DNA of 64,000 bases. Source: Flavobacteriales bacterium. Its GTDB lineage: Bacteria; Bacteroidota; Bacteroidia; JACJYZ01. The notes below the pieces were generated by a model. That model was given only the letters and a program-made list of their open reading frames with translations, had not been told where the DNA came from and made no database searches. Below are positions 1-64,000 of this stretch, in pieces. Positions within the stretch are counted from its first letter, which is position 1, and each line of letters opens with the position of its first letter. The position numbers and the translations under genes were made by a program. The stretch is taken from the NCBI GenBank assembly GCA_020635855.1, contig JACJYZ010000002.1, positions 79,937 through 143,936 of the forward strand, written 5' to 3'.

Positions 1-171
1 TGGATTGTTTCCGTGTTTTGCTATATTTGGAAGGCATGGTTGTTCGTTGATCGTTGATCGTTATTGGTTTTCGTTTTTCGTCATGTTGGCGAAAGGCGGA
101 TTGTCAATGCATGGTGGGCAAGCGACCAGAAACTACAAACCAGAAACTAGAAACTACAAACCCCTATTGTT

Positions 172-1005
172 ATGAAAAAATCGGGCCTGTTGCTGATCGG
201 ATGTTGCCTGGCATATACTGCCGGCTTTGCCCTGAACCCGTCGCGCACCTATAGCGTGACCCCTGATGAATATGGCATCGAATATGAAACGGTGAAAATC
301 CCAACCGACGATAAGCTGACATTGAACGGATGGTGGTTCAAACCGGCTGAGGAATCCACCAAATGTGTCATCGTCAGCGACGACGGCGACGGCAACATGG
401 CGGATAACCTCGAGATCATTTCACAATTCCTGACCCTGGGATACCACGTACTGGCCTATGATTACCGCGGCTACGGAGAAAGCGATGAGTTCGCCATCAA
501 GAATGATTTCTTTACCTACCACCAGTTTTCCAAAGACCTCGACGCCGCCATCGGCTGGGTGAAGAAGTACCACGCCACCCTGTACACGGTTGACCTGTAT
601 GGCATCGGCATCGGCGCCGGACTTTCCATCGGCGTGGGCGCTAACAACACCAAGATCAAACGCATCATCGCTGACGGAACCTACGTGTCTTTCCAGAAGC
701 AAAAGGACAAGGTGAAACAGGTGGAAGGCAAAGACCTGAAGCTGCCCATCGGTTACAACAAGTATGTGATGGAACCCGAATATGCAGTGGCCGAAAAAGG
801 CATCCACCTGCGTGGCATCCTTTACATCGTGGGTGAGAATGACCCGATCGACGGGCCGGATGAACTTAAAGACCTCGTGAAAGCGAAGAAGAAAGAATCG
901 GTGCTGTACGTGGTGCCGGGTGTCACCAATCAGCAAACGTTCACCTCGAACAAAAGCGGATACTTCGACCAGGTGAAGGATTTCCTGGAAAAGTACACGA
1001 AATAG
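172..1005 (+). CDS. alpha/beta hydrolase family lipoprotein (dienelactone-hydrolase/S9-like)
   Basis: 277-aa ORF. N-terminal lipoprotein-type signal MKKSGLLLIGCCLAYT. Alpha/beta hydrolase-like core (HVLAYDYRGYGESDEF). Followed by a terminator. Confidence 0.6.
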   Translation: MKKSGLLLIGCCLAYTAGFALNPSRTYSVTPDEYGIEYETVKIPTDDKLTLNGWWFKPAEESTKCVIVSDDGDGNMADNLEIISQFLTLGYHVLAYDYRGYGESDEFAIKNDFFTYHQFSKDLDAAIGWVKKYHATLYTVDLYGIGIGAGLSIGVGANNTKIKRIIADGTYVSFQKQKDKVKQVEGKDLKLPIGYNKYVMEPEYAVAEKGIHLRGILYIVGENDPIDGPDELKDLVKAKKKESVLYVVPGVTNQQTFTSNKSGYFDQVKDFLEKYTK

Positions 1006-1029
1006 ATCCATGCTGCGTGCATAAGAAAA

Positions 1030-1057
1030 GGAGGTCCTGTTCGACCTCCTTTTTTTG
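1030..1057 (+). terminator. rho-independent terminator
   Basis: GGAGGTC-ctgttc-GACCTCC hairpin followed by a T8 run, directly after the hydrolase stop codon. Confidence 0.6.
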
Positions 1058-1119
1058 TTGACAGGCCTTGTTCACCCACGAAGGTTTTTTGTAACAAAGG
1101 CCCGCCAACCCCTTATCTT

Positions 1120-3126
1120 TTGCTATTTTTACCTTCTTGTATGATCCCGCAATCCACCATCGACCAGATCCTGGAAGCCGCCCGCATTGAAGAGGTGGTG
1201 GGTGATTATGTTTCCCTGAAGAAACGCGGAACCAACCTCATCGGCCTTTGCCCGTTCCACGACGAGAAAACACCCTCATTCAATGTGTCGCCTACCAAAG
1301 GCATTTACAAGTGTTTCGGATGCGGGAAAGCGGGTACCTCCGTGAACTTCCTGATGGACCATGAGCACCTGTCGTTCCCCGAAGCTGTTCGTTTCCTTGG
1401 AAAGAAATACGGCATCGAAGTGGCGGAGGAGGAACAAACCGATGAGCAGAAAGAGGCCGATCGCACCCGCGAGAGCCTGTACATCGTGTCCGGATTCGCA
1501 CAACGCTTCTTCACCGAAACCCTGCATGAGACCGATGAAGGAAAAGCCATCGGGCTGACCTACCTCCGTCAAAGAGGTGTTAGCCCTGACATGATGGAGC
1601 GCTTCCTGATCGGTTTCGCCCCCGACAAGTGGGACGGATTGCTGAAGGCCGCCACTGATCAGGGCTACAACCCCGAGTTTCTGGACCAGACCGGACTTAC
1701 GCTTTCCGGTGAAGACGGCCGGCGACACGATCGCTTCCGGGGGCGTGTGATGTTTCCCATCCGCAACCTCTCCGGCCGCGTGATCGGGTTCGGCGGACGT
1801 ACCCTTCGTACCGATAAGAAAACAGCCAAATACATCAACTCTCCGGAGAGTGAGATCTACCACAAAAGCAATGTACTCTACGGTTTGTTCGAAGCCAGGA
1901 AAGCCATTGTTGATGAAGACAGCTGCTACCTGGTGGAAGGGTACACCGATGTGATTTCCCTGCACCAGGCCGGCGTGGAAAACGTGGTGGCCTCTTCCGG
2001 AACCTCCCTCACCGAAGGACAGATCCGGTTGATCCGTCGCTATACCCCCAACATCGTGATCCTGTACGATGGTGATGCCGCCGGTATCAAAGCGTCGTTC
2101 CGCGGGCTCGACCTCATCCTACAGGAAGGCATGAATGTGAAGGTGGTGCTTTTCCCCGATGGAGAAGACCCCGACTCGTTTTCCAAAAAACATCCCGGTG
2201 ATGAGGTGCGAACCTTCATCCGCGACAACAGCAAAGATTTCATCTCCTTCAAAACAGGCCTCCTCTGGGAAGAAGCCAAAGGCGACCCGATCAAAAAGGC
2301 CGGACTCATCAAAGACATCGTACGCACCATCGCCCTTATCCCCGATGCCATCGTGAGGTCGGTCTACGTGAAAGAGTGTGCTGGCATCCTCGACGTGGAG
2401 GAACAAGCCCTGGTGAGTGAGTTGAACAAACTCCGCCGCGACAAGGGCCGCCAGAAATACAAACGATCGGAAGAGGCACCGTGGCCGGAAGAAGACGAAT
2501 ATACCGAACGTACCCCCGACAACAGGGTGCATTCCCTTGAGCCGCCGGTGCAGGATACCGGCATGTACCAGGAGCGTGAACTGATCCGTTTGCTGCTTCA
2601 ATACGGTGGTAACGAGATCCTGATAGAGAAGTCAACCGAGGAAGAACAACCGGCCGACAACAAGCCGGAAATGGTGCCGATGACGGTAGCCAATTTCATG
2701 ATCGGTGAGTTGCAGGCCGATGGCATCAGCCTGCGCCATGAAGGGTATGGCAGGATATTTGACGAGATCTGTCGCCTTGTATCCGATGGTGAGGTCCCGG
2801 ATGAGAAGCAGTTTTTCCGCCACGCGGATCCGACTGTTTCTGCCACCGCCATAGACCTGCTGAGCTCCCGGTATGTACTGAGCGAAAACTGGGAGAAACG
2901 GGGCATCAATGTGGAAACCGAAGAAATGGTGTTGAAGAAATCGGTGTACAAGGTCATATACAGCCTGAAACAAAACCATGTGATGGACATGATCCACCAG
3001 AACCAGGAGAAACTGAAACAGGATTTGTCCGATGCCGAACTGGCCGAAGTAATGTCCATGCAAAACCTGCTCAACCTGGCGAAGGTGCAGATCGCCTCCC
3101 AACTGGAAAGGGTGATCCTGAAGTAA
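1120..3126 (+). CDS. dnaG: DNA primase DnaG
   Basis: CHC2 zinc finger (CPFHDEKTPSF...CFGCGKAG). Toprim motif (EGYTDVISLHQAG...LYDGDAAG). 668 aa. Confidence 0.93.
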   Translation: MLFLPSCMIPQSTIDQILEAARIEEVVGDYVSLKKRGTNLIGLCPFHDEKTPSFNVSPTKGIYKCFGCGKAGTSVNFLMDHEHLSFPEAVRFLGKKYGIEVAEEEQTDEQKEADRTRESLYIVSGFAQRFFTETLHETDEGKAIGLTYLRQRGVSPDMMERFLIGFAPDKWDGLLKAATDQGYNPEFLDQTGLTLSGEDGRRHDRFRGRVMFPIRNLSGRVIGFGGRTLRTDKKTAKYINSPESEIYHKSNVLYGLFEARKAIVDEDSCYLVEGYTDVISLHQAGVENVVASSGTSLTEGQIRLIRRYTPNIVILYDGDAAGIKASFRGLDLILQEGMNVKVVLFPDGEDPDSFSKKHPGDEVRTFIRDNSKDFISFKTGLLWEEAKGDPIKKAGLIKDIVRTIALIPDAIVRSVYVKECAGILDVEEQALVSELNKLRRDKGRQKYKRSEEAPWPEEDEYTERTPDNRVHSLEPPVQDTGMYQERELIRLLLQYGGNEILIEKSTEEEQPADNKPEMVPMTVANFMIGELQADGISLRHEGYGRIFDEICRLVSDGEVPDEKQFFRHADPTVSATAIDLLSSRYVLSENWEKRGINVETEEMVLKKSVYKVIYSLKQNHVMDMIHQNQEKLKQDLSDAELAEVMSMQNLLNLAKVQIASQLERVILK

Positions 3127-3135
3127 CGTGATGTC

Positions 3136-5013
3136 ATGCGCTTCCACTTGTCTTTACATCCCTCAAAGTTTATGACCCGCACCCGGTTGCTGGTTGCTGT
3201 GATGGCTTTGTGTCTGGCCTCAGCGGTACATGCACAGACCGATTCCACCCGCATCGAACAAAACGTAGGGTATACCACGGAAGCGCTCTACGCAGCCTAT
3301 CCCGATAGCATGGTCAGGCCCGATACAACCCTCGGTTCTTTTCAAAGGTATGATCCCTTGTATCACAGTGGTTCTTTCTACGGTCACCTCGGCCAGGTGG
3401 GCAGTCCGGTGTACAATTTGATGTTCCGGCCTTACAATGGAGTGACGTTCCTTTTGAGGGAAGATCCGTATGCTCCTTATCTCTTTACCGCCGATCGTGT
3501 GCGGTACCACCGGTTGGTGTCTCCCTATACCGATCTGTTTTATGTGCAGGGTTCCAAGCAGGAACAGGTATTGGAGGTGGTTCACAGCCAGCAGGTCATG
3601 CCCACCCTTAACATGGCGGTGCGGTTCCGGCGGATCAATGTGCCCGGCTTCTACAGCCGCCAGCAGGCCGGCCATTCATCCTTCGCTTTCAGCACATGGT
3701 ACCGCGCCCGGTCGGGCAAATACTCCGCTTTCGGAGCAGCGGTGATCAACAAGGTGGTGCATCTTGAGAATGGTGGACTCACATCCGATACCATCTTCGA
3801 ACAAAACCTGAATGCCAGTCGCAATGCCTACCCTGTGAACCTCGCCAGCGCAGGCAGCGGTGAACGGCACAACGGATTTCGGATCAAACAGGTGGTGCAC
3901 TTCAAGGGAACCCCGGACTCGGTTCGTGCGGAGAACACCTGTTGCAGGTCGGATGTCTTTCATGCGTTTTCCTTTGACAAGTCTTCTTTCTGGTATTATG
4001 ATGATGCACCCGCGTCCGGATATTACAACCAGGTCTTCCTTGATTCCACCCGAACCATGGATTCGGTACACGTGGAACACATGCGCAATGAATTGGGATG
4101 GGAGGTGGGCCAGGCCATGGCATTCCGTGCCACATTCAGTCATGATCAGCATACACTCCGCGGACCCTGCGGGGATACTACCCTGACAGACCTCGCCCTT
4201 CACGCACATGCGGCATGGCAGCCCGGGAAAAGCCGCGCGGAAGCATCGCTCTCTTACGGCCTTGACGGATACAATTCCGATGCCCTGCAGTTCGCCGCTT
4301 CCTTCCTGACACCCCTGAAAGGAAAATACAGCCTCCGGGTGTGGGCCGACGCCGGCCAACACCGACCTTCCTGGATGATGATACAGTATGCAGGCAACCA
4401 CCAACAATGGAGGCATGTGCGGGTTGATTACAACATGGAACAACAACAGGGAGCAGGCATGCAATTCATCGGTGCACCGGGCGATACGTTGGGTATGCGC
4501 ATACGGCAGGTGAACGGTTACCTGTATTATGATGCGTTTGCCATGCCTTCGCAATTGACGTCGGGTGTGACGGTGTGGGAAGCAGCTTTGCAGAAGAAAG
4601 TGAACTGGCGCAACATCAATCTGGAAGCGCAAGGTGTTTTCCAGAAGGAGGTGGGTACCGATGTGCTGCACCTCCCACAGTTTCTGCTGCGGTCATCCAT
4701 CTATTATGAAAACTGGTTGTTCTCAAAAGCGCTGCTTGCCCGTATCGGCGTGGATGTAACCTACCACAGCGGATTTTATGGTCGTGCCTGGATGCCGGCA
4801 ACCGGGCAGTTTTACCTGCAATGGGAACGCGAAGTGGGCGACTATCCCTACGCCGATGTGTTCATCGACCTCCGCATCAAACGGGTGAGGGCGTTTGTGA
4901 TGATGCAACACATCAATGAAGGCATGCTGCCTTACACGTATTACCTGACACCTCATCATCCGATGGCAGACCGGGCCTTCAAGCTCGGACTCAACTGGCG
5001 TTTCTTCGATTGA
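3136..5013 (+). CDS. putative outer-membrane beta-barrel protein (Bacteroidetes 'putative porin' family)
   Basis: Signal peptide (likely start at 3172, MTRTRLLVAVMALCLASAVHAQ). Aromatic-rich sequence with alternating hydrophobic pattern. C-terminal ...NWRFFD typical of beta-barrel OMPs. Confidence 0.5.
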   Translation: MRFHLSLHPSKFMTRTRLLVAVMALCLASAVHAQTDSTRIEQNVGYTTEALYAAYPDSMVRPDTTLGSFQRYDPLYHSGSFYGHLGQVGSPVYNLMFRPYNGVTFLLREDPYAPYLFTADRVRYHRLVSPYTDLFYVQGSKQEQVLEVVHSQQVMPTLNMAVRFRRINVPGFYSRQQAGHSSFAFSTWYRARSGKYSAFGAAVINKVVHLENGGLTSDTIFEQNLNASRNAYPVNLASAGSGERHNGFRIKQVVHFKGTPDSVRAENTCCRSDVFHAFSFDKSSFWYYDDAPASGYYNQVFLDSTRTMDSVHVEHMRNELGWEVGQAMAFRATFSHDQHTLRGPCGDTTLTDLALHAHAAWQPGKSRAEASLSYGLDGYNSDALQFAASFLTPLKGKYSLRVWADAGQHRPSWMMIQYAGNHQQWRHVRVDYNMEQQQGAGMQFIGAPGDTLGMRIRQVNGYLYYDAFAMPSQLTSGVTVWEAALQKKVNWRNINLEAQGVFQKEVGTDVLHLPQFLLRSSIYYENWLFSKALLARIGVDVTYHSGFYGRAWMPATGQFYLQWEREVGDYPYADVFIDLRIKRVRAFVMMQHINEGMLPYTYYLTPHHPMADRAFKLGLNWRFFD

Positions 5014-5023
5014 TATCCGGCCC

Positions 5024-5671
5024 ATGCTTGTATACTTCATCAGCGGATTGGGTGCCGATCACAGGGTGTTCAAAAACCTGGAACTTCCAGGCATTGAAAT
5101 GAAATTCCTTCCGTGGCTGATCCCGGAAAAAGATGAAAGCCTGCACGACTATGCATCACGCATGATCCGTGGTATTGATACATCCGAACCCGTGCGGATC
5201 GTGGGCGTGTCTTTCGGCGGTATCATGGCACAAACCATCGCAAGCATGATCACTTGCCGGCAGATCGTGCTTATATCCAGTGTGCGGTCGCCGGAGGCGT
5301 ATCATAAGTTTGTGAAATGGGTGAGCAAGGTGAGGTTGGACAAGGTTTTTCCAATGGCGGGATTGCAACATTTCCCAAGAAAGGGGATGGACTATTACTT
5401 CGGACTGGAAACGCGGGAAGACTCCGACCTGCTGCGCGACATGATCGGGCATGCCGACAAATACCTCCTGCGATGGTCGGTGGAACAGGTGCTGCAATGG
5501 ACACCGCCGAAGCTGTCGGTGCGTGTATCACACATCCACGGCACGGAAGACCGCATCTTCCCGGTGCAGTATGTGAAAGACGCGACGTTGATCCCCGGCG
5601 GTGGTCATTTCATGGTGCTGAACAAAAGCAGGGAAGTGGAGGAAGCGTTGGAATTATTAATTAGGGATTAG
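5024..5671 (+). CDS. alpha/beta hydrolase
   Basis: GVSFGG nucleophile-elbow motif. 215 aa. Confidence 0.6.
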   Translation: MLVYFISGLGADHRVFKNLELPGIEMKFLPWLIPEKDESLHDYASRMIRGIDTSEPVRIVGVSFGGIMAQTIASMITCRQIVLISSVRSPEAYHKFVKWVSKVRLDKVFPMAGLQHFPRKGMDYYFGLETREDSDLLRDMIGHADKYLLRWSVEQVLQWTPPKLSVRVSHIHGTEDRIFPVQYVKDATLIPGGGHFMVLNKSREVEEALELLIRD

Positions 5672-5784
5672 GAATGGGGGGAAAATTTCGTGGCAAGTTT
5701 CCCACCTCCGCCAAGGCTACGGCGGGCAGGCAAGTTTAGGTTATTAACCGGAATGCCTTGCAAAAAACGAACATCGAAAAACGG

Positions 5785-6081
5785 TCAACGGATGCTAATC
5801 AAGTGATTCTTTTGATGCACGCATATCAAGGATCTGTATCTGACCTTTGAGGGGTTTGATTCGATAGGTGATGATGGTGTATCGGTTGAGGGGCCTCTTC
5901 TTATTTTCTTTTTCTTTGAAACCGGGAGTAGTTCAGGGTATGTCCTGAGTGTTTTGAAGAAGCCATGAATATCCTTATGGAAGGCATCCAACTCTTTCCC
6001 GGTCCAGTTGGATTCAAGGTATTCCAATATGCGGTTGTAACCTTTGGCAGCCTGAGGGGTCCAAACAATTTCTAACGCCAT
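5785..6081 (-). pseudogene. RelE/ParE-family type II toxin, -1 frameshifted in a C4 tract (about 5890-5893)
   Basis: N-terminal 60 aa is RelE/ParE-like (MALEIVWTPQAAKGY...KKIRRGP). The annotated frame then becomes a Ser/Pro-rich tail. The -1 frame instead gives the canonical LNRYTIITYRIKPLKGQIQILDMRASKESLD* ending at 5795. Confidence 0.6.
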
Positions 6082-6311
6082 TTGCGCGGGTTGCCCATCA
6101 CTTCCTCGTGTGTAATCAGTTTGTTCTGGTTGGCTTCCCTTATTCCTGCTTCAATATCAGATCGTTCTTCATCACTGAGTCTGTCCCACCAATCTGATTC
6201 GGTTACTTTTTTGCGGTAGTTCAAAAGGCTTTTGAATACTTCGATAAGGGCAGGGTCTTTCACCTTGTCCAATTCCGTTTTGATCCACTTGATTTCCGCT
6301 TGAAGGTTCAT
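6072..6311 (-). CDS. type II antitoxin (Bacteroidetes addiction-module antitoxin partner of RelE/ParE)
   Basis: 79-aa acidic helical protein immediately upstream of the toxin and overlapping it by 10 nt. Typical TA operon layout. Low GC relative to flanks. Confidence 0.55.
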   Translation of the reverse strand: MNLQAEIKWIKTELDKVKDPALIEVFKSLLNYRKKVTESDWWDRLSDEERSDIEAGIREANQNKLITHEEVMGNPRKWR

Positions 6312-6386
6312 CTCTTCAGGTTGCTCATGCTTGCTTTACCACCCAAATTACGGCATTTTCCAGGTAATTGTTGCAAAAGGTCCTTC

Positions 6387-7697
6387 TCACGTCTTCTGCT
6401 TCTTCTTCTTTGCTGCCGGAAACAAAATGTTGTTCAGGATCAGCCGGTATCCGGGTGAGTTCGGATGCAGGCTGAGGTCGGTCGGCGGGTCGCCCACCAG
6501 GTGGCGGTAGTCTTCCGGGTCGTGTCCGCCATAGAAGGTCCATGTGCCTTTGCCGTATTCCCCGTGGATGTATCTCACTTCATTGGCCGCTTTGGTTTCA
6601 CCCATCACCAGCACCGTGGGTTTTACATATTGTTTGCGGAATGCAGTGGTTTGCCCCATGAAGCCCTTGATCACCATTTCGTGGTTCTGGCACAACATGG
6701 TGGGTACAGGGTCCCACTTCGCAGAGAACTCGAACAGGGTGAAGTAGTCGAGGTTTTCGTTGATCACGCGGGGCGGGGGGTAGTTCGGACTGTTATCGAT
6801 ATTGGAGAACTCGTACTGATAAGGATCGGTGGAGAGCTGGAAATTGGTGAATGCAAAACATTTGCTGTAATCCAGTTTGCTGTTCATCTGCGGGTCGGCG
6901 GCATCTCCGTCGAACATGCTTTCGCAGATGTCAACCCCTTCCGCTGCCAGGGCGATGTCATACGAATCGGTGGCGGAGCACATGGCAAACAGGAAGCCAC
7001 CACCGGCGGTGAAGTCGCGGATGTGTTTGGCCACCGCCAGCTTCAGTTCCGACACTTTGGAGAATCCCAGCTGGTGGGCCATCGCTTCGGTTTCCCGTAC
7101 CTGTTCCTGGTACCAGGCGTATTGGGCATAGGCGCGGTAAAACCTTCCGTACTGTCCGGTGAAGTCTTCGTGGTGGAGGTGCAGCCAGTCGTACAGTGGA
7201 AGTTTTCCTTCAATGATCTCTTCATCGTACACCACATCATAGGGGATCTCGGCGTAGGTCAGCACCAGGGTCACGGCATCATCCCAAGGTTGTTTGTTCT
7301 TGGGTGAGTACACGGCGATCTTCGGGGCCTTCTCCAGCTTCATCACATCCATGTTCACTTCCGGGTCGGCGATTTCGTTGAGGATCTGGGTCACCTGTAC
7401 GTCGGCAAGGATTTCATAGGAAACACCGCGGATGACGCATTCGTTCTCGATGGCGCTGTTGCGCTCGCACAGGAAACTTCCGCCGCGGTAGTTCAGCAGC
7501 CACTTGACTTCGATGTTGTGCTGCAGTACCCAGTAAGCGATGCCGTAAGCTTTGAGGTGGTTCTTCTGGCCGTCTTTGTCCATCGGGATCAGGATGGACG
7601 CTGCCTGCAGTCCAAATGAAATGAACAGGCAGGCCGTGAGCAGGATGAATGGAAGCGAACGTTTAGAACGGCTGGTTCTCGTCGTCTTCAATGTCAT
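6387..7697 (-). CDS. conserved exported hypothetical protein (family often mis-annotated 'asparagine synthetase B-like' in Bacteroidetes)
   Basis: Likely start at 7697 (MTLKTTRTSRSKRSLPFILLTACLFISFGLQAAS signal peptide), overlapping the dnaB 3' end by about 35 nt. The ORF as listed extends to 7907 only through an in-frame read-through of the dnaB tail. About 437 aa. Confidence 0.45.
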   Translation of the reverse strand: MTLKTTRTSRSKRSLPFILLTACLFISFGLQAASILIPMDKDGQKNHLKAYGIAYWVLQHNIEVKWLLNYRGGSFLCERNSAIENECVIRGVSYEILADVQVTQILNEIADPEVNMDVMKLEKAPKIAVYSPKNKQPWDDAVTLVLTYAEIPYDVVYDEEIIEGKLPLYDWLHLHHEDFTGQYGRFYRAYAQYAWYQEQVRETEAMAHQLGFSKVSELKLAVAKHIRDFTAGGGFLFAMCSATDSYDIALAAEGVDICESMFDGDAADPQMNSKLDYSKCFAFTNFQLSTDPYQYEFSNIDNSPNYPPPRVINENLDYFTLFEFSAKWDPVPTMLCQNHEMVIKGFMGQTTAFRKQYVKPTVLVMGETKAANEVRYIHGEYGKGTWTFYGGHDPEDYRHLVGDPPTDLSLHPNSPGYRLILNNILFPAAKKKKQKT

Positions 7698-9186
7698 CCA
7701 TGCGTGATGACCGTGTGATGGTATTGGGTCCTTCCTCATGCGAATGGAAGGGAGCATCGAAATCATTCGTCTCCCAATCTTCAAATTTAGCCAACTTATC
7801 AATAAAACGCAGGGGAACGTCAACAAGTGCGCCGTTACGGTGTTTTGCGATGATGATCTCCGCCAGTCCGCGTGTGGGGTTGTTGTTTTCATCCACGTCC
7901 AGTCCATAGTACTCGGGGCGGTAGATGAACATCACCATGTCGGCGTCTTGTTCGATGGCACCCGATTCACGAAGGTCGGACAGTTGCGGACGTTTGCTAC
8001 CGCCGCGGTTTTCAACGGCGCGACTGAGCTGTGACAGTGCGATCACCGGCACATTCAGTTCCTTGGCGATGCTCTTGAGTGAGCGGGATATGGTGCTGAT
8101 CTCCTGTTCGCGGTTGCCTTTGCTGTCGCCGCCGGCGGTCATCAGCTGCAGGTAATCCACGATGATCAGTTCGATGTTGTTCTGTTGTTTCAGTCGACGT
8201 GCCTTTGCGCGCAATTCGAAAACGGAAAGAGCGGGTGTATCGTCGATGAAGAGCGGGGCTTCTGCCAGGCGGGTGATCTTGGCATTCAGCTGTTGCCACT
8301 CGTGGTCTTCCAGGTTGCCTTTCTTCAGCTTTTCAGCTGAGAGTTGGGCTTCCGCCGCGATGAGACGATTGACCAATTGAAGCGACGACATTTCCAGGGA
8401 GAAGATGGCGACAGGCTTATTGAACTGAACCGCGGCATTGCGGGCGATGGACAACACGAATGCCGTTTTACCCATACCGGGGCGGGCAGCGATGATATCG
8501 AGGTCTGAGCGTTGCCAGCCGGAAGTCACGCTGTCGAGTTTGGAGAACCCGGTGGGTACGCCCGTGAGTCCGTCGGTGTGGTTGCGTGCGGCTTCGATCT
8601 CGCGGATGGCCTGGCTCAGCAGGGTAGACATGCGGTCGTAGTTCTTGCGCACGTTTTGTTCGGTGATATTGAACAGGTTCTCGCCGGCTTTGTCGAGCAG
8701 GTCGAAGGCATCGTTGGTTTCCTCGAAACCGTCGCGGATCATTTCCGAACCCAGCGAGATTAATTGACGCTGGATGTATTTCTGCAGGATGATACGGGCG
8801 TGGAATTCCACGTTGGCTGCGGAGGCCACGCGGTTGGTCAGCTGGGAAATGTAATAAGGTCCGCCGGCCACGTCGAGGTTGCCGGATTTTTTCAGTTCGT
8901 TGGTTACCGTGAGGATGTCGATGGCTTCCGCTTTGCTGAACAGTTGCTGGATGGCTTCGAAGATCATCCTGTTCGCATCCTTGTAGAAACACTCCGGCTG
9001 CAGGATGTCGATCACCGCACTCAACGCATCCTTCTCCAGCATCAGGGCGCCCAGCAGGGCTTCCTCCAACTCAACCGCCTGCGGCGGAACCTTCCCGTGC
9101 TCCGACGCAATCGTGGAGATGGCGGCAAGTCCGTTACGCCGTTTCGCGGCTCTGTCTGTGATCTTCAAATTTTCCATGGCCCCCAA
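7663..9186 (-). CDS. dnaB: replicative DNA helicase DnaB
   Basis: Walker A (GMGKTAF). DnaB N-terminal domain and RecA-like C-terminal domain. 507 aa. No intein. Confidence 0.93.
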   Translation of the reverse strand: MGAMENLKITDRAAKRRNGLAAISTIASEHGKVPPQAVELEEALLGALMLEKDALSAVIDILQPECFYKDANRMIFEAIQQLFSKAEAIDILTVTNELKKSGNLDVAGGPYYISQLTNRVASAANVEFHARIILQKYIQRQLISLGSEMIRDGFEETNDAFDLLDKAGENLFNITEQNVRKNYDRMSTLLSQAIREIEAARNHTDGLTGVPTGFSKLDSVTSGWQRSDLDIIAARPGMGKTAFVLSIARNAAVQFNKPVAIFSLEMSSLQLVNRLIAAEAQLSAEKLKKGNLEDHEWQQLNAKITRLAEAPLFIDDTPALSVFELRAKARRLKQQNNIELIIVDYLQLMTAGGDSKGNREQEISTISRSLKSIAKELNVPVIALSQLSRAVENRGGSKRPQLSDLRESGAIEQDADMVMFIYRPEYYGLDVDENNNPTRGLAEIIIAKHRNGALVDVPLRFIDKLAKFEDWETNDFDAPFHSHEEGPNTITRSSRMDDIEDDENQPF

Positions 9187-9369
9187 AGGTAGAAAAAGAA
9201 TGACCCCTCCATCGGGTGAGATTTTAACATTCGGTTAACCTGCTTTGTAAACAATTGTTCATAAGTAGACGCATAAAATCGAATGTCAATTGCACCGACT
9301 ATAAATATAGTTTATAACCAGCAATCCATGTTGCAAACCAGGATGATATTTGAATGGTAACCGGGTATT

Positions 9370-9425
9370 TTGCCACAAAGGCACGAAGACACAAAGTATC
9401 TCACAGACAAATTCGTCTTTGTGGC
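9370..9425. repeat. REP-like imperfect palindromic element (GCCACAAAG...CTTTGTGGC family), copy 1
   Basis: ttGCCACAAAGgcacgaagaCACAAAG...cgTCTTTGTGGCat. Related copy at 27745-27850. Followed by a small AAGGGC/GCCCT hairpin with a T-run. Confidence 0.55.
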
Positions 9426-9528
9426 ATTTTATTCCTAAGGGCTTTGCCCTCTTTTTAACTCCACCTTCACAGAGATTAGATTCTTTATTAAATTGAACGC
9501 TGAGATGGTAGTTATGACAACGATTTCC

Positions 9529-10821
9529 ATGAAGAAAGTCATTCGGAACCGCCTGCTGTGCGCACTGTGTGCCGTGCTGTTATTCGGGTGTGCCAAAGAC
9601 AAGGATGTGAACGATCCGGTGGTCACATGGACGCAACCCGCCGTGGCTTCTTCCTATGATGTGGGCGATAGCGTGGAAGTGGATGCCTGGGTGGAAGATG
9701 ACGTGCAGTTAACATCCGTTCGTGTATCCATTGTGAACCCATCGCTGGTGGCCGTGCTGCCGGTGGCCGTGACACCCGTGGAGGAATACAAACGCAGGGG
9801 CATCCGCATGTCCATCCCCCTGGATGATGTGCACCTGCTTTCGGGAAAACACTTTGTATTGATCTACGCATCGGATGGTGTCAACGAAACCCGCAGCTTC
9901 CGCGAGATTTACATCCATGCATTTCCACCGGAAAGAGAAGCCATTTATGCATTGACCGACCGCAATGGCAAACCCGTGGTGGTGCGGTATGACAGTATTG
10001 CCACGGAAGTCATCACCGGCACCGGGGACTACAGCACGGCGGCCATCAACTCCTGGGACCACCAGCTGTACCTGTGCGGCAGGGCTACCGGCGACCTTGA
10101 AGCGTACCGGCTTAGCGATCATCAGCTTGCCTGGTTGAAGTCCGGACAAACCAATCTACCCTGGAATACATTTGAAGGCGTGTATGTGAACGACCGCACC
10201 TGCTATGCCCTGTACCGCGATGGCCGCATCATCGGGTTCGACCTCTTCGGCAATGCCGTGTTCAATGCAACGGTTACGGAAGGTTACCGGCCCGTTTTTC
10301 TTTTCCAGCATGCCGACAAGCTCGTGTGTGTGGAAAAGGAAAATGTAGGCGGAAAGGAAAAGTTCGTGCTCATCAACACCGTGGGCGGCGTGGGGTTGCA
10401 GGAGGCATTGCTCGACTTTGCGGTGGTGCGGGTGTTCACACGCGACAGCGATCACCTGATGGTGTTTGGAAACCGGTCGGGTCAGGGTGTGATCATGGAA
10501 TATACCTTGTCACAAAACGGGTTCTGGGAGCCGCATACGTTGCCGGCGGGTGTGTTGTCGGACGCGGTGCAGGTGGATGCCAACACCTACCTGGTATCCA
10601 TGGCCGACGGCATTCGCAAGTTCACATACAACCCTTTGGGTCTGGTGGATTACATCCCGGGTGTGTCGGTTCAATGCATGGCGTACGACAGTGCGTCGGA
10701 TGAAGTGATCACCGGTTCGGGACAGGTGCTGGGCAGGTATGCCTATGCGGGCGCCGTGCCGGTGAACCAGGTCATACTGTCCGACTCCATTGTGAAGCTG
10801 ATGGTGCTTTGGAACAAATAG
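9529..10821 (+). CDS. hypothetical lipoprotein
   Basis: MKKVIRNRLLCALCAVLLFGC lipobox signal. About 430 aa with no recognisable motif. The ORF as listed starts at 9493. Confidence 0.5.
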   Translation: MKKVIRNRLLCALCAVLLFGCAKDKDVNDPVVTWTQPAVASSYDVGDSVEVDAWVEDDVQLTSVRVSIVNPSLVAVLPVAVTPVEEYKRRGIRMSIPLDDVHLLSGKHFVLIYASDGVNETRSFREIYIHAFPPEREAIYALTDRNGKPVVVRYDSIATEVITGTGDYSTAAINSWDHQLYLCGRATGDLEAYRLSDHQLAWLKSGQTNLPWNTFEGVYVNDRTCYALYRDGRIIGFDLFGNAVFNATVTEGYRPVFLFQHADKLVCVEKENVGGKEKFVLINTVGGVGLQEALLDFAVVRVFTRDSDHLMVFGNRSGQGVIMEYTLSQNGFWEPHTLPAGVLSDAVQVDANTYLVSMADGIRKFTYNPLGLVDYIPGVSVQCMAYDSASDEVITGSGQVLGRYAYAGAVPVNQVILSDSIVKLMVLWNK

Positions 10822-10836
10822 CGATCAGGAAGTTTT

Positions 10837-10911
10837 TTGAACCACATAGGCACATAACACACATAGGCTATGTGTTTTTTCTATTGTGACCTATGTGTCT
10901 ATGTGGTTCAA
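10837..10911. repeat. palindromic intergenic element (TGAACCACATAGGCACA family), copy 1
   Basis: Arms tgaaccacatag (10838-10849) and ctatgtggttca (10899-10910). Internal CACATAG/CTATGTG units. Contains ctattgtgac, which is the reverse complement of the loop in copy 2. Confidence 0.65.
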
Positions 10912-10912
10912 A

Positions 10913-11917
10913 TCAGGAAGCCTTGTCCTTTGCTTTCTGCTCTTTTTCCAGGTCTTCCTCGCCTTCGATCACGGGGCCCATCGCAGAGAACTTCATGATG
11001 CGGTCGTGAATGCGGTCTTCCGGTGCCATGGCATCCAATACGGCCAGGTGTTTCATGATTTCCTTTTTCACGATGGCGATGGCTTCGTCGGGGTGGGTGT
11101 GTGCACCGCCCAGGGGTTCTTTGATGATGCCGTCGATGAGTTTGTTGGACAGCATGTCTTCGGCGGTGAGCTTGAGGGCTTCGGCGGCTTTTTCCTTGAA
11201 GTCCCAGCTGCGCCACAGGATGCTGGAGCATGACTCCGGGGAGATCACGCTGTACCAGGTGTTTTCCATCATCAGCACCTTGTCGCCGATGCCGATGCCG
11301 AGTGCACCTCCGGAGGCGCCTTCACCGATCACGATGCAGATCACGGGCACGCGCAGCTGCGTCATCTCAAGCAGGTTGCGTGCGATGGCTTCGCCTTGTC
11401 CGCGTTCCTCGGCTTCCAGTCCGGGATAGGCGCCCGGGGTATCTATTAAGGTCACGATGGGTTTGTTGAACTTCTCCGCCATTTTCATCAGGCGGAGGGC
11501 CTTGCGGTACCCTTCGGGGTTGGCCATACCAAAGTTACGGTACTGGCGCATCTTGGTGTTGATCCCTTTCTGGTGACCGATGAACATGATGGAGCGCCCT
11601 TCAATGGAAGCGAACCCGCCCACGATGGCTTTGTCGTCTTTCACGGTGCGGTCGCCGTGCAGCTCCAGGAAGCTGCCTTCGTCGGTCATGCCCTGAATAT
11701 ACTTGAGGGTGTAGGGGCGTTCGGGGTGTCTGGACAGCTGCACGCGCTGCCAGGCGGTGAGGTTGCCGTATACCTTCTTGCGTGTCTCGTCGATCTTCTT
11801 GAGCAGCTGATTCTCCGTTTCGGAGGTATCCACGCTTCCTTCGGACTTGACCTCCCGGATCTTGTCCAGTTGGGTCATCAGTTCTTCAATCGGCTTTTCG
11901 AATTCCAGGTATATCAT
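10913..11917 (-). CDS. accA: acetyl-CoA carboxylase carboxyltransferase subunit alpha
   Basis: Full-length collinear match to AccA ([18 protein letters not shown]...[25 protein letters not shown]...). 334 aa. Confidence 0.93.
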
Positions 11918-11992
11918 GATGATGGATGATGGCTAAAGCCCCGCAAGGTACAAAATCCGGTGGGGAAGTGCCAGAGGGGTGAGGGATAGGGG

Positions 11993-12048
11993 GTAAGGGG
12001 GTAAGGAGGTAATGAAGTAAGGAAGTAAGGAAGTAAGGAAGTAAAGGG
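11993..12048. repeat. 8-bp tandem repeat (GTAAGGAA)x~7, partly degenerate
   Basis: gtaagggg gtaaggag gtaatgaa gtaaggaa gtaaggaa gtaaggaa gtaaaggg. Lies in the divergent intergenic region between accA (-) and the first island gene (+). Confidence 0.7.
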
Positions 12049-12118
12049 TGTATGATGGGGGAGTGAAGGAATTGTTGTAGATTTTGAGACGGGATAACCG
12101 ATTGGCAAGTACTTTCAA

Positions 12119-12685
12119 ATGATGCGACCATTCATCTTTTCACTGACAATTTTACTATTGAACGGTTGTGGGCCTTCTGCCGTTCAGACCAATAACCCAC
12201 GGGATGACACTTTGGCCAATGACAACATACCTGAATCAACCAATAGACGGTATTTGCAGCCTGACAGTCTAATCTCGACTGCTGGTGACTTTAATGGGGA
12301 CAGTCATCAGGATTTGGCAACCGTTGTTCCTCCATCGATGGATAATTTGGGTCACTGCGAAAAATGCATCACTAAAATCGCCTTCTCCGACAGCATAGAC
12401 ACCTTGACAATTCCTTATGAAGCAAATGGTGCAATCATTTTTAATGCGGGTGACTTAGACGGTAACAAGACGGATGAGTTACTTGTAATTCCAGGCTGGT
12501 TTAACAGCTGTCTCGGAACGCAATGGGTCTATACTTACAGGATCAACAAATGGGATACGGTAGCAAGCGGGCAAATCAATCGCTGTATTCCGCAAAACAC
12601 AATCAAAAAAATAAAGAACGGACTGTTTCAAATGACTCAGTATATGGATGGGCAAGACAGCATAACAACAATGAAAATTAAATAG
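12119..12685 (+). CDS. hypothetical lipoprotein with FG-GAP/VCBS-like Gly-Asp motifs
   Basis: Signal plus lipobox (LLLNGCG). GDFNGDSHQDLATV and GDLDGNKTDELLVI motifs. AT-rich coding. Confidence 0.5.
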   Translation: MMRPFIFSLTILLLNGCGPSAVQTNNPRDDTLANDNIPESTNRRYLQPDSLISTAGDFNGDSHQDLATVVPPSMDNLGHCEKCITKIAFSDSIDTLTIPYEANGAIIFNAGDLDGNKTDELLVIPGWFNSCLGTQWVYTYRINKWDTVASGQINRCIPQNTIKKIKNGLFQMTQYMDGQDSITTMKIK

Positions 12686-12739
12686 TAAGATAAACACATT
12701 ACACTTTGAGTCACCATAGATTTGCAACTATTAGTTAGG

Positions 12740-12789
12740 CGTTAGGCGAAGGTTGTACCTTCGTCTTTTTATCCTGTAGCATTCGCTAC
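12740..12789. repeat. about 50-bp post-stop intergenic repeat (family A), copy 1
   Basis: gttaggcgaaggttgtaccttcgtctttttatcctgtagcattcgctac. About 90% identical to 18365-18412. Confidence 0.6.
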
Positions 12790-12860
12790 ATAAGCTGCCC
12801 GTGTAAGAGAACAATTCATACATTACACTCGACTGTATGGCTGACACCCGCTAAACCACC

Positions 12861-13604
12861 ATGACGAAGTTCTTCACATATTGCTTCGACAAATGGTGGA
12901 AACCCATTCTGTTTTCTGGTTTCACCCTCGGGCTTGTTGTAGCAAGTGAATTCATCCAGAACAACATTTTCGGGTGGTTTAGCTTCATGCTTTTCGGGTC
13001 GGGTATGCTCGGACTTGTTATCTCCATCGTATATCAATTGATAAAAAAGCGATGGTTAAAAGCGATCCTGACCGGACTGTTCTTTGGTGGAACCATTGCT
13101 GCATTTGTGGTATACGTCTTATTCTCGTTTTTCTTGGAAACAGTGGACGGTGACAAATGGGCTGACAATTTGAAGATTCCAACGGACATACAACTTGACA
13201 TACCAGTTGACCTGGCGTTAAGAAATCAAAGGCAGGATAGTGTTCCGGCATGGACCAAGTACACAGGAGATTTTCAGCTTTACAATTCGTTTCAGCCAGG
13301 ATTATATGAGTACGACTTCTGGACAGGCAAAATTGAAGCCGGGACAATTTATCTTAAAGCCTTTGAGATTACCCAGGAGTATGCTCTTTCCACAGATTGG
13401 CTCCCTGAACGAAGTGCAGTCAAAATTTACAATCCAACGGACAGTATACTTAAATTTGGTACGACAACACATTTCACCATTTACGAGGGCGATTGGGGTA
13501 AACCGTATGCCGCAAGATTTGAGGTTTGGTTTAAGCCCGATAAAGGTGGACAGGAGCGAAAACTATTCATGGAAAATTATAAGATTGAAGGATGGCAGCG
13601 GTAA
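12861..13604 (+). CDS. hypothetical membrane protein (three predicted N-terminal TM helices plus soluble C-terminal domain)
   Basis: Hydrophobic segments FSGFTLGLVVA, FGWFSFMLFGSGMLGLVISIV and AILTGLFFGGTIAAFVVYVLF. No recognisable motif. Confidence 0.5.
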   Translation: MTKFFTYCFDKWWKPILFSGFTLGLVVASEFIQNNIFGWFSFMLFGSGMLGLVISIVYQLIKKRWLKAILTGLFFGGTIAAFVVYVLFSFFLETVDGDKWADNLKIPTDIQLDIPVDLALRNQRQDSVPAWTKYTGDFQLYNSFQPGLYEYDFWTGKIEAGTIYLKAFEITQEYALSTDWLPERSAVKIYNPTDSILKFGTTTHFTIYEGDWGKPYAARFEVWFKPDKGGQERKLFMENYKIEGWQR

Positions 13605-13658
13605 CGGGTAAGGTTCGCATATTAGGAGCAGGTTGCACATCTGTTTTATCTTTAAATT

Positions 13659-13775
13659 ATGACTGATATAACCCCCAAATGCTGCGACACAATGGCGTAC
13701 CACTCCACCCACCACTGCACGCAGCATACAAGCAAATATGATTGTCCGGATGCTTTAGTTGACAGCAAGAGATGA
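13659..13775 (+). CDS. truncated copy (38 aa) of small Cys/His-rich protein (paralog of 15940-16149)
   Basis: MTDITPKCCDTMAYHSTHHCTQHTSKYDCPDALVDSKR*. About 85% nt identity to the first 100 nt of 15940-16149. Its TGA stop overlaps the ATG of the next gene (ATGA). Confidence 0.5.
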   Translation: MTDITPKCCDTMAYHSTHHCTQHTSKYDCPDALVDSKR

Positions 13776-14593
13776 CAGGAAATTTGGCACAACTTATTGC
13801 ATTGGCAACATACGGCAATGCTTATTTGACGACAGGAAGTTTACCTGACGACTTTTACCCGGCAAACACGACTTTTCAGTTTTGCAGATCAGTGGATTTT
13901 TTGGCGCTCAGGAAAACTTTCTTCTTTTCTAAACCGAAGGAAACCATTGTTGCAGTCACGCCAATAGATTGGTTTAAGATGCTGAAAAAAGACAGCTGCA
14001 AAAAAATTAGACTTTACTTTCAATATTCCAAGGATCAAAGTTTTGCTAAAGACCACAAATTGGCTGGCTTGGTTGGTGGTGGTGGGACGTGGTTAATTGA
14101 GACAATTTTTGACAGCTATTCTGATTATTGGGTCGGGAGATGGGAGGTGAAGGATCCAAATGCACCTGACCATAACATTTGGAAAGTAAGTTATGATTTG
14201 ATAGCACCACACAACAGGACGACTGATATAAAAGTGAATCTGGATGGTGTCAAGAAAAAAATTAGCCAAACATTGACGGAGATTGCTTCCTTCGCTTCTC
14301 AATTAGAAAATCAGTATTGGATGGAGCAGTTTAATAAAGCTAAGGAAGTGCTGTCAAGTGCTAGCCCCAAAGAAAATTATTATCACAAGGATTTAATTGT
14401 TGTCGGCAATTACTCATTGAAGGCACAACAAGTTTTATTTGCCGCGGGCTGTGCTTGGGTTTTTGGTGGTATGGGTTCTTGGAACGACATCGGCTTTGAC
14501 AACAAAGAGGATGAGAATAGATATGATGAACTTTCAGCACAACTTTATGACGACATTAATCAATCAATATTGGCAGTGGTTAACTCATATTGA
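13772..14593 (+). CDS. hypothetical cytosolic protein (no recognisable domain)
   Basis: 273-aa ORF with no signal peptide. Start is coupled by an ATGA overlap to the upstream truncated small ORF. AT-rich. Confidence 0.45.
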   Translation: MTGNLAQLIALATYGNAYLTTGSLPDDFYPANTTFQFCRSVDFLALRKTFFFSKPKETIVAVTPIDWFKMLKKDSCKKIRLYFQYSKDQSFAKDHKLAGLVGGGGTWLIETIFDSYSDYWVGRWEVKDPNAPDHNIWKVSYDLIAPHNRTTDIKVNLDGVKKKISQTLTEIASFASQLENQYWMEQFNKAKEVLSSASPKENYYHKDLIVVGNYSLKAQQVLFAAGCAWVFGGMGSWNDIGFDNKEDENRYDELSAQLYDDINQSILAVVNSY

Positions 14594-14731
14594 CCAAGAC
14601 AGACGTAAGCCAAAGCCCGCACGTTTGTCTCCTTATTTTTTGGAATTTGCCATCCTGCTCCATCCCAACACCCCCCTTTCTTATGCGGTAAAAAGTCCAA
14701 TTAATCACCGCAAATATGCGGTAAAAAAATG

Positions 14732-14739
14732 TATATTTG
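14732..14739 (+). promoter_or_regulatory. Bacteroidetes sigma-A -7 box TATATTTG upstream of the Fic gene
   Basis: Exact TAnnTTTG match 19 nt upstream of the Fic ATG. Two direct repeats TATGCGGTAAAAA (14682-14694, 14715-14727) lie just upstream and may be operator sites. Confidence 0.4.
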
Positions 14740-14757
14740 TCGCATAGCGTTTGAGCA

Positions 14758-15864
14758 ATGGCGAAATATATCTATGAACAAAAGAACTGGACGGCCTTTA
14801 CCTGGCAAGACAAAGCCATCAATGCCGTGTTCGGAGAGGTTCGCCTGATGCAAGGCAAAATCATCGGGCAGATGAACGCCCTCGGTTTTTCTGCCAAGGA
14901 AGAAGCCACGCTGACCGCATTGACATTGGACGTGGTTAAATCATCGGAAATAGAAGGTGAAATGCTCAACTATGACCAGGTGCGTTCGTCCATTGCCAGA
15001 CGCTTGGGCATCAACACCGCCGGACTTGTACCAAGCAGTCGCCACGTAGAAGGCACCGTGGAAATGATGTTGGATGCCACCCAGCGTTTCAACCAGCCTT
15101 TGACCCAGAAACGTTTGTTTGGCTGGCACGCAGCACTCTTCCCCACGGGATACAGCGGTCCGTACAAAATAGAAGTGGGAAAATACCGCACCGGAGAAAT
15201 GCAGGTGGTGTCGGGGGCAATGGGAAAAGAGAAAGTGCATTACCAGGCAGTAAAGCCGGAGCGCGTAAAAACGGAAATGAAAACGTTTCTGGACTGGTTC
15301 AACAAAGACAACAGTTTGGACCCTGTGCTGAAAGCAGCCATCGCTCACTTTTGGTTCATCATCATTCATCCCTTTGATGACGGAAACGGAAGAATCGGAA
15401 GGGCCATCACCGATATGTTGCTGGCCCGGGCAGAAGGCAGCGGAGAACGCTTTTACAGCATGTCAAGTCAGATATTGACCGAGCGAAAACAGTATTACAA
15501 AGTATTGCAGGATGTGCAACACAGCACGGGCGACATTACCGAATGGCTCGATTGGTTTTTGCATTGCCTCAAAAAGGCGATGCTCGCTACCGAAAACACC
15601 ACCCGGAAAGTAATCCGTAAAGCGGAGTTCTGGAAACTGCACGAACACACGCCCATCAATGAACGTCAACGACGAATGCTCAACAAACTGTTTGACGGAT
15701 TCGATGGAAAATTGCAAACATCCAAGTGGGCAAAAATCACCAAAACATCAACAGATACCGCTTTGCGTGACATAAAAGACCTGGTGGCAAAAGGTATCCT
15801 TCAGCCGACAAAAGAAGGTGGGCGAAATGCGAATTATGAACTGGCAGACTTCGAATGGGAATAG
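14758..15864 (+). CDS. Fic/DOC family protein with N-terminal DUF4172 (Fic_N) domain; class II Fic with inhibitory motif
   Basis: Fic active-site motif HPFDDGNGRIGRAI (HxFx[DE]GNGRxxR). N-terminal inhibitory helix motif SSEIEG ([ST]xxxE[GN]). N-terminus MAKYIYEQKNWTAFTW is typical of DUF4172. Confidence 0.85.
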   Translation: MAKYIYEQKNWTAFTWQDKAINAVFGEVRLMQGKIIGQMNALGFSAKEEATLTALTLDVVKSSEIEGEMLNYDQVRSSIARRLGINTAGLVPSSRHVEGTVEMMLDATQRFNQPLTQKRLFGWHAALFPTGYSGPYKIEVGKYRTGEMQVVSGAMGKEKVHYQAVKPERVKTEMKTFLDWFNKDNSLDPVLKAAIAHFWFIIIHPFDDGNGRIGRAITDMLLARAEGSGERFYSMSSQILTERKQYYKVLQDVQHSTGDITEWLDWFLHCLKKAMLATENTTRKVIRKAEFWKLHEHTPINERQRRMLNKLFDGFDGKLQTSKWAKITKTSTDTALRDIKDLVAKGILQPTKEGGRNANYELADFEWE

Positions 15865-15939
15865 TCATGTGACGCAGCAACGAATGATGCGGGGGGGTAT
15901 CTTCGACGAAGATTGCACTCCATACTTATTATATAAATC

Positions 15940-16149
15940 ATGACCGATGCCAACACCAAATGCTGTGACATGATGGCGTACCACTCCACTCACCACTGCA
16001 CGCAGCATGCAAGGAAATATGATTGTCCGGATACCCTGATTGACTATAGCGATAAAACCGGCGATTACAGACTCATCATTCATGACGGAGGCACATCCGG
16101 CATTCGAAATGAATATTGTCCCTGGTGCGGAAGCAGGTTAAAAAAATAA
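15940..16149 (+). CDS. small Cys/His-rich zinc-ribbon-like protein (69 aa), uncharacterised
   Basis: MTDANTKCCDMMAYHSTHHCTQH...CPWCGSRLKK. CC...HHC and CPWC pairs suggest metal binding. Paralogous truncated copy at 13659. Confidence 0.5.
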   Translation: MTDANTKCCDMMAYHSTHHCTQHARKYDCPDTLIDYSDKTGDYRLIIHDGGTSGIRNEYCPWCGSRLKK

Positions 16150-16155
16150 TGGTAA

Positions 16156-16551
16156 GTGGAAATCAACGACCGCGTTATATTGAACACATTTTCCGGTACC
16201 GGTTCACCCGTTCGTAAGGTTGACCCGAAAGAAAATTACCGGAAATTAATCGGTCAGGCCGGCACCATCATAGATAAAAGAGACGATCGTGTTTTGGTTT
16301 TATTCGACTGCGAGGTGGACCTATTCGGACTGGAGAATCATAACCCCGTTAAGAACATCTTGTGGATTTTACGGATTGACCTAAGAAGGATTGGTTCCGA
16401 TATGATGACGCTAACCGACACAGACCTGCTCGCCAGATACAACGGTGGACAAAGGCAGTTCAGGGATATTGAAGTTGAGGATGGCGACTTGCAAAGGACA
16501 GACCTGAAAAATATATCGTTTGATGGTTGTTTCCTGTTTTGTTGGGCGTAG
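16156..16551 (+). CDS. hypothetical protein, C-terminus weakly pentapeptide-repeat-like
   Basis: 131 aa, starting 6 nt after the small ORF stop. C-terminus LLARYNGGQRQFRDIEVEDGDLQRTDLKNISFDGCFL has A(D/N)Lxx-like periodicity and ends abruptly. Confidence 0.4.
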   Translation: MEINDRVILNTFSGTGSPVRKVDPKENYRKLIGQAGTIIDKRDDRVLVLFDCEVDLFGLENHNPVKNILWILRIDLRRIGSDMMTLTDTDLLARYNGGQRQFRDIEVEDGDLQRTDLKNISFDGCFLFCWA

Positions 16552-16621
16552 GTTGTGGTTCGTTTCTTTATCTTGCAGTATGCGATATACGCTTCCTGTT
16601 GTTACATATCAATAAACCCAA

Positions 16622-17371
16622 ATGAAATCAAAATCAATCATTCTTCTATTTGGACTAACGGCATTCTTCTTCGGTTGCGCGGAGAAAAAAGAAGGTGAAC
16701 AGAAGACTACTATGCTTTCAAATTTTGTGAGCATTACGGATAACGAAGACAAAGGAATTAAGGAGATTCTTGCATTCTATGGTGGGCAATGCAAATATGC
16801 CGTTGGTGTTTCAGCTTCAACCGACCAGGGAAAGGAAAAGTATTTTGAGCTTGAAATGAGCCAAAGCGAGATAGTCGAAAAATATGCAAACATGGCTCAA
16901 TTGCCGGCTTCCAATGTGGCATATATATTTTATAAAAACCTGAAGGAAGAAAAGGATCATTATCATGAGATACATACCGTCCTCACATTCAAAGACGGTG
17001 GAGAAATGACGTATACGTATCCCATGGAACAACTCGATCTGGTCGCAGGCAGAATGTCAACGGTGAACAAAATCGTGGAACTGATAAAAACAAATCAGTT
17101 TCAGGAAATCAAACCATTCCTGAACGATACCTCGGCAGCCAAATATGACAAGAACGAACTCGTTGCAAATATGGAAAAGTTGAACCCCCAACTTGGGGAG
17201 GTGAAGGAGTTCTTGCCTTACGGATTCAGGATAACGGAAAAGGAAAATGGCAAAAGGTATTTGCACATTTCAGGTGGGATACTCAGAGAAGTGCAAAACC
17301 ATGAATTCAGTGCTGATTTCGATTTGGACAGACCCAAGGATGAATTGCTCATGATCAGATATTCATTATAA
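16622..17371 (+). CDS. hypothetical lipoprotein
   Basis: MKSKSIILLFGLTAFFFGC lipobox signal. 249 aa. AT-rich. Confidence 0.5.
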   Translation: MKSKSIILLFGLTAFFFGCAEKKEGEQKTTMLSNFVSITDNEDKGIKEILAFYGGQCKYAVGVSASTDQGKEKYFELEMSQSEIVEKYANMAQLPASNVAYIFYKNLKEEKDHYHEIHTVLTFKDGGEMTYTYPMEQLDLVAGRMSTVNKIVELIKTNQFQEIKPFLNDTSAAKYDKNELVANMEKLNPQLGEVKEFLPYGFRITEKENGKRYLHISGGILREVQNHEFSADFDLDRPKDELLMIRYSL

Positions 17372-17407
17372 AAATGTGAGCAAGGAGCGTCGCATCACTT
17401 TTGCAAA

Positions 17408-17917
17408 ATGACCTTCAAACAAAAACTGGCAGCCTACGTCATCGGGTATTTGACCGATAAAGACATTCCTGACATCGGTATAAGTGCACTCTCGGAGGGA
17501 TTGGAAAGTGAAAACCTGACCATCATGGCCGGGCTTAGTGAAAACGAAAACCGCTTTGTGCTTCGCGGCTATTTTACAAAAGCCCTTGAGGATATGCAAT
17601 TGCAGTTACCTGATACCTCCGAGGCGAAGATGACCATCGTTGACTACTATGCAGATGAAATCATCGCCGGAAGATTGGACCCTTATGATGGATATGAGAC
17701 GCTGCAAAGGGCCATTGGATTTGATGATGATAAGGACAGGTACGATTTAGGGGAAGCTTACCGTGACTACATCGTCCTTTGGGAAACGCATACAAACGGA
17801 CTTTGCTTTTATGATAAGTCCAAAACAACAAAAGAGCAATTCATCGTCGATACGAATGAGGCATTGGTGAACGCATTGAAAAGGAGAAAAGCCCGTGTTT
17901 CTGGATTGAAACGTTAA
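17408..17917 (+). CDS. hypothetical acidic cytosolic protein (immunity-protein-like architecture)
   Basis: 169 aa, no signal peptide, acidic and helical. No recognisable motif. Confidence 0.4.
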   Translation: MTFKQKLAAYVIGYLTDKDIPDIGISALSEGLESENLTIMAGLSENENRFVLRGYFTKALEDMQLQLPDTSEAKMTIVDYYADEIIAGRLDPYDGYETLQRAIGFDDDKDRYDLGEAYRDYIVLWETHTNGLCFYDKSKTTKEQFIVDTNEALVNALKRRKARVSGLKR

Positions 17918-17921
17918 AAAA

Positions 17922-18326
17922 ATGAAAGCAAATGGTGTGCTTCTGTTCATGGTTTTCGCATGTGCGCTCATGGCCTGCTGCATAAGTGCGAAAGAAGATT
18001 TCCTGGGCAACAACATGTATCTGTCCGAGTATAACAACGTGGACAGAAGAATACTTTACCAAAAAGAAAGTTGTGCAACAACGGGTACACAAATTGTTCC
18101 AATGACGGTGCTGGAAATTGCCCATGACGCCCACTGGATCATAGCTAAATCCGGAAACAAACGACAACAGAATGATTACAAATATTGGGTGATAAAAAAC
18201 AACTACGATTCAATACCGGATGCAAAAACCGTCGAAGAAAATACAATTGAATTCGACAGTTATGATTTGTTTATAGCCTACTTAAAAGACAACCGGATTC
18301 ATCTGGAGTTGGAAAGATTGGAATGA
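17922..18326 (+). CDS. hypothetical lipoprotein
   Basis: Signal peptide with Cys (MKANGVLLFMVFACALMACC). 134 aa. Confidence 0.45.
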   Translation: MKANGVLLFMVFACALMACCISAKEDFLGNNMYLSEYNNVDRRILYQKESCATTGTQIVPMTVLEIAHDAHWIIAKSGNKRQQNDYKYWVIKNNYDSIPDAKTVEENTIEFDSYDLFIAYLKDNRIHLELERLE

Positions 18327-18364
18327 AATCCAGTTCTCCCTGGTATGCCAAATGGTAAGGCACG

Positions 18365-18412
18365 TTAGGCGTAGGTTGCATCTTCGTCTTTCTATCCTGT
18401 AGCATCCGCTAC
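18365..18412. repeat. about 50-bp post-stop intergenic repeat (family A), copy 2
   Basis: gttaggcgtaggttgcatcttcgtctttctatcctgtagcatccgctac, 38 nt after the 17922-18326 stop codon. Confidence 0.6.
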
Positions 18413-18870
18413 CCATCCTGCTCCATCACACCACACAATACTTCCGGTGTCCGAATTACTTTTCCAAACCACCACCCCACGCGACAAAGCCCAAGCCTGA
18501 CGATGGCGTGCGGATGGGAACGATAGGGTGCGCAGCATAGCGCGATGGTGCTGTGCCGGATGGGACTGTGCAGGGTAAGCCCCGCGTGCCAACATCCGGC
18601 GAAGGGCATCTATCGTTCTTGATTCCTTGCCTGCCGACACGAAGGCCTGTGCAACGGCAGGCAGGGCACCCTTTGAAGAAGTTTGCTTGCCCGTCCGCAG
18701 CGCAGCGTAGGCGGGTTGTTTCTGGTTTGTTGTTTGTAGTTGGGTCAGCATTCAACTGACCGAAACCGAAAAGGGTACAGCGGATAGCGGGACGGCAGTC
18801 CGGTAGAACGATCAGCCATCCGCTACCTATCCTGCTCCATCCATGTCCTAAGGCTACCGCAATGATGTTT

Positions 18871-18929
18871 TGAACCACATAGGCACAGAGGTCACAATAG
18901 AAAATGTACTCTGTGCCTATGTGGTTCAA
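18871..18929. repeat. palindromic intergenic element (TGAACCACATAGGCACA family), copy 2
   Basis: Perfect 20-bp inverted repeat tgaaccacataggcacagag / ctctgtgcctatgtggttca around a 19-nt loop gtcacaatagaaaatgtact. Confidence 0.75.
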
Positions 18930-18998
18930 ACATGGCAAAGCCATTGGTTGCTCCCATCCGCTTCAACAAACACCCATAACCCTTACCTTTACCCACCT

Positions 18999-19814
18999 AT
19001 GCTCGTTTTCCCAAACGCCAAGATCAACATCGGCCTGCGCATTATCCGGCGCCGGCCCGACGGCTACCACGACCTGGAAAGCCTGTTCTGCCCCGTGCCC
19101 TGGGAAGATGCACTGGAAGTGCTTCCCGCCGGACACGCGGTACAGCAGGGCTTCGTGCAAACCGGTCTGCCGCTGCAACCGGGCACCAACCTGGTGGAAA
19201 AAGCCAGGGACCTGCTGGCGAAGGATTTTGACATCCCACCGCTGGGCATTCACCTTCACAAGTGCATTCCATCAGGCGCCGGACTCGGAGGCGGATCCGC
19301 CGATGCGGCCTTCGCCCTGCGCACGATCAATGAGGTGTGCAAGCTCGGACTGGACCGCCGGCAACTGGAGGCTTACGCGGAAAAGCTGGGATCGGATTGT
19401 CCGTTTTTCATCCGCAACCAACCGTGCCGGGTAACCGGCCGGGGTGAGTTCCTGGAAGAGGCGGAGGTGAACCTGGGCGGATGGCATGTGTGCATCGTGT
19501 ACCCGGATGTGCATATCTCCACGGCGGAGGCTTTCGCCGGGGTGAAGCCGCGGGAACATACGGATGGACAGGACCTCATGTCGTGCCTGAAACAACCCGT
19601 GGACACCTGGAAGGATACGGTGGTGAATGATTTCGAGGCATCGGTGTTTCCGGCGCATCCGGTATTGGCGGAGATCAAACGCGGATTGTATGATGCCGGC
19701 GCGGTGTACGCATCCATGAGCGGAAGCGGTTCTGCGGTGTACGGACTGTTCCGGGAAATGCCTGCGGACCGGGAAACGGAATTCCCCGGCATATCCAAAC
19801 GGATGGTGTTGTAA
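18999..19814 (+). CDS. ispE: 4-diphosphocytidyl-2-C-methyl-D-erythritol kinase
   Basis: GHMP-kinase motifs (PNAKINIGLRI...IPSGAGLGGGSADAAFAL). Start chosen at MLVFPNAK (18999). The longer ORF from 18870 runs through the palindromic repeat. Confidence 0.85.
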   Translation: MLVFPNAKINIGLRIIRRRPDGYHDLESLFCPVPWEDALEVLPAGHAVQQGFVQTGLPLQPGTNLVEKARDLLAKDFDIPPLGIHLHKCIPSGAGLGGGSADAAFALRTINEVCKLGLDRRQLEAYAEKLGSDCPFFIRNQPCRVTGRGEFLEEAEVNLGGWHVCIVYPDVHISTAEAFAGVKPREHTDGQDLMSCLKQPVDTWKDTVVNDFEASVFPAHPVLAEIKRGLYDAGAVYASMSGSGSAVYGLFREMPADRETEFPGISKRMVL

Positions 19815-19819
19815 GAAGG

Positions 19820-20500
19820 TTAGTTCACCGCCTTCTGCCTGGCCGTCACGTCTTCCACCACCTTCTTTTGCTTGGCCACTTCTTCCTTCTTCTTCTCCTG
19901 GTCCTTCACGTTCTGCTCAATGTCTTTCTCGGCCTGCTCGATGCTTTTCTTGAGCTTCTCGATTTCAGACTTGTAGTTCTCGATGTCTTTGTGGGAACGC
20001 TCATTCTTGCTCACCAGTTCTTCCTGTTCCTTTTCGAGAACCGAATAGGTCTTCTCTTCTTTTTTGACGATGTCGGCGATGGCATCTTTGGTGGTCTTCA
20101 CCGCGAAGTCATTCACGATCTTTTCCATGATCTTGTACTCGGTCGGATGTGCGGATGAACTCATATAGGCGCCGCCCATGTCAACCGCCACGGTGAACAG
20201 GATGGAGTTGTCTTTTTGCTTGGTCGCCTTCGCATACACGTCGAGGGTGTTCTCGGAGATCGATTTGATAAGGGCGTTGTCGGCGAAGATCTCGTCTTTG
20301 GCAGCGACTTTGGCCTTGTAGCCTTTCATAATGCTTTTCCATTCTTTTTCCACGTCGTCCTGGGTCGCTTCGTAAATGGTCACGAGAAAGGAGTTGTGGC
20401 TGCCGTCGGCGTATTTGGCGCTGCCTTCCGATACTTTGATCTTCTGGGCGTAGGTTGCCATTGTAAACAGGGATATGGCCAGGGTCAATGTGCGTTTCAT
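19820..20500 (-). CDS. secreted coiled-coil protein, hypothetical
   Basis: Signal peptide MKRTLTLAISLFTMATYAQ. C-terminal Lys/Glu-rich coiled coil. Confidence 0.5.
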   Translation of the reverse strand: MKRTLTLAISLFTMATYAQKIKVSEGSAKYADGSHNSFLVTIYEATQDDVEKEWKSIMKGYKAKVAAKDEIFADNALIKSISENTLDVYAKATKQKDNSILFTVAVDMGGAYMSSSAHPTEYKIMEKIVNDFAVKTTKDAIADIVKKEEKTYSVLEKEQEELVSKNERSHKDIENYKSEIEKLKKSIEQAEKDIEQNVKDQEKKKEEVAKQKKVVEDVTARQKAVN

Positions 20501-20545
20501 AAGCGTAGGAAATTGGATGGTTATGGATGAATGCCTGACCTAAAT

Positions 20546-21163
20546 CTAAGCATTTTTCGGCTTGGATGTATCCGATGGCAGCTCCGCATTTTTTTCATTT
20601 CCCGGATGCGCGTTCTCCGAACCCAGCGAAACCCCTCCCGATACAATGAATTTCATCACTTCGGCCGGGTTGGCGTCCAACGGTTTCACCCGGTCGGCTG
20701 AAACGATGAAAAGGTTTCCGGAAAAGGCATACGAGTGGGGCAGGTACACCGCTACCAGGTTCTCGTCGATGCCCAGCCGGGAAAGGTCTTTCTGGGTGAT
20801 GAAGCCCAGTTTCATCAACTCCGCATCGGCGCTGATGCGCACCAGCACCGGTTGGTCGAATCGCTTTTCCTTGCCCACGAAGGCCGATAACAGGTCGCGG
20901 ATGGAACTGTAGATAAGCTTGATCAGCGGCGTACGGTTCAGCAGGCGCTCCAGGGCATCAAACAACGATTCCACGATGTATGACGAGGTCAGGTACCCGA
21001 TCAGTGTAACACCGGCCAGCAACACGGCAATGCCCAGCCCGGGAATGTCGAACGGAATCAGGTGGTCCATGAATTGCACACCTATGATCACCACATATAC
21101 CGTGATGGCAAGCGGTGCGGTGTAGAGCAGTCCCTGGAAAAAGTAGGTGACGAACTTTTTCAT
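20546..21163 (-). CDS. DUF502-family membrane protein
   Basis: Start at MKKFVTYFF (21163). Two TM helices followed by the DUF502-like core (...NRTPLIKLIYSSIRDL...). About 205 aa. Confidence 0.6.
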   Translation of the reverse strand: MKKFVTYFFQGLLYTAPLAITVYVVIIGVQFMDHLIPFDIPGLGIAVLLAGVTLIGYLTSSYIVESLFDALERLLNRTPLIKLIYSSIRDLLSAFVGKEKRFDQPVLVRISADAELMKLGFITQKDLSRLGIDENLVAVYLPHSYAFSGNLFIVSADRVKPLDANPAEVMKFIVSGGVSLGSENAHPGNEKNAELPSDTSKPKNA

Positions 21164-21308
21164 GAGATTTTTTTCAAAGATAGCAGTTATGAAGTTGAAA
21201 CGTCCCTGCCGATTCTTAGGGCATTTGAGAATCATTTTTAATTTTGACTCAGGGCGGAATCTTACCACGAAGCAATTTTCAAACAACAGCGCCCGTCATA
21301 CCAGTACC

Positions 21309-23039
21309 ATGAAGCCATCGCATCACACACACACCACCACTTTCCTGTTTTTACTTCTGTTGATCTGCGTGACACCGGGATTTGCACAGAAGGTGAGCAC
21401 ACAATGGGAAAACGGAAAACCGAAAAGTGAAATCGAATTCAAAGACGGCGTGCAACACGGCAGTTACACCACCTGGTATGAAAACGGCAACATGATGAAG
21501 CAGGGTCGTTTCAAGGAAGGCAGGGAAGAGGGGATATGGAAATCCTGGTACAAGACCGGTCAGCTTCGCAGCCTGGAACACTATCAACACGGAAGGGCCG
21601 ACAGCGTGTGGACGTATTACTATACAGGCGGACAGGTATCCGAGCTGCAGTACTTCCTCAACGGCTTTGCCGACAGCACCTGGCAAACCTGGCACGAAAA
21701 CGGCAAACAGAAAAGCGAAGAACAATACCACCTGGGCAAACGCAACGGCACCTACATCAACTGGTACGACAATGGTCAGAAAGAAAACGAAGGGGCATTT
21801 AAAAACGACACACTGGACGGGCATTTCACCCTGTGGTACCGTGACGGGAATAAGGAACAGGAAGGCGCATTTGACATGGGCAAAAAGTCGGGCGTATGGC
21901 TTACCTGGTATACCTCGGGTCAGCAAAAAGACGAGGTCCGGTATGTGGATAACAAGGAAGATGGCCTGCTGGCTTTTTGGGATCAGAACGGCAAGCAATG
22001 GGTGAAAGACGGCAACGGAACAATGGTCGAGCTTTACCCGAACGGAAAGCCCAGCCGGAAGAAGCCTTACGGGAACGGCAAGCTGAACGGCGAAGCCCAA
22101 CGCTACAACGAGGAAGGATCGGTCATCGAATCGGCCCAATACAAGGATGGCAAACTTGAAGGCCCCTTCTATGCCAAATACCCCGACGGTACCCAACAGG
22201 CCGAAGGAAATTACCACGCCGATAAAAAGAAAGGCACCTGGACCTGGTGGTTCGAAAACGGGAAGGTGGACATGGAAGGTGATTTTGAAGCCGACCTGCG
22301 CACCGGTCTGTGGAAGTACAACTACGACGACGGATCAAAAAAGTCAGAAGGCAGTTTTCAGAAAGACATGCAGGAAGGCGACTGGACCTTCTGGTACCGC
22401 AACGGACAAATGTGGAAAAAGGGTTCCTACCACGAGAACCTGAAATCAGGCATGTGGACCTGGTGGTTCGAAGGCGGACAGAAAATGCAGGAAGGTCCTT
22501 TTATGAACGACAGGGAAGAAGGCGACTGGATCTCCTGGTACGAATCCGGAAAGGTGAAAGACAAAGGCTCCTTCAAGGCAGGCATCATGGACGGTCACTG
22601 GGAAGGCTGGTACGAAAACGGAAAACCCAACTATGCCGGAGACTATGCGAACAAGGTGAAGACCGGCCTGTGGAGCTACTGGTACGAAAAGGGCAACAAG
22701 GAAAAGGAAGGTACTTATAAGGAGGGTATCCAGGACGGCACATGGACGTACTGGTTCGAAGACGGCAAAACCAAAAGCACAGAAACCTTCAGGAACGGAA
22801 CGAAAGACGGTACCTGCACCTATTGGTATGGCAACGGAAACAAGTTCCAGGAAGATCATTACGTGAACGGCAGGCTGGAAGGTACCCGAACCACATGGTA
22901 CGAATACGGCAACGTGGTGCGCGACAAAGGACCTTATAAAAATGGTGTGCAGGACGGCCTCCACACCTACTACGACGAGAAAGGAAATGTGGTGAAGAAA
23001 GTGTGGTTCAAGAACGGAATCAAGGTGAAACAGGAATGA
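21309..23039 (+). CDS. MORN-repeat protein (YwqK-like repeat family), secreted
   Basis: Signal peptide MKPSHHTHTTTFLFLLLLICVTPGFAQ. About 24 tandem 23-aa repeats of the form W..WYENGxxxxEGxY..G...G.W. Confidence 0.8.
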   Translation: MKPSHHTHTTTFLFLLLLICVTPGFAQKVSTQWENGKPKSEIEFKDGVQHGSYTTWYENGNMMKQGRFKEGREEGIWKSWYKTGQLRSLEHYQHGRADSVWTYYYTGGQVSELQYFLNGFADSTWQTWHENGKQKSEEQYHLGKRNGTYINWYDNGQKENEGAFKNDTLDGHFTLWYRDGNKEQEGAFDMGKKSGVWLTWYTSGQQKDEVRYVDNKEDGLLAFWDQNGKQWVKDGNGTMVELYPNGKPSRKKPYGNGKLNGEAQRYNEEGSVIESAQYKDGKLEGPFYAKYPDGTQQAEGNYHADKKKGTWTWWFENGKVDMEGDFEADLRTGLWKYNYDDGSKKSEGSFQKDMQEGDWTFWYRNGQMWKKGSYHENLKSGMWTWWFEGGQKMQEGPFMNDREEGDWISWYESGKVKDKGSFKAGIMDGHWEGWYENGKPNYAGDYANKVKTGLWSYWYEKGNKEKEGTYKEGIQDGTWTYWFEDGKTKSTETFRNGTKDGTCTYWYGNGNKFQEDHYVNGRLEGTRTTWYEYGNVVRDKGPYKNGVQDGLHTYYDEKGNVVKKVWFKNGIKVKQE

Positions 23040-23115
23040 TGAAAAAGTCGCGCGGGTATTTGCGTGTGTGACCAAATTCGCTATATTTGCAGCGGAAATA
23101 TGGAGAAAATCAAAA

Positions 23116-23145
23116 AGAGGGGACCGACGTCCCCTCTTTTATTTC
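23116..23145 (+). terminator. rho-independent terminator after the MORN-repeat gene
   Basis: AGAGGGGAC-cgac-GTCCCCTCT hairpin followed by a T-run. Confidence 0.5.
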
Positions 23146-23159
23146 CCGAAAATAAAGGC

Positions 23160-23618
23160 ATGAACCGCACCGATCTTGTACAGGCGTTGGAAGAGAAGTT
23201 GACCGGAAGTCCGCTGTTTATCGTGGAAGTCGATGTGCAACCCACCAACCGCGTGAAGGTGCTGATCGATGGAGACGAAGGCGTAACCATCGACCAGTGC
23301 GCGGAGATCAACCGGTTCATCCTGCAAAGGTTTGATCGCGACCAGGAAGATTACGCACTTGAAGTGTCATCCCCCGGTCTGGGTCAGCCCCTCCGCCTGC
23401 TGAGACAATATCAAAAGAACATCGGGCGGAACCTGGAAGTACAATTGAAAGACGGAACAGTGACCACAGGTACGCTGGAATCGGTCACCGACGAACATAT
23501 CGTGCTGAAGCCGAAAAGCAAAAAGAAAAAGGCCGGGGCACAATCATCGGAGGAAGCGGTTTCGCTGAACCTGGCGATGGCGGATATCAGCGCAGCCAAA
23601 GTGGCGCTCGCTTTTTAA
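23160..23618 (+). CDS. rimP: ribosome maturation factor RimP
   Basis: DUF150/RimP-like sequence. Located directly upstream of nusA-infB. Start at MNRTDLV. Confidence 0.8.
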   Translation: MNRTDLVQALEEKLTGSPLFIVEVDVQPTNRVKVLIDGDEGVTIDQCAEINRFILQRFDRDQEDYALEVSSPGLGQPLRLLRQYQKNIGRNLEVQLKDGTVTTGTLESVTDEHIVLKPKSKKKKAGAQSSEEAVSLNLAMADISAAKVALAF

Positions 23619-23649
23619 CAGTGTTTTAAAAACCAATGCAGTAACGGTT

Positions 23650-24888
23650 ATGCAAAACGTGAATCTGATCGAGTCCTTCGGGGAGTTTAAGGACCTGAAG
23701 AACATTGACAGGGAAACCATGATGAGCATCCTGGAGGAAGTTTTCCGGAACATGCTGAAGAGAAGGTATGGTACCGACGAAAACTTCGATATCGTAATCA
23801 ATATTGACAAGGGTGACCTCGAGGCCTGGAGGAACAGAACCATTGTTCCGGACGATGAAGTGGAAGATCACAGTACCCAGATCCCCCTCAAAGAAGCCCT
23901 CAGGATCGAGCCCGACTTTGAGATCGGTGAAGATGTGTCGGAAGAAGTCCGCTTCAGCGACTTCGGCCGCCGCGCCATCCTCGCCGCCCGCCAGAACCTT
24001 GTTTCCCGCATCCTGGAACTGGAAAAAGACGGCATCTACAAAAAGTACAAAGACCGCGTAGGTGAAATCGTAACCGGTGAAGTATACCAGATCTGGAAAC
24101 GTGAGATCCTCGTGCTCGACGACGAAGGCAATGAACTCATCCTCCCCAAATCCGAACAGATCCCCTCGGATTATTTCAAGAAAGGAGATTCCATCCGCGC
24201 CATCGTGCTGCGTGTGGACATGAAGAACAACAGCCCCGTTATCATCCTGTCCCGTACTTCACCCGTATTCCTCGAACGCCTGTTCGAACTCGAAGTACCC
24301 GAAATCTTCGACGGCCTCATCACCATCAAGAAGATCGTCAGGGAACCGGGCGAACGCGCCAAGGTGGCCGTGGAATCCTATGACGACCGCATCGACCCCG
24401 TAGGCGCCTGCGTGGGTATGAAAGGATCACGCATCCATGGCATCGTACGCGAACTGCGCAACGAGAACATCGACGTGATCAACTTCACCAACAACATCCC
24501 GCTGTTCATCACCCGCTCACTCAGCCCCGCCAAAATCTCTTCCATCAACATCAAGGAAGAAACCAAACGGGCCGAAGTGTTCCTGAAACCCGACCAGGTG
24601 AGCCTGGCCATCGGAAAAGGCGGACACAATATCAAACTGGCCGGTAAACTCACCGGTTATGAGATCGATGTATACCGCGATACCGACTCGGATAGCGAAG
24701 ATGTGGATCTCGAAGAATTCACAGATGAAATTGAAGGATGGATCATCGATGAGTTGAAGAACATCGGTTGTGACACCGCCAAGAGCGTACTCGAACTGGG
24801 CGTGAACGACCTGCTGCAACGCACCGACCTTGAAGAAGAAACCATCAAGGAAGTGATCAGCATCCTGCAATCGGAATTTGATGAGTAA
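23650..24888 (+). CDS. nusA: transcription termination/antitermination factor NusA
   Basis: S1 and KH domains (GACVGMKGSRIHGIVREL). Conserved rimP-nusA-infB operon order. Confidence 0.93.
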   Translation: MQNVNLIESFGEFKDLKNIDRETMMSILEEVFRNMLKRRYGTDENFDIVINIDKGDLEAWRNRTIVPDDEVEDHSTQIPLKEALRIEPDFEIGEDVSEEVRFSDFGRRAILAARQNLVSRILELEKDGIYKKYKDRVGEIVTGEVYQIWKREILVLDDEGNELILPKSEQIPSDYFKKGDSIRAIVLRVDMKNNSPVIILSRTSPVFLERLFELEVPEIFDGLITIKKIVREPGERAKVAVESYDDRIDPVGACVGMKGSRIHGIVRELRNENIDVINFTNNIPLFITRSLSPAKISSINIKEETKRAEVFLKPDQVSLAIGKGGHNIKLAGKLTGYEIDVYRDTDSDSEDVDLEEFTDEIEGWIIDELKNIGCDTAKSVLELGVNDLLQRTDLEEETIKEVISILQSEFDE

Positions 24889-24924
24889 ACCCTGAGTTCC
24901 ATCAATTCCATACAAAACCCGCAT

Positions 24925-27741
24925 TTGAATATGTCAGAAGAAACCGCAGCAAAGAGATTAAGCAAAGTAGCCAGGGAACTGAACATCGGTATCGCAACCA
25001 TTGTTGAGTTTCTTGACAAGAAAGGCCTGAAGGTGGAGGCGAACCCCAACAGTAAGCTGAACACCGAGGCTTATGAAATGCTGCTGCGCGAATTCCAGTC
25101 AGAAAGAACCCTCAAGGAAGCGTCCCAGTTGGTGGACCTGAAAAAACCCAAACGGGAAACCATCAGCCTCGACGAAAAGTCGGGCAAGGAACGGGATGCG
25201 AAATCTGGCGATCAGGATGAGATCATGATCGCCAACGTTCAGGTGGCGGGTGTGCCTGAAGAGGAAGAGTTAGAAGTAGAGAAGGAGGAACCGGAACCCA
25301 AAAAAGAACCGGAACCCGAAGAGCAAAAACCTGCGGCTAAAACCACCAAAGCGGAACCGAAGAAAGAATCCGAACCCGTAGAAGAAGCCCCCGCAAAGGA
25401 AGTCGCCGAGGAAAAGAAGGAAGAACCGGTAGCCGAAGAAGAAAAGAAAGAACCGGCACAACCCGAAGTGGCCCCCCCGGCAGAAGAGCCCGTGGTGGAG
25501 GCACCCGTAGGAGAAACACCCGCCGCGGAAGCCAAACCGGAGGAAGAAAAGAAAGAAGAGCCCAAGCAAGCTGACCCGGAAGATCATGTGATCAAGGCCA
25601 GGGCCAACAAACTCGAAGGTCCCACCATCGTGGGTAAGATCGACTTGCCGGAACCGGTCAAGAAACCGGTCGCCTCTTCGTCCGATTCGGATATCGATAA
25701 GAAGAACAAGAAGCGGAAACGCAAACGCATCGCCTCCGAGAATGCACCCGTACCTCCGGGTAGCGGCGGTGGTGGACAGCGTGGCCCCGGTGGTGGCGGC
25801 CAGCGCGGAAAGAAAGGCCCCGGAAAAGTGGTCAAATCCGAGCCGAATGAAGAGGAAATCAAAGCCCAGATCAAAGACACACTCGCACGCCTCAGCAGCG
25901 GCGGCAAATCGAAAAGCTCCAAGTACCGCAGGCAGAAACGCCAGGCCATCAGTGAACAGATGCAGCAGGACATGGAGCGCGCCGAAGAAGAAAGCCGCAT
26001 CCTCAAGGTGACCGAGTTCGTGTCAGCCAGCGAACTGGCGAAGATGATGAATGTTCAGGTGAACGAGATCATCTCCGCAGGTATGTCGCTCGGACTCTTC
26101 CTCTCCATCAACCAACGCCTCGACGCCGAAACCCTGTCGATCATCGCAGATGAGTTCGGATACAAGATCGAGTTCATCAGCGCCGACCTGCAGGAAGCCA
26201 TCCGCGAAGAACAGGAAGAAGAGGACGAAACCAAATTGAAACCACGCCCGCCCATCGTTACCGTAATGGGTCACGTGGATCACGGTAAAACGTCGTTGCT
26301 CGACTACGTGCGCAAAGCCAACGTGATCGCCGGTGAGGCCGGTGGTATCACCCAGCACATCGGTGCATACGCCGTTGAACTGAAAGACAACCGCAAGATC
26401 ACCTTCCTGGATACGCCGGGTCACGAAGCTTTCACCGCCATGCGTGCCCGCGGTGCCCAGGTAACCGACGTGGCCATCATCGTGATCGCCGCAGACGACA
26501 GCATCATGCCCCAAACCGTGGAAGCGATCAACCACGCACAGGCAGCCGGCGTGCCACTTGTGTTTGCCATCAACAAGGTGGATAAACCCAACGCCAACCC
26601 CGACAGGATCAAGGAAGCACTGGCGGCACGCAACTTCCTGGTGGAAGAGTGGGGTGGTAAATACCAAAGCCACGACATTTCCGCCAAAACCGGAAAGGGT
26701 GTGGAAGAACTGCTTGACAAGGTGCTGCTGGAAGCAGAAATGCTCGACCTGAAAGCCAACCCCGATCGCCGTGCTGCAGGTACGGTAATTGAAGCCACAC
26801 TCGACCGTGGTCGCGGTTACGTATGTACACTGCTGGTGCAAACCGGAAGCCTCCGGGTGGGTGATATCCTCCTGGCAGGATGTCACTACGGTCGTGTAAA
26901 AGCATTGTTCAATGAAAGAGGTCAGACCATTGATGTGGCCGGACCCTCAACCCCCGTCCAAATCCTCGGTCTTACCGGCGCTCCGCAAGCCGGCGACAAG
27001 TTCAACGCGATGGACGAGGAAAGAAAAGCACGTGAGATCGCCAACAAGCGTTTGCAGTTGCAACGCGAACAGGGCATTCGCGCCCAGAAACACATCACAC
27101 TGGATGAGATCGGCCGACGCCTGGCCATCGGCGACTTCCAGGAATTGAACGTGATCGTGAAAGGGGATGTGGATGGCTCCGTGGAAGCCCTCTCAGATTC
27201 ATTGCTGAAACTTTCCACCGATAAGATCCAGGTGAATGTGATCCACAAATCCGTGGGTCAGATCACCGAGTCGGATGTACTGCTCGCCAGCGCGTCCAAC
27301 GCCGTCATCGTCGGTTTCCAGATCCGCCCGAGCCTCAACGCCCGCAAGCTGGCCGAAAAGGAAGAGATCGATATCCGCCTGTATTCCGTGATCTACGACG
27401 CCATCAACGAGGTGAAGTCGGCCATGGAAGGTATGCTTGCACCGGAAATGAAGGAAGAAGTGGTATGCAACGTGGAAGTTCGCGATGTGTTCAAGATCTC
27501 CCGCGTAGGTACCATCGCCGGATGTATGGTGCTCGATGGAAAGATCAACCGCAACACCCAGGTCCGGATCATCCGCGACGGCATCGTGGTGTATACCGGC
27601 AAGCTGGCATCACTCAAACGCTTCAAGGAAGACGTGAAGGAAGTGGCCACCGGTTATGAGTGCGGACTCGGGATCGAGAACTTCAATGATATCAAAGAAG
27701 GCGATATCATCGAAGGATACGAAATCGTACCTGTTAAATAA
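24925..27741 (+). CDS. infB: translation initiation factor IF-2
   Basis: G domain ([28 protein letters not shown]). Long Pro/Glu/Lys-rich N-terminal linker. 938 aa. Confidence 0.95.
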
Positions 27742-27744
27742 GTT

Positions 27745-27850
27745 TGTGGTTTGCCACAAAGACCCGAAGGCACAAAGGTTCACCAATTCTGAATCTGACC
27801 GAAACATGCACAAAGTGCATCTTAGTGTCTTTGTACCTTTGTGGCATTCT
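27745..27850. repeat. REP-like imperfect palindromic element (GCCACAAAG...CTTTGTGGC family), copy 2
   Basis: ttGCCACAAAGacccgaagGCACAAAG ... gtgtCTTTGTacCTTTGTGGCattcttcgtctttg, immediately after the infB stop. Probably also acts as a terminator. Confidence 0.55.
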
Positions 27851-27927
27851 TCGTCTTTGAAGGAAGATTCTTTGTCTGGCCGGTGGGGTATACGTTTCAG
27901 AGCTGGCTTTAAAGACGTAAAGGAATA

Positions 27928-28362
27928 TCAGCGCTGGGGTTCGGCTTCCGGCGCTGGCTCAATCTGGTCTTTCACAATGAAGCATCCCGGAAAATCCACG
28001 GAAACTTCATGCTTGAGTTTTTCCGCTTCCAGCCGGTTGCGGCAATTTCCAACACGTACCAGGTAATTCGGAGATTCCCATTTCACATACACCGGAAGGT
28101 CGGGGTATTTCACCAGCACCTTGGATTTGGCTTCGTTCGCCTGGTTCTTCGCCTGAACCCCCGATCCGAAAAACACCTGCACCCGGAAGCCTTCCACGGT
28201 ACCTTTCCGCTTACAGTCTTCCACGTATTTCTCCAGCAAACGGTTCGCCCGGTCGGTGGGCGCATTCGAAGAATCCCGGCCGGTCATGTTCACCTGCGCA
28301 GAGGAAGCACCGGCGATACAGATAAAGAGTATGGTACAAATGATGCGCATGGCTGTTTTCAA
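27928..28362 (-). CDS. SPOR domain-containing protein
   Basis: Signal peptide. C-terminal SPOR-like segment (GFRVQVFFGSG...VYVKWESPNYLVRVGNC). Confidence 0.6.
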   Translation of the reverse strand: MKTAMRIICTILFICIAGASSAQVNMTGRDSSNAPTDRANRLLEKYVEDCKRKGTVEGFRVQVFFGSGVQAKNQANEAKSKVLVKYPDLPVYVKWESPNYLVRVGNCRNRLEAEKLKHEVSVDFPGCFIVKDQIEPAPEAEPQR

Positions 28363-28656
28363 TCAGGCTGCAAGGTACATATATTCATGGTTCAGGCAAT
28401 TTCCGCGCCGTAATGAAAAAGTGTGTGCTGAATGTCATGGGAACCGAAATTCAAGTGGTCTTATTAACAGGTTGAAAAATGCTTCACGATCCACCAATGA
28501 GTCGAAACCTTAGACGACTGATCTGATGCCGCATCGACGCTTATTTAGAATGAATATAAATTAGGTAATTTTTGTGTTCCCCTACATTAAAAAATCCCGA
28601 TTGTTCTAAATTTGCCACCTGTTATAAAGTCCTATTTTCTACGCAAAATATCCAAT

Positions 28657-29910
28657 ATGCGCAACCTGTTTAAGTGGGTATCCAAGCTCAGATTGGCGCT
28701 GCATCTCCTGCTTTTCCTGATGATCACCGGCGTGTCTGTGAGCCAGGCACAACCGAATGGTGAGGAGATTTTCAAAGCGAATTGTAAATCGTGCCACACC
28801 ATTGGCAAAGGGCCACTGATCGGACCGGATCTGAAGGATGTGGAAACACGCGCCCCGGATCGTGATTGGCTCGTTAAATGGATCACCAACTCCCAGGAGC
28901 TGGTGAAGGCCGGAGACGGTTATGCCGTTGAAGTCTTTAATGCCAACAAAGGGACGATCATGCCGCCCCAGGCTGTGAACAAAGAAGAGATCAATGCCAT
29001 CCTGGATTATATTAAGGATTACAAGCCACCGGTTGAGCAGAAAGTAGTTGATGAAAAACCGACTGAAGCACCGGCGGACAACACCCTGCTGATTTCCCTG
29101 GCCATCGCATGTGCCGTATTGCTGCTGGTGATCTGGTTCCTGCGTTCCACCAAGAGCGCACTCCAGGAAGCCGCCGCCGACAAAATTCCATTGCCCGCCC
29201 GTCATGGCATGGGCGTCTTCAAGTCCATCGGTCACTGGATCACTCATAACAAACGTTCGTTCGCCCTCATCGTTTTGCTGCTGGTGGCACTGGGCATGCG
29301 TCAGCTGTGGTACTCCGCCATCTGGATCGGCGTACACCAGGGCTATGAACCCATCCAGCCCATCGCGTTCCCGCACGACCTGCACGCAGGTAAGAACGGC
29401 ATCAACTGTGTATACTGCCACTCAGGTGCGGAAAAGAGCAAGACCGCAGGTATTCCTTCTTTGAACGTGTGCATGAACTGCCACAAGTTCATCAAGGAAG
29501 GTTCACGTACCGGCACAACCGAAATCGCTAAGATCTATAAGTACCTCGACTACGATCCGGAAACAGGTGAGTACGGCGACAACCCGCAGCCTGTGCAATG
29601 GGTGAAAGTGCATAACCTGCCGGACCTGGCCTACTTCAACCACTCCCAACACGTGGTGGTGGGCAAGCTGCCCTGTCAACGCTGCCACGGTAAAGTGGAA
29701 GAGATGCAGGTGCTGCACCAGGAATCCACGCTCGTGATGGGATGGTGTATCGATTGCCACCGCAACGAACCCGTGAAGATGGAAGGCAATCCTTATTACG
29801 ACCATGTACATGACCAGCTGACCGAAGAGCAACTGAGCAAGTTCATGAAGGACGGTAAGATCACCGTTGAGGAATTGGGTGGTACCGAGTGCGCCCGCTG
29901 CCACTATTAA
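28657..29910 (+). CDS. actA: alternative complex III multi-haem cytochrome c subunit ActA
   Basis: Six CXXCH motifs (CKSCH, CVYCH, CMNCH, CQRCH, CIDCH, CARCH), one TM helix. Operon context actABCDEF. Start at MRNLFKW. Confidence 0.8.
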   Translation: MRNLFKWVSKLRLALHLLLFLMITGVSVSQAQPNGEEIFKANCKSCHTIGKGPLIGPDLKDVETRAPDRDWLVKWITNSQELVKAGDGYAVEVFNANKGTIMPPQAVNKEEINAILDYIKDYKPPVEQKVVDEKPTEAPADNTLLISLAIACAVLLLVIWFLRSTKSALQEAAADKIPLPARHGMGVFKSIGHWITHNKRSFALIVLLLVALGMRQLWYSAIWIGVHQGYEPIQPIAFPHDLHAGKNGINCVYCHSGAEKSKTAGIPSLNVCMNCHKFIKEGSRTGTTEIAKIYKYLDYDPETGEYGDNPQPVQWVKVHNLPDLAYFNHSQHVVVGKLPCQRCHGKVEEMQVLHQESTLVMGWCIDCHRNEPVKMEGNPYYDHVHDQLTEEQLSKFMKDGKITVEELGGTECARCHY

Positions 29911-29936
29911 TCCGAATCGAAAAACCTTGTCGGGTA

Positions 29937-32900
29937 ATGACAAACATGAATAAGACATACTGGAAAGGCATCGAAGAATTGACCGAAGATCCCAGCTTCG
30001 TAAAAGCGAGGGACAATGAATTTGCAGAACATCTGCCGGTCGATGAGTTTCTCAGCAGTGAGCAGGTGCAAATCGCACCCACCAGCCGCCGTGACTTTTT
30101 AAAGTATCTCGGTTTCGGGATCACAGCCGCCTCCCTGGCCGCCTGTGAAGCGCCCGTAACCAAAGCCATACCTTATGTGATCAAACCGGAAGAAGTGACC
30201 CCCGGCGTGGCCAACTGGTATGCGTCTTCCTATTTCGATGGCAACGACTATTGCAGCGTGCTCGTGAAAACACGCGAAGGCCGTCCCATCAAGATCGAAG
30301 GCAACAAGATGTCATCCGTTTCCAACGGTGTCATCAACGCCCGTGTGCAGGCAGCCATCCTTTCTTTATATGATGAGTCGCGCCTGCGCAATCCTTTGAC
30401 AGGTGGAAAAGACAGCGACTGGACCACAGTAGACAAGGAGATCTCCGACAAACTGAAAAGCGTGGTTGCCAGCGGCAAATCCGTTCGCGTCCTCACTTCC
30501 TCCCTGGCCAGCCCGAGCAGCCGCAAAGCCATCGACCAGTTCGTGGCCGCCTACGCCGGTGCCCCCGCGGAAGACGGAAGCACACAGCCTTCAGGTGCAG
30601 GTGTGGTAACCTATGACGCGGTGTCCAGGTATGGCATTATCAAAGCCCACCAGGATTGCTTCGGCAAAGCAGCCGTTCCCGCCTACCGTTTCAACATGGC
30701 AAAAACCATCGTGAGCGTAGCGGCCGACTTCCTCGCCACGTGGGTGTCGCCGATCGAATTCATGTACCAGTACGGCCAGGGCCGTAACCTGAAAAAAGGA
30801 AAGACCATTTCCAAACACATCCAGTTTGAAAGCCATCTTTCCGTTACCGGTTCCAATGCCGATGAACGCGTTCCCGTGAAGCCTTCACAGGTAGGCGCCC
30901 TGATCGTTGCCCTTTACAATGCCGTGGCCTCCGCAACCGGCGGCCAGCAGGTGAGCGGTGGTTCCGGACTTCCGTTTGACGCCGATATCAAATCCGCAGC
31001 AGCACACCTGTTGAAAAACAAAGGTGCTTCCCTCGTGGTATGCGGCAGCAACGACCCATCCGTACAAAGCCTCGTATGCGGCATCAACCAGATGCTGGGT
31101 AACTACGGCACAACCGTAGACATCAACAGCCCGAGCCTGCAATTCCAAAGCGACGATGCAGGCGTAGCCTCCCTGATCAGCGACATGAACGCAGGTAAGG
31201 TGGGTGCGCTCATCATGCAGGGTGTGAACCCCGCTTACACATTGCCCGATACCGAAGCGTTCAAAGCCGCCCTCAAAAAGGTGGAACTGACCGTTTCCTT
31301 CAGCCCGACACTCGATGAAACATCCAGCGTGGCCGGCTATGTTTGTCCGGACCACAATTTCCTGGAGTCATGGAATGACTACAATCCTTACGCAGGTGAA
31401 TACAGCCTGTGCCAACCCACCATCAACCCGCTGTTCAAAACCCGCCAGTGGCAGGAAAGCCTGTTGAAATGGTCGGGCAGCAACAGCACCTATTACGATT
31501 TCATCCGCAGCAACTGGCAAGCCAACCAGTTCGCCGCACAAACCAAAGAGATCCTGTTCGATGCATTCTGGAACCAGTCTGTGCACGACGGTGTATTCTC
31601 CACTTCAGCTCCAGCCGCAACCGAAGCAATGGCCTTTGCAGGCAACATGTCTGCCGCAGCTACAGCCGCTACGGCCATGGGCAAATCAGGTTCGTTCGAG
31701 CTGGTGATTTACGAAAAGACCGGTGTAGGAAATGGTATGTACGCCAACAACCCCTGGTTGCAGGAACTGCCCGATCCGGTATCGAAGGTTTGCTGGGATA
31801 ACTATGTTACCATGAACCCCGTGCAGATGGATGAACTCGGTCTGAACACCATCCTGGGCCAGGAAGAAATGGCCGATGTGGTGGAAGTGACCGTTGGAAA
31901 TAAAAAAATAAAAGCACCCGTATATCCACAGCCAGGTCAGACCGTAGGTACCGTAGGGCTTGCGCTCGGATACGGCCGTACGGTTGTGGGTCGCGCCGGT
32001 GAAAACGTAGGCGTAGATGCATACCCGCTGACCAGCCTGGGTGCGAATGGCTTCTCATATCATGCCACTGATTGCAGTGTAAGCGGTTCGGTAGATAAGA
32101 TGCACCTGGCCACCACCCAAACCCATCACACCATCATGGGCAGGGATTCGGCTGAGACGGGTATCATCCGTGAAACGTCACTTGCCGCTTATGTGTCCGA
32201 CCCTTCTTCAGGCAATGAACAGGTGACCGTCGCCACGGTGGAGCACGAACACAAGCTGCCGTCGGAAGTGGATATGTGGAAAGAGCACCCGAAGAATATC
32301 TTCCATTGGAACCTGTCTGTTGACCTGAATTCATGCATCGGATGCGGTGCCTGTGTGGTCAGCTGTATTTCCGAGAACAACGTGGCTGTTGTGGGTAAGG
32401 ATGAGATCCGCAGATCGCGTGAAATGCACTGGATCCGCATCGACCGCTATTACAGCAGTGATTATACCAAAGCAAGGGCCAAGGAAGAAGGTCTCAATAA
32501 CATCCAGATGTACCACCGGATGGAACGTCCGTCGGAATACCCGAAAGTGACCTTCCAACCCGTGATGTGTCAGCACTGCAACCACGCTCCCTGCGAGAAC
32601 GTGTGTCCGGTGGCTGCCACCACACACAGTTCCGAAGGTCTCAACCAGATGACCTACAACCGTTGCGTGGGTACGAAATACTGTCAGAACAACTGTCCTT
32701 TCAAGGTACGTCGCTTCAACTGGTTCAGCTACCCGCGCGATACAGAGTTCCGTGATGTGAACCCTTCACAGAACGAACTGGGCCGCATGGTGCTCAACCC
32801 GGATGTGGTGGTACGTTCCCGTGGTGTGATGGAAAAATGCTCCATGTGCATCCAGCGCATCCAGGAAGGCAAGCTGAACGCGAAGAAGGAAGGCCGTACC

Positions 32901-33098
32901 GTGAAAGACGGTGAGATCCAGACCGCCTGCAGCGCCGTGTGCCCGACACACGCCATCCGTTTCGGTAACGTGGCGGATCCGGATTCGGAAGTGGCCAAAC
33001 TCGCCGACGATCCGAGGACCTATTACCTGCTTGAAGAATTGAACGTGAAACCGTCCGTGCAGTACATGACCAAGGTCAGGAACACCGGTGACGCATAA
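29937..33098 (+). CDS. actB: alternative complex III molybdopterin-oxidoreductase-like / 4Fe-4S subunit ActB
   Basis: About 1050 aa. Tat-like N-terminus (RRDFLKYLGFGITAASLAA). C-terminal multi-ferredoxin Cys clusters (CIGCGACVVSC, CQHCNHAPCENVCP, CQNNCP). Confidence 0.85.
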   Translation: MTNMNKTYWKGIEELTEDPSFVKARDNEFAEHLPVDEFLSSEQVQIAPTSRRDFLKYLGFGITAASLAACEAPVTKAIPYVIKPEEVTPGVANWYASSYFDGNDYCSVLVKTREGRPIKIEGNKMSSVSNGVINARVQAAILSLYDESRLRNPLTGGKDSDWTTVDKEISDKLKSVVASGKSVRVLTSSLASPSSRKAIDQFVAAYAGAPAEDGSTQPSGAGVVTYDAVSRYGIIKAHQDCFGKAAVPAYRFNMAKTIVSVAADFLATWVSPIEFMYQYGQGRNLKKGKTISKHIQFESHLSVTGSNADERVPVKPSQVGALIVALYNAVASATGGQQVSGGSGLPFDADIKSAAAHLLKNKGASLVVCGSNDPSVQSLVCGINQMLGNYGTTVDINSPSLQFQSDDAGVASLISDMNAGKVGALIMQGVNPAYTLPDTEAFKAALKKVELTVSFSPTLDETSSVAGYVCPDHNFLESWNDYNPYAGEYSLCQPTINPLFKTRQWQESLLKWSGSNSTYYDFIRSNWQANQFAAQTKEILFDAFWNQSVHDGVFSTSAPAATEAMAFAGNMSAAATAATAMGKSGSFELVIYEKTGVGNGMYANNPWLQELPDPVSKVCWDNYVTMNPVQMDELGLNTILGQEEMADVVEVTVGNKKIKAPVYPQPGQTVGTVGLALGYGRTVVGRAGENVGVDAYPLTSLGANGFSYHATDCSVSGSVDKMHLATTQTHHTIMGRDSAETGIIRETSLAAYVSDPSSGNEQVTVATVEHEHKLPSEVDMWKEHPKNIFHWNLSVDLNSCIGCGACVVSCISENNVAVVGKDEIRRSREMHWIRIDRYYSSDYTKARAKEEGLNNIQMYHRMERPSEYPKVTFQPVMCQHCNHAPCENVCPVAATTHSSEGLNQMTYNRCVGTKYCQNNCPFKVRRFNWFSYPRDTEFRDVNPSQNELGRMVLNPDVVVRSRGVMEKCSMCIQRIQEGKLNAKKEGRTVKDGEIQTACSAVCPTHAIRFGNVADPDSEVAKLADDPRTYYLLEELNVKPSVQYMTKVRNTGDA

Positions 33099-33124
33099 TT
33101 AAAATAGATAAAGATTACTACGCT

Positions 33125-34507
33125 ATGAGCGAAGCAGTACAAACCACCATTCGTAAGCCCCTTATCAAAGGGAACAAGGATCTGCACCAGATCACGGAAG
33201 ATGTGGCCAGGTCTGTGGAAGGCAAAGCCAGCCGCCTCTGGTACATCGTATTCACCGTGGCTGTTGTGGCCGCCCTTTGGGGAATCGGTTGCATTGTGTA
33301 TACCGTAGGACGCGGTATCGGTACCTGGGGTGTGAACCGCACCATCGGTTGGGCCTGGGACATCACCAACTTCGTTTGGTGGATCGGTATCGGTCACGCT
33401 GGTACGCTGATCTCCGCCGTACTGTTGCTTTTCCGTTCCCGCTGGCGCATGGCCATCAACCGGTCTGCAGAAGCCATGACGATCTTCGCTGTGATCATGG
33501 CGGCCCAGTTTCCGATCCTGCACATGGGGCGTCCTTGGTTGGCCTTTTATGCGCTTCCGCTGCCGAACCAGTTGGGCTCACTGTGGGTGAACTTTAACTC
33601 GCCACTGCTGTGGGACGTATTCGCGATCTCAACGTATTTCTCGGTTTCACTCGTGTTCTGGTACATCGGCCTCCTGCCCGACTTTGCCATGATCCGCGAC
33701 AGGGCCGTGAAACCGGTGACCCAAAAGATTTACAGCATCCTCAGCTTCGGATGGAGCGGACGCGCCAAGGATTGGCAGCGCTTTGAGGAAGTATCATTGG
33801 TGTTGGCCGGACTGGCCACTCCGCTGGTGTTCTCGGTTCACTCCATTGTAAGTATGGACTTCGCCACGGCGGTGATCCCCGGGTGGCATACCACCATCTT
33901 CCCGCCTTACTTCGTACTCGGTGCGTTGTTCTCGGGATTTGCCATGGTGTTGACCTTGTCGCTGATCATGCGGAAAGTGATGCACCTGGAAGATTACATC
34001 ACCATCTCGCATGTGGAGTACATGAACAAGATCATCATGCTTACCGGTTCCATGGTGGGTGTGGCCTATATCACCGAACTGTTCGTGTCGTGGTATTCAG
34101 GTGTGCCTTATGAAAACTATGCCTTCATCAACCGCGCCACCGGTCCTTACTGGTGGGCCTATGCCTGCATGATGACCTGCAACGTGGTGAGCCCGCAGCT
34201 GTTCTGGGTAACCAAGTGGAGAAGAAGCCTCACCTTTACTTTCGTACTGTCCATCATCGTGAACATCGGTATGTGGTTCGAACGTTTCGTGATCATCGTA
34301 ACCTCGCTGCACCGCGATTTCCTGCCCAGCAGCTGGACGATGTTCCACCCGACATTTACTGAAATTGGAATCTACATCGGAACCATCGGAATATTCTTTG
34401 TGTTGTTCCTGCTGTTCGCCCGCGTATTCCCGGTGATTGCACAGAGTGAAACCAAGTCGATCCTGAAAGGAACCGGTAACCAATATTTGAACGTGATTCC
34501 CGAATAA
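33125..34507 (+). CDS. actC: alternative complex III NrfD-like quinol-binding membrane subunit ActC
   Basis: Polytopic NrfD/PsrC-like membrane protein. 460 aa. Operon position. Confidence 0.8.
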   Translation: MSEAVQTTIRKPLIKGNKDLHQITEDVARSVEGKASRLWYIVFTVAVVAALWGIGCIVYTVGRGIGTWGVNRTIGWAWDITNFVWWIGIGHAGTLISAVLLLFRSRWRMAINRSAEAMTIFAVIMAAQFPILHMGRPWLAFYALPLPNQLGSLWVNFNSPLLWDVFAISTYFSVSLVFWYIGLLPDFAMIRDRAVKPVTQKIYSILSFGWSGRAKDWQRFEEVSLVLAGLATPLVFSVHSIVSMDFATAVIPGWHTTIFPPYFVLGALFSGFAMVLTLSLIMRKVMHLEDYITISHVEYMNKIIMLTGSMVGVAYITELFVSWYSGVPYENYAFINRATGPYWWAYACMMTCNVVSPQLFWVTKWRRSLTFTFVLSIIVNIGMWFERFVIIVTSLHRDFLPSSWTMFHPTFTEIGIYIGTIGIFFVLFLLFARVFPVIAQSETKSILKGTGNQYLNVIPE

Positions 34508-34515
34508 TTTCTGCC

Positions 34516-35040
34516 ATGACGAACAAGAAAATATACGGTCTGTTCGACGATGACCACAAATTGATTGACGGTGTGAAAGCCTTGCGTGAAAAGGGCTTTG
34601 ATATTGCAGAGGCATACACACCTTACCCTGTTCACGGCCTGGATACCGCTATGGGAATTCCCCGCACGCGCCTCGCCATCTGCTCATTCATCTATGGCAT
34701 GACCGGCGTGAGCCTGGCCCTGCTGATGACGTATTTCATGAGCATCGTGGACTGGCCCATGGACATCGGTGGCAAGCCCAGCTATTCGTTCCGTGAAAAC
34801 TTCACGTCCTTCATTCCGGTGACATTCGAGTCAGGTGTACTGCTCGCCGCACATGGAATGGCGATTACCTTTTTGCTGAGAAGCTGGTTGTTGCCGGGAG
34901 TGAGCCCCAAGAACCCCGACAAGCGTACGACCGACGATAAATTCTGCCTGGAAATGGATGCCTGGACTGATGAAGAAGAGGCCACCATCAAGGATGTACT
35001 GACCCGTTCGGGCGCATTTGAAGTGAATACAAAATCATAA
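34516..35040 (+). CDS. actD: alternative complex III subunit ActD
   Basis: About 174 aa, DUF3341-like (MTNKKIYGLFDDDHKLIDGVKALREKGF), with TM helices. Confidence 0.7.
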   Translation: MTNKKIYGLFDDDHKLIDGVKALREKGFDIAEAYTPYPVHGLDTAMGIPRTRLAICSFIYGMTGVSLALLMTYFMSIVDWPMDIGGKPSYSFRENFTSFIPVTFESGVLLAAHGMAITFLLRSWLLPGVSPKNPDKRTTDDKFCLEMDAWTDEEEATIKDVLTRSGAFEVNTKS

Positions 35041-35041
35041 G

Positions 35042-35794
35042 GTGACGAAGCCAAGAATGAAACCTATGAAAAGCATATTGATCCCGAACGACCTGAGCAA
35101 AGGATTTGTGGCAGCATGCCTGTATGCTGTGCCGGTTCTAGGCCTGATGTCGTGTGGGCAGAACCCCACGAGGGAGTACGATCCTTCCCTGAAGCACGAG
35201 ACACCTCGCATTGAGTATACGGCAGACATGGACATGTACCGGTCTCCGTCGTACGAGACATATTCCGAAAACCCCATCCTTCCTGAAGGGATGACCGCCC
35301 AGGTGCCGGCACACGGTTCAATTGCAAGAGGACACATGCCTTATGCCTATCCGAACACGCCGGAAGGATATGAGATGGCGGGTCAGCAGTTGAAAAACCC
35401 CGTTCCACTGACCGAAGAAAACCTGGCGGAAGGAAAAGAACTTTTCCTGAAATTCTGTTCGCATTGCCATGGTAAAAACGGCAAGGGCGATGGTACCATC
35501 ATCAAGAATGACAAATTTCCCGCACCCCCGGCATACGATTCTCCTGCTTTGAAGGATCTGCCGGAAGGGAAAATGTTCCATACAATCACATATGGCAAGA
35601 ACCTGATGGGAAGCCACGCGTCACAACTGGAACCTGAACAACGCTGGAAAATCATTCATTTTATCCAAACCCTGCAAGGACCGAAGGCAAGTGCTGAATC
35701 CACCGGTACGGCTGCCGCAGGTTCTGATGTCGCACCGGCTGATGCAGCACCTGCTTCCGCAGCGCCTGCAGCAGCACCTGCAACCGGTAAATAA
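35042..35794 (+). CDS. actE: alternative complex III monohaem cytochrome c lipoprotein ActE
   Basis: Lipoprotein signal plus a single CSHCHG motif. Ala/Pro-rich C-terminal tail. Confidence 0.75.
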   Translation: MTKPRMKPMKSILIPNDLSKGFVAACLYAVPVLGLMSCGQNPTREYDPSLKHETPRIEYTADMDMYRSPSYETYSENPILPEGMTAQVPAHGSIARGHMPYAYPNTPEGYEMAGQQLKNPVPLTEENLAEGKELFLKFCSHCHGKNGKGDGTIIKNDKFPAPPAYDSPALKDLPEGKMFHTITYGKNLMGSHASQLEPEQRWKIIHFIQTLQGPKASAESTGTAAAGSDVAPADAAPASAAPAAAPATGK

Positions 35795-35814
35795 AGCATA
35801 ATTGGGAAAGTATT

Positions 35815-36969
35815 ATGGAGAACCAATACATACAAAAGAATAAAGTCAGCTTCGGTTTGATGGCCGTGGGTGCAATTGCAGTTGTAGCTGCATTCGTAGC
35901 CGATCCGAAGCGCGCATGGTCCAACCTGCTCGTGGATAATTTTTTCTTCATGGCGCTGGGCCTTTTCGGGGTTTTCTTCATCGCCCTCCAGTACCTCACC
36001 GAATCCGGATGGTCGGCTGTGATCAAGCGTATCCCTGAAGCCATGTCTCAGTACCTTTATATCGGTGGTCCCCTGTTGCTCATCGTGATTGCACTGGCCA
36101 ACCACCATCTTTACCACTGGATGGATCACGAGGCGGTTGAGCATGATCCGGTGTTGCAAATGAAATCGGCATACCTGAATGCGCCCTTTTTCTACATCCG
36201 TTCCGTGGCCTATGTGGCCGGATGGATCCTGGCGGCCCGGGTGCTGAGAAACTATTCCCTGCAACAAGATCTGACCGGTGAGTCTTTTCATAAAAAATGT
36301 ATCAAGGCGTCGGCCATCTTCATGGTGTTTTTCGCTGTGACTTCCAGTACCTCTGCCTGGGACTGGCTGATGTCAGTGGATGCACACTGGTTCAGCACCC
36401 TGTACGGCTGGTATGTGATGATGGGTATGTGGGTGAGCGGTACCACGTTCATGTTGCTGTTCATCATCTATCTGAAAAGCCGCGGATACCTCCCGCAGGT
36501 CAATGAAAGCCACCTGCACGATATGGGTAAATGGATGTTCGCAACCAGCATGGCGTGGACATACCTCTGGGTATCTCAGTGGCTGCTCTACTGGTATGCC
36601 GGTTTGCCTGAAGAAATGACCTACTTCATTGAAAGGGTTGAGAACTACCCGTTGCCGTTCTTCGGCATGCTGCTGGTGAACTTCTTCGTGCCCTTCTATG
36701 TGCTGATGTCCAGGGATGCGAAAAGGCAACCCGGATTGCTGGTAGGAGTTGGCTCGATCGTTTTCGTTGGGCACTGGATGGATTTGCAATTGTTGGTGAT
36801 GCCGGGTGTCATGGGTCACGAACACGGGCATATCGGATTTATAGAATATGGAATGTTCCTCGGCTTCCTGGGACTGTTCATCTTTGTTGTACAGAAAGCC
36901 CTTGCCAAACATCCCATTGTGGTGAAAAACCATGCTTTCCTGGAAGAAAGCCTGCATCACCACTATTGA
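35815..36969 (+). CDS. actF: alternative complex III membrane subunit ActF
   Basis: NrfD-like polytopic membrane protein. 384 aa. Operon position. Confidence 0.75.
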   Translation: MENQYIQKNKVSFGLMAVGAIAVVAAFVADPKRAWSNLLVDNFFFMALGLFGVFFIALQYLTESGWSAVIKRIPEAMSQYLYIGGPLLLIVIALANHHLYHWMDHEAVEHDPVLQMKSAYLNAPFFYIRSVAYVAGWILAARVLRNYSLQQDLTGESFHKKCIKASAIFMVFFAVTSSTSAWDWLMSVDAHWFSTLYGWYVMMGMWVSGTTFMLLFIIYLKSRGYLPQVNESHLHDMGKWMFATSMAWTYLWVSQWLLYWYAGLPEEMTYFIERVENYPLPFFGMLLVNFFVPFYVLMSRDAKRQPGLLVGVGSIVFVGHWMDLQLLVMPGVMGHEHGHIGFIEYGMFLGFLGLFIFVVQKALAKHPIVVKNHAFLEESLHHHY

Positions 36970-37040
36970 TTAATTAGGAAAAACATTCATACACGCATAA
37001 GGGCTTGCCCGGATTTATAAAGCACGCGATCTAAAAAAAA

Positions 37041-38096
37041 TTGACCATGATTGGATTCTTGATCTCTCTCGGTATCATCTTGCTGATCATTGCAGGGGTT
37101 CAGCTAGTGAAGGTCCTTGACCTCTCCGCAGAATTGCAGGGTAAGGGCAATGAGAATGAAGTGTCAACGGAAGGAGAAAACCGAACCAATGGTACACTCT
37201 ATTTCCTCTTCATGATCGCCTTCTTCGGATTCGTGATCTGGCTGACCGCCAGGTACAAGGATTTCCTGCTTCCTGCTCCCGCCTCAGAACACGGACAAGG
37301 CATCGATGATATGATGCACCTTAACCTGGTGATCATTGCCATCGTGTTTTTCATCACCAACATCCTGCTGTTCTTTTTTGCTTTCCGCTACTACGGACGC
37401 AAGAACGGCAAAGCCACTTTCTACCCGCATAACAACAAACTGGAAGTTGCCTGGACCATCACCCCGATGATCGCCCTGGCCGGACTTATCACCTATGGTC
37501 TGACCATCTGGAACAGCACCATGAGTACCACCAAGTATGCACCGGATGAGTACCTGAAGATTGAGTTGTATGCCAAACAGTTCGACTGGACCGCACACTA
37601 TGCCGGCGCCGATAAAGCATTCGGTAAAGCCAGCTATCGCCTGATCACCCCCGCAAATGTTCTGGGCCTCGATTCAACCGATGCACACAATGCGGATGAC
37701 AAGATTACCAAGGAACTGCACCTGCCGGTGAACAAACCGGTGTTGCTGACCTTCCGCTCACGTGACGTGATTCACAGCGCCTACCTGCCGCACTTCCGTG
37801 TGCAGATGAACTGTGTTCCGGGTATGACCACCCAGTTTGCGTTCACACCCACGAAAACCACGGCGGAAATGCGCCAGGACCCTTTCGTGATTAATAAATA
37901 TGCGAAGATCAATGAGCTGCGCCACGAGCGCCTGCCGGGAGAAGAAGATGTGCAGTTCGATTACCTCCTGCTCTGCAACAAGATCTGCGGAACAGCGCAC
38001 AACAATATGCAACTGAAGGTTGTGGTGGAAACCGAGGAAGAGTTCAATGCATGGCTTGCCCAGCAATCCACCTTCATTGATAATACAACGAAGTAA
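37041..38096 (+). CDS. coxB: cytochrome c oxidase subunit II
   Basis: CuA motif (HSAYLPHF...CNKICGTAHNNM). Two N-terminal TM helices. Confidence 0.85.
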   Translation: MTMIGFLISLGIILLIIAGVQLVKVLDLSAELQGKGNENEVSTEGENRTNGTLYFLFMIAFFGFVIWLTARYKDFLLPAPASEHGQGIDDMMHLNLVIIAIVFFITNILLFFFAFRYYGRKNGKATFYPHNNKLEVAWTITPMIALAGLITYGLTIWNSTMSTTKYAPDEYLKIELYAKQFDWTAHYAGADKAFGKASYRLITPANVLGLDSTDAHNADDKITKELHLPVNKPVLLTFRSRDVIHSAYLPHFRVQMNCVPGMTTQFAFTPTKTTAEMRQDPFVINKYAKINELRHERLPGEEDVQFDYLLLCNKICGTAHNNMQLKVVVETEEEFNAWLAQQSTFIDNTTK

Positions 38097-38139
38097 TCAC
38101 GGCACATTTGCCCATTTATAAAGAACCACGTTACCTTAA

Positions 38140-39936
38140 TTGATAGATATGTCTGCTGATAGCCACGCAAACGCCCACCATCATCACCATCACAAGGAGC
38201 ACTGGATTTCCAAGTACGTGTTCAGTATGGATCATAAAATGATCTCCAAGCAGTTCCTGTTAACTGCAATTGTGATGGCTGTGATCGGTATGCTGATGTC
38301 TACCTTTTTCCGCCTGCAACTGGCCTATCCCGGAGAAAAGTTTGCCATCCTGAACTTTTTCCTCGGTGACCGCTGGGCGCCGGATGGTAAACTGGATCCG
38401 CAGATGTATCTGGGCCTGGTAACCATCCACGGAACCATCATGGTGTTCATGGTACTCACAGGTGGTCTGTCAGGAACTTTCAGTAACCTGCTCATCCCTT
38501 TTCAGGTGGGAGCGCGTGACATGGCTTCCGGCTTCCTGAATATGCTATCTTACTGGTTCTTCTTCCTGTCCAGCATGATCATGGTGATCTCCTGCTTCGT
38601 GCAAACAGGTCCCGCATCAGGTGGATGGACCGTTTATCCGCCCCTCAGTGCACTTGAACAAGCCATTCCCGGTTCAGGCTTGGGTATGACCCTCTGGCTG
38701 ATCAGCATGGCCCTCTTCATTGTATCTGCCCTGCTGGGAGGTCTGAACTACATCGTAACCATTGTGAACCTGCGTACCAAAGGCATGAAAATGACCCGGC
38801 TGCCCCTGACCATCTGGGCATTCCTGATCACCGCCATCCTTGGTGTACTGTCTTTCCCGGTGCTGCTCTCAGCCGCCCTGCTGCTGATCTTCGACCGCAG
38901 CTTCGGCACCAGCTTCTACCTGTCCGACATTTTCATCGGCAGCGGCCCGCTCGCACATGAAGGAGGTAACCCCATCCTGTACCAGCACTTGTTCTGGTTC
39001 CTGGGACACCCCGAGGTATACATCGTACTGCTGCCCGCACTGGGTATCGCTTCCGAAGTGATCTCCACGCAGGCACGCAAACCTATCTTCGGTTACCGCG
39101 CCATGATCGGTTCCATGCTTGTGATCGGCTTCCTGTCGTTCATCGTATGGGGACACCACATGTACGTGACCGGTATGAGCCCCTTCCTGGGTTCCGTATT
39201 CGTATTCACCACCCTGTTGATCGCCATCCCTTCCGCCGTGAAGGTGTTTAACTACCTCACCACCCTGTGGAAAGGAAACATCCAGTTCTCGCCGGCCATG
39301 CTGTTTGCCACGGGATTGGTATCCACTTTCATCACCGGTGGCGTGACAGGTATCATCCTCGCCGATTCGGCGCTTGATATCAACGTGCATGATACCTACT
39401 TCGTGGTGGCCCACTTCCACATCGTAATGGGGATGTCTGCTATCTTCGGTATGTTTGCAGGCGTGTACCACTGGTTCCCCCGCATGTTCGGCCGCATGAT
39501 GAACAAGAAACTAGGTTACCTGCACTTCTGGCTGACGATTATTTCGGTGTACGGTGTGTTCTTCCCCATGCACTACGCAGGTATGGCAGGATATCCTCGA
39601 CGGTATTTTAACTATGATGCATTCCCGATGTTCGACGGTTTCAGGGACCTGAGCCAGATCATCACCTTCTTTGCCATCATGGGGGCCATTTCCCAGGGCA
39701 TTTTCATCTTCAATTTCTTTTACAGCCAGTACCTCGGTCGCAAGGCAAGCCAGAACCCATGGAATTCCAATACCCTGGAGTGGACCGCTCCCGTTGAGCA
39801 CATTCACGGAAACTGGCCCGGCCCCATCCCGGAAATTCACCGCTGGCCGTATGATTACAGCAAACCCGGCCACGATCAGGACTTCATACCGCAAACGGTT
39901 CCTCTCGCTGCAGGTGAGTCGGATGAAGGCCACTAA
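38140..39936 (+). CDS. coxA: cytochrome c oxidase subunit I
   Basis: Haem-copper oxidase signatures (WFLGHPEVYI, HHMYVTGM, FHIVMGMSAI). 12 or more TM helices. 598 aa. Confidence 0.93.
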   Translation: MIDMSADSHANAHHHHHHKEHWISKYVFSMDHKMISKQFLLTAIVMAVIGMLMSTFFRLQLAYPGEKFAILNFFLGDRWAPDGKLDPQMYLGLVTIHGTIMVFMVLTGGLSGTFSNLLIPFQVGARDMASGFLNMLSYWFFFLSSMIMVISCFVQTGPASGGWTVYPPLSALEQAIPGSGLGMTLWLISMALFIVSALLGGLNYIVTIVNLRTKGMKMTRLPLTIWAFLITAILGVLSFPVLLSAALLLIFDRSFGTSFYLSDIFIGSGPLAHEGGNPILYQHLFWFLGHPEVYIVLLPALGIASEVISTQARKPIFGYRAMIGSMLVIGFLSFIVWGHHMYVTGMSPFLGSVFVFTTLLIAIPSAVKVFNYLTTLWKGNIQFSPAMLFATGLVSTFITGGVTGIILADSALDINVHDTYFVVAHFHIVMGMSAIFGMFAGVYHWFPRMFGRMMNKKLGYLHFWLTIISVYGVFFPMHYAGMAGYPRRYFNYDAFPMFDGFRDLSQIITFFAIMGAISQGIFIFNFFYSQYLGRKASQNPWNSNTLEWTAPVEHIHGNWPGPIPEIHRWPYDYSKPGHDQDFIPQTVPLAAGESDEGH

Positions 39937-39965
39937 ACGCCTGGTTCTGCTACAAAACATCCCAT

Positions 39966-39992
39966 CCCCCGTACCTACGGGGGATTTTTTTT
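39966..39992 (+). terminator. rho-independent terminator after the oxidase operon
   Basis: CCCCCGTA/TACGGGGG hairpin followed by a T8 run. Confidence 0.6.
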
Positions 39993-40018
39993 ACTTTTAA
40001 GGACCAGCGGCACGGTGT

Positions 40019-41050
40019 ATGAACGACAACCTAGATCCCAACAAAGAACGCCTTCAGCCGGTCGACAACGACCTTGAAAAGGTATTGCGCCCCAAAAGCT
40101 TCGACGATTTCACAGGTCAGCAGGAGGTGGTGGACAACCTGATGGTGTTCGTGGAGGCCGCCCGGTTGCGCGACGAGTCGCTGGATCATGTGTTGCTGCA
40201 CGGTCCTCCGGGATTGGGAAAAACAACGCTGGCACACATCGTGGCCAATGAACTGGGTGTGAACCTTAAGATGTCATCAGGCCCCGTACTCGAAAAGCCC
40301 GGTGACCTGGCAGGCCTCCTCACCAACCTGGAGGTGAACGATGTGCTGTTCATCGACGAGATTCATCGCCTGAGTCCGGTGGTGGAAGAGTACCTCTATT
40401 CGGCCATGGAAGACTTTGTGATCGATATCATGATCGATACCGGTCCGAATGCCCGCTCGGTACAGATCAGCCTGAACCCGTTCACACTCATCGGGGCCAC
40501 TACCCGCTCCGGTTTGCTGACCTCGCCCCTGAGAGCCAGGTTCGGTATCAACAGCCGCCTGGCATATTACGATGCCAAACAATTGTCACACATCGTGAAA
40601 CGCTCGGCCGGTATCCTCCAGATCAAGATCTATGAAGATGCCGCCCTGGAGATCGCCGGAAGAAGCCGTGGCACCCCGCGTATCGCCAATGCCCTGCTTA
40701 GAAGGGTACGGGACTTCGCCCAGGTGAAAGGGGAGGGTGTGATCGATATGGACATCACCACGTTCTCGTTGAAGGCGCTTAAGGTGGATGCACATGGCCT
40801 GGACGAGATGGACAACAAGATCCTTTCCACCATCATCGAAAAGTTCAAGGGAGGCCCCGTGGGCTTGTCAACCATCGCCACGGCCGTCAGCGAAGAACCC
40901 GATACCCTGGAAGAAGTGTATGAGCCCTTCCTGATCCAGGAAGGATACCTCGCCCGTACGCCGCGGGGACGCATAGTGACCGACCGCGCTTATCGCCACC
41001 TGGGCGTCACCCCGGTCAACCGCGGACAAGGAGATCTCTTTAACAGTTAG
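40019..41050 (+). CDS. ruvB: Holliday junction branch migration helicase RuvB
   Basis: AAA+ motifs ([24 protein letters not shown]). 343 aa. Confidence 0.95.
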
Positions 41051-41058
41051 TCGTTCCG

Positions 41059-42006
41059 ATGACCGAGCGCCAACTCCGTGCCGGCACCCACAGCGAACGC
41101 GTCAGGTCCCTGGCCCGTGATGCCGGCTTCGATCATTGCGGCATCGCCACTGCTACATTCCTCGAAGCAGAAGCACCCCGCCTCGAACGCTGGCTGAAAC
41201 AGGGCATGCATGGCACCATGGCGTACATGGAGCAACATTTCGATAAGCGCCTGGATCCCCGCCAACTGGTTCCCGGCGCCCGCTCGGTGATTTCGCTGCT
41301 GGTGAACTACCATTCCCGGGAAACGCAACCGCCCGATGTGCCACGAATTTCCACATACGCGTACAGCCGGAAAGATTACCACCGCGTGATCAAAGACATG
41401 TTGTTTAACCTCGTGCAGCGCATGCAGGAAGAACTGGGGCATTTCGACGGACGTGTGTTCGTGGATTCGGCACCTGTACTCGACAAAGCCTGGGCGGCGC
41501 GTTCAGGCCTGGGCTGGATCGGGAAGAACAGCAACCTCATCCGCAAAGGAGAAGGGTCGTTCTTTTTCATAGCGGAAATCATCTGCGACCTGGAACTGGA
41601 ACCCGATCACCCGGCAACCGATCATTGCGGCAGTTGCACACGTTGCATCGATGCGTGCCCAACCCAGGCGATTGTAGCGCCCTTCGTGGTGGATGGGAGC
41701 CGATGCATCTCCCATTATACCATCGAACTGAAGGAGGCCATTCCGGCATCCATGCAAGGCGCCTGGTCCGATTGGATGTTCGGATGCGATGTGTGCCAGG
41801 ATGTATGCCCCTGGAACCGTTTCTCAACACCCCATCGGAACCCCGGTCTGGAACCGGTGCCCGAAGTGATGCAGTGGTCGGCTGATGATTGGTATGAAAT
41901 GACGGAGGATGTATTCAACCGCGTATTCGGAACTTCCGCACTGAAAAGAAGAAAATACGAGGGAATCAGGCAAAACCTGAAATTCCTGCAAAGCCCGGGC
42001 GACTAG
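41059..42006 (+). CDS. queG: tRNA epoxyqueuosine(34) reductase QueG
   Basis: Two 4Fe-4S ferredoxin motifs ([23 protein letters not shown]). QueG-like N-terminal domain. Confidence 0.85.
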
Positions 42007-42563
42007 CTGCCCCATCGGAACCCCTTTGCATCGAATCCTGCGAGTTGCAGCGCCCGGTCTACCACGGTGTTCACCAATGCATCGACGGTTTCGGGTTGAC
42101 TGTAAAACGAAGGACTGGCGGGGCAAATGATGCCGCCTGCCAGCGTAATGGTTTCCATGTTGCGGATATGAACCAGGTTCAGGGGTGTTTCACGAAGCAC
42201 GAGTACCAGTTTGCGACGCTCCTTCAGCATCACGTCGGCTGCACGGGTCATCAGGTCATTGGAGATTCCGCCGGCGATGCGGCCCATGGTTCCTGTTGAG
42301 CAAGGACAAATGATCATGGCTTCATATCCGGCTGATCCGGAGGCAAAGGGCGCCATGAAGTTGTCGCGGGCATAGATGGGGAATGGGAAATTCATCGGAA
42401 TGTTCTTGCCCAGTTCCGTTTCCCATACCACTTTGGCGCTCTCGGACATGACCAGTCCGCAGGCCTCCACCTGGTTTTGCAGGGTGGCCACCTTTTCAAT
42501 CAGGGCCTTGGCGTACGGGGCGCCGCTGGCACCGGTGATACCGATCACGAGTTTTTTCTTCAT
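42003..42563 (-). CDS. ubiX: flavin prenyltransferase UbiX
   Basis: [18 protein letters not shown] flavoprotein fold. 186 aa. Collinear with UbiX/Pad1. Confidence 0.85.
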
Positions 42564-42612
42564 GGCCCGTCAAAGGTAATGGGGAGCCGCGAAAGAGGCA
42601 ACCCGAAAGCGG

Positions 42613-44370
42613 CTATTGCACGATCAGTTTTTCGCGGAACACGGAATTGTTTTCGGTGACGGCTTCCAGCAGGTATGCACCGGCGGCAAGGCCGGATGAA
42701 CCGAGGTTTACGCTGAACCCGCCATTGCCCGGAATTGTGCGCACCAGCTGGCCGTTGAGGTCTGTGATGCGTACATAGGCGATGGAGCTGCCGTTCACCG
42801 GCACATACACCACGCTGTTGTTGTGCATGGGGTTGGGGAATACCTTTGCTTTTCCCTGTGATTCCGGGTTGAGCTGTCCGACGGTCAGGACGACCTCATT
42901 GATGGCGTCCAGTGCATTGATGCGGCCGTATCCGAACGTGTTGTTCGGAACTGTGCTGGAGGAAACACCTCCGCAGGTTTCATTCACGGAAAGTTTCACA
43001 GCTGTTTTTTCGATGATGTCTTCGATGATGTCCACCTTACCTGCCAGGTCGGGGTTGGCAGAGATCATGAGGGCCACAAGGCCGGCTACGTGCGGACCGG
43101 CCATGCTGGTGCCGCTCATCGAAGTATAGCCACCTCCGGGATAGCTTGAGCGGATGTCGGATCCGGGTGCACTGATGTCGGGTTTCATGCGGTTGCTTCC
43201 ATCAACGGTCACGTTGCCGCGGCTGCTGAAAGACGACATGTTGTCGCTGCTGGTGGTGGAGCCCACCGAAAAGCTTTCGTCATACATGGCGGGAGGATCT
43301 TCAACCGTGTTGCAGCTGGGCCCGCTGTTGCCTGCGGAAGCCACCACCACGATACCTGCGTCTTTCACATTGCTGACAATGACACGCATGGCTTCGAAGT
43401 TGCTGGTGTTGCAGCCTTCATCCGTGGGGCATCCCCAGGAGTTGTTGATCACATCCGGTGACTTGGAAGGCATAGGGTTCTGATCGTTGAGGTCGGTAGG
43501 GGCGATGAACCATTCGAAGCATTCGGCATAGGTGGCGAATGTACCGGCGCCCTGGTCCATGTTCCTGCATCCGATCCATTCTGCATCGGGTGCCATGCCT
43601 ACCTGGTTACCTGCGCCGTCGTCGCCCACCATGGTGCCCATGGTATGGGTTCCGTGACCGTGGTCGTCACAGGGTTCGGTGGAAGCGGTTCCGCAGCTGC
43701 CGCCGTTACCGGTTTGGATGGCATCATGCCAGTTGTGGTTGTGATCGGCGCTGGACCCATTCCAGCCGCGGTATTTGCCTTTGATGGCGGGATGGTCCCA
43801 TTCGTACCCGCTGTCTTGTCCGCCGACAACCGCACCCTGGCCCTTGTAGCCCATGCCCCATACCTGGTCGGCTTTCACAAGGGAAATGGCCCATTCCACG
43901 GCGTTGGTTTTGGTGTTCGGATCGTCATAGGAAGGAACGCCAACCTGCACCGGCTGCTGCACGGTGTAGCGGGCATTCTCAATCACCTGGCTCACCTGTG
44001 GCATTTCGGCCATGGCCCGGATCACGTCGATGTCACCTTTGGTCCATACGGCATTCACGATGAAATAGGAATGATAGGGGGCGTGCAGTGACTCCAGTTT
44101 TTCCCACACAACGGGTTGGGTGTGGGTAGAAAGATCCTGCAGGGTATGGAAAACGAAGTTGCCTTTTTCTTCTTTGGTGTTCATGTAGCGGGCAGCAGAC
44201 AAGTCGGCTTGTTCCGCCATGATCACCATCATTTCAACAGCGCCACCGTTGGCTGCTTTGGACATCAGGACCGGGTCCACTTTGTCGGTCCAGTTATCAT
44301 TCGTTGCGAAGGCCTGCGGTTGCGTGAAGAACAAACCGATGGACAGGCAGATAGACAGATGACGTTTCAT
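42613..44370 (-). CDS. S8 (subtilisin-family) serine peptidase with T9SS C-terminal sorting domain
   Basis: Signal peptide. Catalytic motifs (HGTHTMGTMVG, GTSMAGPHVAG). C-terminal Por-secretion CTD (KVFPNPMHNNSVVYV...AGAYLLEAV...EKLIVQ). Confidence 0.85.
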   Translation of the reverse strand: MKRHLSICLSIGLFFTQPQAFATNDNWTDKVDPVLMSKAANGGAVEMMVIMAEQADLSAARYMNTKEEKGNFVFHTLQDLSTHTQPVVWEKLESLHAPYHSYFIVNAVWTKGDIDVIRAMAEMPQVSQVIENARYTVQQPVQVGVPSYDDPNTKTNAVEWAISLVKADQVWGMGYKGQGAVVGGQDSGYEWDHPAIKGKYRGWNGSSADHNHNWHDAIQTGNGGSCGTASTEPCDDHGHGTHTMGTMVGDDGAGNQVGMAPDAEWIGCRNMDQGAGTFATYAECFEWFIAPTDLNDQNPMPSKSPDVINNSWGCPTDEGCNTSNFEAMRVIVSNVKDAGIVVVASAGNSGPSCNTVEDPPAMYDESFSVGSTTSSDNMSSFSSRGNVTVDGSNRMKPDISAPGSDIRSSYPGGGYTSMSGTSMAGPHVAGLVALMISANPDLAGKVDIIEDIIEKTAVKLSVNETCGGVSSSTVPNNTFGYGRINALDAINEVVLTVGQLNPESQGKAKVFPNPMHNNSVVYVPVNGSSIAYVRITDLNGQLVRTIPGNGGFSVNLGSSGLAAGAYLLEAVTENNSVFREKLIVQ

Positions 44371-44522
44371 CTTACACAGTTAAAGTTTGAAATTGTTTGA
44401 TGACCAAAGGCTGGGGATGGTGCAAGATAGGAAAAGGCGCCAAGAATCGCAAACCGGTACCTGAAAACAAAAGGGGAATGTGAGTTGCACATTCCCCTTC
44501 TGATCATGAACAAAAGGTGCGA

Positions 44523-47192
44523 CTATCCGCATTTGGTATGCCCGCAGCTTTTACAGTTCAGGCAACCTTCCTCGTAAACGAGGGTGGCCTGACCGCACTC
44601 CGGACATTCATTGTCAACGGGAGCCGTACCATCGGGGATGAAACGTTTCAATGCCCTTACCACACCATTTTTCCAGGTGTTCAGGTGTTCTTCGTTCAGG
44701 TTGAGGCCGGATACCATGTGCACCACGAACGGCAATGGCATGCCGTGGCGGATCACACCGGAGATCAGTTTTGCATAGTTCCAGTATTCCTGGTTGAAGG
44801 ATCGGGACAGACCTTCGATGGTTACCTTGTAGCCTTCCTTGTCCTGGAACTGGAAATCGTAACGGGAGTTGCCGTCTTCCGTGCGGCTTTTGATCACCCA
44901 TCCTTTTTCAACCCAGGAAGGAAGGGAGAACACATCCTCGATGCGACCGGTGAATATCTCATAGGGGCGGTCGTTCAGCAATCCCACCACGGCCATCCAT
45001 TTCTCGTTGTTGTTCTGGAAACGGACAACGGATGCTTCGAGGGTCTTGGGGCGCTTGGGGGCTTTGGACTCGGCGATGATCACCTCTTCGCCTTCCTTCT
45101 TCTTTTTCTTTTTGTCATCGGTTACCAGTACGCCTGAACGTGAACCGTCGCGGTATACGGTGATGCCCTTGCAACCGCTTTCCCATCCTGTCTGGTAGAT
45201 CTTGGCCACCAGCTCTTCGGTCACCTCGTTGGGTACGTTCACGGTCACACTGATCGAGTGGTCCACCCACTTCTGAACGGTGCCTTGCAGTTTCACTTTG
45301 GCCAGCCAGTCGACATCGTTGGCTGTGGCTTTGTAATAGGGCGACTTCTGTACAAGCGCATTCAGTTCTTCATCGCTCATGGCTTTCACCTGCTCTTCGT
45401 TGTAGCCGTTGGCTTTGAACCAGGTGATGAAGTGGTGATGGAATACGTGGTACTCTTCCCAGGTGTCTCCCACTTCGTCCACGAAATCCACACGTACGTT
45501 CTTGTCGTTCGGGTTTACTTTGCGACGACGCTTGTAAGCCACCATGAACACCGGCTCGATACCGGAGGTGGTTTGCGACATGAGGCTGGTGGTGCCGGTG
45601 GGTGCGATGGTAAGCAGGGAAATGTTCCGACGGCCGTATTTGATCATGTCGTCATACAGGGCCGGGTCGGCTTGCTTGATGCGGTTGATGAACGGGTTCT
45701 TTTCCTCACGCACCGGATCGTAGATCGGGAAGGCGCCTCTTTCCTTGGCCATGTCAACGGAAGAACGGTAGGCTTCGAGCGCGATGGTCTTGTGGATCCT
45801 TTCGGCGAATTTGATGGAATCATCGGAACCGTAAGTGATGTTAAGGGCGGCCAGCATGTCACCTTCGGCGGTGATGCCCACGCCGGTGCGACGGCCTTCA
45901 ATGCACTTCTTGCGGATGTTCTGCCACAGGTTGGATTCAACCCGTTTGATTTCTTCCTCTTCAGGATCTTTATGGATTTTCTCAATGATGGCATCGATCT
46001 TTTCAAGTTCCAGGTCGATGATGTCATCCATCATCCTTTGCGCCATGCGTACATGTTTGCGGAACAGCGGAAAGTCGAAGGCGGCTTCCTGTGTGAACGG
46101 GTTCTTTACATAGCTGTAAAGGTTCACGGCCAGGAGGCGGCAACTGTCGTACGGACAAAGCGGAATTTCACCGCAGGGGTTGGTGGACACGGTACGGAAA
46201 CCGAGGTCGGCATAGCAATCGGGCACGGATTCACGGGCGATTGTGTCCCAGAAAAGAATACCGGGCTCAGCCGATTTCCATGCATTGTGGATGATCTTTT
46301 TCCACAGCGCGGAAGCGTCGATCTCTTTTTTGTACTCCGGTTTGTCGGCGTTGATGGGATATTGTTGTGTGTAAGGCTCACCGGATACGGCGGCTTTCAT
46401 GAAGTCATCGTCGATGCGTACAGATACGTTCGCGCCGGTTACTTTGGTGCCGTCCATCTTGGCGTCGATGAAGTTCTCGGCGTCCGGGTGTTTGATGGAA
46501 ATGCTCAGCATGAGCGCACCACGACGGCCATCCTGGGCCACCTCACGGGTGGAGTTGGAATAACGCTCCATGAAAGGAACGATACCGGTGGAAGAAAGGG
46601 CGCTGTTCATTACTGGACTTCCCTTCGGACGAATATGAGAAAGGTCGTGACCCACACCTCCGCGTCGCTTCATCAGCTGAACCTGCTCCTGGTCGATCAT
46701 GAGAATGCCGCCATACGAATCCGCATTGTTGCCGTGCCCGATCACGAAACAATTGGACAGAGAAGCGATCTGGAAATCATTCCCGATACCTGTCATCGGC
46801 CCACCCTGGGGAATGATGTATTTGAAGTTCTGTAATACTTCGAAGATCTCTTCTTCCTTAAACGGCTTGGGATATTTGGCTTCCACCCTGGCGATCTCGG
46901 AGGCCATCCTGCGGTGCATGTCGTCCGGGGTGGCTTCGAAGATATTGCCCGCCGAATCTTTCAGGGCATACTTGTTGATCCATACATTGGCTGCCAGTTC
47001 ATCGCCCCTGAAATAGGCGATGGTTTTGGCAAGCGCCTCCTCGTAAGAGTAAGGACCTGCCAATGTCCGGGTGGGTTTGTTTTCTTTTTTCACTTCTTGT
47101 TCTGGCTGTTTCGCAACCGGGCTCTCGGCGGTTGCAGATTCCAGGTGCAAATCGAGGGTCAGGGTCTGGCTGGGATCTTTGATTTCGGGCAT
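44523..47192 (-). CDS. nrdJ: adenosylcobalamin-dependent (class II) ribonucleoside-diphosphate reductase NrdJ
   Basis: TVSTNPCGEIPL active-site motif. C-terminal zinc ribbon CPECGQ...CLNCKSCGHTKCG. 889 aa. Confidence 0.85.
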   Translation of the reverse strand: MPEIKDPSQTLTLDLHLESATAESPVAKQPEQEVKKENKPTRTLAGPYSYEEALAKTIAYFRGDELAANVWINKYALKDSAGNIFEATPDDMHRRMASEIARVEAKYPKPFKEEEIFEVLQNFKYIIPQGGPMTGIGNDFQIASLSNCFVIGHGNNADSYGGILMIDQEQVQLMKRRGGVGHDLSHIRPKGSPVMNSALSSTGIVPFMERYSNSTREVAQDGRRGALMLSISIKHPDAENFIDAKMDGTKVTGANVSVRIDDDFMKAAVSGEPYTQQYPINADKPEYKKEIDASALWKKIIHNAWKSAEPGILFWDTIARESVPDCYADLGFRTVSTNPCGEIPLCPYDSCRLLAVNLYSYVKNPFTQEAAFDFPLFRKHVRMAQRMMDDIIDLELEKIDAIIEKIHKDPEEEEIKRVESNLWQNIRKKCIEGRRTGVGITAEGDMLAALNITYGSDDSIKFAERIHKTIALEAYRSSVDMAKERGAFPIYDPVREEKNPFINRIKQADPALYDDMIKYGRRNISLLTIAPTGTTSLMSQTTSGIEPVFMVAYKRRRKVNPNDKNVRVDFVDEVGDTWEEYHVFHHHFITWFKANGYNEEQVKAMSDEELNALVQKSPYYKATANDVDWLAKVKLQGTVQKWVDHSISVTVNVPNEVTEELVAKIYQTGWESGCKGITVYRDGSRSGVLVTDDKKKKKKEGEEVIIAESKAPKRPKTLEASVVRFQNNNEKWMAVVGLLNDRPYEIFTGRIEDVFSLPSWVEKGWVIKSRTEDGNSRYDFQFQDKEGYKVTIEGLSRSFNQEYWNYAKLISGVIRHGMPLPFVVHMVSGLNLNEEHLNTWKNGVVRALKRFIPDGTAPVDNECPECGQATLVYEEGCLNCKSCGHTKCG

Positions 47193-47647
47193 AATTCGGA
47201 ACGGTTTTTCGGGTGTATAGGCTTATATGCAATTTCGGGATTTCGGAACAAAAAGAGGGGAGTATTCCATCCTCAATTTTTGTCAAAATCAAGTTTCAAT
47301 TCAGTGTAACAAAGACCGGTTAGATACGGTAACGGCAATTCCTGACATCACATCAACACATGTACAGGAATTTTCCTTGGATAATCTCAGCTTTACAAAA
47401 ATCAAAAATACTCGACAAGCTCCGACGATGCCTTTTGATTTTTATAAACAAACTGGGTGTGAAAAAAATTATGGTCGTCTCAGGGCACGTCCAGCCTCAA
47501 AAACGGAATCGGAAAAATTCAAGAAAGCTTGATTTTGCGTTGATGATTTTTCAACATAGCAGTTTTCTATTGTCGGTTTACGAAAAATTCCTTACTGAAA
47601 ATACAACGTCCATTTCCTGCCCCGATCTCCCGTATCTTTGTTGCCGC

Positions 47648-48211
47648 ATGCAGCAGGATACCTATATAACTTTACAAGACGACAGGATCGTACTTCGCCC
47701 CATGCAATCCGGCGATGCCGACCTGTTCTGGCCACTCACGCAGGTAGCCGGTATGTGGACCTGGTTCACCGCCGACCTGTCCATACGCGATGTGCTTGAT
47801 CGGTGGGTGCAGGACGCCATGTCGGCACAACAGGCAGGCACCCGGATTCCGTTCACCGTTGTGGATGCTACCACCGGCCAGGTGCTCGGCTCAACCTCTT
47901 TCGGTAACATCTCCACACGTGATCAAAGGGTGGAGATCGGCTGGACGTGGCTCGGAAAACCCGCCCAGGGGAAAGGGGTGAACGACCGCATGAAAATCCT
48001 CATGCTCGACCATGCGTTCAACACCTGGAACATGCAGCGGGTGGAGTGGAAAACCGACGTGCTGAATCCGCATTCACGGAATGCCCTGTTGAGGATCGGT
48101 GCGGTTGAAGAAGGGATTCTGAGAAGCCACATGCTGATGACACATGGCCGCCGGAGGGATACCATCTATTATGGCATGCTCAGGGATGAGTACCTGAAAC
48201 GGAAAGCATAG
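47648..48211 (+). CDS. GNAT family N-acetyltransferase (RimL-like)
   Basis: Start at MQQDTYITLQDDRIVLRPM. GNAT core (RVEIGWTWLGKPAQGKGVNDRMKILMLDHAFNTWNMQRVEW). The N-terminal 96 codons of the ORF as listed are rejected as AT-rich intergenic sequence. Confidence 0.7.
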   Translation: MQQDTYITLQDDRIVLRPMQSGDADLFWPLTQVAGMWTWFTADLSIRDVLDRWVQDAMSAQQAGTRIPFTVVDATTGQVLGSTSFGNISTRDQRVEIGWTWLGKPAQGKGVNDRMKILMLDHAFNTWNMQRVEWKTDVLNPHSRNALLRIGAVEEGILRSHMLMTHGRRRDTIYYGMLRDEYLKRKA

Positions 48212-48213
48212 GA

Positions 48214-51186
48214 TTACGGAATGTTTGTGTCTGCATCCGGGAATGTCCATTCGTCTGCATACATCCCATATACGTTATCGAGTTCGTGCCGCACCACATA
48301 TCCTTCGTCTTTGCCCGGGATCTGGTTCAGGTGGTATACATAGGTTTTGATGCCTGCCTGTTGCAGGGCACGGAACAAATCCGGATCCGCGGCAGCCGTT
48401 ATCCTTGATACCGCCACATGGGTGGCGTGCAGGTTTTTCAACGCGGTGATGTGATCTCCGGGCAGGGCGTACAGTACCTCCTCCGTTACAAGTACCGCAC
48501 GTATGCCCGTATGTATGCCTTGCTTCACCGCGTCTACGGAGAAGAGTTCCATCATCAGCCTTTTGCGGTCTGTGAATTGTGCGGCGAATGCAACGGGGTC
48601 ATTGACCTTGTCGGTCACCAGCACGGCATCCGGGTGCTGCCGGAACCATGCGTTGATGGCCTGCATGTCCAGGGGATGGTATTGGCCGTAGATGGGAAAG
48701 GACATGAAAGTGGCATGGTCCGGAGGAAGGTCGCCTTTGTATCCCGTGATCTTTCTCCAACCACCCCAATCGTGCGCCGCCACAAACACACCGTCTGAGG
48801 TTTGCCGGATGTCGAGCTCGAAAAGGCGGAAACCCGCCCCATAACTTTTGTCAAGCGCTTCCAGCGAATTGGTATACCTGTGACCGTCAATCATGCCGCC
48901 GGCATGAGCGATGAACCTTTCTTTGTCAGAAGCCTTGTTCATGATCTCCTGTTTCGTTTGTTGCATGTGAATGTAACGCGGAAATACAAATGCCAGCTGC
49001 GCCGTATCCGTGTACTCGCTGATCAGGCCTCCGTACCCGAAGGCAAGATAACATGTGTTGCTTTTCCATCCGGCCAGTTTGGGCAACCCGTTCTTTCTTA
49101 GCAGAGAATCGCCTGTTTCCGTATGTGCCCATGTGCTGTCGCCCGCGAGCGCGAAGAACCGCCCTGCTGCAAGTTCCTGTTCGGTCAACCTTATTAAAGC
49201 TTCCGCATCGTTCGCCTGGAAATGCCGAACGGTGAACCCATCCGGTTTTTGCACCAACATGTTGATGCCGTTATTCAACCGGTAAGAGGTGTTGCCAAGA
49301 CAGATTTGTGACGGGAGGGTGGATGGTCGGTAGGGCTTTTTTGCGGCAGCAAGAAAGATGACGTCTTCCCAAGGTTGGGGTTGTTGTAGTGTGTCGCCCT
49401 GAAAGGGCCCTGCCGCATAGAAATACTTTTGCAGGGTAAGCAGTTGGTCTTCGCTGAAACGGATCTTATGGTTGAGTTGATTCAGGCAAACATGGGTGCC
49501 CCTGCGAAGGGTTGCATGCAACATGCCCTGTTTGTTCTGTACGATGATCTGCCAGTTGTCGGTGGATTGCTTCCACGCATCCCGGGCATGCATGGGAGTG
49601 GCTGAGACAAGACGGAAACAGTTGTCGAGCCGGATGCTGAAGGTGGTGTCTTTGTTGCCTGGATTCAGGATGACCGCATCCGCATTTTCCGACCATATGT
49701 GCAGGCCTCCGTTGCTTCCCGGTTCAATGTCAATGCCCTTGGCAAACCCCGATACCGTAAGTGAGGTTTCGTTCAGGTCACGGATCGCTTCTTTGTGTCC
49801 GGCGATCCATGCGTTGATATCTGCCTGTTGAGTATCATCTTTCAGGAACCGTGCATTGTGGTGAATGCCTGCACCGGCCAGGATCATGCGCGGCAGGTCC
49901 AGTTTGCTCAGCACCCCGGAAGGTTTAACGGGTAACAGGTTTGTGTCTGCGTTGGTGATCAGGAACAGTTCCCTGGGTTCCGGGAAATCCTGCACCACAC
50001 GGGCGGTATACCCCATCATGATGTGATCGGGCAGGATGAATAGGGTGGTGTTGTCCAGCATGTGGTACCTGGCGAGGGTGTCCACCAGGTCTCCGATCCA
50101 TGCGTCGGTGGCGGCTGCCATGGTTTCAAGCCGGCTCCGCTGGGGTGCAATTCTGCTTTCGATGCGGGAATCATATACGCCGTCCGGAGGGTGGGTGGAG
50201 ATGGTCGACAGGAACAGTGCAAAGGGTTGCTTGTTTCCGCGGTGTGATTTGATCTCCGCCCCGGCCCAGTCGAACAGGTCTTTGTCGTGCAGTCCCCAGT
50301 CACATGCCGGGTAAGCATGCGGACTGTCTTTTTCCGAAAGCACCTTGAATCCGGACGCGGTCAGCAGGTCATCCATCCCGGCGAATTCTTTATGTCCCAT
50401 CATGTACTTTACATCGTATCCCGCTTTGTGCAACACGTGCCCCAATCCGGTCAGCCGGATGTCGCTGGTTTTTTGAAAGAGTTCGTTGCCCCCATGGTAG
50501 AAGAAGGAGGGGAGCCCGTACACCATGGTATAGATGGCGCCTGCCGTCCAGTTGCTGCCGTCGTTCTCCGTCATGTGATAATAGGTCATGTCGGTTGCCA
50601 GCTTTCTCAGGTTCGGTGTGAGGTGCGCGAGTTTTTCGGAGAGAAATCCGGCTTCGAAAGATTCCAGTGAGATCACGATTACATTCTGCCCGGCTTCCGC
50701 TTTGACGTCTTTCGGCATCACAAAAGTGGCGGGATTCAGGCCTGCATTCCGAAGCGCTTCATCAAAAGGGATGTCGTGGTCCGGCGGTGTTCCCGGGAGT
50801 TCGGTCAGTTGCATGGCCATGCCATTGTGACTCAGGCTGAGGCCGACCAGGCTGGCGATGCATGTGAGCCGGATGGGTGTTCCCAGCCTGATCCTGTTGG
50901 CCAGGTTGTATAATAAGATGCTTTGCAATGCCACCAGAAGAAGTGCAACGATCCATTCCATAAAAAAGAAGGACGCTGTCATGCGGATGTTCGAAAGATC
51001 AAGGTGTACCCAGAAACATTCGTTGATAAAGGAACCTTCCATGTAAAGGGCCGCCCATTGTGCCGTAAGGAAAACCGCACCTGGCGCGGCGATGCACCAT
51101 TTCCAGCGTTTCGGCAGAAAGGAGGCGATGAGTGCCATGCAACCGGTGGCAATCATCATTTGGAAGACGATATGGAAGGTTTTCAT
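48214..51186 (-). CDS. membrane-anchored sulfatase-like (LTA-synthase/alkaline-phosphatase superfamily) protein fused to a C-terminal glycerophosphodiester-phosphodiesterase-like domain
   Basis: Likely start at MKTFHIVFQ (51186). About 4 N-terminal TM helices. Sulfatase-like core (VIVISLESFEAGF...). C-terminal GDPD-like segment (FIAHAGGMIDGHRYTNSLEAL...FRLFELDIRQTSDGVFVAAHDW). Confidence 0.55.
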   Translation of the reverse strand: MKTFHIVFQMMIATGCMALIASFLPKRWKWCIAAPGAVFLTAQWAALYMEGSFINECFWVHLDLSNIRMTASFFFMEWIVALLLVALQSILLYNLANRIRLGTPIRLTCIASLVGLSLSHNGMAMQLTELPGTPPDHDIPFDEALRNAGLNPATFVMPKDVKAEAGQNVIVISLESFEAGFLSEKLAHLTPNLRKLATDMTYYHMTENDGSNWTAGAIYTMVYGLPSFFYHGGNELFQKTSDIRLTGLGHVLHKAGYDVKYMMGHKEFAGMDDLLTASGFKVLSEKDSPHAYPACDWGLHDKDLFDWAGAEIKSHRGNKQPFALFLSTISTHPPDGVYDSRIESRIAPQRSRLETMAAATDAWIGDLVDTLARYHMLDNTTLFILPDHIMMGYTARVVQDFPEPRELFLITNADTNLLPVKPSGVLSKLDLPRMILAGAGIHHNARFLKDDTQQADINAWIAGHKEAIRDLNETSLTVSGFAKGIDIEPGSNGGLHIWSENADAVILNPGNKDTTFSIRLDNCFRLVSATPMHARDAWKQSTDNWQIIVQNKQGMLHATLRRGTHVCLNQLNHKIRFSEDQLLTLQKYFYAAGPFQGDTLQQPQPWEDVIFLAAAKKPYRPSTLPSQICLGNTSYRLNNGINMLVQKPDGFTVRHFQANDAEALIRLTEQELAAGRFFALAGDSTWAHTETGDSLLRKNGLPKLAGWKSNTCYLAFGYGGLISEYTDTAQLAFVFPRYIHMQQTKQEIMNKASDKERFIAHAGGMIDGHRYTNSLEALDKSYGAGFRLFELDIRQTSDGVFVAAHDWGGWRKITGYKGDLPPDHATFMSFPIYGQYHPLDMQAINAWFRQHPDAVLVTDKVNDPVAFAAQFTDRKRLMMELFSVDAVKQGIHTGIRAVLVTEEVLYALPGDHITALKNLHATHVAVSRITAAADPDLFRALQQAGIKTYVYHLNQIPGKDEGYVVRHELDNVYGMYADEWTFPDADTNIP

Positions 51187-51366
51187 GTCCCGATTCCTTG
51201 TCCGTCCAAAAGTAGCTTTTTGACCGGATCGTTGCAGCATACTTATAAATCGACAAAAAAGCCGTTCCTTTGCAAAACTTTTGAAGGGAGAGGGTTTTCT
51301 ACGCGGTCGGCCAGGGTTGGTCACGGTTGATCACCCGGCCATACAAAGCAAAAGTCCGCTTAGAAG

Positions 51367-53100
51367 ATGATCCGATTTGACGAAATGGGTCTGCGCGAGG
51401 AAATCCTTGCCGCCATTACCGACCTGGGTTTTGTTGAACCCACGCCCATCCAGCAAAAAACCATTCCGCATCTGCTTACCCGCGAAGAAGACTTGATTGC
51501 CATTGCGCAAACCGGTACAGGGAAAACAGCTGGCTTCGGCTTGCCCGTATTGCAAAACATCAACACCGGTGACCGCGATGTACAGGCCCTCGTGCTGTGT
51601 CCCACCCGTGAACTTTGCCTGCAGATCACCCGTGACCTGGAATCGTTCGGGAAACATCTGAAAGGGTTTCATGTGACTGCCGTGTACGGTGGTGCCAGCA
51701 TGGAAGTGCAGATCAGGTCCCTGAAAAAAAGTCCGCAGGTGGTGGTGGGAACACCCGGTCGTACACTTGATCTCATCAAACGGAAAGTGCTGAAGCTTTC
51801 CAATCTCAAGTGGCTGGTATTGGATGAAGCCGATGAAATGTTGTCCATGGGATTCAAGGATGACCTGGATGCCATCCTTGCAACCGCGCCACCGCAACGC
51901 CAATCGCTGCTGTTCTCGGCCACCATGCCCAAAGACATTCGCATGCTGGCCGGCAAGTACATGGAAGGTGCCGTTGAGCTGAACGTGAGCAAGGAACACA
52001 TCAGCACCGAAAATGTGAGTCACGGTTATTACCTCGTGGGTGGCCGCGACCGCTACCTGGCTTTGAAGCGGATCGCAGATATGCACCCGAAGATTTACGC
52101 CATCATCTTTTGCCGTACCCGAAGCGAAACCAAAGACATCGCATCCAAACTCAGCCAGGAAGGCTACAACGCGGATGCATTGCACGGTGACCTCAGTCAG
52201 GCGCAGCGTGACCATGTGATGGACCGGTTCCGTCAACGTCAGCTTCAGTTGCTCGTTGCCACGGATGTGGCTGCGCGCGGATTGGATGTGACCGACCTCA
52301 CGCATGTGATCAACTACAACTTGCCCGACGACGATGCCGTGTACATTCACCGGAGCGGCCGTACCGGCAGGGGAGGAAAACGCGGATGGGCCCTGTCCAT
52401 CATCCATGTGCGTGAGAAAGGCCGGATCAAACATCTTACAAAACTGATCGGTAAACCCATGCAGCAATTGCAGGTGCCGAGTGCAAGAGAGATATGTGAA
52501 AAGCAACTCTACAATGTGCTCGACAAGATGGAGAAGGTGGAAGTGAACGAAGAACAGATTGCCGACTTCCTTCCCGCCATTGCATCCAAGTGGGAATGGA
52601 TGAGCAGGGAAGAACTCATCAAGCGATTTGTTTGGGTGGAGTTCAGTCGTTTCCTTTCCTATTACAAGGATGTGCCCGATAAGCTGCACGAAGTGGGGAA
52701 TGAAAGAGAAGTGTCACGCGAAGACCGCAAGAAGAAGCAGGGGCGTTTCGATTTTTCTTGGTTCTATCTCAACCTGGGTAGCAAAAACAAGTTGAACCCG
52801 GCACGGTTGTTTGCACTTCTGAATCAACACATGCCCACCAAGAACGTGGAGATCGGTCGCATCTCCATCAAGAAAAGCCATGTTTTCTTTGAACTGGACA
52901 AGACCCATAAGGATGAAGCGGAAGCAGCATTCAGAAAGGTGCGGTTCCAGGGAGTGCCTCTCCGGCTGGAAGAACTGGCGGCAGATTTTGTTCCACCTGA
53001 TTTGCATGAATCTTCCGGTAAGCGTTCGTCAAAAGGGGGAGGCAAAAAAGCGGGCAAGCGCAAAGACATGAAAAAGAAAGTGCACAGGAAAGGTCAGTAA
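51367..53100 (+). CDS. DEAD-box ATP-dependent RNA helicase (DeaD/CsdA-like) with DbpA-type C-terminal domain and basic tail
   Basis: Q motif, AQTGTGKT, DEAD (VLDEADEM), SAT, HRSGRTGRGG. Arg/Lys/Gly-rich C-terminus. Confidence 0.9.
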   Translation: MIRFDEMGLREEILAAITDLGFVEPTPIQQKTIPHLLTREEDLIAIAQTGTGKTAGFGLPVLQNINTGDRDVQALVLCPTRELCLQITRDLESFGKHLKGFHVTAVYGGASMEVQIRSLKKSPQVVVGTPGRTLDLIKRKVLKLSNLKWLVLDEADEMLSMGFKDDLDAILATAPPQRQSLLFSATMPKDIRMLAGKYMEGAVELNVSKEHISTENVSHGYYLVGGRDRYLALKRIADMHPKIYAIIFCRTRSETKDIASKLSQEGYNADALHGDLSQAQRDHVMDRFRQRQLQLLVATDVAARGLDVTDLTHVINYNLPDDDAVYIHRSGRTGRGGKRGWALSIIHVREKGRIKHLTKLIGKPMQQLQVPSAREICEKQLYNVLDKMEKVEVNEEQIADFLPAIASKWEWMSREELIKRFVWVEFSRFLSYYKDVPDKLHEVGNEREVSREDRKKKQGRFDFSWFYLNLGSKNKLNPARLFALLNQHMPTKNVEIGRISIKKSHVFFELDKTHKDEAEAAFRKVRFQGVPLRLEELAADFVPPDLHESSGKRSSKGGGKKAGKRKDMKKKVHRKGQ

Positions 53101-53828
53101 ATCTCTTTCCGGATGTTCGCTTCGATTTCCATGGCGGCAGGTGTCAGCACCCTTTCCTCCACCCATTTGTGAATGGTGAGATCCTTGATCAATCCTTCCA
53201 GGTGACGGACGGTTTTGGCGTAGGATGGGAGTGAGTGAACCTTGTCGTCACAGTTCTTGAGGATCTGTAACACATCTCCCAGTTGCCTTTCTATGTCATC
53301 GTGTTCGGCGGCGAACGTGGAGATGGTGTTCTTTTCCATCAGTTCGTAAAGCTCCACCAGGTTGTATTCGTTGTACCCTATATTATATAGGTAGAGGATG
53401 TAGGGGAACAGGGATGCTTCCTCTTCTTCGATGTGCTCGAGTATCTCGTCTTTTACTTCTGTGAACCTGCGGTTGACTTCGTCCAGTCTTGAGTCGGGAT
53501 TCATGGATTCACGAATCATGTCGAAGATGTATTTCTCACCTTCAGGTATGCGCCTGTACCGGTAGTACTGGTGTGTTTTCTGGAGGAAGTCGAGCATGGT
53601 GGTCACCGGGAAGGTCCGCAGTTCTTTCTCCGGAAATGCATTGAGGTTGCCATAGGCACTGAGTACGGTAAGCAGGAAGTCGGCGTTCAAACCCACCACG
53701 TTGCACGCATCCACAATGGAAAGGCCATACAAACCCTGGTCGATATTGAACCGGCTCAGTACGTCGCGCAGGAACTCGTGTTTTTGCACCAGGTCCTTGA
53801 TTCGCTCGTCTCGTGCTATGGCTTGCAT
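53094..53828 (-). CDS. hypothetical protein (possibly hemerythrin-like helical bundle)
   Basis: 244-aa helical protein with His/Glu pairs. No firm motif. Confidence 0.35.
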   Translation of the reverse strand: MQAIARDERIKDLVQKHEFLRDVLSRFNIDQGLYGLSIVDACNVVGLNADFLLTVLSAYGNLNAFPEKELRTFPVTTMLDFLQKTHQYYRYRRIPEGEKYIFDMIRESMNPDSRLDEVNRRFTEVKDEILEHIEEEEASLFPYILYLYNIGYNEYNLVELYELMEKNTISTFAAEHDDIERQLGDVLQILKNCDDKVHSLPSYAKTVRHLEGLIKDLTIHKWVEERVLTPAAMEIEANIRKEIY

Positions 53829-53887
53829 CTGTTTGGTTATAAGAGGTTGGCCTTTCTACGTTGGGTGAAAGTTACAAAAATCCGGGC

Positions 53888-54538
53888 ATGATGGAAAAGG
53901 TGGCCGGATGGCTTTCCATATCCCATGGACGTTTATACTTTTGTACAAACCGAATGCGTATGGATGCTGATCCGATCAAACAGTTCGCGTCGTGGTACCG
54001 CGATGCTGAAGCCAGTGTGAAATCAATGCCGGAGGCCGTTTGTCTTTGTACGGCCGATCCCTCCGGTCGGCCGTCGGCAAGGATGGTGCTGATGAAGGGA
54101 TTCGATGCGGATGGGTTCGTTTTCTTCACCAATTACGAAAGCAGAAAGGCAATGGAGATGATCACCAATCCCCAGGCTTTCCTGTTGTTTTACTGGAAGG
54201 AATTGGGCAGGCAGGTACGCATAGAAGGTCCGGTTGAAAGGGTGAGTTCCGAAGAATCGGACGACTACTTCGCTACCCGGCCACGCCAGAGCCAGCTGGG
54301 TGCATGGGCCTCCGCACAAAGCCGGCCGATCAAATCCAGGTTCACCCTGTTGCGCAAAGTGGCCTCGGTTGCCGCCCGTTTTGCCAACAAACCGGTGGAG
54401 CGTCCGCCTCATTGGGGTGGTTTCAGGTTGCACCCCGACCGGATGGAGTTCTGGCACGACCGCCCCTTTCGGTTACACGACCGCTTTGAATACCGCATGG
54501 ATCAAGGGGTTTGGAAAATGGAGCGGCTCTCTCCCTAA
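53888..54538 (+). CDS. pdxH: pyridoxamine 5'-phosphate oxidase
   Basis: FMN-binding split-barrel motifs (RMVLMKGFDADGFVFFTNYESRK, ...EFWHDRPFRLHDRFEYR). Confidence 0.85.
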   Translation: MMEKVAGWLSISHGRLYFCTNRMRMDADPIKQFASWYRDAEASVKSMPEAVCLCTADPSGRPSARMVLMKGFDADGFVFFTNYESRKAMEMITNPQAFLLFYWKELGRQVRIEGPVERVSSEESDDYFATRPRQSQLGAWASAQSRPIKSRFTLLRKVASVAARFANKPVERPPHWGGFRLHPDRMEFWHDRPFRLHDRFEYRMDQGVWKMERLSP

Positions 54539-54600
54539 AACCTTTGGCACAGAGTTTGCGTTTGGGGGAGGTGCAGGAATAAATCCCAAAAAGCAAACCA

Positions 54601-55422
54601 ATGAAAAAAACGCATCTCCTCCGTAACCTCCTTCCCTTTGCTTTGGTGAGTTTGACCATGGTCTCGTGCCAAAAGGAAAAGGACAACGATTATTCTTCCG
54701 CCAATGACAATGCCCTGGCCGAGCGCATGTACAGCGACATGGAAAGCATTTCCGACCAGGCAGCCGACGGCAACCTGATCAGTTTCAAAAACGGCATTGA
54801 TCAAACCATCATGGGCACCTGTGCCACCATCACCCATGATACCACAGTTACCCCGCATGTGCTGACCATTGATTTCGGTACCACCAATTGCACCTGCAAC
54901 GACGGTCGCAAACGCCGCGGTAAAATACTTGTGAGCTATTCCGGCAGGTACCGCGAACAGGGTTCGGTGCATACCATCACCACCGACGGATATTATGTAG
55001 ACGATTACAAAGTGGATGGTACCAAGTCGGTCACCAACATGGGCCGCAATGCATCCAACAACCTTTATTATGCCATCAGTGTTGATGGAACCGTGACATC
55101 GCCCGACGGAAAAACCGCCACATGGAAGTCTGATCGCGAGCGCGAATGGGTGGCCGGTGAAAGCACACTCATTAACTGGTTGGATGATGAGTATATGATC
55201 TCGGGCACAGCCAGCGGTACGGGTGCAAATGGCAAGAATTACAGCGCAAGCATCCTCAAGCCGCTCCACGTGGAACTCGATTGCCGTTGGATCACCAGCG
55301 GAAGCTTCGAACTCACACCCGAAGGAAACGATCCCATCACGGCAGATTATGGCAATGGCAATTGTGACAACCAGGCCACTGTTGAGTATCGCGGCAAAGT
55401 CTACAACATCGTATTGAGATAA
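54601..55422 (+). CDS. hypothetical lipoprotein
   Basis: MKKTHLLRNLLPFALVSLTMVSC lipobox signal. 273 aa. Confidence 0.5.
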   Translation: MKKTHLLRNLLPFALVSLTMVSCQKEKDNDYSSANDNALAERMYSDMESISDQAADGNLISFKNGIDQTIMGTCATITHDTTVTPHVLTIDFGTTNCTCNDGRKRRGKILVSYSGRYREQGSVHTITTDGYYVDDYKVDGTKSVTNMGRNASNNLYYAISVDGTVTSPDGKTATWKSDREREWVAGESTLINWLDDEYMISGTASGTGANGKNYSASILKPLHVELDCRWITSGSFELTPEGNDPITADYGNGNCDNQATVEYRGKVYNIVLR

Positions 55423-55513
55423 ACAGGATTTCTTCTCCCCGGTTCATCGCCCCGCCATTGGCGGGGCTTTTTGTTTCTCTTTGCCGGGAAATGACTAACA
55501 TTGAAAAAAAATC

Positions 55514-57753
<2,240 letters not shown>

Positions 57754-57787
57754 AGAGGTTTTATCGCCTGATAAATTGCTTACTTTT

Positions 57788-57820
57788 GAGCGGTGGTTGT
57801 GTAGCCACCGCTCTTTTTTT
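57788..57820 (+). terminator. rho-independent terminator after gdhA
   Basis: GAGCGGTGG-ttgtgtag-CCACCGCTC hairpin followed by a T7 run. Confidence 0.65.
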
Positions 57821-57854
57821 ACCCCGTATTGTCTCATCGAATAACCCATTGCTT

Positions 57855-59048
57855 ATGTACGGTAAGTTTCAGCAGTTTCTGAAAGATGAACTGGCTTCCA
57901 TTGAAAAGGCAGGCCTGTATAAAAAGGAAAGAATCATCGCCACACCCCAGGGGGCGGAAATCAAAACCTCCGACGGACGCTCGGTGATCAACTTCTGTGC
58001 AAACAACTACCTGGGCCTCTCGTCACACCCGGATGTGATTCAGGCGTCGCATCATACACTGGATAAACGCGGATATGGTATGTCTTCGGTTCGGTTCATA
58101 TGCGGTACACAAGACGTACATAAGGAACTGGAAGAAAAGGTATCCAAATTCCTGGGTACCGAGGATACCATTCTGTATGCTGCGTGTTTCGATGCCAACG
58201 GCGGTGTGTTCGAACCCTTGCTGGGGCCTGAGGACGCACTGATTTCAGATGAACTCAACCACGCATCCATCATTGATGGCGTAAGACTGTGCAAAGCACA
58301 ACGGTACCGGTACAAGAACAATGACATGGCCGATCTGGAGGAGAAACTGAAAGCAGCCCAGGAACAGCGCTTCCGGATGATCGTGACCGACGGGGTGTTC
58401 TCGATGGATGGGTACATTGCCAAACTGGATCAGGTTTGCGATCTGGCAGAAAAGTATGATGCGTTGGTGATGGTGGATGACAGCCATGCCACCGGATTTG
58501 TGGGAAAAACCGGACGGGGAACCCATGAACATTGCGGTGTGATGGGGCGGGTAGATATCATCACAAGCACTTTGGGTAAAGCCCTCGGCGGTGCGATGGG
58601 CGGATTCACGTCCGGCCGGAAGGAAATTGTGGAACTGCTGCGTCAACGTTCCCGCCCTTACCTTTTCTCAAACTCCCTGGCCCCTTCCATTGCGGGTGCC
58701 GCGTCCAGGGTGATGGACCTGCTCAGCGAAACCACGGCATTAAGAGACAAACTGATGGATAATACCGCTTATTTCCGCGCAGGAATGAAAGACGCCGGTT
58801 TTGATATCAAGGAAGGCATTCATCCCATCGTTCCCATTATGCTGTATGACGCCAAGGTGGCCCAGCTGTTTGCAGAAAGGCTGCTGGCCGAAGGAATCTA
58901 TGTGATCGGTTTCTTTTACCCGGTGGTACCCAAAGAACAGGCCCGCATCCGGGTGCAGATATCGGCGGCACACGAAACGCATCATCTGGATCAGGCGATT
59001 CAGGCCTTTAGGAAGGTGGGAGAGGAAATCGGGGTTCTCGCAAGGTGA
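57855..59048 (+). CDS. kbl: glycine C-acetyltransferase (2-amino-3-ketobutyrate CoA ligase)
   Basis: Near-collinear match to E. coli Kbl ([17 protein letters not shown]...[10 protein letters not shown]...DGVFSMDG...GTLGKALGG...RPYLFSN...GFFYPVVPK). Confidence 0.9.
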
Positions 59049-59160
59049 AATCTAAAGGATTTTGTTGCGCGTTCTCTTGTAGCATTAAAAAAAAGGAATT
59101 ATCTTCGCAGCCCATTTTGTGGACATAGTACAGACAAAGAGTACCTGAAACCTAGCAATA

Positions 59161-59616
59161 GTGAATACTATAAGCAACAAAACCGTTTCGCTGAACAAAG
59201 CAACGGTCAAGAAAGAGTGGTTTGTGATTGATGCCGAAAACGAGGTGCTGGGAAGACTTTCTTCCAAAGTAGCTTTCGTTTTGCGCGGGAAACACAAAAC
59301 CGGATTCACCCCTCACGTGGACTGCGGTGATCATGTGATTGTGATCAATGCAGAAAAAGTAAAACTGACCGGTAAGAAAATGGAGGACAAGGAGTACATC
59401 CGTCACTCCGGCTATCCCGGCGGTCAGAAAATCACCAAGGTGGCAGACATGCTGGATCATAAACCTACCATGGTCATTGAAAAAGCCGTAAGGGGAATGC
59501 TTCCTAAGAACAAACTGGGTAACCACATCATCGGCAACCTGCACGTATATGCCGGTTCCGAACATCAGCATGCTGGACAAAACCCACAACCACTGGCCCT
59601 GAGCTCAATCAAATAA
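59161..59616 (+). CDS. rplM: 50S ribosomal protein L13
   Basis: WFVIDAENEVLGRLSSKVAFVLRGKHK signature. Located upstream of rpsI. Confidence 0.93.
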   Translation: MNTISNKTVSLNKATVKKEWFVIDAENEVLGRLSSKVAFVLRGKHKTGFTPHVDCGDHVIVINAEKVKLTGKKMEDKEYIRHSGYPGGQKITKVADMLDHKPTMVIEKAVRGMLPKNKLGNHIIGNLHVYAGSEHQHAGQNPQPLALSSIK

Positions 59617-59618
59617 AT

Positions 59619-60005
59619 ATGGATACCATCAACACCATTGGAAGAAGAAAAACCTCCGTCGCCAGGCTCTATCTGAGCGAAGGCGAAGGCGTGTTTTACA
59701 TCAATAAAAGGGACGGAAACGAATACTTCACCGTTCCCGAGCTTGTGCAAAAAATCAATCAACCCTTCGAACTGACCGAAAGCAAAGGAAAGTACGATGT
59801 GGTTGTGAATGTAAAGGGCGGTGGTATCAAAGGACAGGCGGAAGCGATCCGTCTGGCCATCAGCAAGGCCCTTTGTGAAGTGAATCCCGAATTCAGAGCC
59901 AAATTGAAGCCCGAGGGTTTGTTGACCCGCGATTCTCGCATGGTTGAGAGAAAGAAATTCGGAAGAAGGAAGGCAAGAAAGAGATTCCAGTTCAGCAAAC
60001 GTTAA
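59619..60005 (+). CDS. rpsI: 30S ribosomal protein S9
   Basis: C-terminal [17 protein letters not shown]. 128 aa. Confidence 0.93.
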
Positions 60006-60024
60006 GAAAACCCCCACCATTCCT

Positions 60025-60873
60025 ATGTCAAAACTGACCCAACAGGAACTTCTGGATGCAGGCGCACACTTCGGTCACCTGAAACGCAAGTGGAACCCAA
60101 AGATGGCACCGTTCATCTTTATGGAAAAGAACGGCATCCACATTATCGACCTGAACAAGACCATCGCAAAGACGGAAGTTGCCAAGTCGGCCCTGAAACA
60201 AATGGCCAAATCCGGCAAGAAAATCCTGTTCGTTGCAACCAAGAAGCAAGCCAAATCCGCCGTTGCAGACCTGGTGAAAGAAGTGAACATGCCTTACGTG
60301 ACCGAACGCTGGCCCGGTGGTATGCTTACCAACTTCGCCACCATCCGCAAGTCCATCCGCAAGCTTACTTCCATCGAGCGGATGAAGACCGACGGAACAT
60401 ACGATAACATTTCCAAGAGAGAGCGCCTTCAACTGGAGCGCCAGAAAGAAAAGCTGACGAAGGAACTCGGTAGCATTTCCGACCTGACCCGCCTGCCCGC
60501 CGCCTTGTTCGTGGTGGATATCATGCGCGAGCACATTGCAGTGCAGGAAGCCAAAAAGCTGAACATCCCTACGTTCGCTATCGTGGATACCAACTCGGAT
60601 CCGACCGAAGTGGATTTCCCGATCCCCGCAAACGATGACGCCGCCAAATCCATCACCCTGATTGTCGAATCCGTGGTTGAGTCGATCAAGGAAGGTCTTG
60701 CAGAGCGTAAGAAAGACAAGGAAAAGGAAGCTGTGGTTGCAGAGAAAGAAACCGGTGCCGATAAGGGAAAAGGCAAGATCGCTAAGAAAGCAGCTCCCAA
60801 AGCCGAAAAAGAAGAAAAAGACGCAGAGCCGAAAGCCGCTGGTGATGTGGCTAAGGTAGAAGGCGAAGAATAA
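60025..60873 (+). CDS. rpsB: 30S ribosomal protein S2
   Basis: [27 protein letters not shown]. Lys/Glu-rich C-terminal tail. Located upstream of tsf. Confidence 0.93.
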
Positions 60874-60892
60874 TTTCAGTACCCCACAAGTT

Positions 60893-61729
60893 ATGTCACA
60901 AATTACCGCTTCAGATGTAAACAAACTGCGCCAGCAAACCGGTGCAGGTATGATGGATTGCAAGAATGCACTCACCGAAGCCGGTGGGGATTTTCAAAAA
61001 GCCATTGAAATCCTTCGCAAAAAAGGACAGAAAATTGCTGACAAGCGTTCCGATCGTGAAGCCAATGAAGGTTATGTGGTTGCCAAGACCGATGCCAACG
61101 AAAAGAAAGGTATCCTGATCGCATTGAACTGTGAGACCGATTTTGTGGCCAAGAACCAGGACTTCATCGACCTCGCCAATTCCATCGCTGAAACCGCACT
61201 GGCCCACAATGTGAAAAGCATTGATGAACTGAAGCAACTGGAATCGAACGGCAAAACCATTGAAGCGAACATTACCGACGAAATGGGCAAGATCGGTGAG
61301 AAACTCGAAATCACCGCTTTCGAACAGATCAATTCCGAAAGGGTTGTGGCCTACAACCACCCCGGTAACAAGCTAGCTACCCTCGTGGGCGTAAACATCG
61401 CTGACGGAGATGCCGTGAGCAAAGTGGCACGTGAAGTGGCCATGCAGGTAGCTGCCATGAACCCCGTCGCCCTGGATAAAGAAGATGTAAGCGCTGAAAC
61501 GATTGAACAGGAACTGGAGATCGCCAGAGAACTGGCACGTAAGGAAGGTAAGCCGGAAGACATGCTGGATAAGATCGCACAGGGCAAACTCAACAAGTTC
61601 TACAAGGAGAGCACGCTGCTGAACCAGGACTTCGTTCGCGACACCAAGAAAACCGTACGGCAATACCTCGGAGAGGTGAACAAAGACCTATCCGTCAGCG
61701 CCTTCAGGCGTGTCGGCCTCGGCATCTAA
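60893..61729 (+). CDS. tsf: elongation factor Ts
   Basis: UBA-like N-terminus (ITASDVNKLRQQTGAGMMDCKNAL). 278 aa. Confidence 0.93.
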   Translation: MSQITASDVNKLRQQTGAGMMDCKNALTEAGGDFQKAIEILRKKGQKIADKRSDREANEGYVVAKTDANEKKGILIALNCETDFVAKNQDFIDLANSIAETALAHNVKSIDELKQLESNGKTIEANITDEMGKIGEKLEITAFEQINSERVVAYNHPGNKLATLVGVNIADGDAVSKVAREVAMQVAAMNPVALDKEDVSAETIEQELEIARELARKEGKPEDMLDKIAQGKLNKFYKESTLLNQDFVRDTKKTVRQYLGEVNKDLSVSAFRRVGLGI

Positions 61730-61742
61730 GAAATATTTGAAA

Positions 61743-61770
61743 AGAGAGATTCAGTTCTCTCTTTTTTTTT
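61743..61770 (+). terminator. rho-independent terminator after tsf
   Basis: AGAGAGA-ttcagt-TCTCTCT hairpin followed by a T9 run. Confidence 0.65.
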
Positions 61771-61794
61771 GCACCAACTTATTCGCACACATAC

Positions 61795-62502
61795 ATGAAA
61801 TACAAAAGGGTACTGTTAAAATTGAGTGGAGAAGCCCTCATGGGCCAGAAGAGTTTCGGCATTGATAACACCAGGCTGAACCAGTATGCATCCGAGATCA
61901 GATCGGTGGTTGAACTGGGTGTTGAACTGGCCGTTGTAGTGGGGGGAGGAAATATTTTCCGCGGTATCGAAGCTTCCAAAGGCGGCATTGACCGCGTACA
62001 TGCCGATTACATGGGCATGCTGGCCACAGTCATCAATGGAATGGCACTTCAATCAGCCCTGGAATCAATCGGTTTACAAACCCGGCTGCTTTCTGCCATT
62101 AAAATGGAACAGATCTGCGAGCCCTTTATCCGTCGCCGCGCCGTACGTCACCTTGAAAAAGGTCGGGTGGTTATCTTCGGAGCCGGCACAGGTAATCCCT
62201 ATTTCACCACGGATACGGCGGCTACCCTGCGTGCCATCGAGATCGAAGCAGACATCATCCTGAAAGGCACACGCGTTGACGGTGTGTATACCGCCGATCC
62301 GGAGAAGGATGCAACCGCTACACGGTATGATAAGGTAACCTTTGCAGAGGTGTATGAAAAGGAACTCAACGTGATGGACATGACGGCTTTTACGCTGTGC
62401 AATGAGAACAAACTGCCCATCATCGTGTTCGATATCAATGCCCCCGGAAACCTCTCAAGGATTGTTCAGGGCGAATCGGTGGGTACACTGGTTGAGTTTT
62501 GA
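61795..62502 (+). CDS. pyrH: UMP kinase
   Basis: [12 protein letters not shown]...[11 protein letters not shown] signature. Confidence 0.93.
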
Positions 62503-62550
62503 TCGCCCCACCGGCCGATCCCCAGATTTTATTATTTTTGAGCAAATCAT

Positions 62551-63126
62551 TTGCACATCACCATGACTCCGGAATTAAAAGCCTGCATCGAAAATGCGAA
62601 AAAACAAATGGCGAGATCCATCGACCATCTGGAAGCCGAACTTCTGAAAATACGTGCAGGAAGGGCCAATGCCACCATGCTCGATAGTGTGCATGTGGAT
62701 TATTACGGCACCAGCACCCCGTTGAGTCAGGTGGCCAATGTATCCGCACCGGATCCCAAAACACTGACCATTCAGCCCTGGGAAAAATCCATGATCGAAC
62801 CCATTGAAAAGGCCATCCGCGAATCCAACCTGGGCTTCAATCCGCAGAATGATGGAGCCCTGGTGCGCATCAGCATCCCGCCACTCACGGAAGAGCGTCG
62901 GGTGGAATTGGTGAAGAAGACCAAATCGGAAGGCGAAAACGGAAAAGTGAGCCTGAGAAACATCCGCAGAGAAGCCAATGATGCCATCAAAGGCATGGTG
63001 AAGAACGGACTAGCGGAAGACCTGGCCAAAGATGCCGAGCATGAAATTCAGCAGCTGACCGATCAGTTCTCACGCAAGATCGATGGCCACCTCGAACAGA
63101 AGGAAAAGGAGATCATGACCGTCTGA
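62551..63126 (+). CDS. frr: ribosome recycling factor
   Basis: RRF fold motifs (IPPLTEERRVELVKK). Start at 62551 or 62563. Confidence 0.9.
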   Translation: MHITMTPELKACIENAKKQMARSIDHLEAELLKIRAGRANATMLDSVHVDYYGTSTPLSQVANVSAPDPKTLTIQPWEKSMIEPIEKAIRESNLGFNPQNDGALVRISIPPLTEERRVELVKKTKSEGENGKVSLRNIRREANDAIKGMVKNGLAEDLAKDAEHEIQQLTDQFSRKIDGHLEQKEKEIMTV

Positions 63127-63128
63127 GG

Positions 63129-64000
63129 TCACCCCCAAACTTTTGTGCCCTCCGAGCAGTTTTTACAGATATCAATTTCCGAGCGTGAAGAGAACAGGCT
63201 TCTGCGGAAGTTCTGGTAGGCAGCTCCGTTCCAGATCTCACTGAATGAGTTTTCCTGAAGACTACCCATGTTGTGGGTGGCGTCCTTGTCGAAGCAGCAT
63301 GGTACCACACGCCCGTCCCAGGTGATCACACAACTGTGCCACATACGCCAGCACTGATCGTCAAGGCTGTTCTTGACAGCATACTTACCATCGGCAAGCT
63401 TGCGGTATCTTGAATATTTGTCCTGATCCGGAATCAGCGGATTGCCGTTTTCAAAATCATACACCTGGGCGGTTTTCAATCGCAAATCATCCACTCCGAT
63501 TTCTTTGGCCAGTTGACGAATGACCGGGATCTCGTGCTCGTTCGGTTTCACCACCAGGAATTGGAAAAAGGTATAGGGAGTTTGGGAGCGAAGCTTTTTC
63601 TTCCACTTGATGATGTTGCGGCTTCCTTCCAGTACTTTTTCCAGCGAACCCTCTCGCCTGTAAGATTCATACGATGTCTGTGTGGTGCCGTCAATGGAGA
63701 TGATCAGCCTGTCTAATCCGGATTCCACGGTACGACGTGCATGTTCATCATCAAGGAAATGGGCATTGGTGGAGGTAGCTGTGTATATGTTTCGTTGGGA
63801 TGCCATTTGCACCAATTCCAGGAAATCCGGGTTCAGGTAAGGCTCCCCCTGGAAATACAAGGTCATGTATGCAACGTGAGAAGATACATCGTCGAGCACC
63901 TTCCGGAACAGATCTGTCTGAAGTCTGCCGGTTGGACGGGAGAAGGATCTGAGCCCTGACGGGCATTCAGGGCATCGCAGGTTGCATGCTGTGGTTGGCT
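63129..64000 (-). CDS. radical SAM / SPASM-domain protein, N-terminus beyond the window edge (partial)
   Basis: A CNLRCPEC (CX3CX2C) motif is encoded at about 63970-63993 on the minus strand. C-terminal Cys-rich SPASM/twitch-like segment (CWRMWHSCVITWDGRVVPCCFDKD...CKNCSEG). The reading frame is open to the window end. Confidence 0.65.
   Translation of the reverse strand, partial: PTTACNLRCPECPSGLRSFSRPTGRLQTDLFRKVLDDVSSHVAYMTLYFQGEPYLNPDFLELVQMASQRNIYTATSTNAHFLDDEHARRTVESGLDRLIISIDGTTQTSYESYRREGSLEKVLEGSRNIIKWKKKLRSQTPYTFFQFLVVKPNEHEIPVIRQLAKEIGVDDLRLKTAQVYDFENGNPLIPDQDKYSRYRKLADGKYAVKNSLDDQCWRMWHSCVITWDGRVVPCCFDKDATHNMGSLQENSFSEIWNGAAYQNFRRSLFSSRSEIDICKNCSEGTKVWG

Follow-up and report, generated by a model that had tools for sequence, protein, structure and literature searches.

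Gene content and boundaries of the accA-ispE locus

We analyzed the accA-ispE junction in a 64-kb window, the whole stretch of DNA under study, in which an island of nine open reading frames (g1 to g9), all on the plus strand, lies between the two core genes. The features, numbered from the first base of the window, are as follows:

10836-10912, unstranded: palindromic hairpin element, arms TTTGAACCACATAGGCACA, between a convergent lipoprotein gene and accA
10913-11917, minus strand: accA, acetyl-CoA carboxylase carboxyltransferase alpha, left core border (NCBIfam PRK05724 2.7e-144, TIGR00513 1.1e-130)
11918-12118, unstranded: left intergenic region, with a purine-rich tandem repeat inside
12119-12685, plus strand: g1, 188-aa lipoprotein with FG-GAP repeat, module 1 (lipobox LLNGC; Pfam FG-GAP 1.2e-5; GC3 0.46)
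12735-12805, plus strand: D2 repeat, copy 1 (nhmmer 1.7e-16; fold z = -4.2)
12861-13604, plus strand: g2, 247 aa, module 2, three long helices at the N-terminus, an Ig-like beta-sandwich at the C-terminus
13615-13668, plus strand: very degenerate D2-like copy after g2, a weak case (nhmmer E = 5.6 only; similarity by eye, GCAGGTTGCACATCTGTTTTATC)
13659-13775, plus strand: truncated DUF6980 copy, 38 aa, N-terminal part (Pfam 2.4e-6)
13772-14593, plus strand: g3, 273 aa, cytosolic, module 3 (AF2 pLDDT 91; GC3 0.40)
14597-14670, plus strand: degenerate D2-like element after g3, with a terminator hairpin, a T-run, then CCATCCTGCTCCATC (fold z = -3.1)
14758-15864, plus strand: g4, Fic protein, module 4, with a C-terminal winged-helix region (Pfam DUF4172 2.3e-31, Fic 3.1e-19)
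15940-16149, plus strand: g5, 69-aa Cys/His-rich DUF6980 protein (Pfam 9.9e-23)
16156-16551, plus strand: g6, 131 aa (NCBIfam pentapeptide families, residues 90-123 matching model positions 3-36)
16535-16604, plus strand: D2 copy 3, start GTTGGGCG, decayed hairpin (nhmmer 8.9e-12; fold z = 0.08)
16622-17371, plus strand: g7, 249-aa lipoprotein, module 5 (weak Pfam DUF3887, NTF2-like, 2.9e-4, below the family cut-off)
17408-17917, plus strand: g8, 169 aa, cytosolic, of a fast-evolving family not in Pfam
17922-18326, plus strand: g9, 134-aa lipoprotein, family DUF3997 (Pfam 1.1e-6, 29.3 bits, cut-off 25)
18358-18428, plus strand: D2 copy 4, end CATCCGCTACCCATCCTGCTCCATC (nhmmer 1.2e-16)
18428-18868, unstranded: GC-rich non-coding stretch, GC about 0.55-0.60, bounded by a 25-nt direct repeat
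18869-18930, unstranded: second palindromic hairpin with a perfect stem of 22 bp, 69 nt before ispE
18999-19814, plus strand: ispE, GHMP kinase, right core border (Pfam GHMP_kinases_N 8.9e-14, GHMP_kinases_C 6.4e-8)

The initial annotation had described an AT-rich, horizontally acquired accessory island between accA and ispE, and each part of that description was borne out. The Pfam and NCBIfam matches agree with both gene names, and a product identical to the 271-aa IspE is on record. In 28 of 80 related Bacteroidota genomes the two genes adjoin each other in divergent orientation with 66-569 bp between them, and five of the 28 also keep the dnaB-lipoprotein-accA-ispE order of this window; here the distance is 7,081 bp. 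None of g1 to g9 occurs at any of the 80 related accA loci, no orthologous genome had the same gene order, and none of the proteins matched a housekeeping family. The best identity to other taxa is 81% for g2, compared to at most 75% for accA. About 6.9 kb of horizontally acquired DNA thus sits in the normally short divergent spacer of this Flavobacteriales genome. An empty-site variant of the same species was not found among the retrieved assemblies.

The base composition of the island is equally distinct, with a GC content of 0.436 across 11930-18430 compared to 0.528 in the remainder of the window. In sliding windows the flanks lie at 0.53-0.60 and the stretch 11750-18500 at 0.38-0.47, with a peak of 0.49-0.51 at the Fic gene; the 6.5-kb window of minimum GC in the entire 64 kb begins at 12001, and all but one of the 1-kb windows with GC below 0.47 fall within the island. 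GC3 ranges from 0.40 to 0.58 in the island genes and from 0.64 to 0.77 in core genes (n = 16), among them accA (0.77) and ispE (0.72).

The foreign block had been closed at 18430, but it runs to about 18868, since the GC-rich non-coding stretch separates the last gene from ispE. Copies of the 25-nt direct repeat lie on either side of this stretch, at 18403-18427 and 18817-18841. Its ORFs have no Pfam match, it has no Rfam match and no similarity to the other loci compared, and its RNA fold z scores are -1.9 and -2.0. A search of the region for tRNA genes returned none. The hairpin at 18869-18930 (fold -42.9 kcal/mol, z = -9.3) probably belongs to the native intergenic region; an inverted repeat related to it is present in the accA-ispE spacer of another genome. 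Two MAG contigs end or begin at this hairpin. The window contains only two copies of the palindromic element to which the hairpin beyond accA (fold -36.8 kcal/mol, z = -7.4) belongs. On the left side, the purine-rich tandem repeat (GTAAGGAA) is present in 6.5 units at 11993-12044, and one public short contig terminates within this intergenic region.

Modules and D2 repeats

The island consists of five same-strand modules: g1; g2; the truncated DUF6980 gene with g3; the Fic gene with the DUF6980 gene g5 and g6; and g7-g8-g9. Every module closes with a copy of D2, a terminator-bearing element of 60-70 nt that starts with CGTT(A/G)GGCG. Three copies are well preserved (nhmmer 1e-16 to 9e-12) and two have decayed. 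Copy 1 opens with a tandem GTTAGGC GTTAGGC and contains a terminator hairpin of 10 bp, a T-run and another small hairpin. In the alignment, similarity between copies begins exactly at GTT(A/G)GGC. D2 was absent from the rest of the 64 kb and from about 180 other loci. The repeats reported to border and punctuate the island are real and specific to this neighbourhood. A 59-nt direct repeat pair at 12740 and 18363, 85% identical, brackets g2 to g9. The modules differ in composition, with GC3 at 0.54-0.58 in Fic-g5-g6 and 0.40-0.50 in the others.

Two genes bear on how the modules came together. The truncated DUF6980 copy, whose stop codon shares bases with the start codon of g3 (ATGA), lies in a 111-nt direct repeat that is 84% identical to 15934-16044. 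The N-terminal 85 or so residues of g6 belong to no assigned family and its C-terminal part corresponds to the beginning of a pentapeptide-repeat protein, which breaks off at the start of D2 with the g6 stop codon inside the repeat.

Predicted products of g1 to g9

The gene content was as first described, including three lipoproteins, a Fic protein and a duplicated small ORF. A lipobox cysteine and a lipoprotein signal peptide can be read directly from the sequence in g1, g7 and g9. The description of proteins lacking recognisable domains was not entirely accurate: the C-terminus of the g3 family is weakly DUF6966-like, g9 belongs to DUF3997, g1 carries an FG-GAP repeat and g6 ends with a pentapeptide start. 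The Cys/His ORF, called a small zinc ribbon at the time (g5), is a DUF6980 member.

The structural model of g2, a putative membrane protein (AF2 pLDDT 84), gave RhoGDI/NPC2/TRAP-like Foldseek matches at about 1e-3. At least 799 homologues of uniform length, 55-81% identical, occur across Bacteroidota families, yet this large and conserved family has no Pfam model. The g3 model combines an N-terminal alpha+beta domain, a candidate NTF2-like fold, with a C-terminal helical bundle carrying a GGMGSWND motif; no PDB or viral structure matched significantly and the NTF2-like matches were weak (E>0.05). A weak DUF6966-like match was found at the C-terminus of 31 of 36 family members (best 2.6e-5). 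There are at least 453 g3 homologues, 47-73% identical and uniform in length, frequently with GC below that of their hosts. Homologues of g2 and g3 are scattered over unrelated, variable contexts and taxa, mostly solitary among housekeeping genes. Those of g5, about 50% identical, are also solitary and occur on plasmids of Firmicutes, Actinobacteria and Proteobacteria and in two phages. A word-index search with g8 returned only itself, and exhaustive phmmer returned 307 representatives, 49 of them below 1e-10; the conserved N-terminal 100 or so residues carry the motif EGxDSESLxILAGL, and members are sporadically fused to Cys_rich_CPCC, TonB_C or Zn ribbons.

The g4 product belongs to the class II Fic AMPylases and is of the CbFic2/SoFic type. 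It matches Coxiella CbFic2 (PDB 8CIL) over its full length (2e-103), the PADLOC SoFic model over residues 36-360 (4.2e-49) and phrog_5978 (5e-75), and reaches 71.5 bits against the NCBIfam SoFic equivalog, whose cut-off is 550. The active-site motif HPFDDGNGRIGR (HPFxDGNGR) and the inhibitory-helix motif SSEIEG are both intact, and a TATATTTG -7 box precedes the gene at 14732. The enzyme probably acts as an auto-inhibited toxin or an abortive-infection defence enzyme. CbFic2, a (de)AMPylase regulated by DNA, has been studied as an effector that targets the host.

Cassette context of the homologues

The g2 homologue at locus L181 (79% identical) lies in an array whose genes, at least 12 and all on one strand, are separated by attC-like sites of about 125 nt, imperfect palindromes in the spacers with the layout ..TAAC-stem...stem-AAAACGTTA... 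Sites of this type also flank six g3 homologues, including those that are 72-73% identical. Two g3-homologue arrays open with an XerD/integron-integrase-like recombinase. In the first (L099), cmk is followed by a tyrosine recombinase (Phage_integrase 9e-37; NCBIfam XerA/integron-integrase 197 bits), REC-TIR, two unassigned genes, the g3 homologue and a NucS-like gene; in the second (L103), the order is recombinase, g3 homologue, TonB_C protein and N6 methylase. Of 84 g3 loci, only about 7 showed attC-like sites, as did one of five distinct g2 contexts.

We searched the window for the corresponding machinery. A tblastn search of the 64 kb with a related recombinase found none, in line with the initial annotation, and the matching MAG contig has no integrase among its Pfam-annotated genes. 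To the left of each GTTRGGC, an intact attC palindrome was missing and duplex energies were no better than those of random island segments; an HMM built from the attC 3' halves of the related arrays had no match in the window. No site remnants are shared with the related cassettes; DNA similarity ends within 10 nt of the coding regions. In D2 the conserved portion follows GTT on its right side, a geometry unlike that of an integron attC site, and D2 may be merely a terminator-bearing 3' UTR spread by segmental duplication.

Origin and possible function of the island

Our preferred reading, to which we assign a probability of about 0.5, is that the island is a decayed, recombinase-less relic or offshoot of a gene-cassette array, since the nearest relatives of g2 and g3 sit in attC-like arrays, two of them led by a recombinase. 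It would resemble a CALIN, or an rAID-1 array without its recombinase. The D2 repeats may mark recombination junctions, and a recombinase, either supplied in trans or no longer present, could have assembled the array. Its cargo appears to derive from solitary accessory genes that move among Bacteroidota in the form of cassettes. The differing module compositions, the truncated gene duplicate and the gene cut at a repeat boundary suggest that the array was built up stepwise and then partly decayed. Such an array would stockpile accessory genes, here a Fic AMPylase, three lipoproteins, one putative membrane protein and small cytosolic proteins. What the data show directly is the insertion, its foreign composition, the arrangement of modules and repeats, the family assignments and the cassette setting of the relatives; the role of D2, the recombinase and any function of the cargo are inferred.

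It is possible, though unlikely, that the cargo is a small anti-phage defence island, with a SoFic-type abortive-infection toxin, DUF6980 as its modulator and neighbours providing further defence or counter-defence; this reading concerns cargo function and is compatible with the cassette-array origin. In E. coli, a 47-aa protein (AS1) encoded just downstream neutralises the toxic SoFic (PMC12249575), and the 69-aa g5 lies 75 bp downstream of g4, which combines the PADLOC SoFic match with intact catalytic and inhibitory motifs. Genes for TIR, nuclease and methylase proteins form part of the cargo in the related cassette arrays, and chromosomal integron cassettes have been reported as reservoirs of defence systems (bioRxiv 10.1101/2024.07.02.601686). 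However, g4 falls far below the SoFic equivalog cut-off and has CbFic2 as its best structural relative, DUF6980 homologues elsewhere do not stand beside Fic genes, and PADLOC matches none of the other island proteins. A set of 2.9 million viral contigs contains almost no homologues of g2 and g3, and defence genes are not clearly enriched next to these homologues.

We consider it improbable that the block is what is left of one integrated element (an ICE, a prophage or a transposon fragment) that brought its cargo in one event and lost its integrase and transfer genes. The D2 pair at 12740 and 18363 could represent former attL and attR, the 25-nt repeats surround the GC-rich stretch, and the truncated DUF6980 and pentapeptide genes look like debris; but D2 is not confined to two ends, since the block contains at least five copies of it, three good and two degenerate, and the modules differ in composition. 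There are no phage, conjugation or transposase genes, PHROGs matches are limited to Fic and a weak DUF6980, g2, g3 and Fic have no plasmid or phage matches in annotated collections, and a tRNA target is absent.

The initial annotation likened the layout to immunity/toxin-fragment islands of Bacteroidetes. The likeness to arrays known from Bacteroidetes stands, and the nearest g2 and g3 homologues lie in recombinase-associated cassette arrays; the orphan immunity/effector label was not supported. It implies a poly-immunity island, modelled on the AID/rAID-1 clusters of gut Bacteroidales, whose small proteins and lipoproteins would neutralise T6SS, T9SS or contact-dependent toxins of competitors, and we regard it as improbable. 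A same-strand, low-GC array with repeated spacers fits the published description of rAID-1, and three periplasm-facing lipoproteins with small cytosolic proteins are typical immunity-set content. The NTF2-like fold, matched weakly in g3 and g7, is used by some immunity proteins; immunity genes typically diversify rapidly, as does the small, promiscuously fused g8 family. Against this, none of the nine island proteins matches an Imm, SUKH, SMI1 or toxin family (Pfam, E<=0.1), no Rhs, PAAR, Ntox or Imm occurs among the recurrent families of 133 neighbours of g3 homologues (42 loci), and no toxin is adjacent to g2, g3 or g8 homologues. Both g2 and g3, with uniform lengths and 50-81% identity between Bacteroidota families, are conserved far beyond usual immunity genes and lack such rapid diversification, a 5' XerD-like recombinase is missing, and the related recombinase arrays carry defence-like cargo with no recognisable immunity gene. 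The locus looks more like a recombinase-less cassette-array remnant than a demonstrable toxin-immunity island.

Native, vertically inherited genes of unusual composition, such as highly expressed or envelope genes, would be consistent with the presence of the island in every retrieved assembly of this organism, but this explanation is effectively refuted by synteny and composition: the island is missing from the related accA loci, its g2 and g3 homologues are dispersed, and its GC3 is 0.1-0.3 lower than that of every core gene examined.

Insertion between accA and ispE

We compared the accA-ispE junction of the window with the accA loci of relatives by scanning one genome per species, which yielded 80 loci at 67-75% identity. 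A divergent ispE is located directly upstream of accA in 28 of these loci, as in the window, and the gap between the two genes (measured between tblastn matches) is 66-569 bp in those 28 loci, compared to 7,081 bp in the window. Same-strand ispE follows accA in seven further loci, and the dnaB-lipoprotein-accA order of the window's left side is kept in five of the 80. None of the nine genes of the low-GC island (g1-g9) was found in any of the 80 loci, confirming the proposal of the initial annotation that the block is an insertion. The insertion at accA-ispE is secure. We did not find a same-species empty-site variant; all retrievable assemblies of the MAG carry the island. No tRNA gene was found in the window, and no Rfam family reached its gathering score over it. 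The features of the island and its flanks are as follows:

Left flank, - strand: accA (NCBIfam, 2.7e-144)
12119-12685, + strand: g1, lipoprotein signal peptide, FG-GAP repeat
12861-13604, + strand: g2, membrane protein
13772-14593, + strand: g3, cytosolic protein
14758-15864, + strand: g4, Fic protein
15940-16149, + strand: g5, 69 aa, Cys/His-rich, DUF6980 (PF22400)
16156-16551, + strand: g6, cytosolic protein
16622-17371, + strand: g7, lipoprotein signal peptide, weak DUF3887 match
17408-17917, + strand: g8, cytosolic protein
17922-18326, + strand: g9, lipoprotein signal peptide, DUF3997
Right flank: GHMP kinase fitting ispE

This content (three lipoproteins, a membrane protein, three small cytosolic proteins, Fic and a Cys/His-rich ORF) bears out what had been listed at first reading, and the fall in GC claimed for the island proved to be sharp and real. 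By sliding window, GC is 0.53-0.60 in both flanks versus 0.38-0.47 across about 11750-18500, with a local rise to 0.49-0.51 over the Fic gene, and the GC of 11930-18430 is 0.436 compared to 0.528 for the remainder of the 64 kb. The lowest-GC 6.5-kb window in the whole sequence starts at 12001, and all but one of the 1-kb windows with a GC below 0.47 are inside the island; the sole one outside it in 64 kb is 59001-60000 (GC 0.466). GC3 is 0.40-0.58 in the nine island genes versus 0.64-0.77 in sixteen core genes. The GC of the individual island genes ranges from 39.4% to 49.1% (host about 53%), with only g3, g7 and g9 at 41% or lower. The island therefore combines absence from the syntenic site in relatives with atypical composition, the two marks of a horizontally acquired island.

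Hotspots of defence and accessory genes hold variable accessory DNA between conserved core genes. The island resembles them as accessory DNA between two syntenic core genes with mobility genes not in view, but it differs in that no other cargo was found at accA-ispE in the 80 related genomes and the occupied state was seen once only.

Modules and the D2 repeat

The island consists of five modules: g1; g2; a truncated DUF6980 copy with g3; Fic with g5 and g6; and g7-g8-g9. The GC3 of the Fic module (0.54-0.58) is distinctly above that of the other modules. The repeat that closes the modules, D2, was first noticed as a 59-nt direct repeat after g1 and after g9. A profile built from these two copies plus a third, by-eye copy after g6 gave three strong copies (nhmmer, 1.7e-16, 8.9e-12 and 1.2e-16), the g6 stop codon being inside the third, and two degenerate versions are present after g2 and after g3. 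The repeats reported in the initial annotation are thus confirmed as a family in the spacers, and neither the remaining part of the 64 kb nor about 180 loci of other genomes yielded a copy. The copies become alike exactly at CGTT(A/G)GGCG. The best copy has a 10-bp hairpin, a T-run and a second small hairpin, GTAGC-N4-GCTAC (fold z = -4.2); a terminator-like form is likewise seen in the copy after g3 (fold z = -3.1), and the remaining copies are decayed. Scans for sigma-70 promoters and terminators were at chance level overall. We infer that D2 is a junction marker.

The small zinc-ribbon ORF that had been described as duplicated is represented by the full g5 (DUF6980, 80.7 bits against a Pfam cut-off of 27) and a 38-aa N-terminal copy (Pfam 2.4e-6, 28.1 bits), the latter within a 111-nt repeat sharing 84% identity with its partner. 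The truncated ORF stops where g3 starts, the two codons overlapping in ATGA (13772-13775), an arrangement that usually indicates translational coupling; in other g3 homologues, extensions at the N-terminus do not resemble DUF6980. At its C-terminus, g6 carries the first 35 or so residues of a pentapeptide-repeat protein, which break off at the D2 boundary. These two pieces of debris, the truncated DUF6980 copy and the cut-off pentapeptide start in g6, fit a stepwise assembly of the island.

Search for recombination sites, and cassette arrays with relatives of g2 and g3

No recombinase was found in the 64 kb by tblastn with the recombinase of a related array, L099 (best E = 1.9 over 17 aa), in agreement with the absence of an integrase claimed earlier. 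The left edge of D2 has the sequence GTT(A/G)GGC without a complementary upstream partner. Canonical attC sites in the window were considered and rejected: no attC-type palindrome was found beside GTTRGGC, duplex energies were within the null distribution, and an HMM of attC 3' halves gave no match in the window at E<=1. DNA likeness to related cassettes ends 10 nt or less from the coding regions. Since the window holds no attC palindrome, no HMM match and no shared DNA beyond the coding regions, D2 is not a canonical attC.

The nearest g2 and g3 relatives are cassettes. A g2 homologue (79%) is one of at least 12 same-strand genes in a low-GC array (L181, 1-12386; ERZ27271728 k141_5703), whose spacer repeat is an imperfect palindrome of about 90-180 nt that runs from ..TAAC at the 5' end through paired inner boxes to ..AAAACGTTA.. 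at the 3' end. These spacer palindromes are attC-like. Imperfect palindromes of the attC-like R''/L''/L'/R' form are present in L181, L099 and L100, related sites measuring about 90-200 nt. With the HMM, which was built from the 3' halves of the sites of L181 and L099, we found sites flanking g3 homologues in six loci (L099, L100, L101, L105, L111 and L136), which include all three g3 relatives of 72-73% identity. L099 (1-7778; Ga0182038_10004096) starts with the core gene cmk, followed by a 379-aa tyrosine recombinase (Pfam 9e-37; best NCBIfam match 'tyrosine recombinase/integron integrase') and a co-directional array of a REC-TIR protein, two unknown genes, the g3 homologue and a NucS-like protein. 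In another locus (L103, 6369-11645; Ga0208242_100289), a related recombinase is immediately 5' of the g3 homologue, and a TonB_C protein and an N6 methylase follow.

L099, L100 (Ga0310914_10006320), L103 and L181 are low-GC environmental Bacteroidota contigs with same-strand arrays and an attC-like palindrome in each spacer, and the cargo of these arrays includes REC-TIR (CAP12/Pycsar-type TIR), a NucS-like protein and an N6 DNA methylase. We rejected an apparent cassette replacement upstream of the g2 homologue in L181-L185, because these contigs share 100% identity and only the gene calls on them differ.

Comparison with rAID-1 and integrons

The account with the best support, to which we give about an even chance (probability roughly 0.5), is that the island is a stepwise-built, partly decayed, recombinase-less array of the cassette type, drawing on a Bacteroidota cassette pool. 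Its cargo consists of one Fic enzyme of the SoFic/CbFic2 type and eight functionally uncharacterised genes. If the reading is true, environmental Flavobacteriales keep recombinase-less arrays from the pool that feeds the XerD/integron-integrase arrays of other Bacteroidota. The known kinds to which the island relates are rAID-1, CALIN and accessory islet.

The recombinase-associated acquired interbacterial defence clusters (rAID-1) of gut Bacteroidales are defined with a GC of 41% or lower, and in their layout a XerD-like recombinase gene at the 5' end is followed by low-GC genes on the same strand, with repeats that resemble those of integrons (Ross et al., bioRxiv 10.1101/471110). The island is like rAID-1 in its small same-strand genes (nine co-directional + ORFs over 12119-18326, the rAID-1 criterion being two or more), its GC below the host's, its mosaic content suggesting stepwise acquisition, and its repetitive spacers, D2 being likened by the presence of repeats and not by repeat sequence. 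In contrast to rAID-1, the window has no recombinase, the gene 5' of g1 being accA on the opposite strand; the island genes give no match to known immunity families; the host is a Flavobacteriales MAG from the environment; and the mean GC of the island is 43.6% versus 41% or lower. The g3 relatives in L099 and L103 do sit behind a co-directional 5' XerD-like recombinase, and the layout of these two loci is that of rAID-1, here in environmental Bacteroidota and with defence-like cargo.

Clusters of attC sites without an integrase (CALINs) are regarded as degraded integrons, and complete integrons are reported to be very rare in Bacteroidetes (IntegronFinder 2.0, PMC9024848). The island shares with integrons and CALINs its same-strand, mostly uncharacterised, often solitary genes with a repeated element after each, and an integrase is absent as in CALINs. 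The conserved D2 edge fits the GTTRRRY core of integron sites, but the window repeats do not fold as attC and their conserved part is on the wrong side of GTT. The related arrays also differ from integrons, since their recombinase points the same way as the cassettes, unlike the divergent integrases of integrons, and their sites are long (about 90-200 nt). We also weighed a bolder reading, which we regard as rather improbable. In it, D2 would be a new kind of cassette recombination site for an XerD/IntI-like recombinase encoded elsewhere in the genome, the accA-ispE spacer would actively capture cassettes for a split, non-canonical integron-like system of Bacteroidota, and g2 and g3 would be widespread cassette genes.

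Protein families and the immunity label

We searched the nine island proteins against Pfam, NCBIfam, PADLOC and PHROGs and recovered just Fic, DUF6980, DUF3997, FG-GAP and weak DUF3887/DUF6966 matches; PDB sequence searches with g1, g2, g3, g7, g8 and g9 gave nothing below E = 0.04. The g2 family (at least 799 homologues, 55-81% identity) and the g3 family (at least 453 homologues, 47-73% identity) are found in Bacteroidota, with uniform length and high conservation. Foldseek, which the initial annotation had proposed, was run on the predicted structures of g2 and g3 and yielded weak or generic matches only. In the g2 model (pLDDT 84), three long helices are combined with an Ig-like beta-sandwich, and its C-terminal domain gave a generic Ig-like/RhoGDI-like match. 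The g3 model (pLDDT 91) pairs an alpha+beta N-terminal domain with a helical bundle that contains an invariant WVFGGMGSWND; nothing significant was recovered with it from PDB and viral structures, the weak matches being NTF2/SnoaL-like, and the sole domain hint for the family is DUF6966, in 31 of 36 members. A word-index search gave no relatives of g8, and an exhaustive search gave 307 diverged representatives. The g8 family (about 170 aa; homologues P0242-P0390) shares an N-terminal domain of about 100 residues, EGxDSESLxILAGL...ELxIxLP, and is previously undescribed. Fusion partners in some of its members are Cys_rich_CPCC, TonB_C, a winged-helix-like N-terminus or C-terminal zinc ribbons. 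As sizeable families without a Pfam model, g2, g3 and g8 are targets for function discovery (defence, envelope, competition), and high-confidence predicted structures and cassette-borne relatives are at hand for g2 and g3.

Phages, plasmids and viral contigs essentially lack g2, g3 and Fic. The island families were not found together elsewhere in more than 170 loci, save for a distant Fic-like gene in L128. In this locus (6723-8485) the Fic-like gene (31% identity, 140 aa) is directly 3' of a g3 homologue, an arrangement seen in one of 84 loci that echoes the g3-Fic adjacency of the window. In a Ferruginibacter locus (L087, 6204-11102), the g3 homologue is placed among same-strand small genes (DUF4262, two unknown, a PD40 beta-propeller and one unknown); its GC is 34% versus 49% in the far flanks, and spacer repeats are not detectable.

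The initial annotation had likened the island to an orphan immunity/effector gene array, a label that is not supported: none of the nine proteins matched Imm, SUKH, SMI1 or toxin families (Pfam, E<=0.1); the contexts of g2, g3 and g8 homologues are variable, without a conserved partner or an adjacent toxin gene; and no toxin or immunity family is among the 25 most recurrent families listed for 133 neighbours of g3 homologues at 42 loci (crude ORF calls, Pfam scan), where no family occurs in more than five proteins. The block fits the label 'acquired accessory array' and should not be called an immunity island.

The Fic enzyme

Among the island genes, a defence role is plausible for Fic alone. 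The protein has a DUF4172 region (Pfam 2.3e-31), a Fic region (Pfam 3.1e-19) and a C-terminal winged helix. The translation shows an intact catalytic motif, HPFDDGNGRIGR, and an equally intact inhibitory motif of class II, SSEIEG, corresponding to the HxFx(D/E)GNGRxxR and N-terminal (S/T)xxxE(G/N) of class II AMPylases. The best solved relative is Coxiella CbFic2 (PDB 8CIL, 2e-103, full length), a DNA-regulated AMPylase/deAMPylase (PMC10628234), and the PADLOC SoFic model was matched at 4.2e-49 (positions 36-360 of 361). SoFic is a single-gene anti-phage defence, defined by protection through AMPylation-dependent abortive infection, and it has the anti-toxin AS1. In E. coli, SoFic shows toxicity that a small protein, encoded downstream of it, neutralises (PMC12249575). 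The island Fic shares with SoFic and CbFic2 the class II fold, the N-terminal inhibitory helix SxxxEG, HPFxDGNGRxxR and the C-terminal winged helix, but, at 71.5 bits with the NCBIfam SoFic equivalog (cut-off 550), it does not qualify as an equivalog of the Shewanella protein. A small ORF, g5, is immediately downstream (75 bp), as in the SoFic and AS1 pair; however, it encodes a DUF6980 protein, and Fic-DUF6980 linkage was not seen elsewhere, DUF6980 homologues being solitary, on plasmids and in phages. With the Fic gene, a new lineage contributes a candidate defence enzyme of the SoFic-like kind.

Hairpins, GC-rich stretch and tandem repeat

Two long palindromic hairpins bracket accA and the island, at 10836-10912 (z = -7.4) and 18869-18930 (z = -9.3); both are perfect and built on the motif AACCACATAGGCACA(T/G)AG. 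The right-hand hairpin is probably native spacer, because a related inverted repeat is located in the accA-ispE spacer of another genome (L065, 9725-9885; also listed is L006, 17806-17830). Two public MAG contigs end or start around this hairpin, suggesting a repeat or a palindrome that breaks assemblies. The last D2 copy and the right-hand hairpin are separated by 440 bp of non-coding sequence (18428-18868, GC about 0.55-0.60), bounded by a 25-nt direct repeat, CATCCGCTACC(C/T)ATCCTGCTCCATC, whose core CCATCCTGCTCCATC has a third copy at 14650. We rejected an ncRNA or a pseudogene for this stretch: searches of Pfam, Rfam and DNA found no match to it, and its fold z is about -2. With Rfam, no family was assigned to the island, to this stretch or to any of the related arrays, and miRNA matches reflect the long hairpin only. 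The upstream region of accA contains a tandem repeat, (GTAAGGAA) x6.5, at 11993-12044 after AGGGGTA-like units, and this repeat is the start point of two short public contigs.

Follow-up and report, generated by a model that had tools for sequence, protein, structure and literature searches.

A truncated DUF6980 gene copy in a mosaic accessory island of a Flavobacteriales bacterium, probably a stranded 5' gene remnant

Introduction

In CDI and Rhs systems, orphan cassettes are displaced 3' ends. The cdiA-CT/cdiI and Rhs orphans are toxin tips with immunity genes that lie downstream of a very large secreted protein, and the locus described here shares with them a short patch of homology, present in an intact and a partial copy, that gives way to non-homologous sequence. 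In contrast to those orphans, it is the 5' part of a 69-aa domain that is stranded here, upstream of the intact gene, and the arrangement does not recur in other genomes. The locus also resembles the gene remnants of genomic and defence islands: a partial copy with a sharp breakpoint lies near the intact gene, the neighbours are horizontally acquired single genes in a low-GC island between housekeeping genes, and there is a second stranded fragment nearby. It differs from them in that the frame of the remnant is open and its stop overlaps the next start, and in that its flanks carry no recognisable transposase or integrase. A third system for comparison is EcSofic, for which a 47-aa antitoxin encoded downstream (AS1) has been reported (PMC12249575).

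We analyzed a 64,000-nt stretch of a Flavobacteriales contig (the window). A preliminary description had noted that the start of a small Cys/His-rich ORF recurs in front of an unrelated gene, and had read the recurring part as a conserved leader with swapped downstream partners, produced by cassette exchange as in polymorphic toxin/immunity loci. We found that the small protein belongs to Pfam family DUF6980 and that the recurring part (13659–13763) is probably all that survives of a second DUF6980 gene, its 5' end stranded at a junction made by recombination in a mosaic island, a reading to which we give a probability of about 0.75.

Results

The features of the locus, in window positions, are as follows.

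12000–18850, all genes on the plus strand: accessory island of low GC content, about 42% against about 53%, between accA and ispE
13653–13763, plus strand: repeat copy A, 6 nt of upstream sequence and the first 35 DUF6980 codons, with a breakpoint at about 13763/13764
13659–13775, plus strand: truncated 38-aa ORF, DUF6980 residues 1–35 followed by S-K-R and a stop, read as a pseudogene fragment
13772–14593, plus strand: complete gene (273 aa) whose family is widespread and unnamed; its ATG overlaps the TGA of the truncated ORF (ATGA)
14616–14671, plus strand: repeat element 3' of the 273-aa gene, containing the 15-mer CCATCCTGCTCCATC
14683–15864, plus strand: Fic unit with its own upstream region (CDS 14758–15864), SoFic-like, with Pfam DUF4172 and Fic domains
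15934–16044, plus strand: repeat copy B, which repeat alignment places at the 5' end of the intact DUF6980 gene
15940–16149, plus strand: intact 69-aa DUF6980 gene (Pfam PF22400, E 1e-22, 80.7 bits)
16156–16395, plus strand: 79-aa partner gene, the front of a 131-aa ORF, with a GTG start and the N-terminus MEIND...
16402–16551, plus strand: what appears to be the N-terminal piece of a pentapeptide-repeat gene, entered by readthrough from the partner gene

When we aligned the two loci, the recurrence that had been described as about 100 nt at about 85% identity was borne out as a direct repeat of 111 nt (13653–13763 vs 15934–16044) with 84% identity, the longest among the repeats between 10 and 20 kb in the window. 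The conserved 5' part, earlier counted as 36 codons, runs for 35, and over these 105 nt copies A and B differ at 17 nucleotides and 8 amino acids. Its 60-nt core (13692–13751) recurs at 15973–16032 with 3 mismatches, where 0 matches were expected (100 shuffles). A weaker likeness extends about 35 nt farther upstream, with a score that was reached in 14 of 2000 shuffles. Past codon 35, alignment of the two copies gave no convincing similarity, and the breakpoint is sharp. Three codons, not two as first described, separate it from the stop of the truncated copy, and this TGA (13773–13775) does overlap the ATG at 13772 of the 273-aa ORF. The start of the 131-aa ORF 6 nt past the full copy was confirmed as well. 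The repeat, whose boundaries are directly observed, is not an assembly artefact, since matching sequence is present in five other assemblies: the region 13600–16200 is 100% identical in four contigs from three of them, and two shorter contigs, from two more, match its left part, which holds the truncated copy, at 100%. An Rfam scan of the window gave no match, so the repeat is not a known RNA element, and a tRNA scan of the window found none, so the island is not at a tRNA.

The intact 69-aa ORF matches DUF6980 over residues 7–68 (80.7 bits vs a cutoff of 27), and it carries all 12 positions that are invariant in 42 diverse members (C8, C9, C20, C29, D31, H48, D49, G50, C60, P61, C63 and G64), including six Cys and one His. 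Its size and stand-alone architecture are typical of Bacteroidota members, from which it shows no difference; homologues of 59–76 aa (two of 101 aa) occur across the Bacteroidota. The family is large and spans phyla, its members being compact Cys/His proteins, and a search of 1.84 billion representatives gave 1201 matches. Among these, the best 150 contain the whole domain (about positions 5–68), in proteins of 59–316 aa, and DUF6980 behaves as one indivisible domain. The statement that the small protein is uncharacterised holds as to function, and our literature search found no paper mentioning DUF6980. Modelling by AF2 from 16 aligned sequences gave a poor structure (pLDDT 57), a PDB sequence search with the family profile gave an insignificant match to the RpoM zinc ribbon alone (E 0.054), and no relatives were found in the viral contigs searched.

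The 38-aa ORF, in contrast, is an incomplete domain. It matches the Pfam model at 28.1 bits over positions 2–30 of 99 only, and differs from other DUF6980 proteins (PF22400) in having neither the IIHDGG nor the CPWCG part; it keeps the first five invariant positions (C8, C9, C20, C29 and D31) and the mostly conserved H23, and lacks the other seven of the 12 (H48, D49, G50, C60, P61, C63 and G64). No 3' DUF6980 piece was found anywhere by tblastn of the whole window, and there were no 5'-only copies at DUF6980 loci elsewhere (18 found via a motif inside the 5' part, about 20 in all). The ORF is absent from the gene calls of the NCBI record, and its peptide is probably non-functional.

Downstream of the intact gene, we found that the first 79–80 residues of the 131-aa ORF correspond to a partner gene conserved downstream of DUF6980 in this subclade. 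The partner is 52–64% identical to the gene directly after DUF6980 at loci L017, L036 and L002/L018, with a spacing of 6 nt in L017 and L036 and an overlap in L002/L018, and the order DUF6980 then 79-aa gene is observed at four independent loci. A homologue search with the partner itself found one other protein. The partner homologues end at about residue 80; residues 90–123 of the ORF weakly match positions 3–36 of the Alr5209 and HetL pentapeptide models (E 5e-4 and 3e-3, both below cutoffs), and this pentapeptide-repeat piece would be a second stranded 5' gene fragment. Thus the "different 131-aa gene" that had been taken for a swapped partner is indeed non-homologous to the 273-aa gene, but its front is the conserved partner.

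The 273-aa gene, described as unrelated to the gene after the full copy, does belong to a separate family of more than 450 members. Its 453 homologues are nearly all 272–275 aa and are covered at 100%, and an AF2 model of the protein is confident (pLDDT 92), with no informative fold match in the PDB. Homologues lie in a ParDE/Y1-transposase region and in the interior of an ATP-synthase operon, where they are bracketed by host-specific repeats; none was found in the plasmids searched. DUF6980 is absent near the gene at all six other loci examined, and other homologues have no overlapping upstream ORF, with gaps of 51–187 nt instead. The 273-aa gene is a complete, autonomous unit with its own start, independent of DUF6980. 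Taken together with the 131-aa ORF, this confirms the earlier view of a true partial duplication with non-homologous genes after each copy.

Between the two copies, the Fic protein has the active-site motif HxFx(D/E)GNGRxxR, present as HPFDDGNGRIGR in the translation, and matches the PADLOC SoFic profile at E 4e-49 (positions 36–349 of 361). Because its score against NCBIfam SoFic is far below the cutoff (71 vs 550 bits), we regard the gene as a SoFic relative, not an equivalog, and as a putative defence gene. The protein is 86% identical to the product of a gene on the Haliscomenobacter plasmid pHALHY03, and nucleotide homology to the plasmid (79% over 14683–15851) extends no farther than the Fic stop codon; upstream of the CDS, at 14732, is a TATATTTG box. 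The Fic unit is horizontally shared with the plasmid and independent of its neighbours. By its position 75 nt downstream of a SoFic-type gene, the intact 69-aa ORF invites comparison with AS1 of EcSofic (PMC12249575), and DUF6980 might on this comparison be an antitoxin-like partner of Fic, with the truncated copy as the relic of an earlier pair. In both cases a small ORF follows a SoFic-type Fic gene directly; AS1 has 47 aa, and the two were compared by size and position. We rejected this assignment as extremely improbable for want of co-occurrence: a Fic gene is upstream of DUF6980 at 0 of about 20 other loci, DUF6980 is absent beside the nearest Fic homologue, on pHALHY03, where no same-strand gene is annotated downstream of Fic, and DUF6980 already has its own conserved partner.

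The island lies between accA (10913–11917, minus strand) and ispE (18870–19814). Alignment relates the element at 14616–14671 to terminator-like elements at 12740–12798 and 18363–18427, and its 15-mer occurs three times, all inside the island, where 0.27 occurrences are expected. A terminator-like hairpin lies at 12744–12766, and there is no terminator-like site on the plus strand of 13013–14445; scans for sigma-70 promoters and terminators gave results not above shuffle expectation, and no enrichment was seen for the Bacteroidetes -7 motif. Single-gene units (the 273-aa, Fic and lipoprotein genes), set between related terminator-like repeats, make up this patchwork island, which holds at least two stranded gene starts. 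As in integron cassettes (attC), same-strand small genes lie between related hairpin elements, one of which begins GTTAGGC, but the elements have the look of terminator hairpins with a T-run behind them, and the GTTAGGC element was scored as terminator-like. An integron array, suggested by this GTTAGGC, was rejected: no inverse core was seen by eye upstream of the element, and a scan of 20 ORFs in the island and its flanks gave no recombinase or IntI.

With the neighbours in place, we weighed the proposal that the 35-codon piece is a conserved leader or recombination handle for downstream cassette exchange. It would account for two copies of a 5' segment that are followed by non-homologous genes, elsewhere the neighbours of full-length DUF6980 genes include variable small genes, toxin-antitoxin pairs and defence-type genes, and the repeated intergenic elements of the island could mediate rearrangement. 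However, the segment is the front half of a single domain and never stands alone in the best 150 of the 1201 matches or at the 18 loci; the downstream genes have their own starts and are not in-frame fusions; and one "partner" out of the two is the subclade's own, ancestral neighbour. Nor does the analogy to polymorphic toxins fit, as the stranded end here is 5' and that of toxin-locus orphans 3', as Pfam, NCBIfam and PADLOC searches of ten island ORFs gave no toxin-tip, Rhs/CDI, secretion or Imm families, and as no large secreted toxin gene with a variable C-terminus and an immunity gene was found in or next to the island. No other genome was found to carry the module with variable downstream partners, an outcome that the preliminary description had itself named as refuting its model. 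Cassette exchange is thus very improbable, though to speak of a recombination junction is fair for this mosaic of independently moving genes; most likely this is an ordinary gene remnant and not a cassette-swapping system.

The same layout bears on how the duplication arose. In a different scenario, a segment that carried the 273-aa gene and perhaps also the Fic unit used the 5' part of DUF6980 as a homology anchor and made the duplication by integrating, either as a circular intermediate in a Campbell-type single crossover or by homology-facilitated illegitimate recombination, so that the 16% divergence would separate donor and recipient alleles and would not measure age. The order truncated copy, insert, intact copy is as expected from a single crossover with a 5' fragment, both genes between the copies are independently mobile units, the copies diverge like two functional alleles (dN/dS about 0.22), and identity along the repeat is a mosaic. 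This route nevertheless needs a donor with the 5' part of DUF6980 beside the 273-aa gene, which was seen at 0 of 6 other loci; the 273-aa and Fic units differ in GC (39% vs 49%) and in relatives, suggesting separate arrivals; and no integrase or plasmid genes were found in the island. We consider it unlikely.

To see how the two copies have diverged, we compared them with each other and with their relatives. They are mutually closest: nucleotide identity between them is 84%, whereas the closest sequence outside the pair reaches 66% and 72%. Each of the 90% clusters has a single member, and identity to the nearest relatives, which lie in unrelated contexts, is 67–73%. Because none of the eight amino-acid differences between A and B touches the eight positions that close relatives keep unchanged, and because dN/dS stands at about 0.22, copy A appears to have been a working gene during most of the divergence. 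Unique nucleotide changes on the A and B branches number 9 vs 2 and 8 vs 4, a trend that is not significant, and the A branch has more changes at moderately conserved positions (M11T, T32A and I34V); as a trend, faster change on the A branch fits relaxed constraint. Divergence is uneven along the repeat, with 3 differences in the central 60 nt and 14 in the flanking 45 nt (Fisher p = 4e-4), and at third codon positions 2/20 vs 6/15 (p = 0.05). This could reflect gene conversion from the intact copy, and if so, the selection signal is inflated and age estimates are blurred.

The 35 codons of copy A contain no stop and no frameshift, and with dN/dS below 1, selection on the 38-aa peptide possibly still continues. 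The ORF would then be kept for its own small Cys/His peptide or because it controls translation of the 273-aa gene by coupling from upstream, as might be read from its open frame, the retention of the five invariant positions of that half and of H23, and the exact ATGA stop-start overlap. An open frame is weak evidence at 35 codons, though, and gene conversion could mimic constraint; the other 273-aa homologues manage without an overlapping upstream ORF, and the extra changes on the A branch speak against selection too. Continued selection on the ORF is therefore improbable in our judgement.

Discussion

On our preferred reading, copy A and the intact gene at 15940–16149 were paralogues, or copy A came in as a closely related allele. 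Its remaining 3' part, and presumably its own 79-aa partner, would have been lost by illegitimate recombination, either an insertion with deletion or a plain deletion, which placed codon 35 about 8 nt in front of the 273-aa start. The search turned up neither a sister genome that keeps copy A whole nor one whose site is empty, and we therefore infer the truncation event itself. The remnant would be unable to form a working DUF6980 domain, the working unit being DUF6980 with its 79-aa partner, and the ATGA overlap would be a by-product of the junction. The 273-aa gene probably uses the start region of the remnant via translational coupling, with co-transcription that begins at the 247-aa gene farther upstream. 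The order and mechanism of these events, like the coupling of transcription and translation, are what we infer from the arrangement.

A more far-reaching proposal, which we think improbable, is that remnant and intact copies convert one another, that DUF6980 and its partner are an undescribed two-gene module of defence or accessory islands, and that the 5' piece is kept as the start region of the 273-aa gene. If it were true, gene conversion would explain the near-identical central 60 nt between diverged flanks, and the module would consist of a six-Cys/one-His metal-binding protein and a small, possibly SH3-like protein that travel among toxin-antitoxin and Fic genes.

Overall, the finding has little significance beyond annotation, and neither DUF6980 nor the 273-aa family makes any long-standing question testable. 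For the annotation of this genome, the 38-aa ORF is best treated as a pseudogene fragment, the 131-aa ORF as a conserved 79-aa gene fused to what appears to be a stranded gene start, and the region as a mosaic accessory island with a SoFic-like putative defence gene. As by-products, DUF6980 gains a defined set of invariant Cys/His positions and, in one subclade, a conserved 79-aa partner, and the 273-aa family emerges as large and length-invariant, without a Pfam model, inserting between housekeeping genes and having a confident predicted fold with no solved relative.

A small gene's front part is repeated within a low-GC island

Between accA and ispE, we found an island with a GC content of ~42%, as compared to ~53% in its flanks, that holds both copies of the repeated sequence. 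The ORFs named in the preliminary description, the stop-start overlap and the 6-nt gap all lie where they had been reported.

Features of the island (positions in the window)
~12000–18850, island of ten genes, all on the + strand
13659–13775, +, truncated ORF of 38 aa (copy A)
13772–14593, +, 273-aa ORF, whose ATG overlaps the preceding TGA as ATGA
14758–15864, +, DUF4172-Fic gene (Pfam; PADLOC SoFic profile, E 4e-49)
15940–16149, +, full ORF of 69 aa (copy B)
16156–16551, +, 131-aa ORF with a GTG start, 6 nt past the 69-aa ORF
12740–12798, 14616–14671, 18363–18427 and 18817–18841, related hairpin/terminator-like elements that follow three gene blocks

A repeat search gave a direct repeat of 111 nt with 84% identity (13653–13763 and 15934–16044), the longest in the surrounding 10 kb, and its 60-nt core, which recurs with 3 mismatches, had no counterpart in 100 shuffles. 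The duplicated front part is therefore real; its extent, first put at 36 codons followed by two more, is 35 codons (17 nt and 8 aa differences) followed in the 38-aa ORF by three (S-K-R) and then the stop. When the two loci were aligned, the repeat ended sharply at codon 35, with no convincing similarity beyond it. There is weak further similarity in the ~35 nt upstream of the 6 nt common to both copies (14 of 2000 shuffles reached its score). Four contigs from three other assemblies match 13600–16200 at 100% identity, and its left part, including copy A, is likewise 100% identical in two shorter contigs of two additional assemblies; thus, the layout is not a misassembly.

Copy A retains the front half of a DUF6980 domain

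The 69-aa ORF belongs to Pfam DUF6980 (PF22400, E 1e-22) as a full-length member. Its close relatives are mainly stand-alone proteins of 59–76 aa in Bacteroidota, and plasmids of Bacillota, Actinomycetota and Pseudomonadota carry further relatives. Among 1.84 billion representatives searched with a profile, 1201 proved to be members; the best 150 of these match the domain over practically its whole length (~positions 5–68), within proteins of 59–316 aa. Across 42 diverse members, C8, C9, C20, C29, D31, H48, D49, G50, C60, P61, C63 and G64 are invariant. The 38-aa ORF keeps only the first five of these, which indicates that the 35 codons are the front half of one domain and not a module; its own Pfam match (28.1 bits) spans model positions 2–30 only. 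The predicted structure model of the domain is poor (pLDDT 57), and PDB sequence searches gave no significant match. Some DUF6980 proteins have other arrangements: one of 316 aa (P0204) is fused with a staphylococcal-nuclease domain, and in two (P0144 and P0207) the domain is present twice, in partial or complete form. In another subclade (loci L007, L022, L023 and L025), a conserved 127-aa gene (MEKHVPYEQIRM...) with no Pfam match lies directly upstream, adjoining the DUF6980 start and overlapping it in L007, L023 and L025.

The two copies are mutually closest, with 84% nucleotide identity; their identity to the closest sequence outside the pair is 66% and 72%. None of the 8 amino acid differences touches the 8 positions that do not vary among close relatives, and dN/dS is ~0.22, indicating that most of the divergence accrued while both genes still worked. 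Depending on the outgroup, copy A has 9 unique changes to 2 in copy B, or 8 to 4, a non-significant trend that would fit relaxed constraint on the A branch; three of its changes, M11T, T32A and I34V, affect positions that are fairly conserved. The differences are unevenly spread: the central 60 nt has 3 and the 45 nt that flank it have 14 (Fisher p = 4e-4), and at third codon positions the figures are 2/20 and 6/15, respectively (p = 0.05). A mosaic origin could account for this, as could gene conversion, and either would weaken any dating of the copies.

Two mobile single-gene units separate the copies

The 273-aa protein has at least 453 homologues in its family, almost all of them 272–275 aa long with 100% coverage, and this uniformity indicates that the gene is complete and that the ATG at 13772 is its true start. 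The family has no match in Pfam, NCBIfam or PADLOC; the predicted fold is confident (pLDDT 92), and fold comparison gave no informative solved relative. In other genomes, relatives are found beside ParDE and a Y1-transposase-like gene between REP-like repeats (L008), within an ATP-synthase operon adjoining a PDDEXK gene (L014/L015, with 35–46-nt inverted repeats on both sides in L014) and at other, unrelated sites (L029, L030). Host-specific repeats bracket these relatives, and none of these loci has DUF6980 sequence nearby.

The Fic protein is 86% identical to one encoded on the Haliscomenobacter hydrossis plasmid pHALHY03, and nucleotide homology (79%, 14683–15851) takes in ~75 nt upstream of the gene, with a twice-repeated ATGCGGTAAAAA motif and a Bacteroidetes-type TATATTTG box at 14732. 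The pattern suggests that a defence-type Fic gene was recently transferred horizontally together with its control region. Given the unrelated locations of the 273-aa relatives and the plasmid homology of the Fic gene, copies A and B are separated by two independently mobile single-gene units. By analogy with the small antitoxin AS1 (PMC12249575), DUF6980 was considered as an antitoxin of the SoFic-like gene; this was rejected, as no Fic gene lies upstream in about 20 other DUF6980 loci and no same-strand gene is annotated downstream of the nearest Fic homologue.

The 131-aa ORF joins a conserved partner to a second fragment

The 131-aa gene had been proposed to be a swapped downstream partner. 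Instead, we found that its residues 1–79/80 are 52–64% identical to the gene directly after DUF6980 at L017, L036 and L002/L018, three further independent loci, with the same 6-nt spacing in L017 and L036. In these loci the partner stops at about residue 80; the window ORF reads on for 51 residues with weak likeness to a pentapeptide-repeat N-terminus (E 5e-4 and 3e-3, below cutoffs). The ORF is thus a fusion of the conserved DUF6980 partner (residues 1–80) with what looks like a pentapeptide-repeat N-terminus (residues 82–131) whose remainder is missing, so that the island has, in this tail, another stranded 5' gene fragment besides copy A. NCBI annotation starts this ORF at a later ATG (123 aa); the conserved N-terminus MEIND supports the GTG at 16156 as the probable start.

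Copy A is best explained as a gene remnant at an island junction

The island also encodes FG-GAP, DUF3887-like and DUF3997-like predicted lipoproteins. It has no integrase or tRNA, and tRNA and RNA-family scans found no known RNA element; integron cassettes were rejected, as neither an integrase among the 20 island and flanking ORFs scanned nor attC architecture was found. The hairpin elements share a 15-mer, CCATCCTGCTCCATC, which is confined to three sites in the island (14650, 18413 and 18827, versus 0.27 expected), and direct repeats of 25 nt, at 18403 and 18817, flank a GC-rich 414-nt segment. Successive insertions may have left these repeats and the hairpin elements as scars or boundaries. 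In the gap that separates accA from the first island gene, 11975–12044 is taken up by a tandem octamer array (GTAAGGAA, 6.5 copies, 90% matches) with a 7-mer array next to it. A palindromic element (TTTGAACCACATAGGCACA ... TGTGCCTATGTGGTTCAAA), possibly a terminator or REP-like repeat, is present at the right edge (18869–18930) and beyond accA, ~1 kb left of the left edge (10836–10912).

The best-supported reading is that copy A, at a junction in this mosaic accessory island, is a pseudogene fragment left by a DUF6980 paralogue. Illegitimate recombination would have removed all of a second DUF6980 gene past codon 35 and, in the same event, set the complete 273-aa gene ~8 nt beyond the break, with the ATGA overlap as a consequence of the junction. 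The paralogue may have arisen in situ and been truncated later, or copy A may have been made by the integration event itself via a homologous anchor; we found no sister genome. The stretch from the upstream 247-aa gene to the 273-aa gene has no terminator-like site, which makes co-transcription of the two, and translational coupling of the latter, plausible.

The preliminary description had proposed a conserved leader with exchanged downstream cassettes, as in polymorphic toxin/immunity loci. Among 18 DUF6980 loci retrieved with a motif inside the 5' part, none is a 5'-only copy; the domain is whole in all of them but one, which a contig end interrupts. What adjoins full-length DUF6980 does differ between loci (ParDE, HicAB, a PIN-like gene, an LRR protein, DUF4272, IS5 and a group II intron), which is normal for an accessory gene and is no evidence of leader-mediated exchange. 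Searches of Pfam, NCBIfam and PADLOC found no toxin or immunity features in the island. Orphans in polymorphic toxin loci are 3' ends; in contrast, the stranded piece in the window is a 5' end. The toxin/immunity analogy is therefore not supported, while a recombination junction in an island of gene flux is a fair description of the site. Taken together, the observation is real and its explanation ordinary: a DUF6980 paralogue fragment at an island junction.
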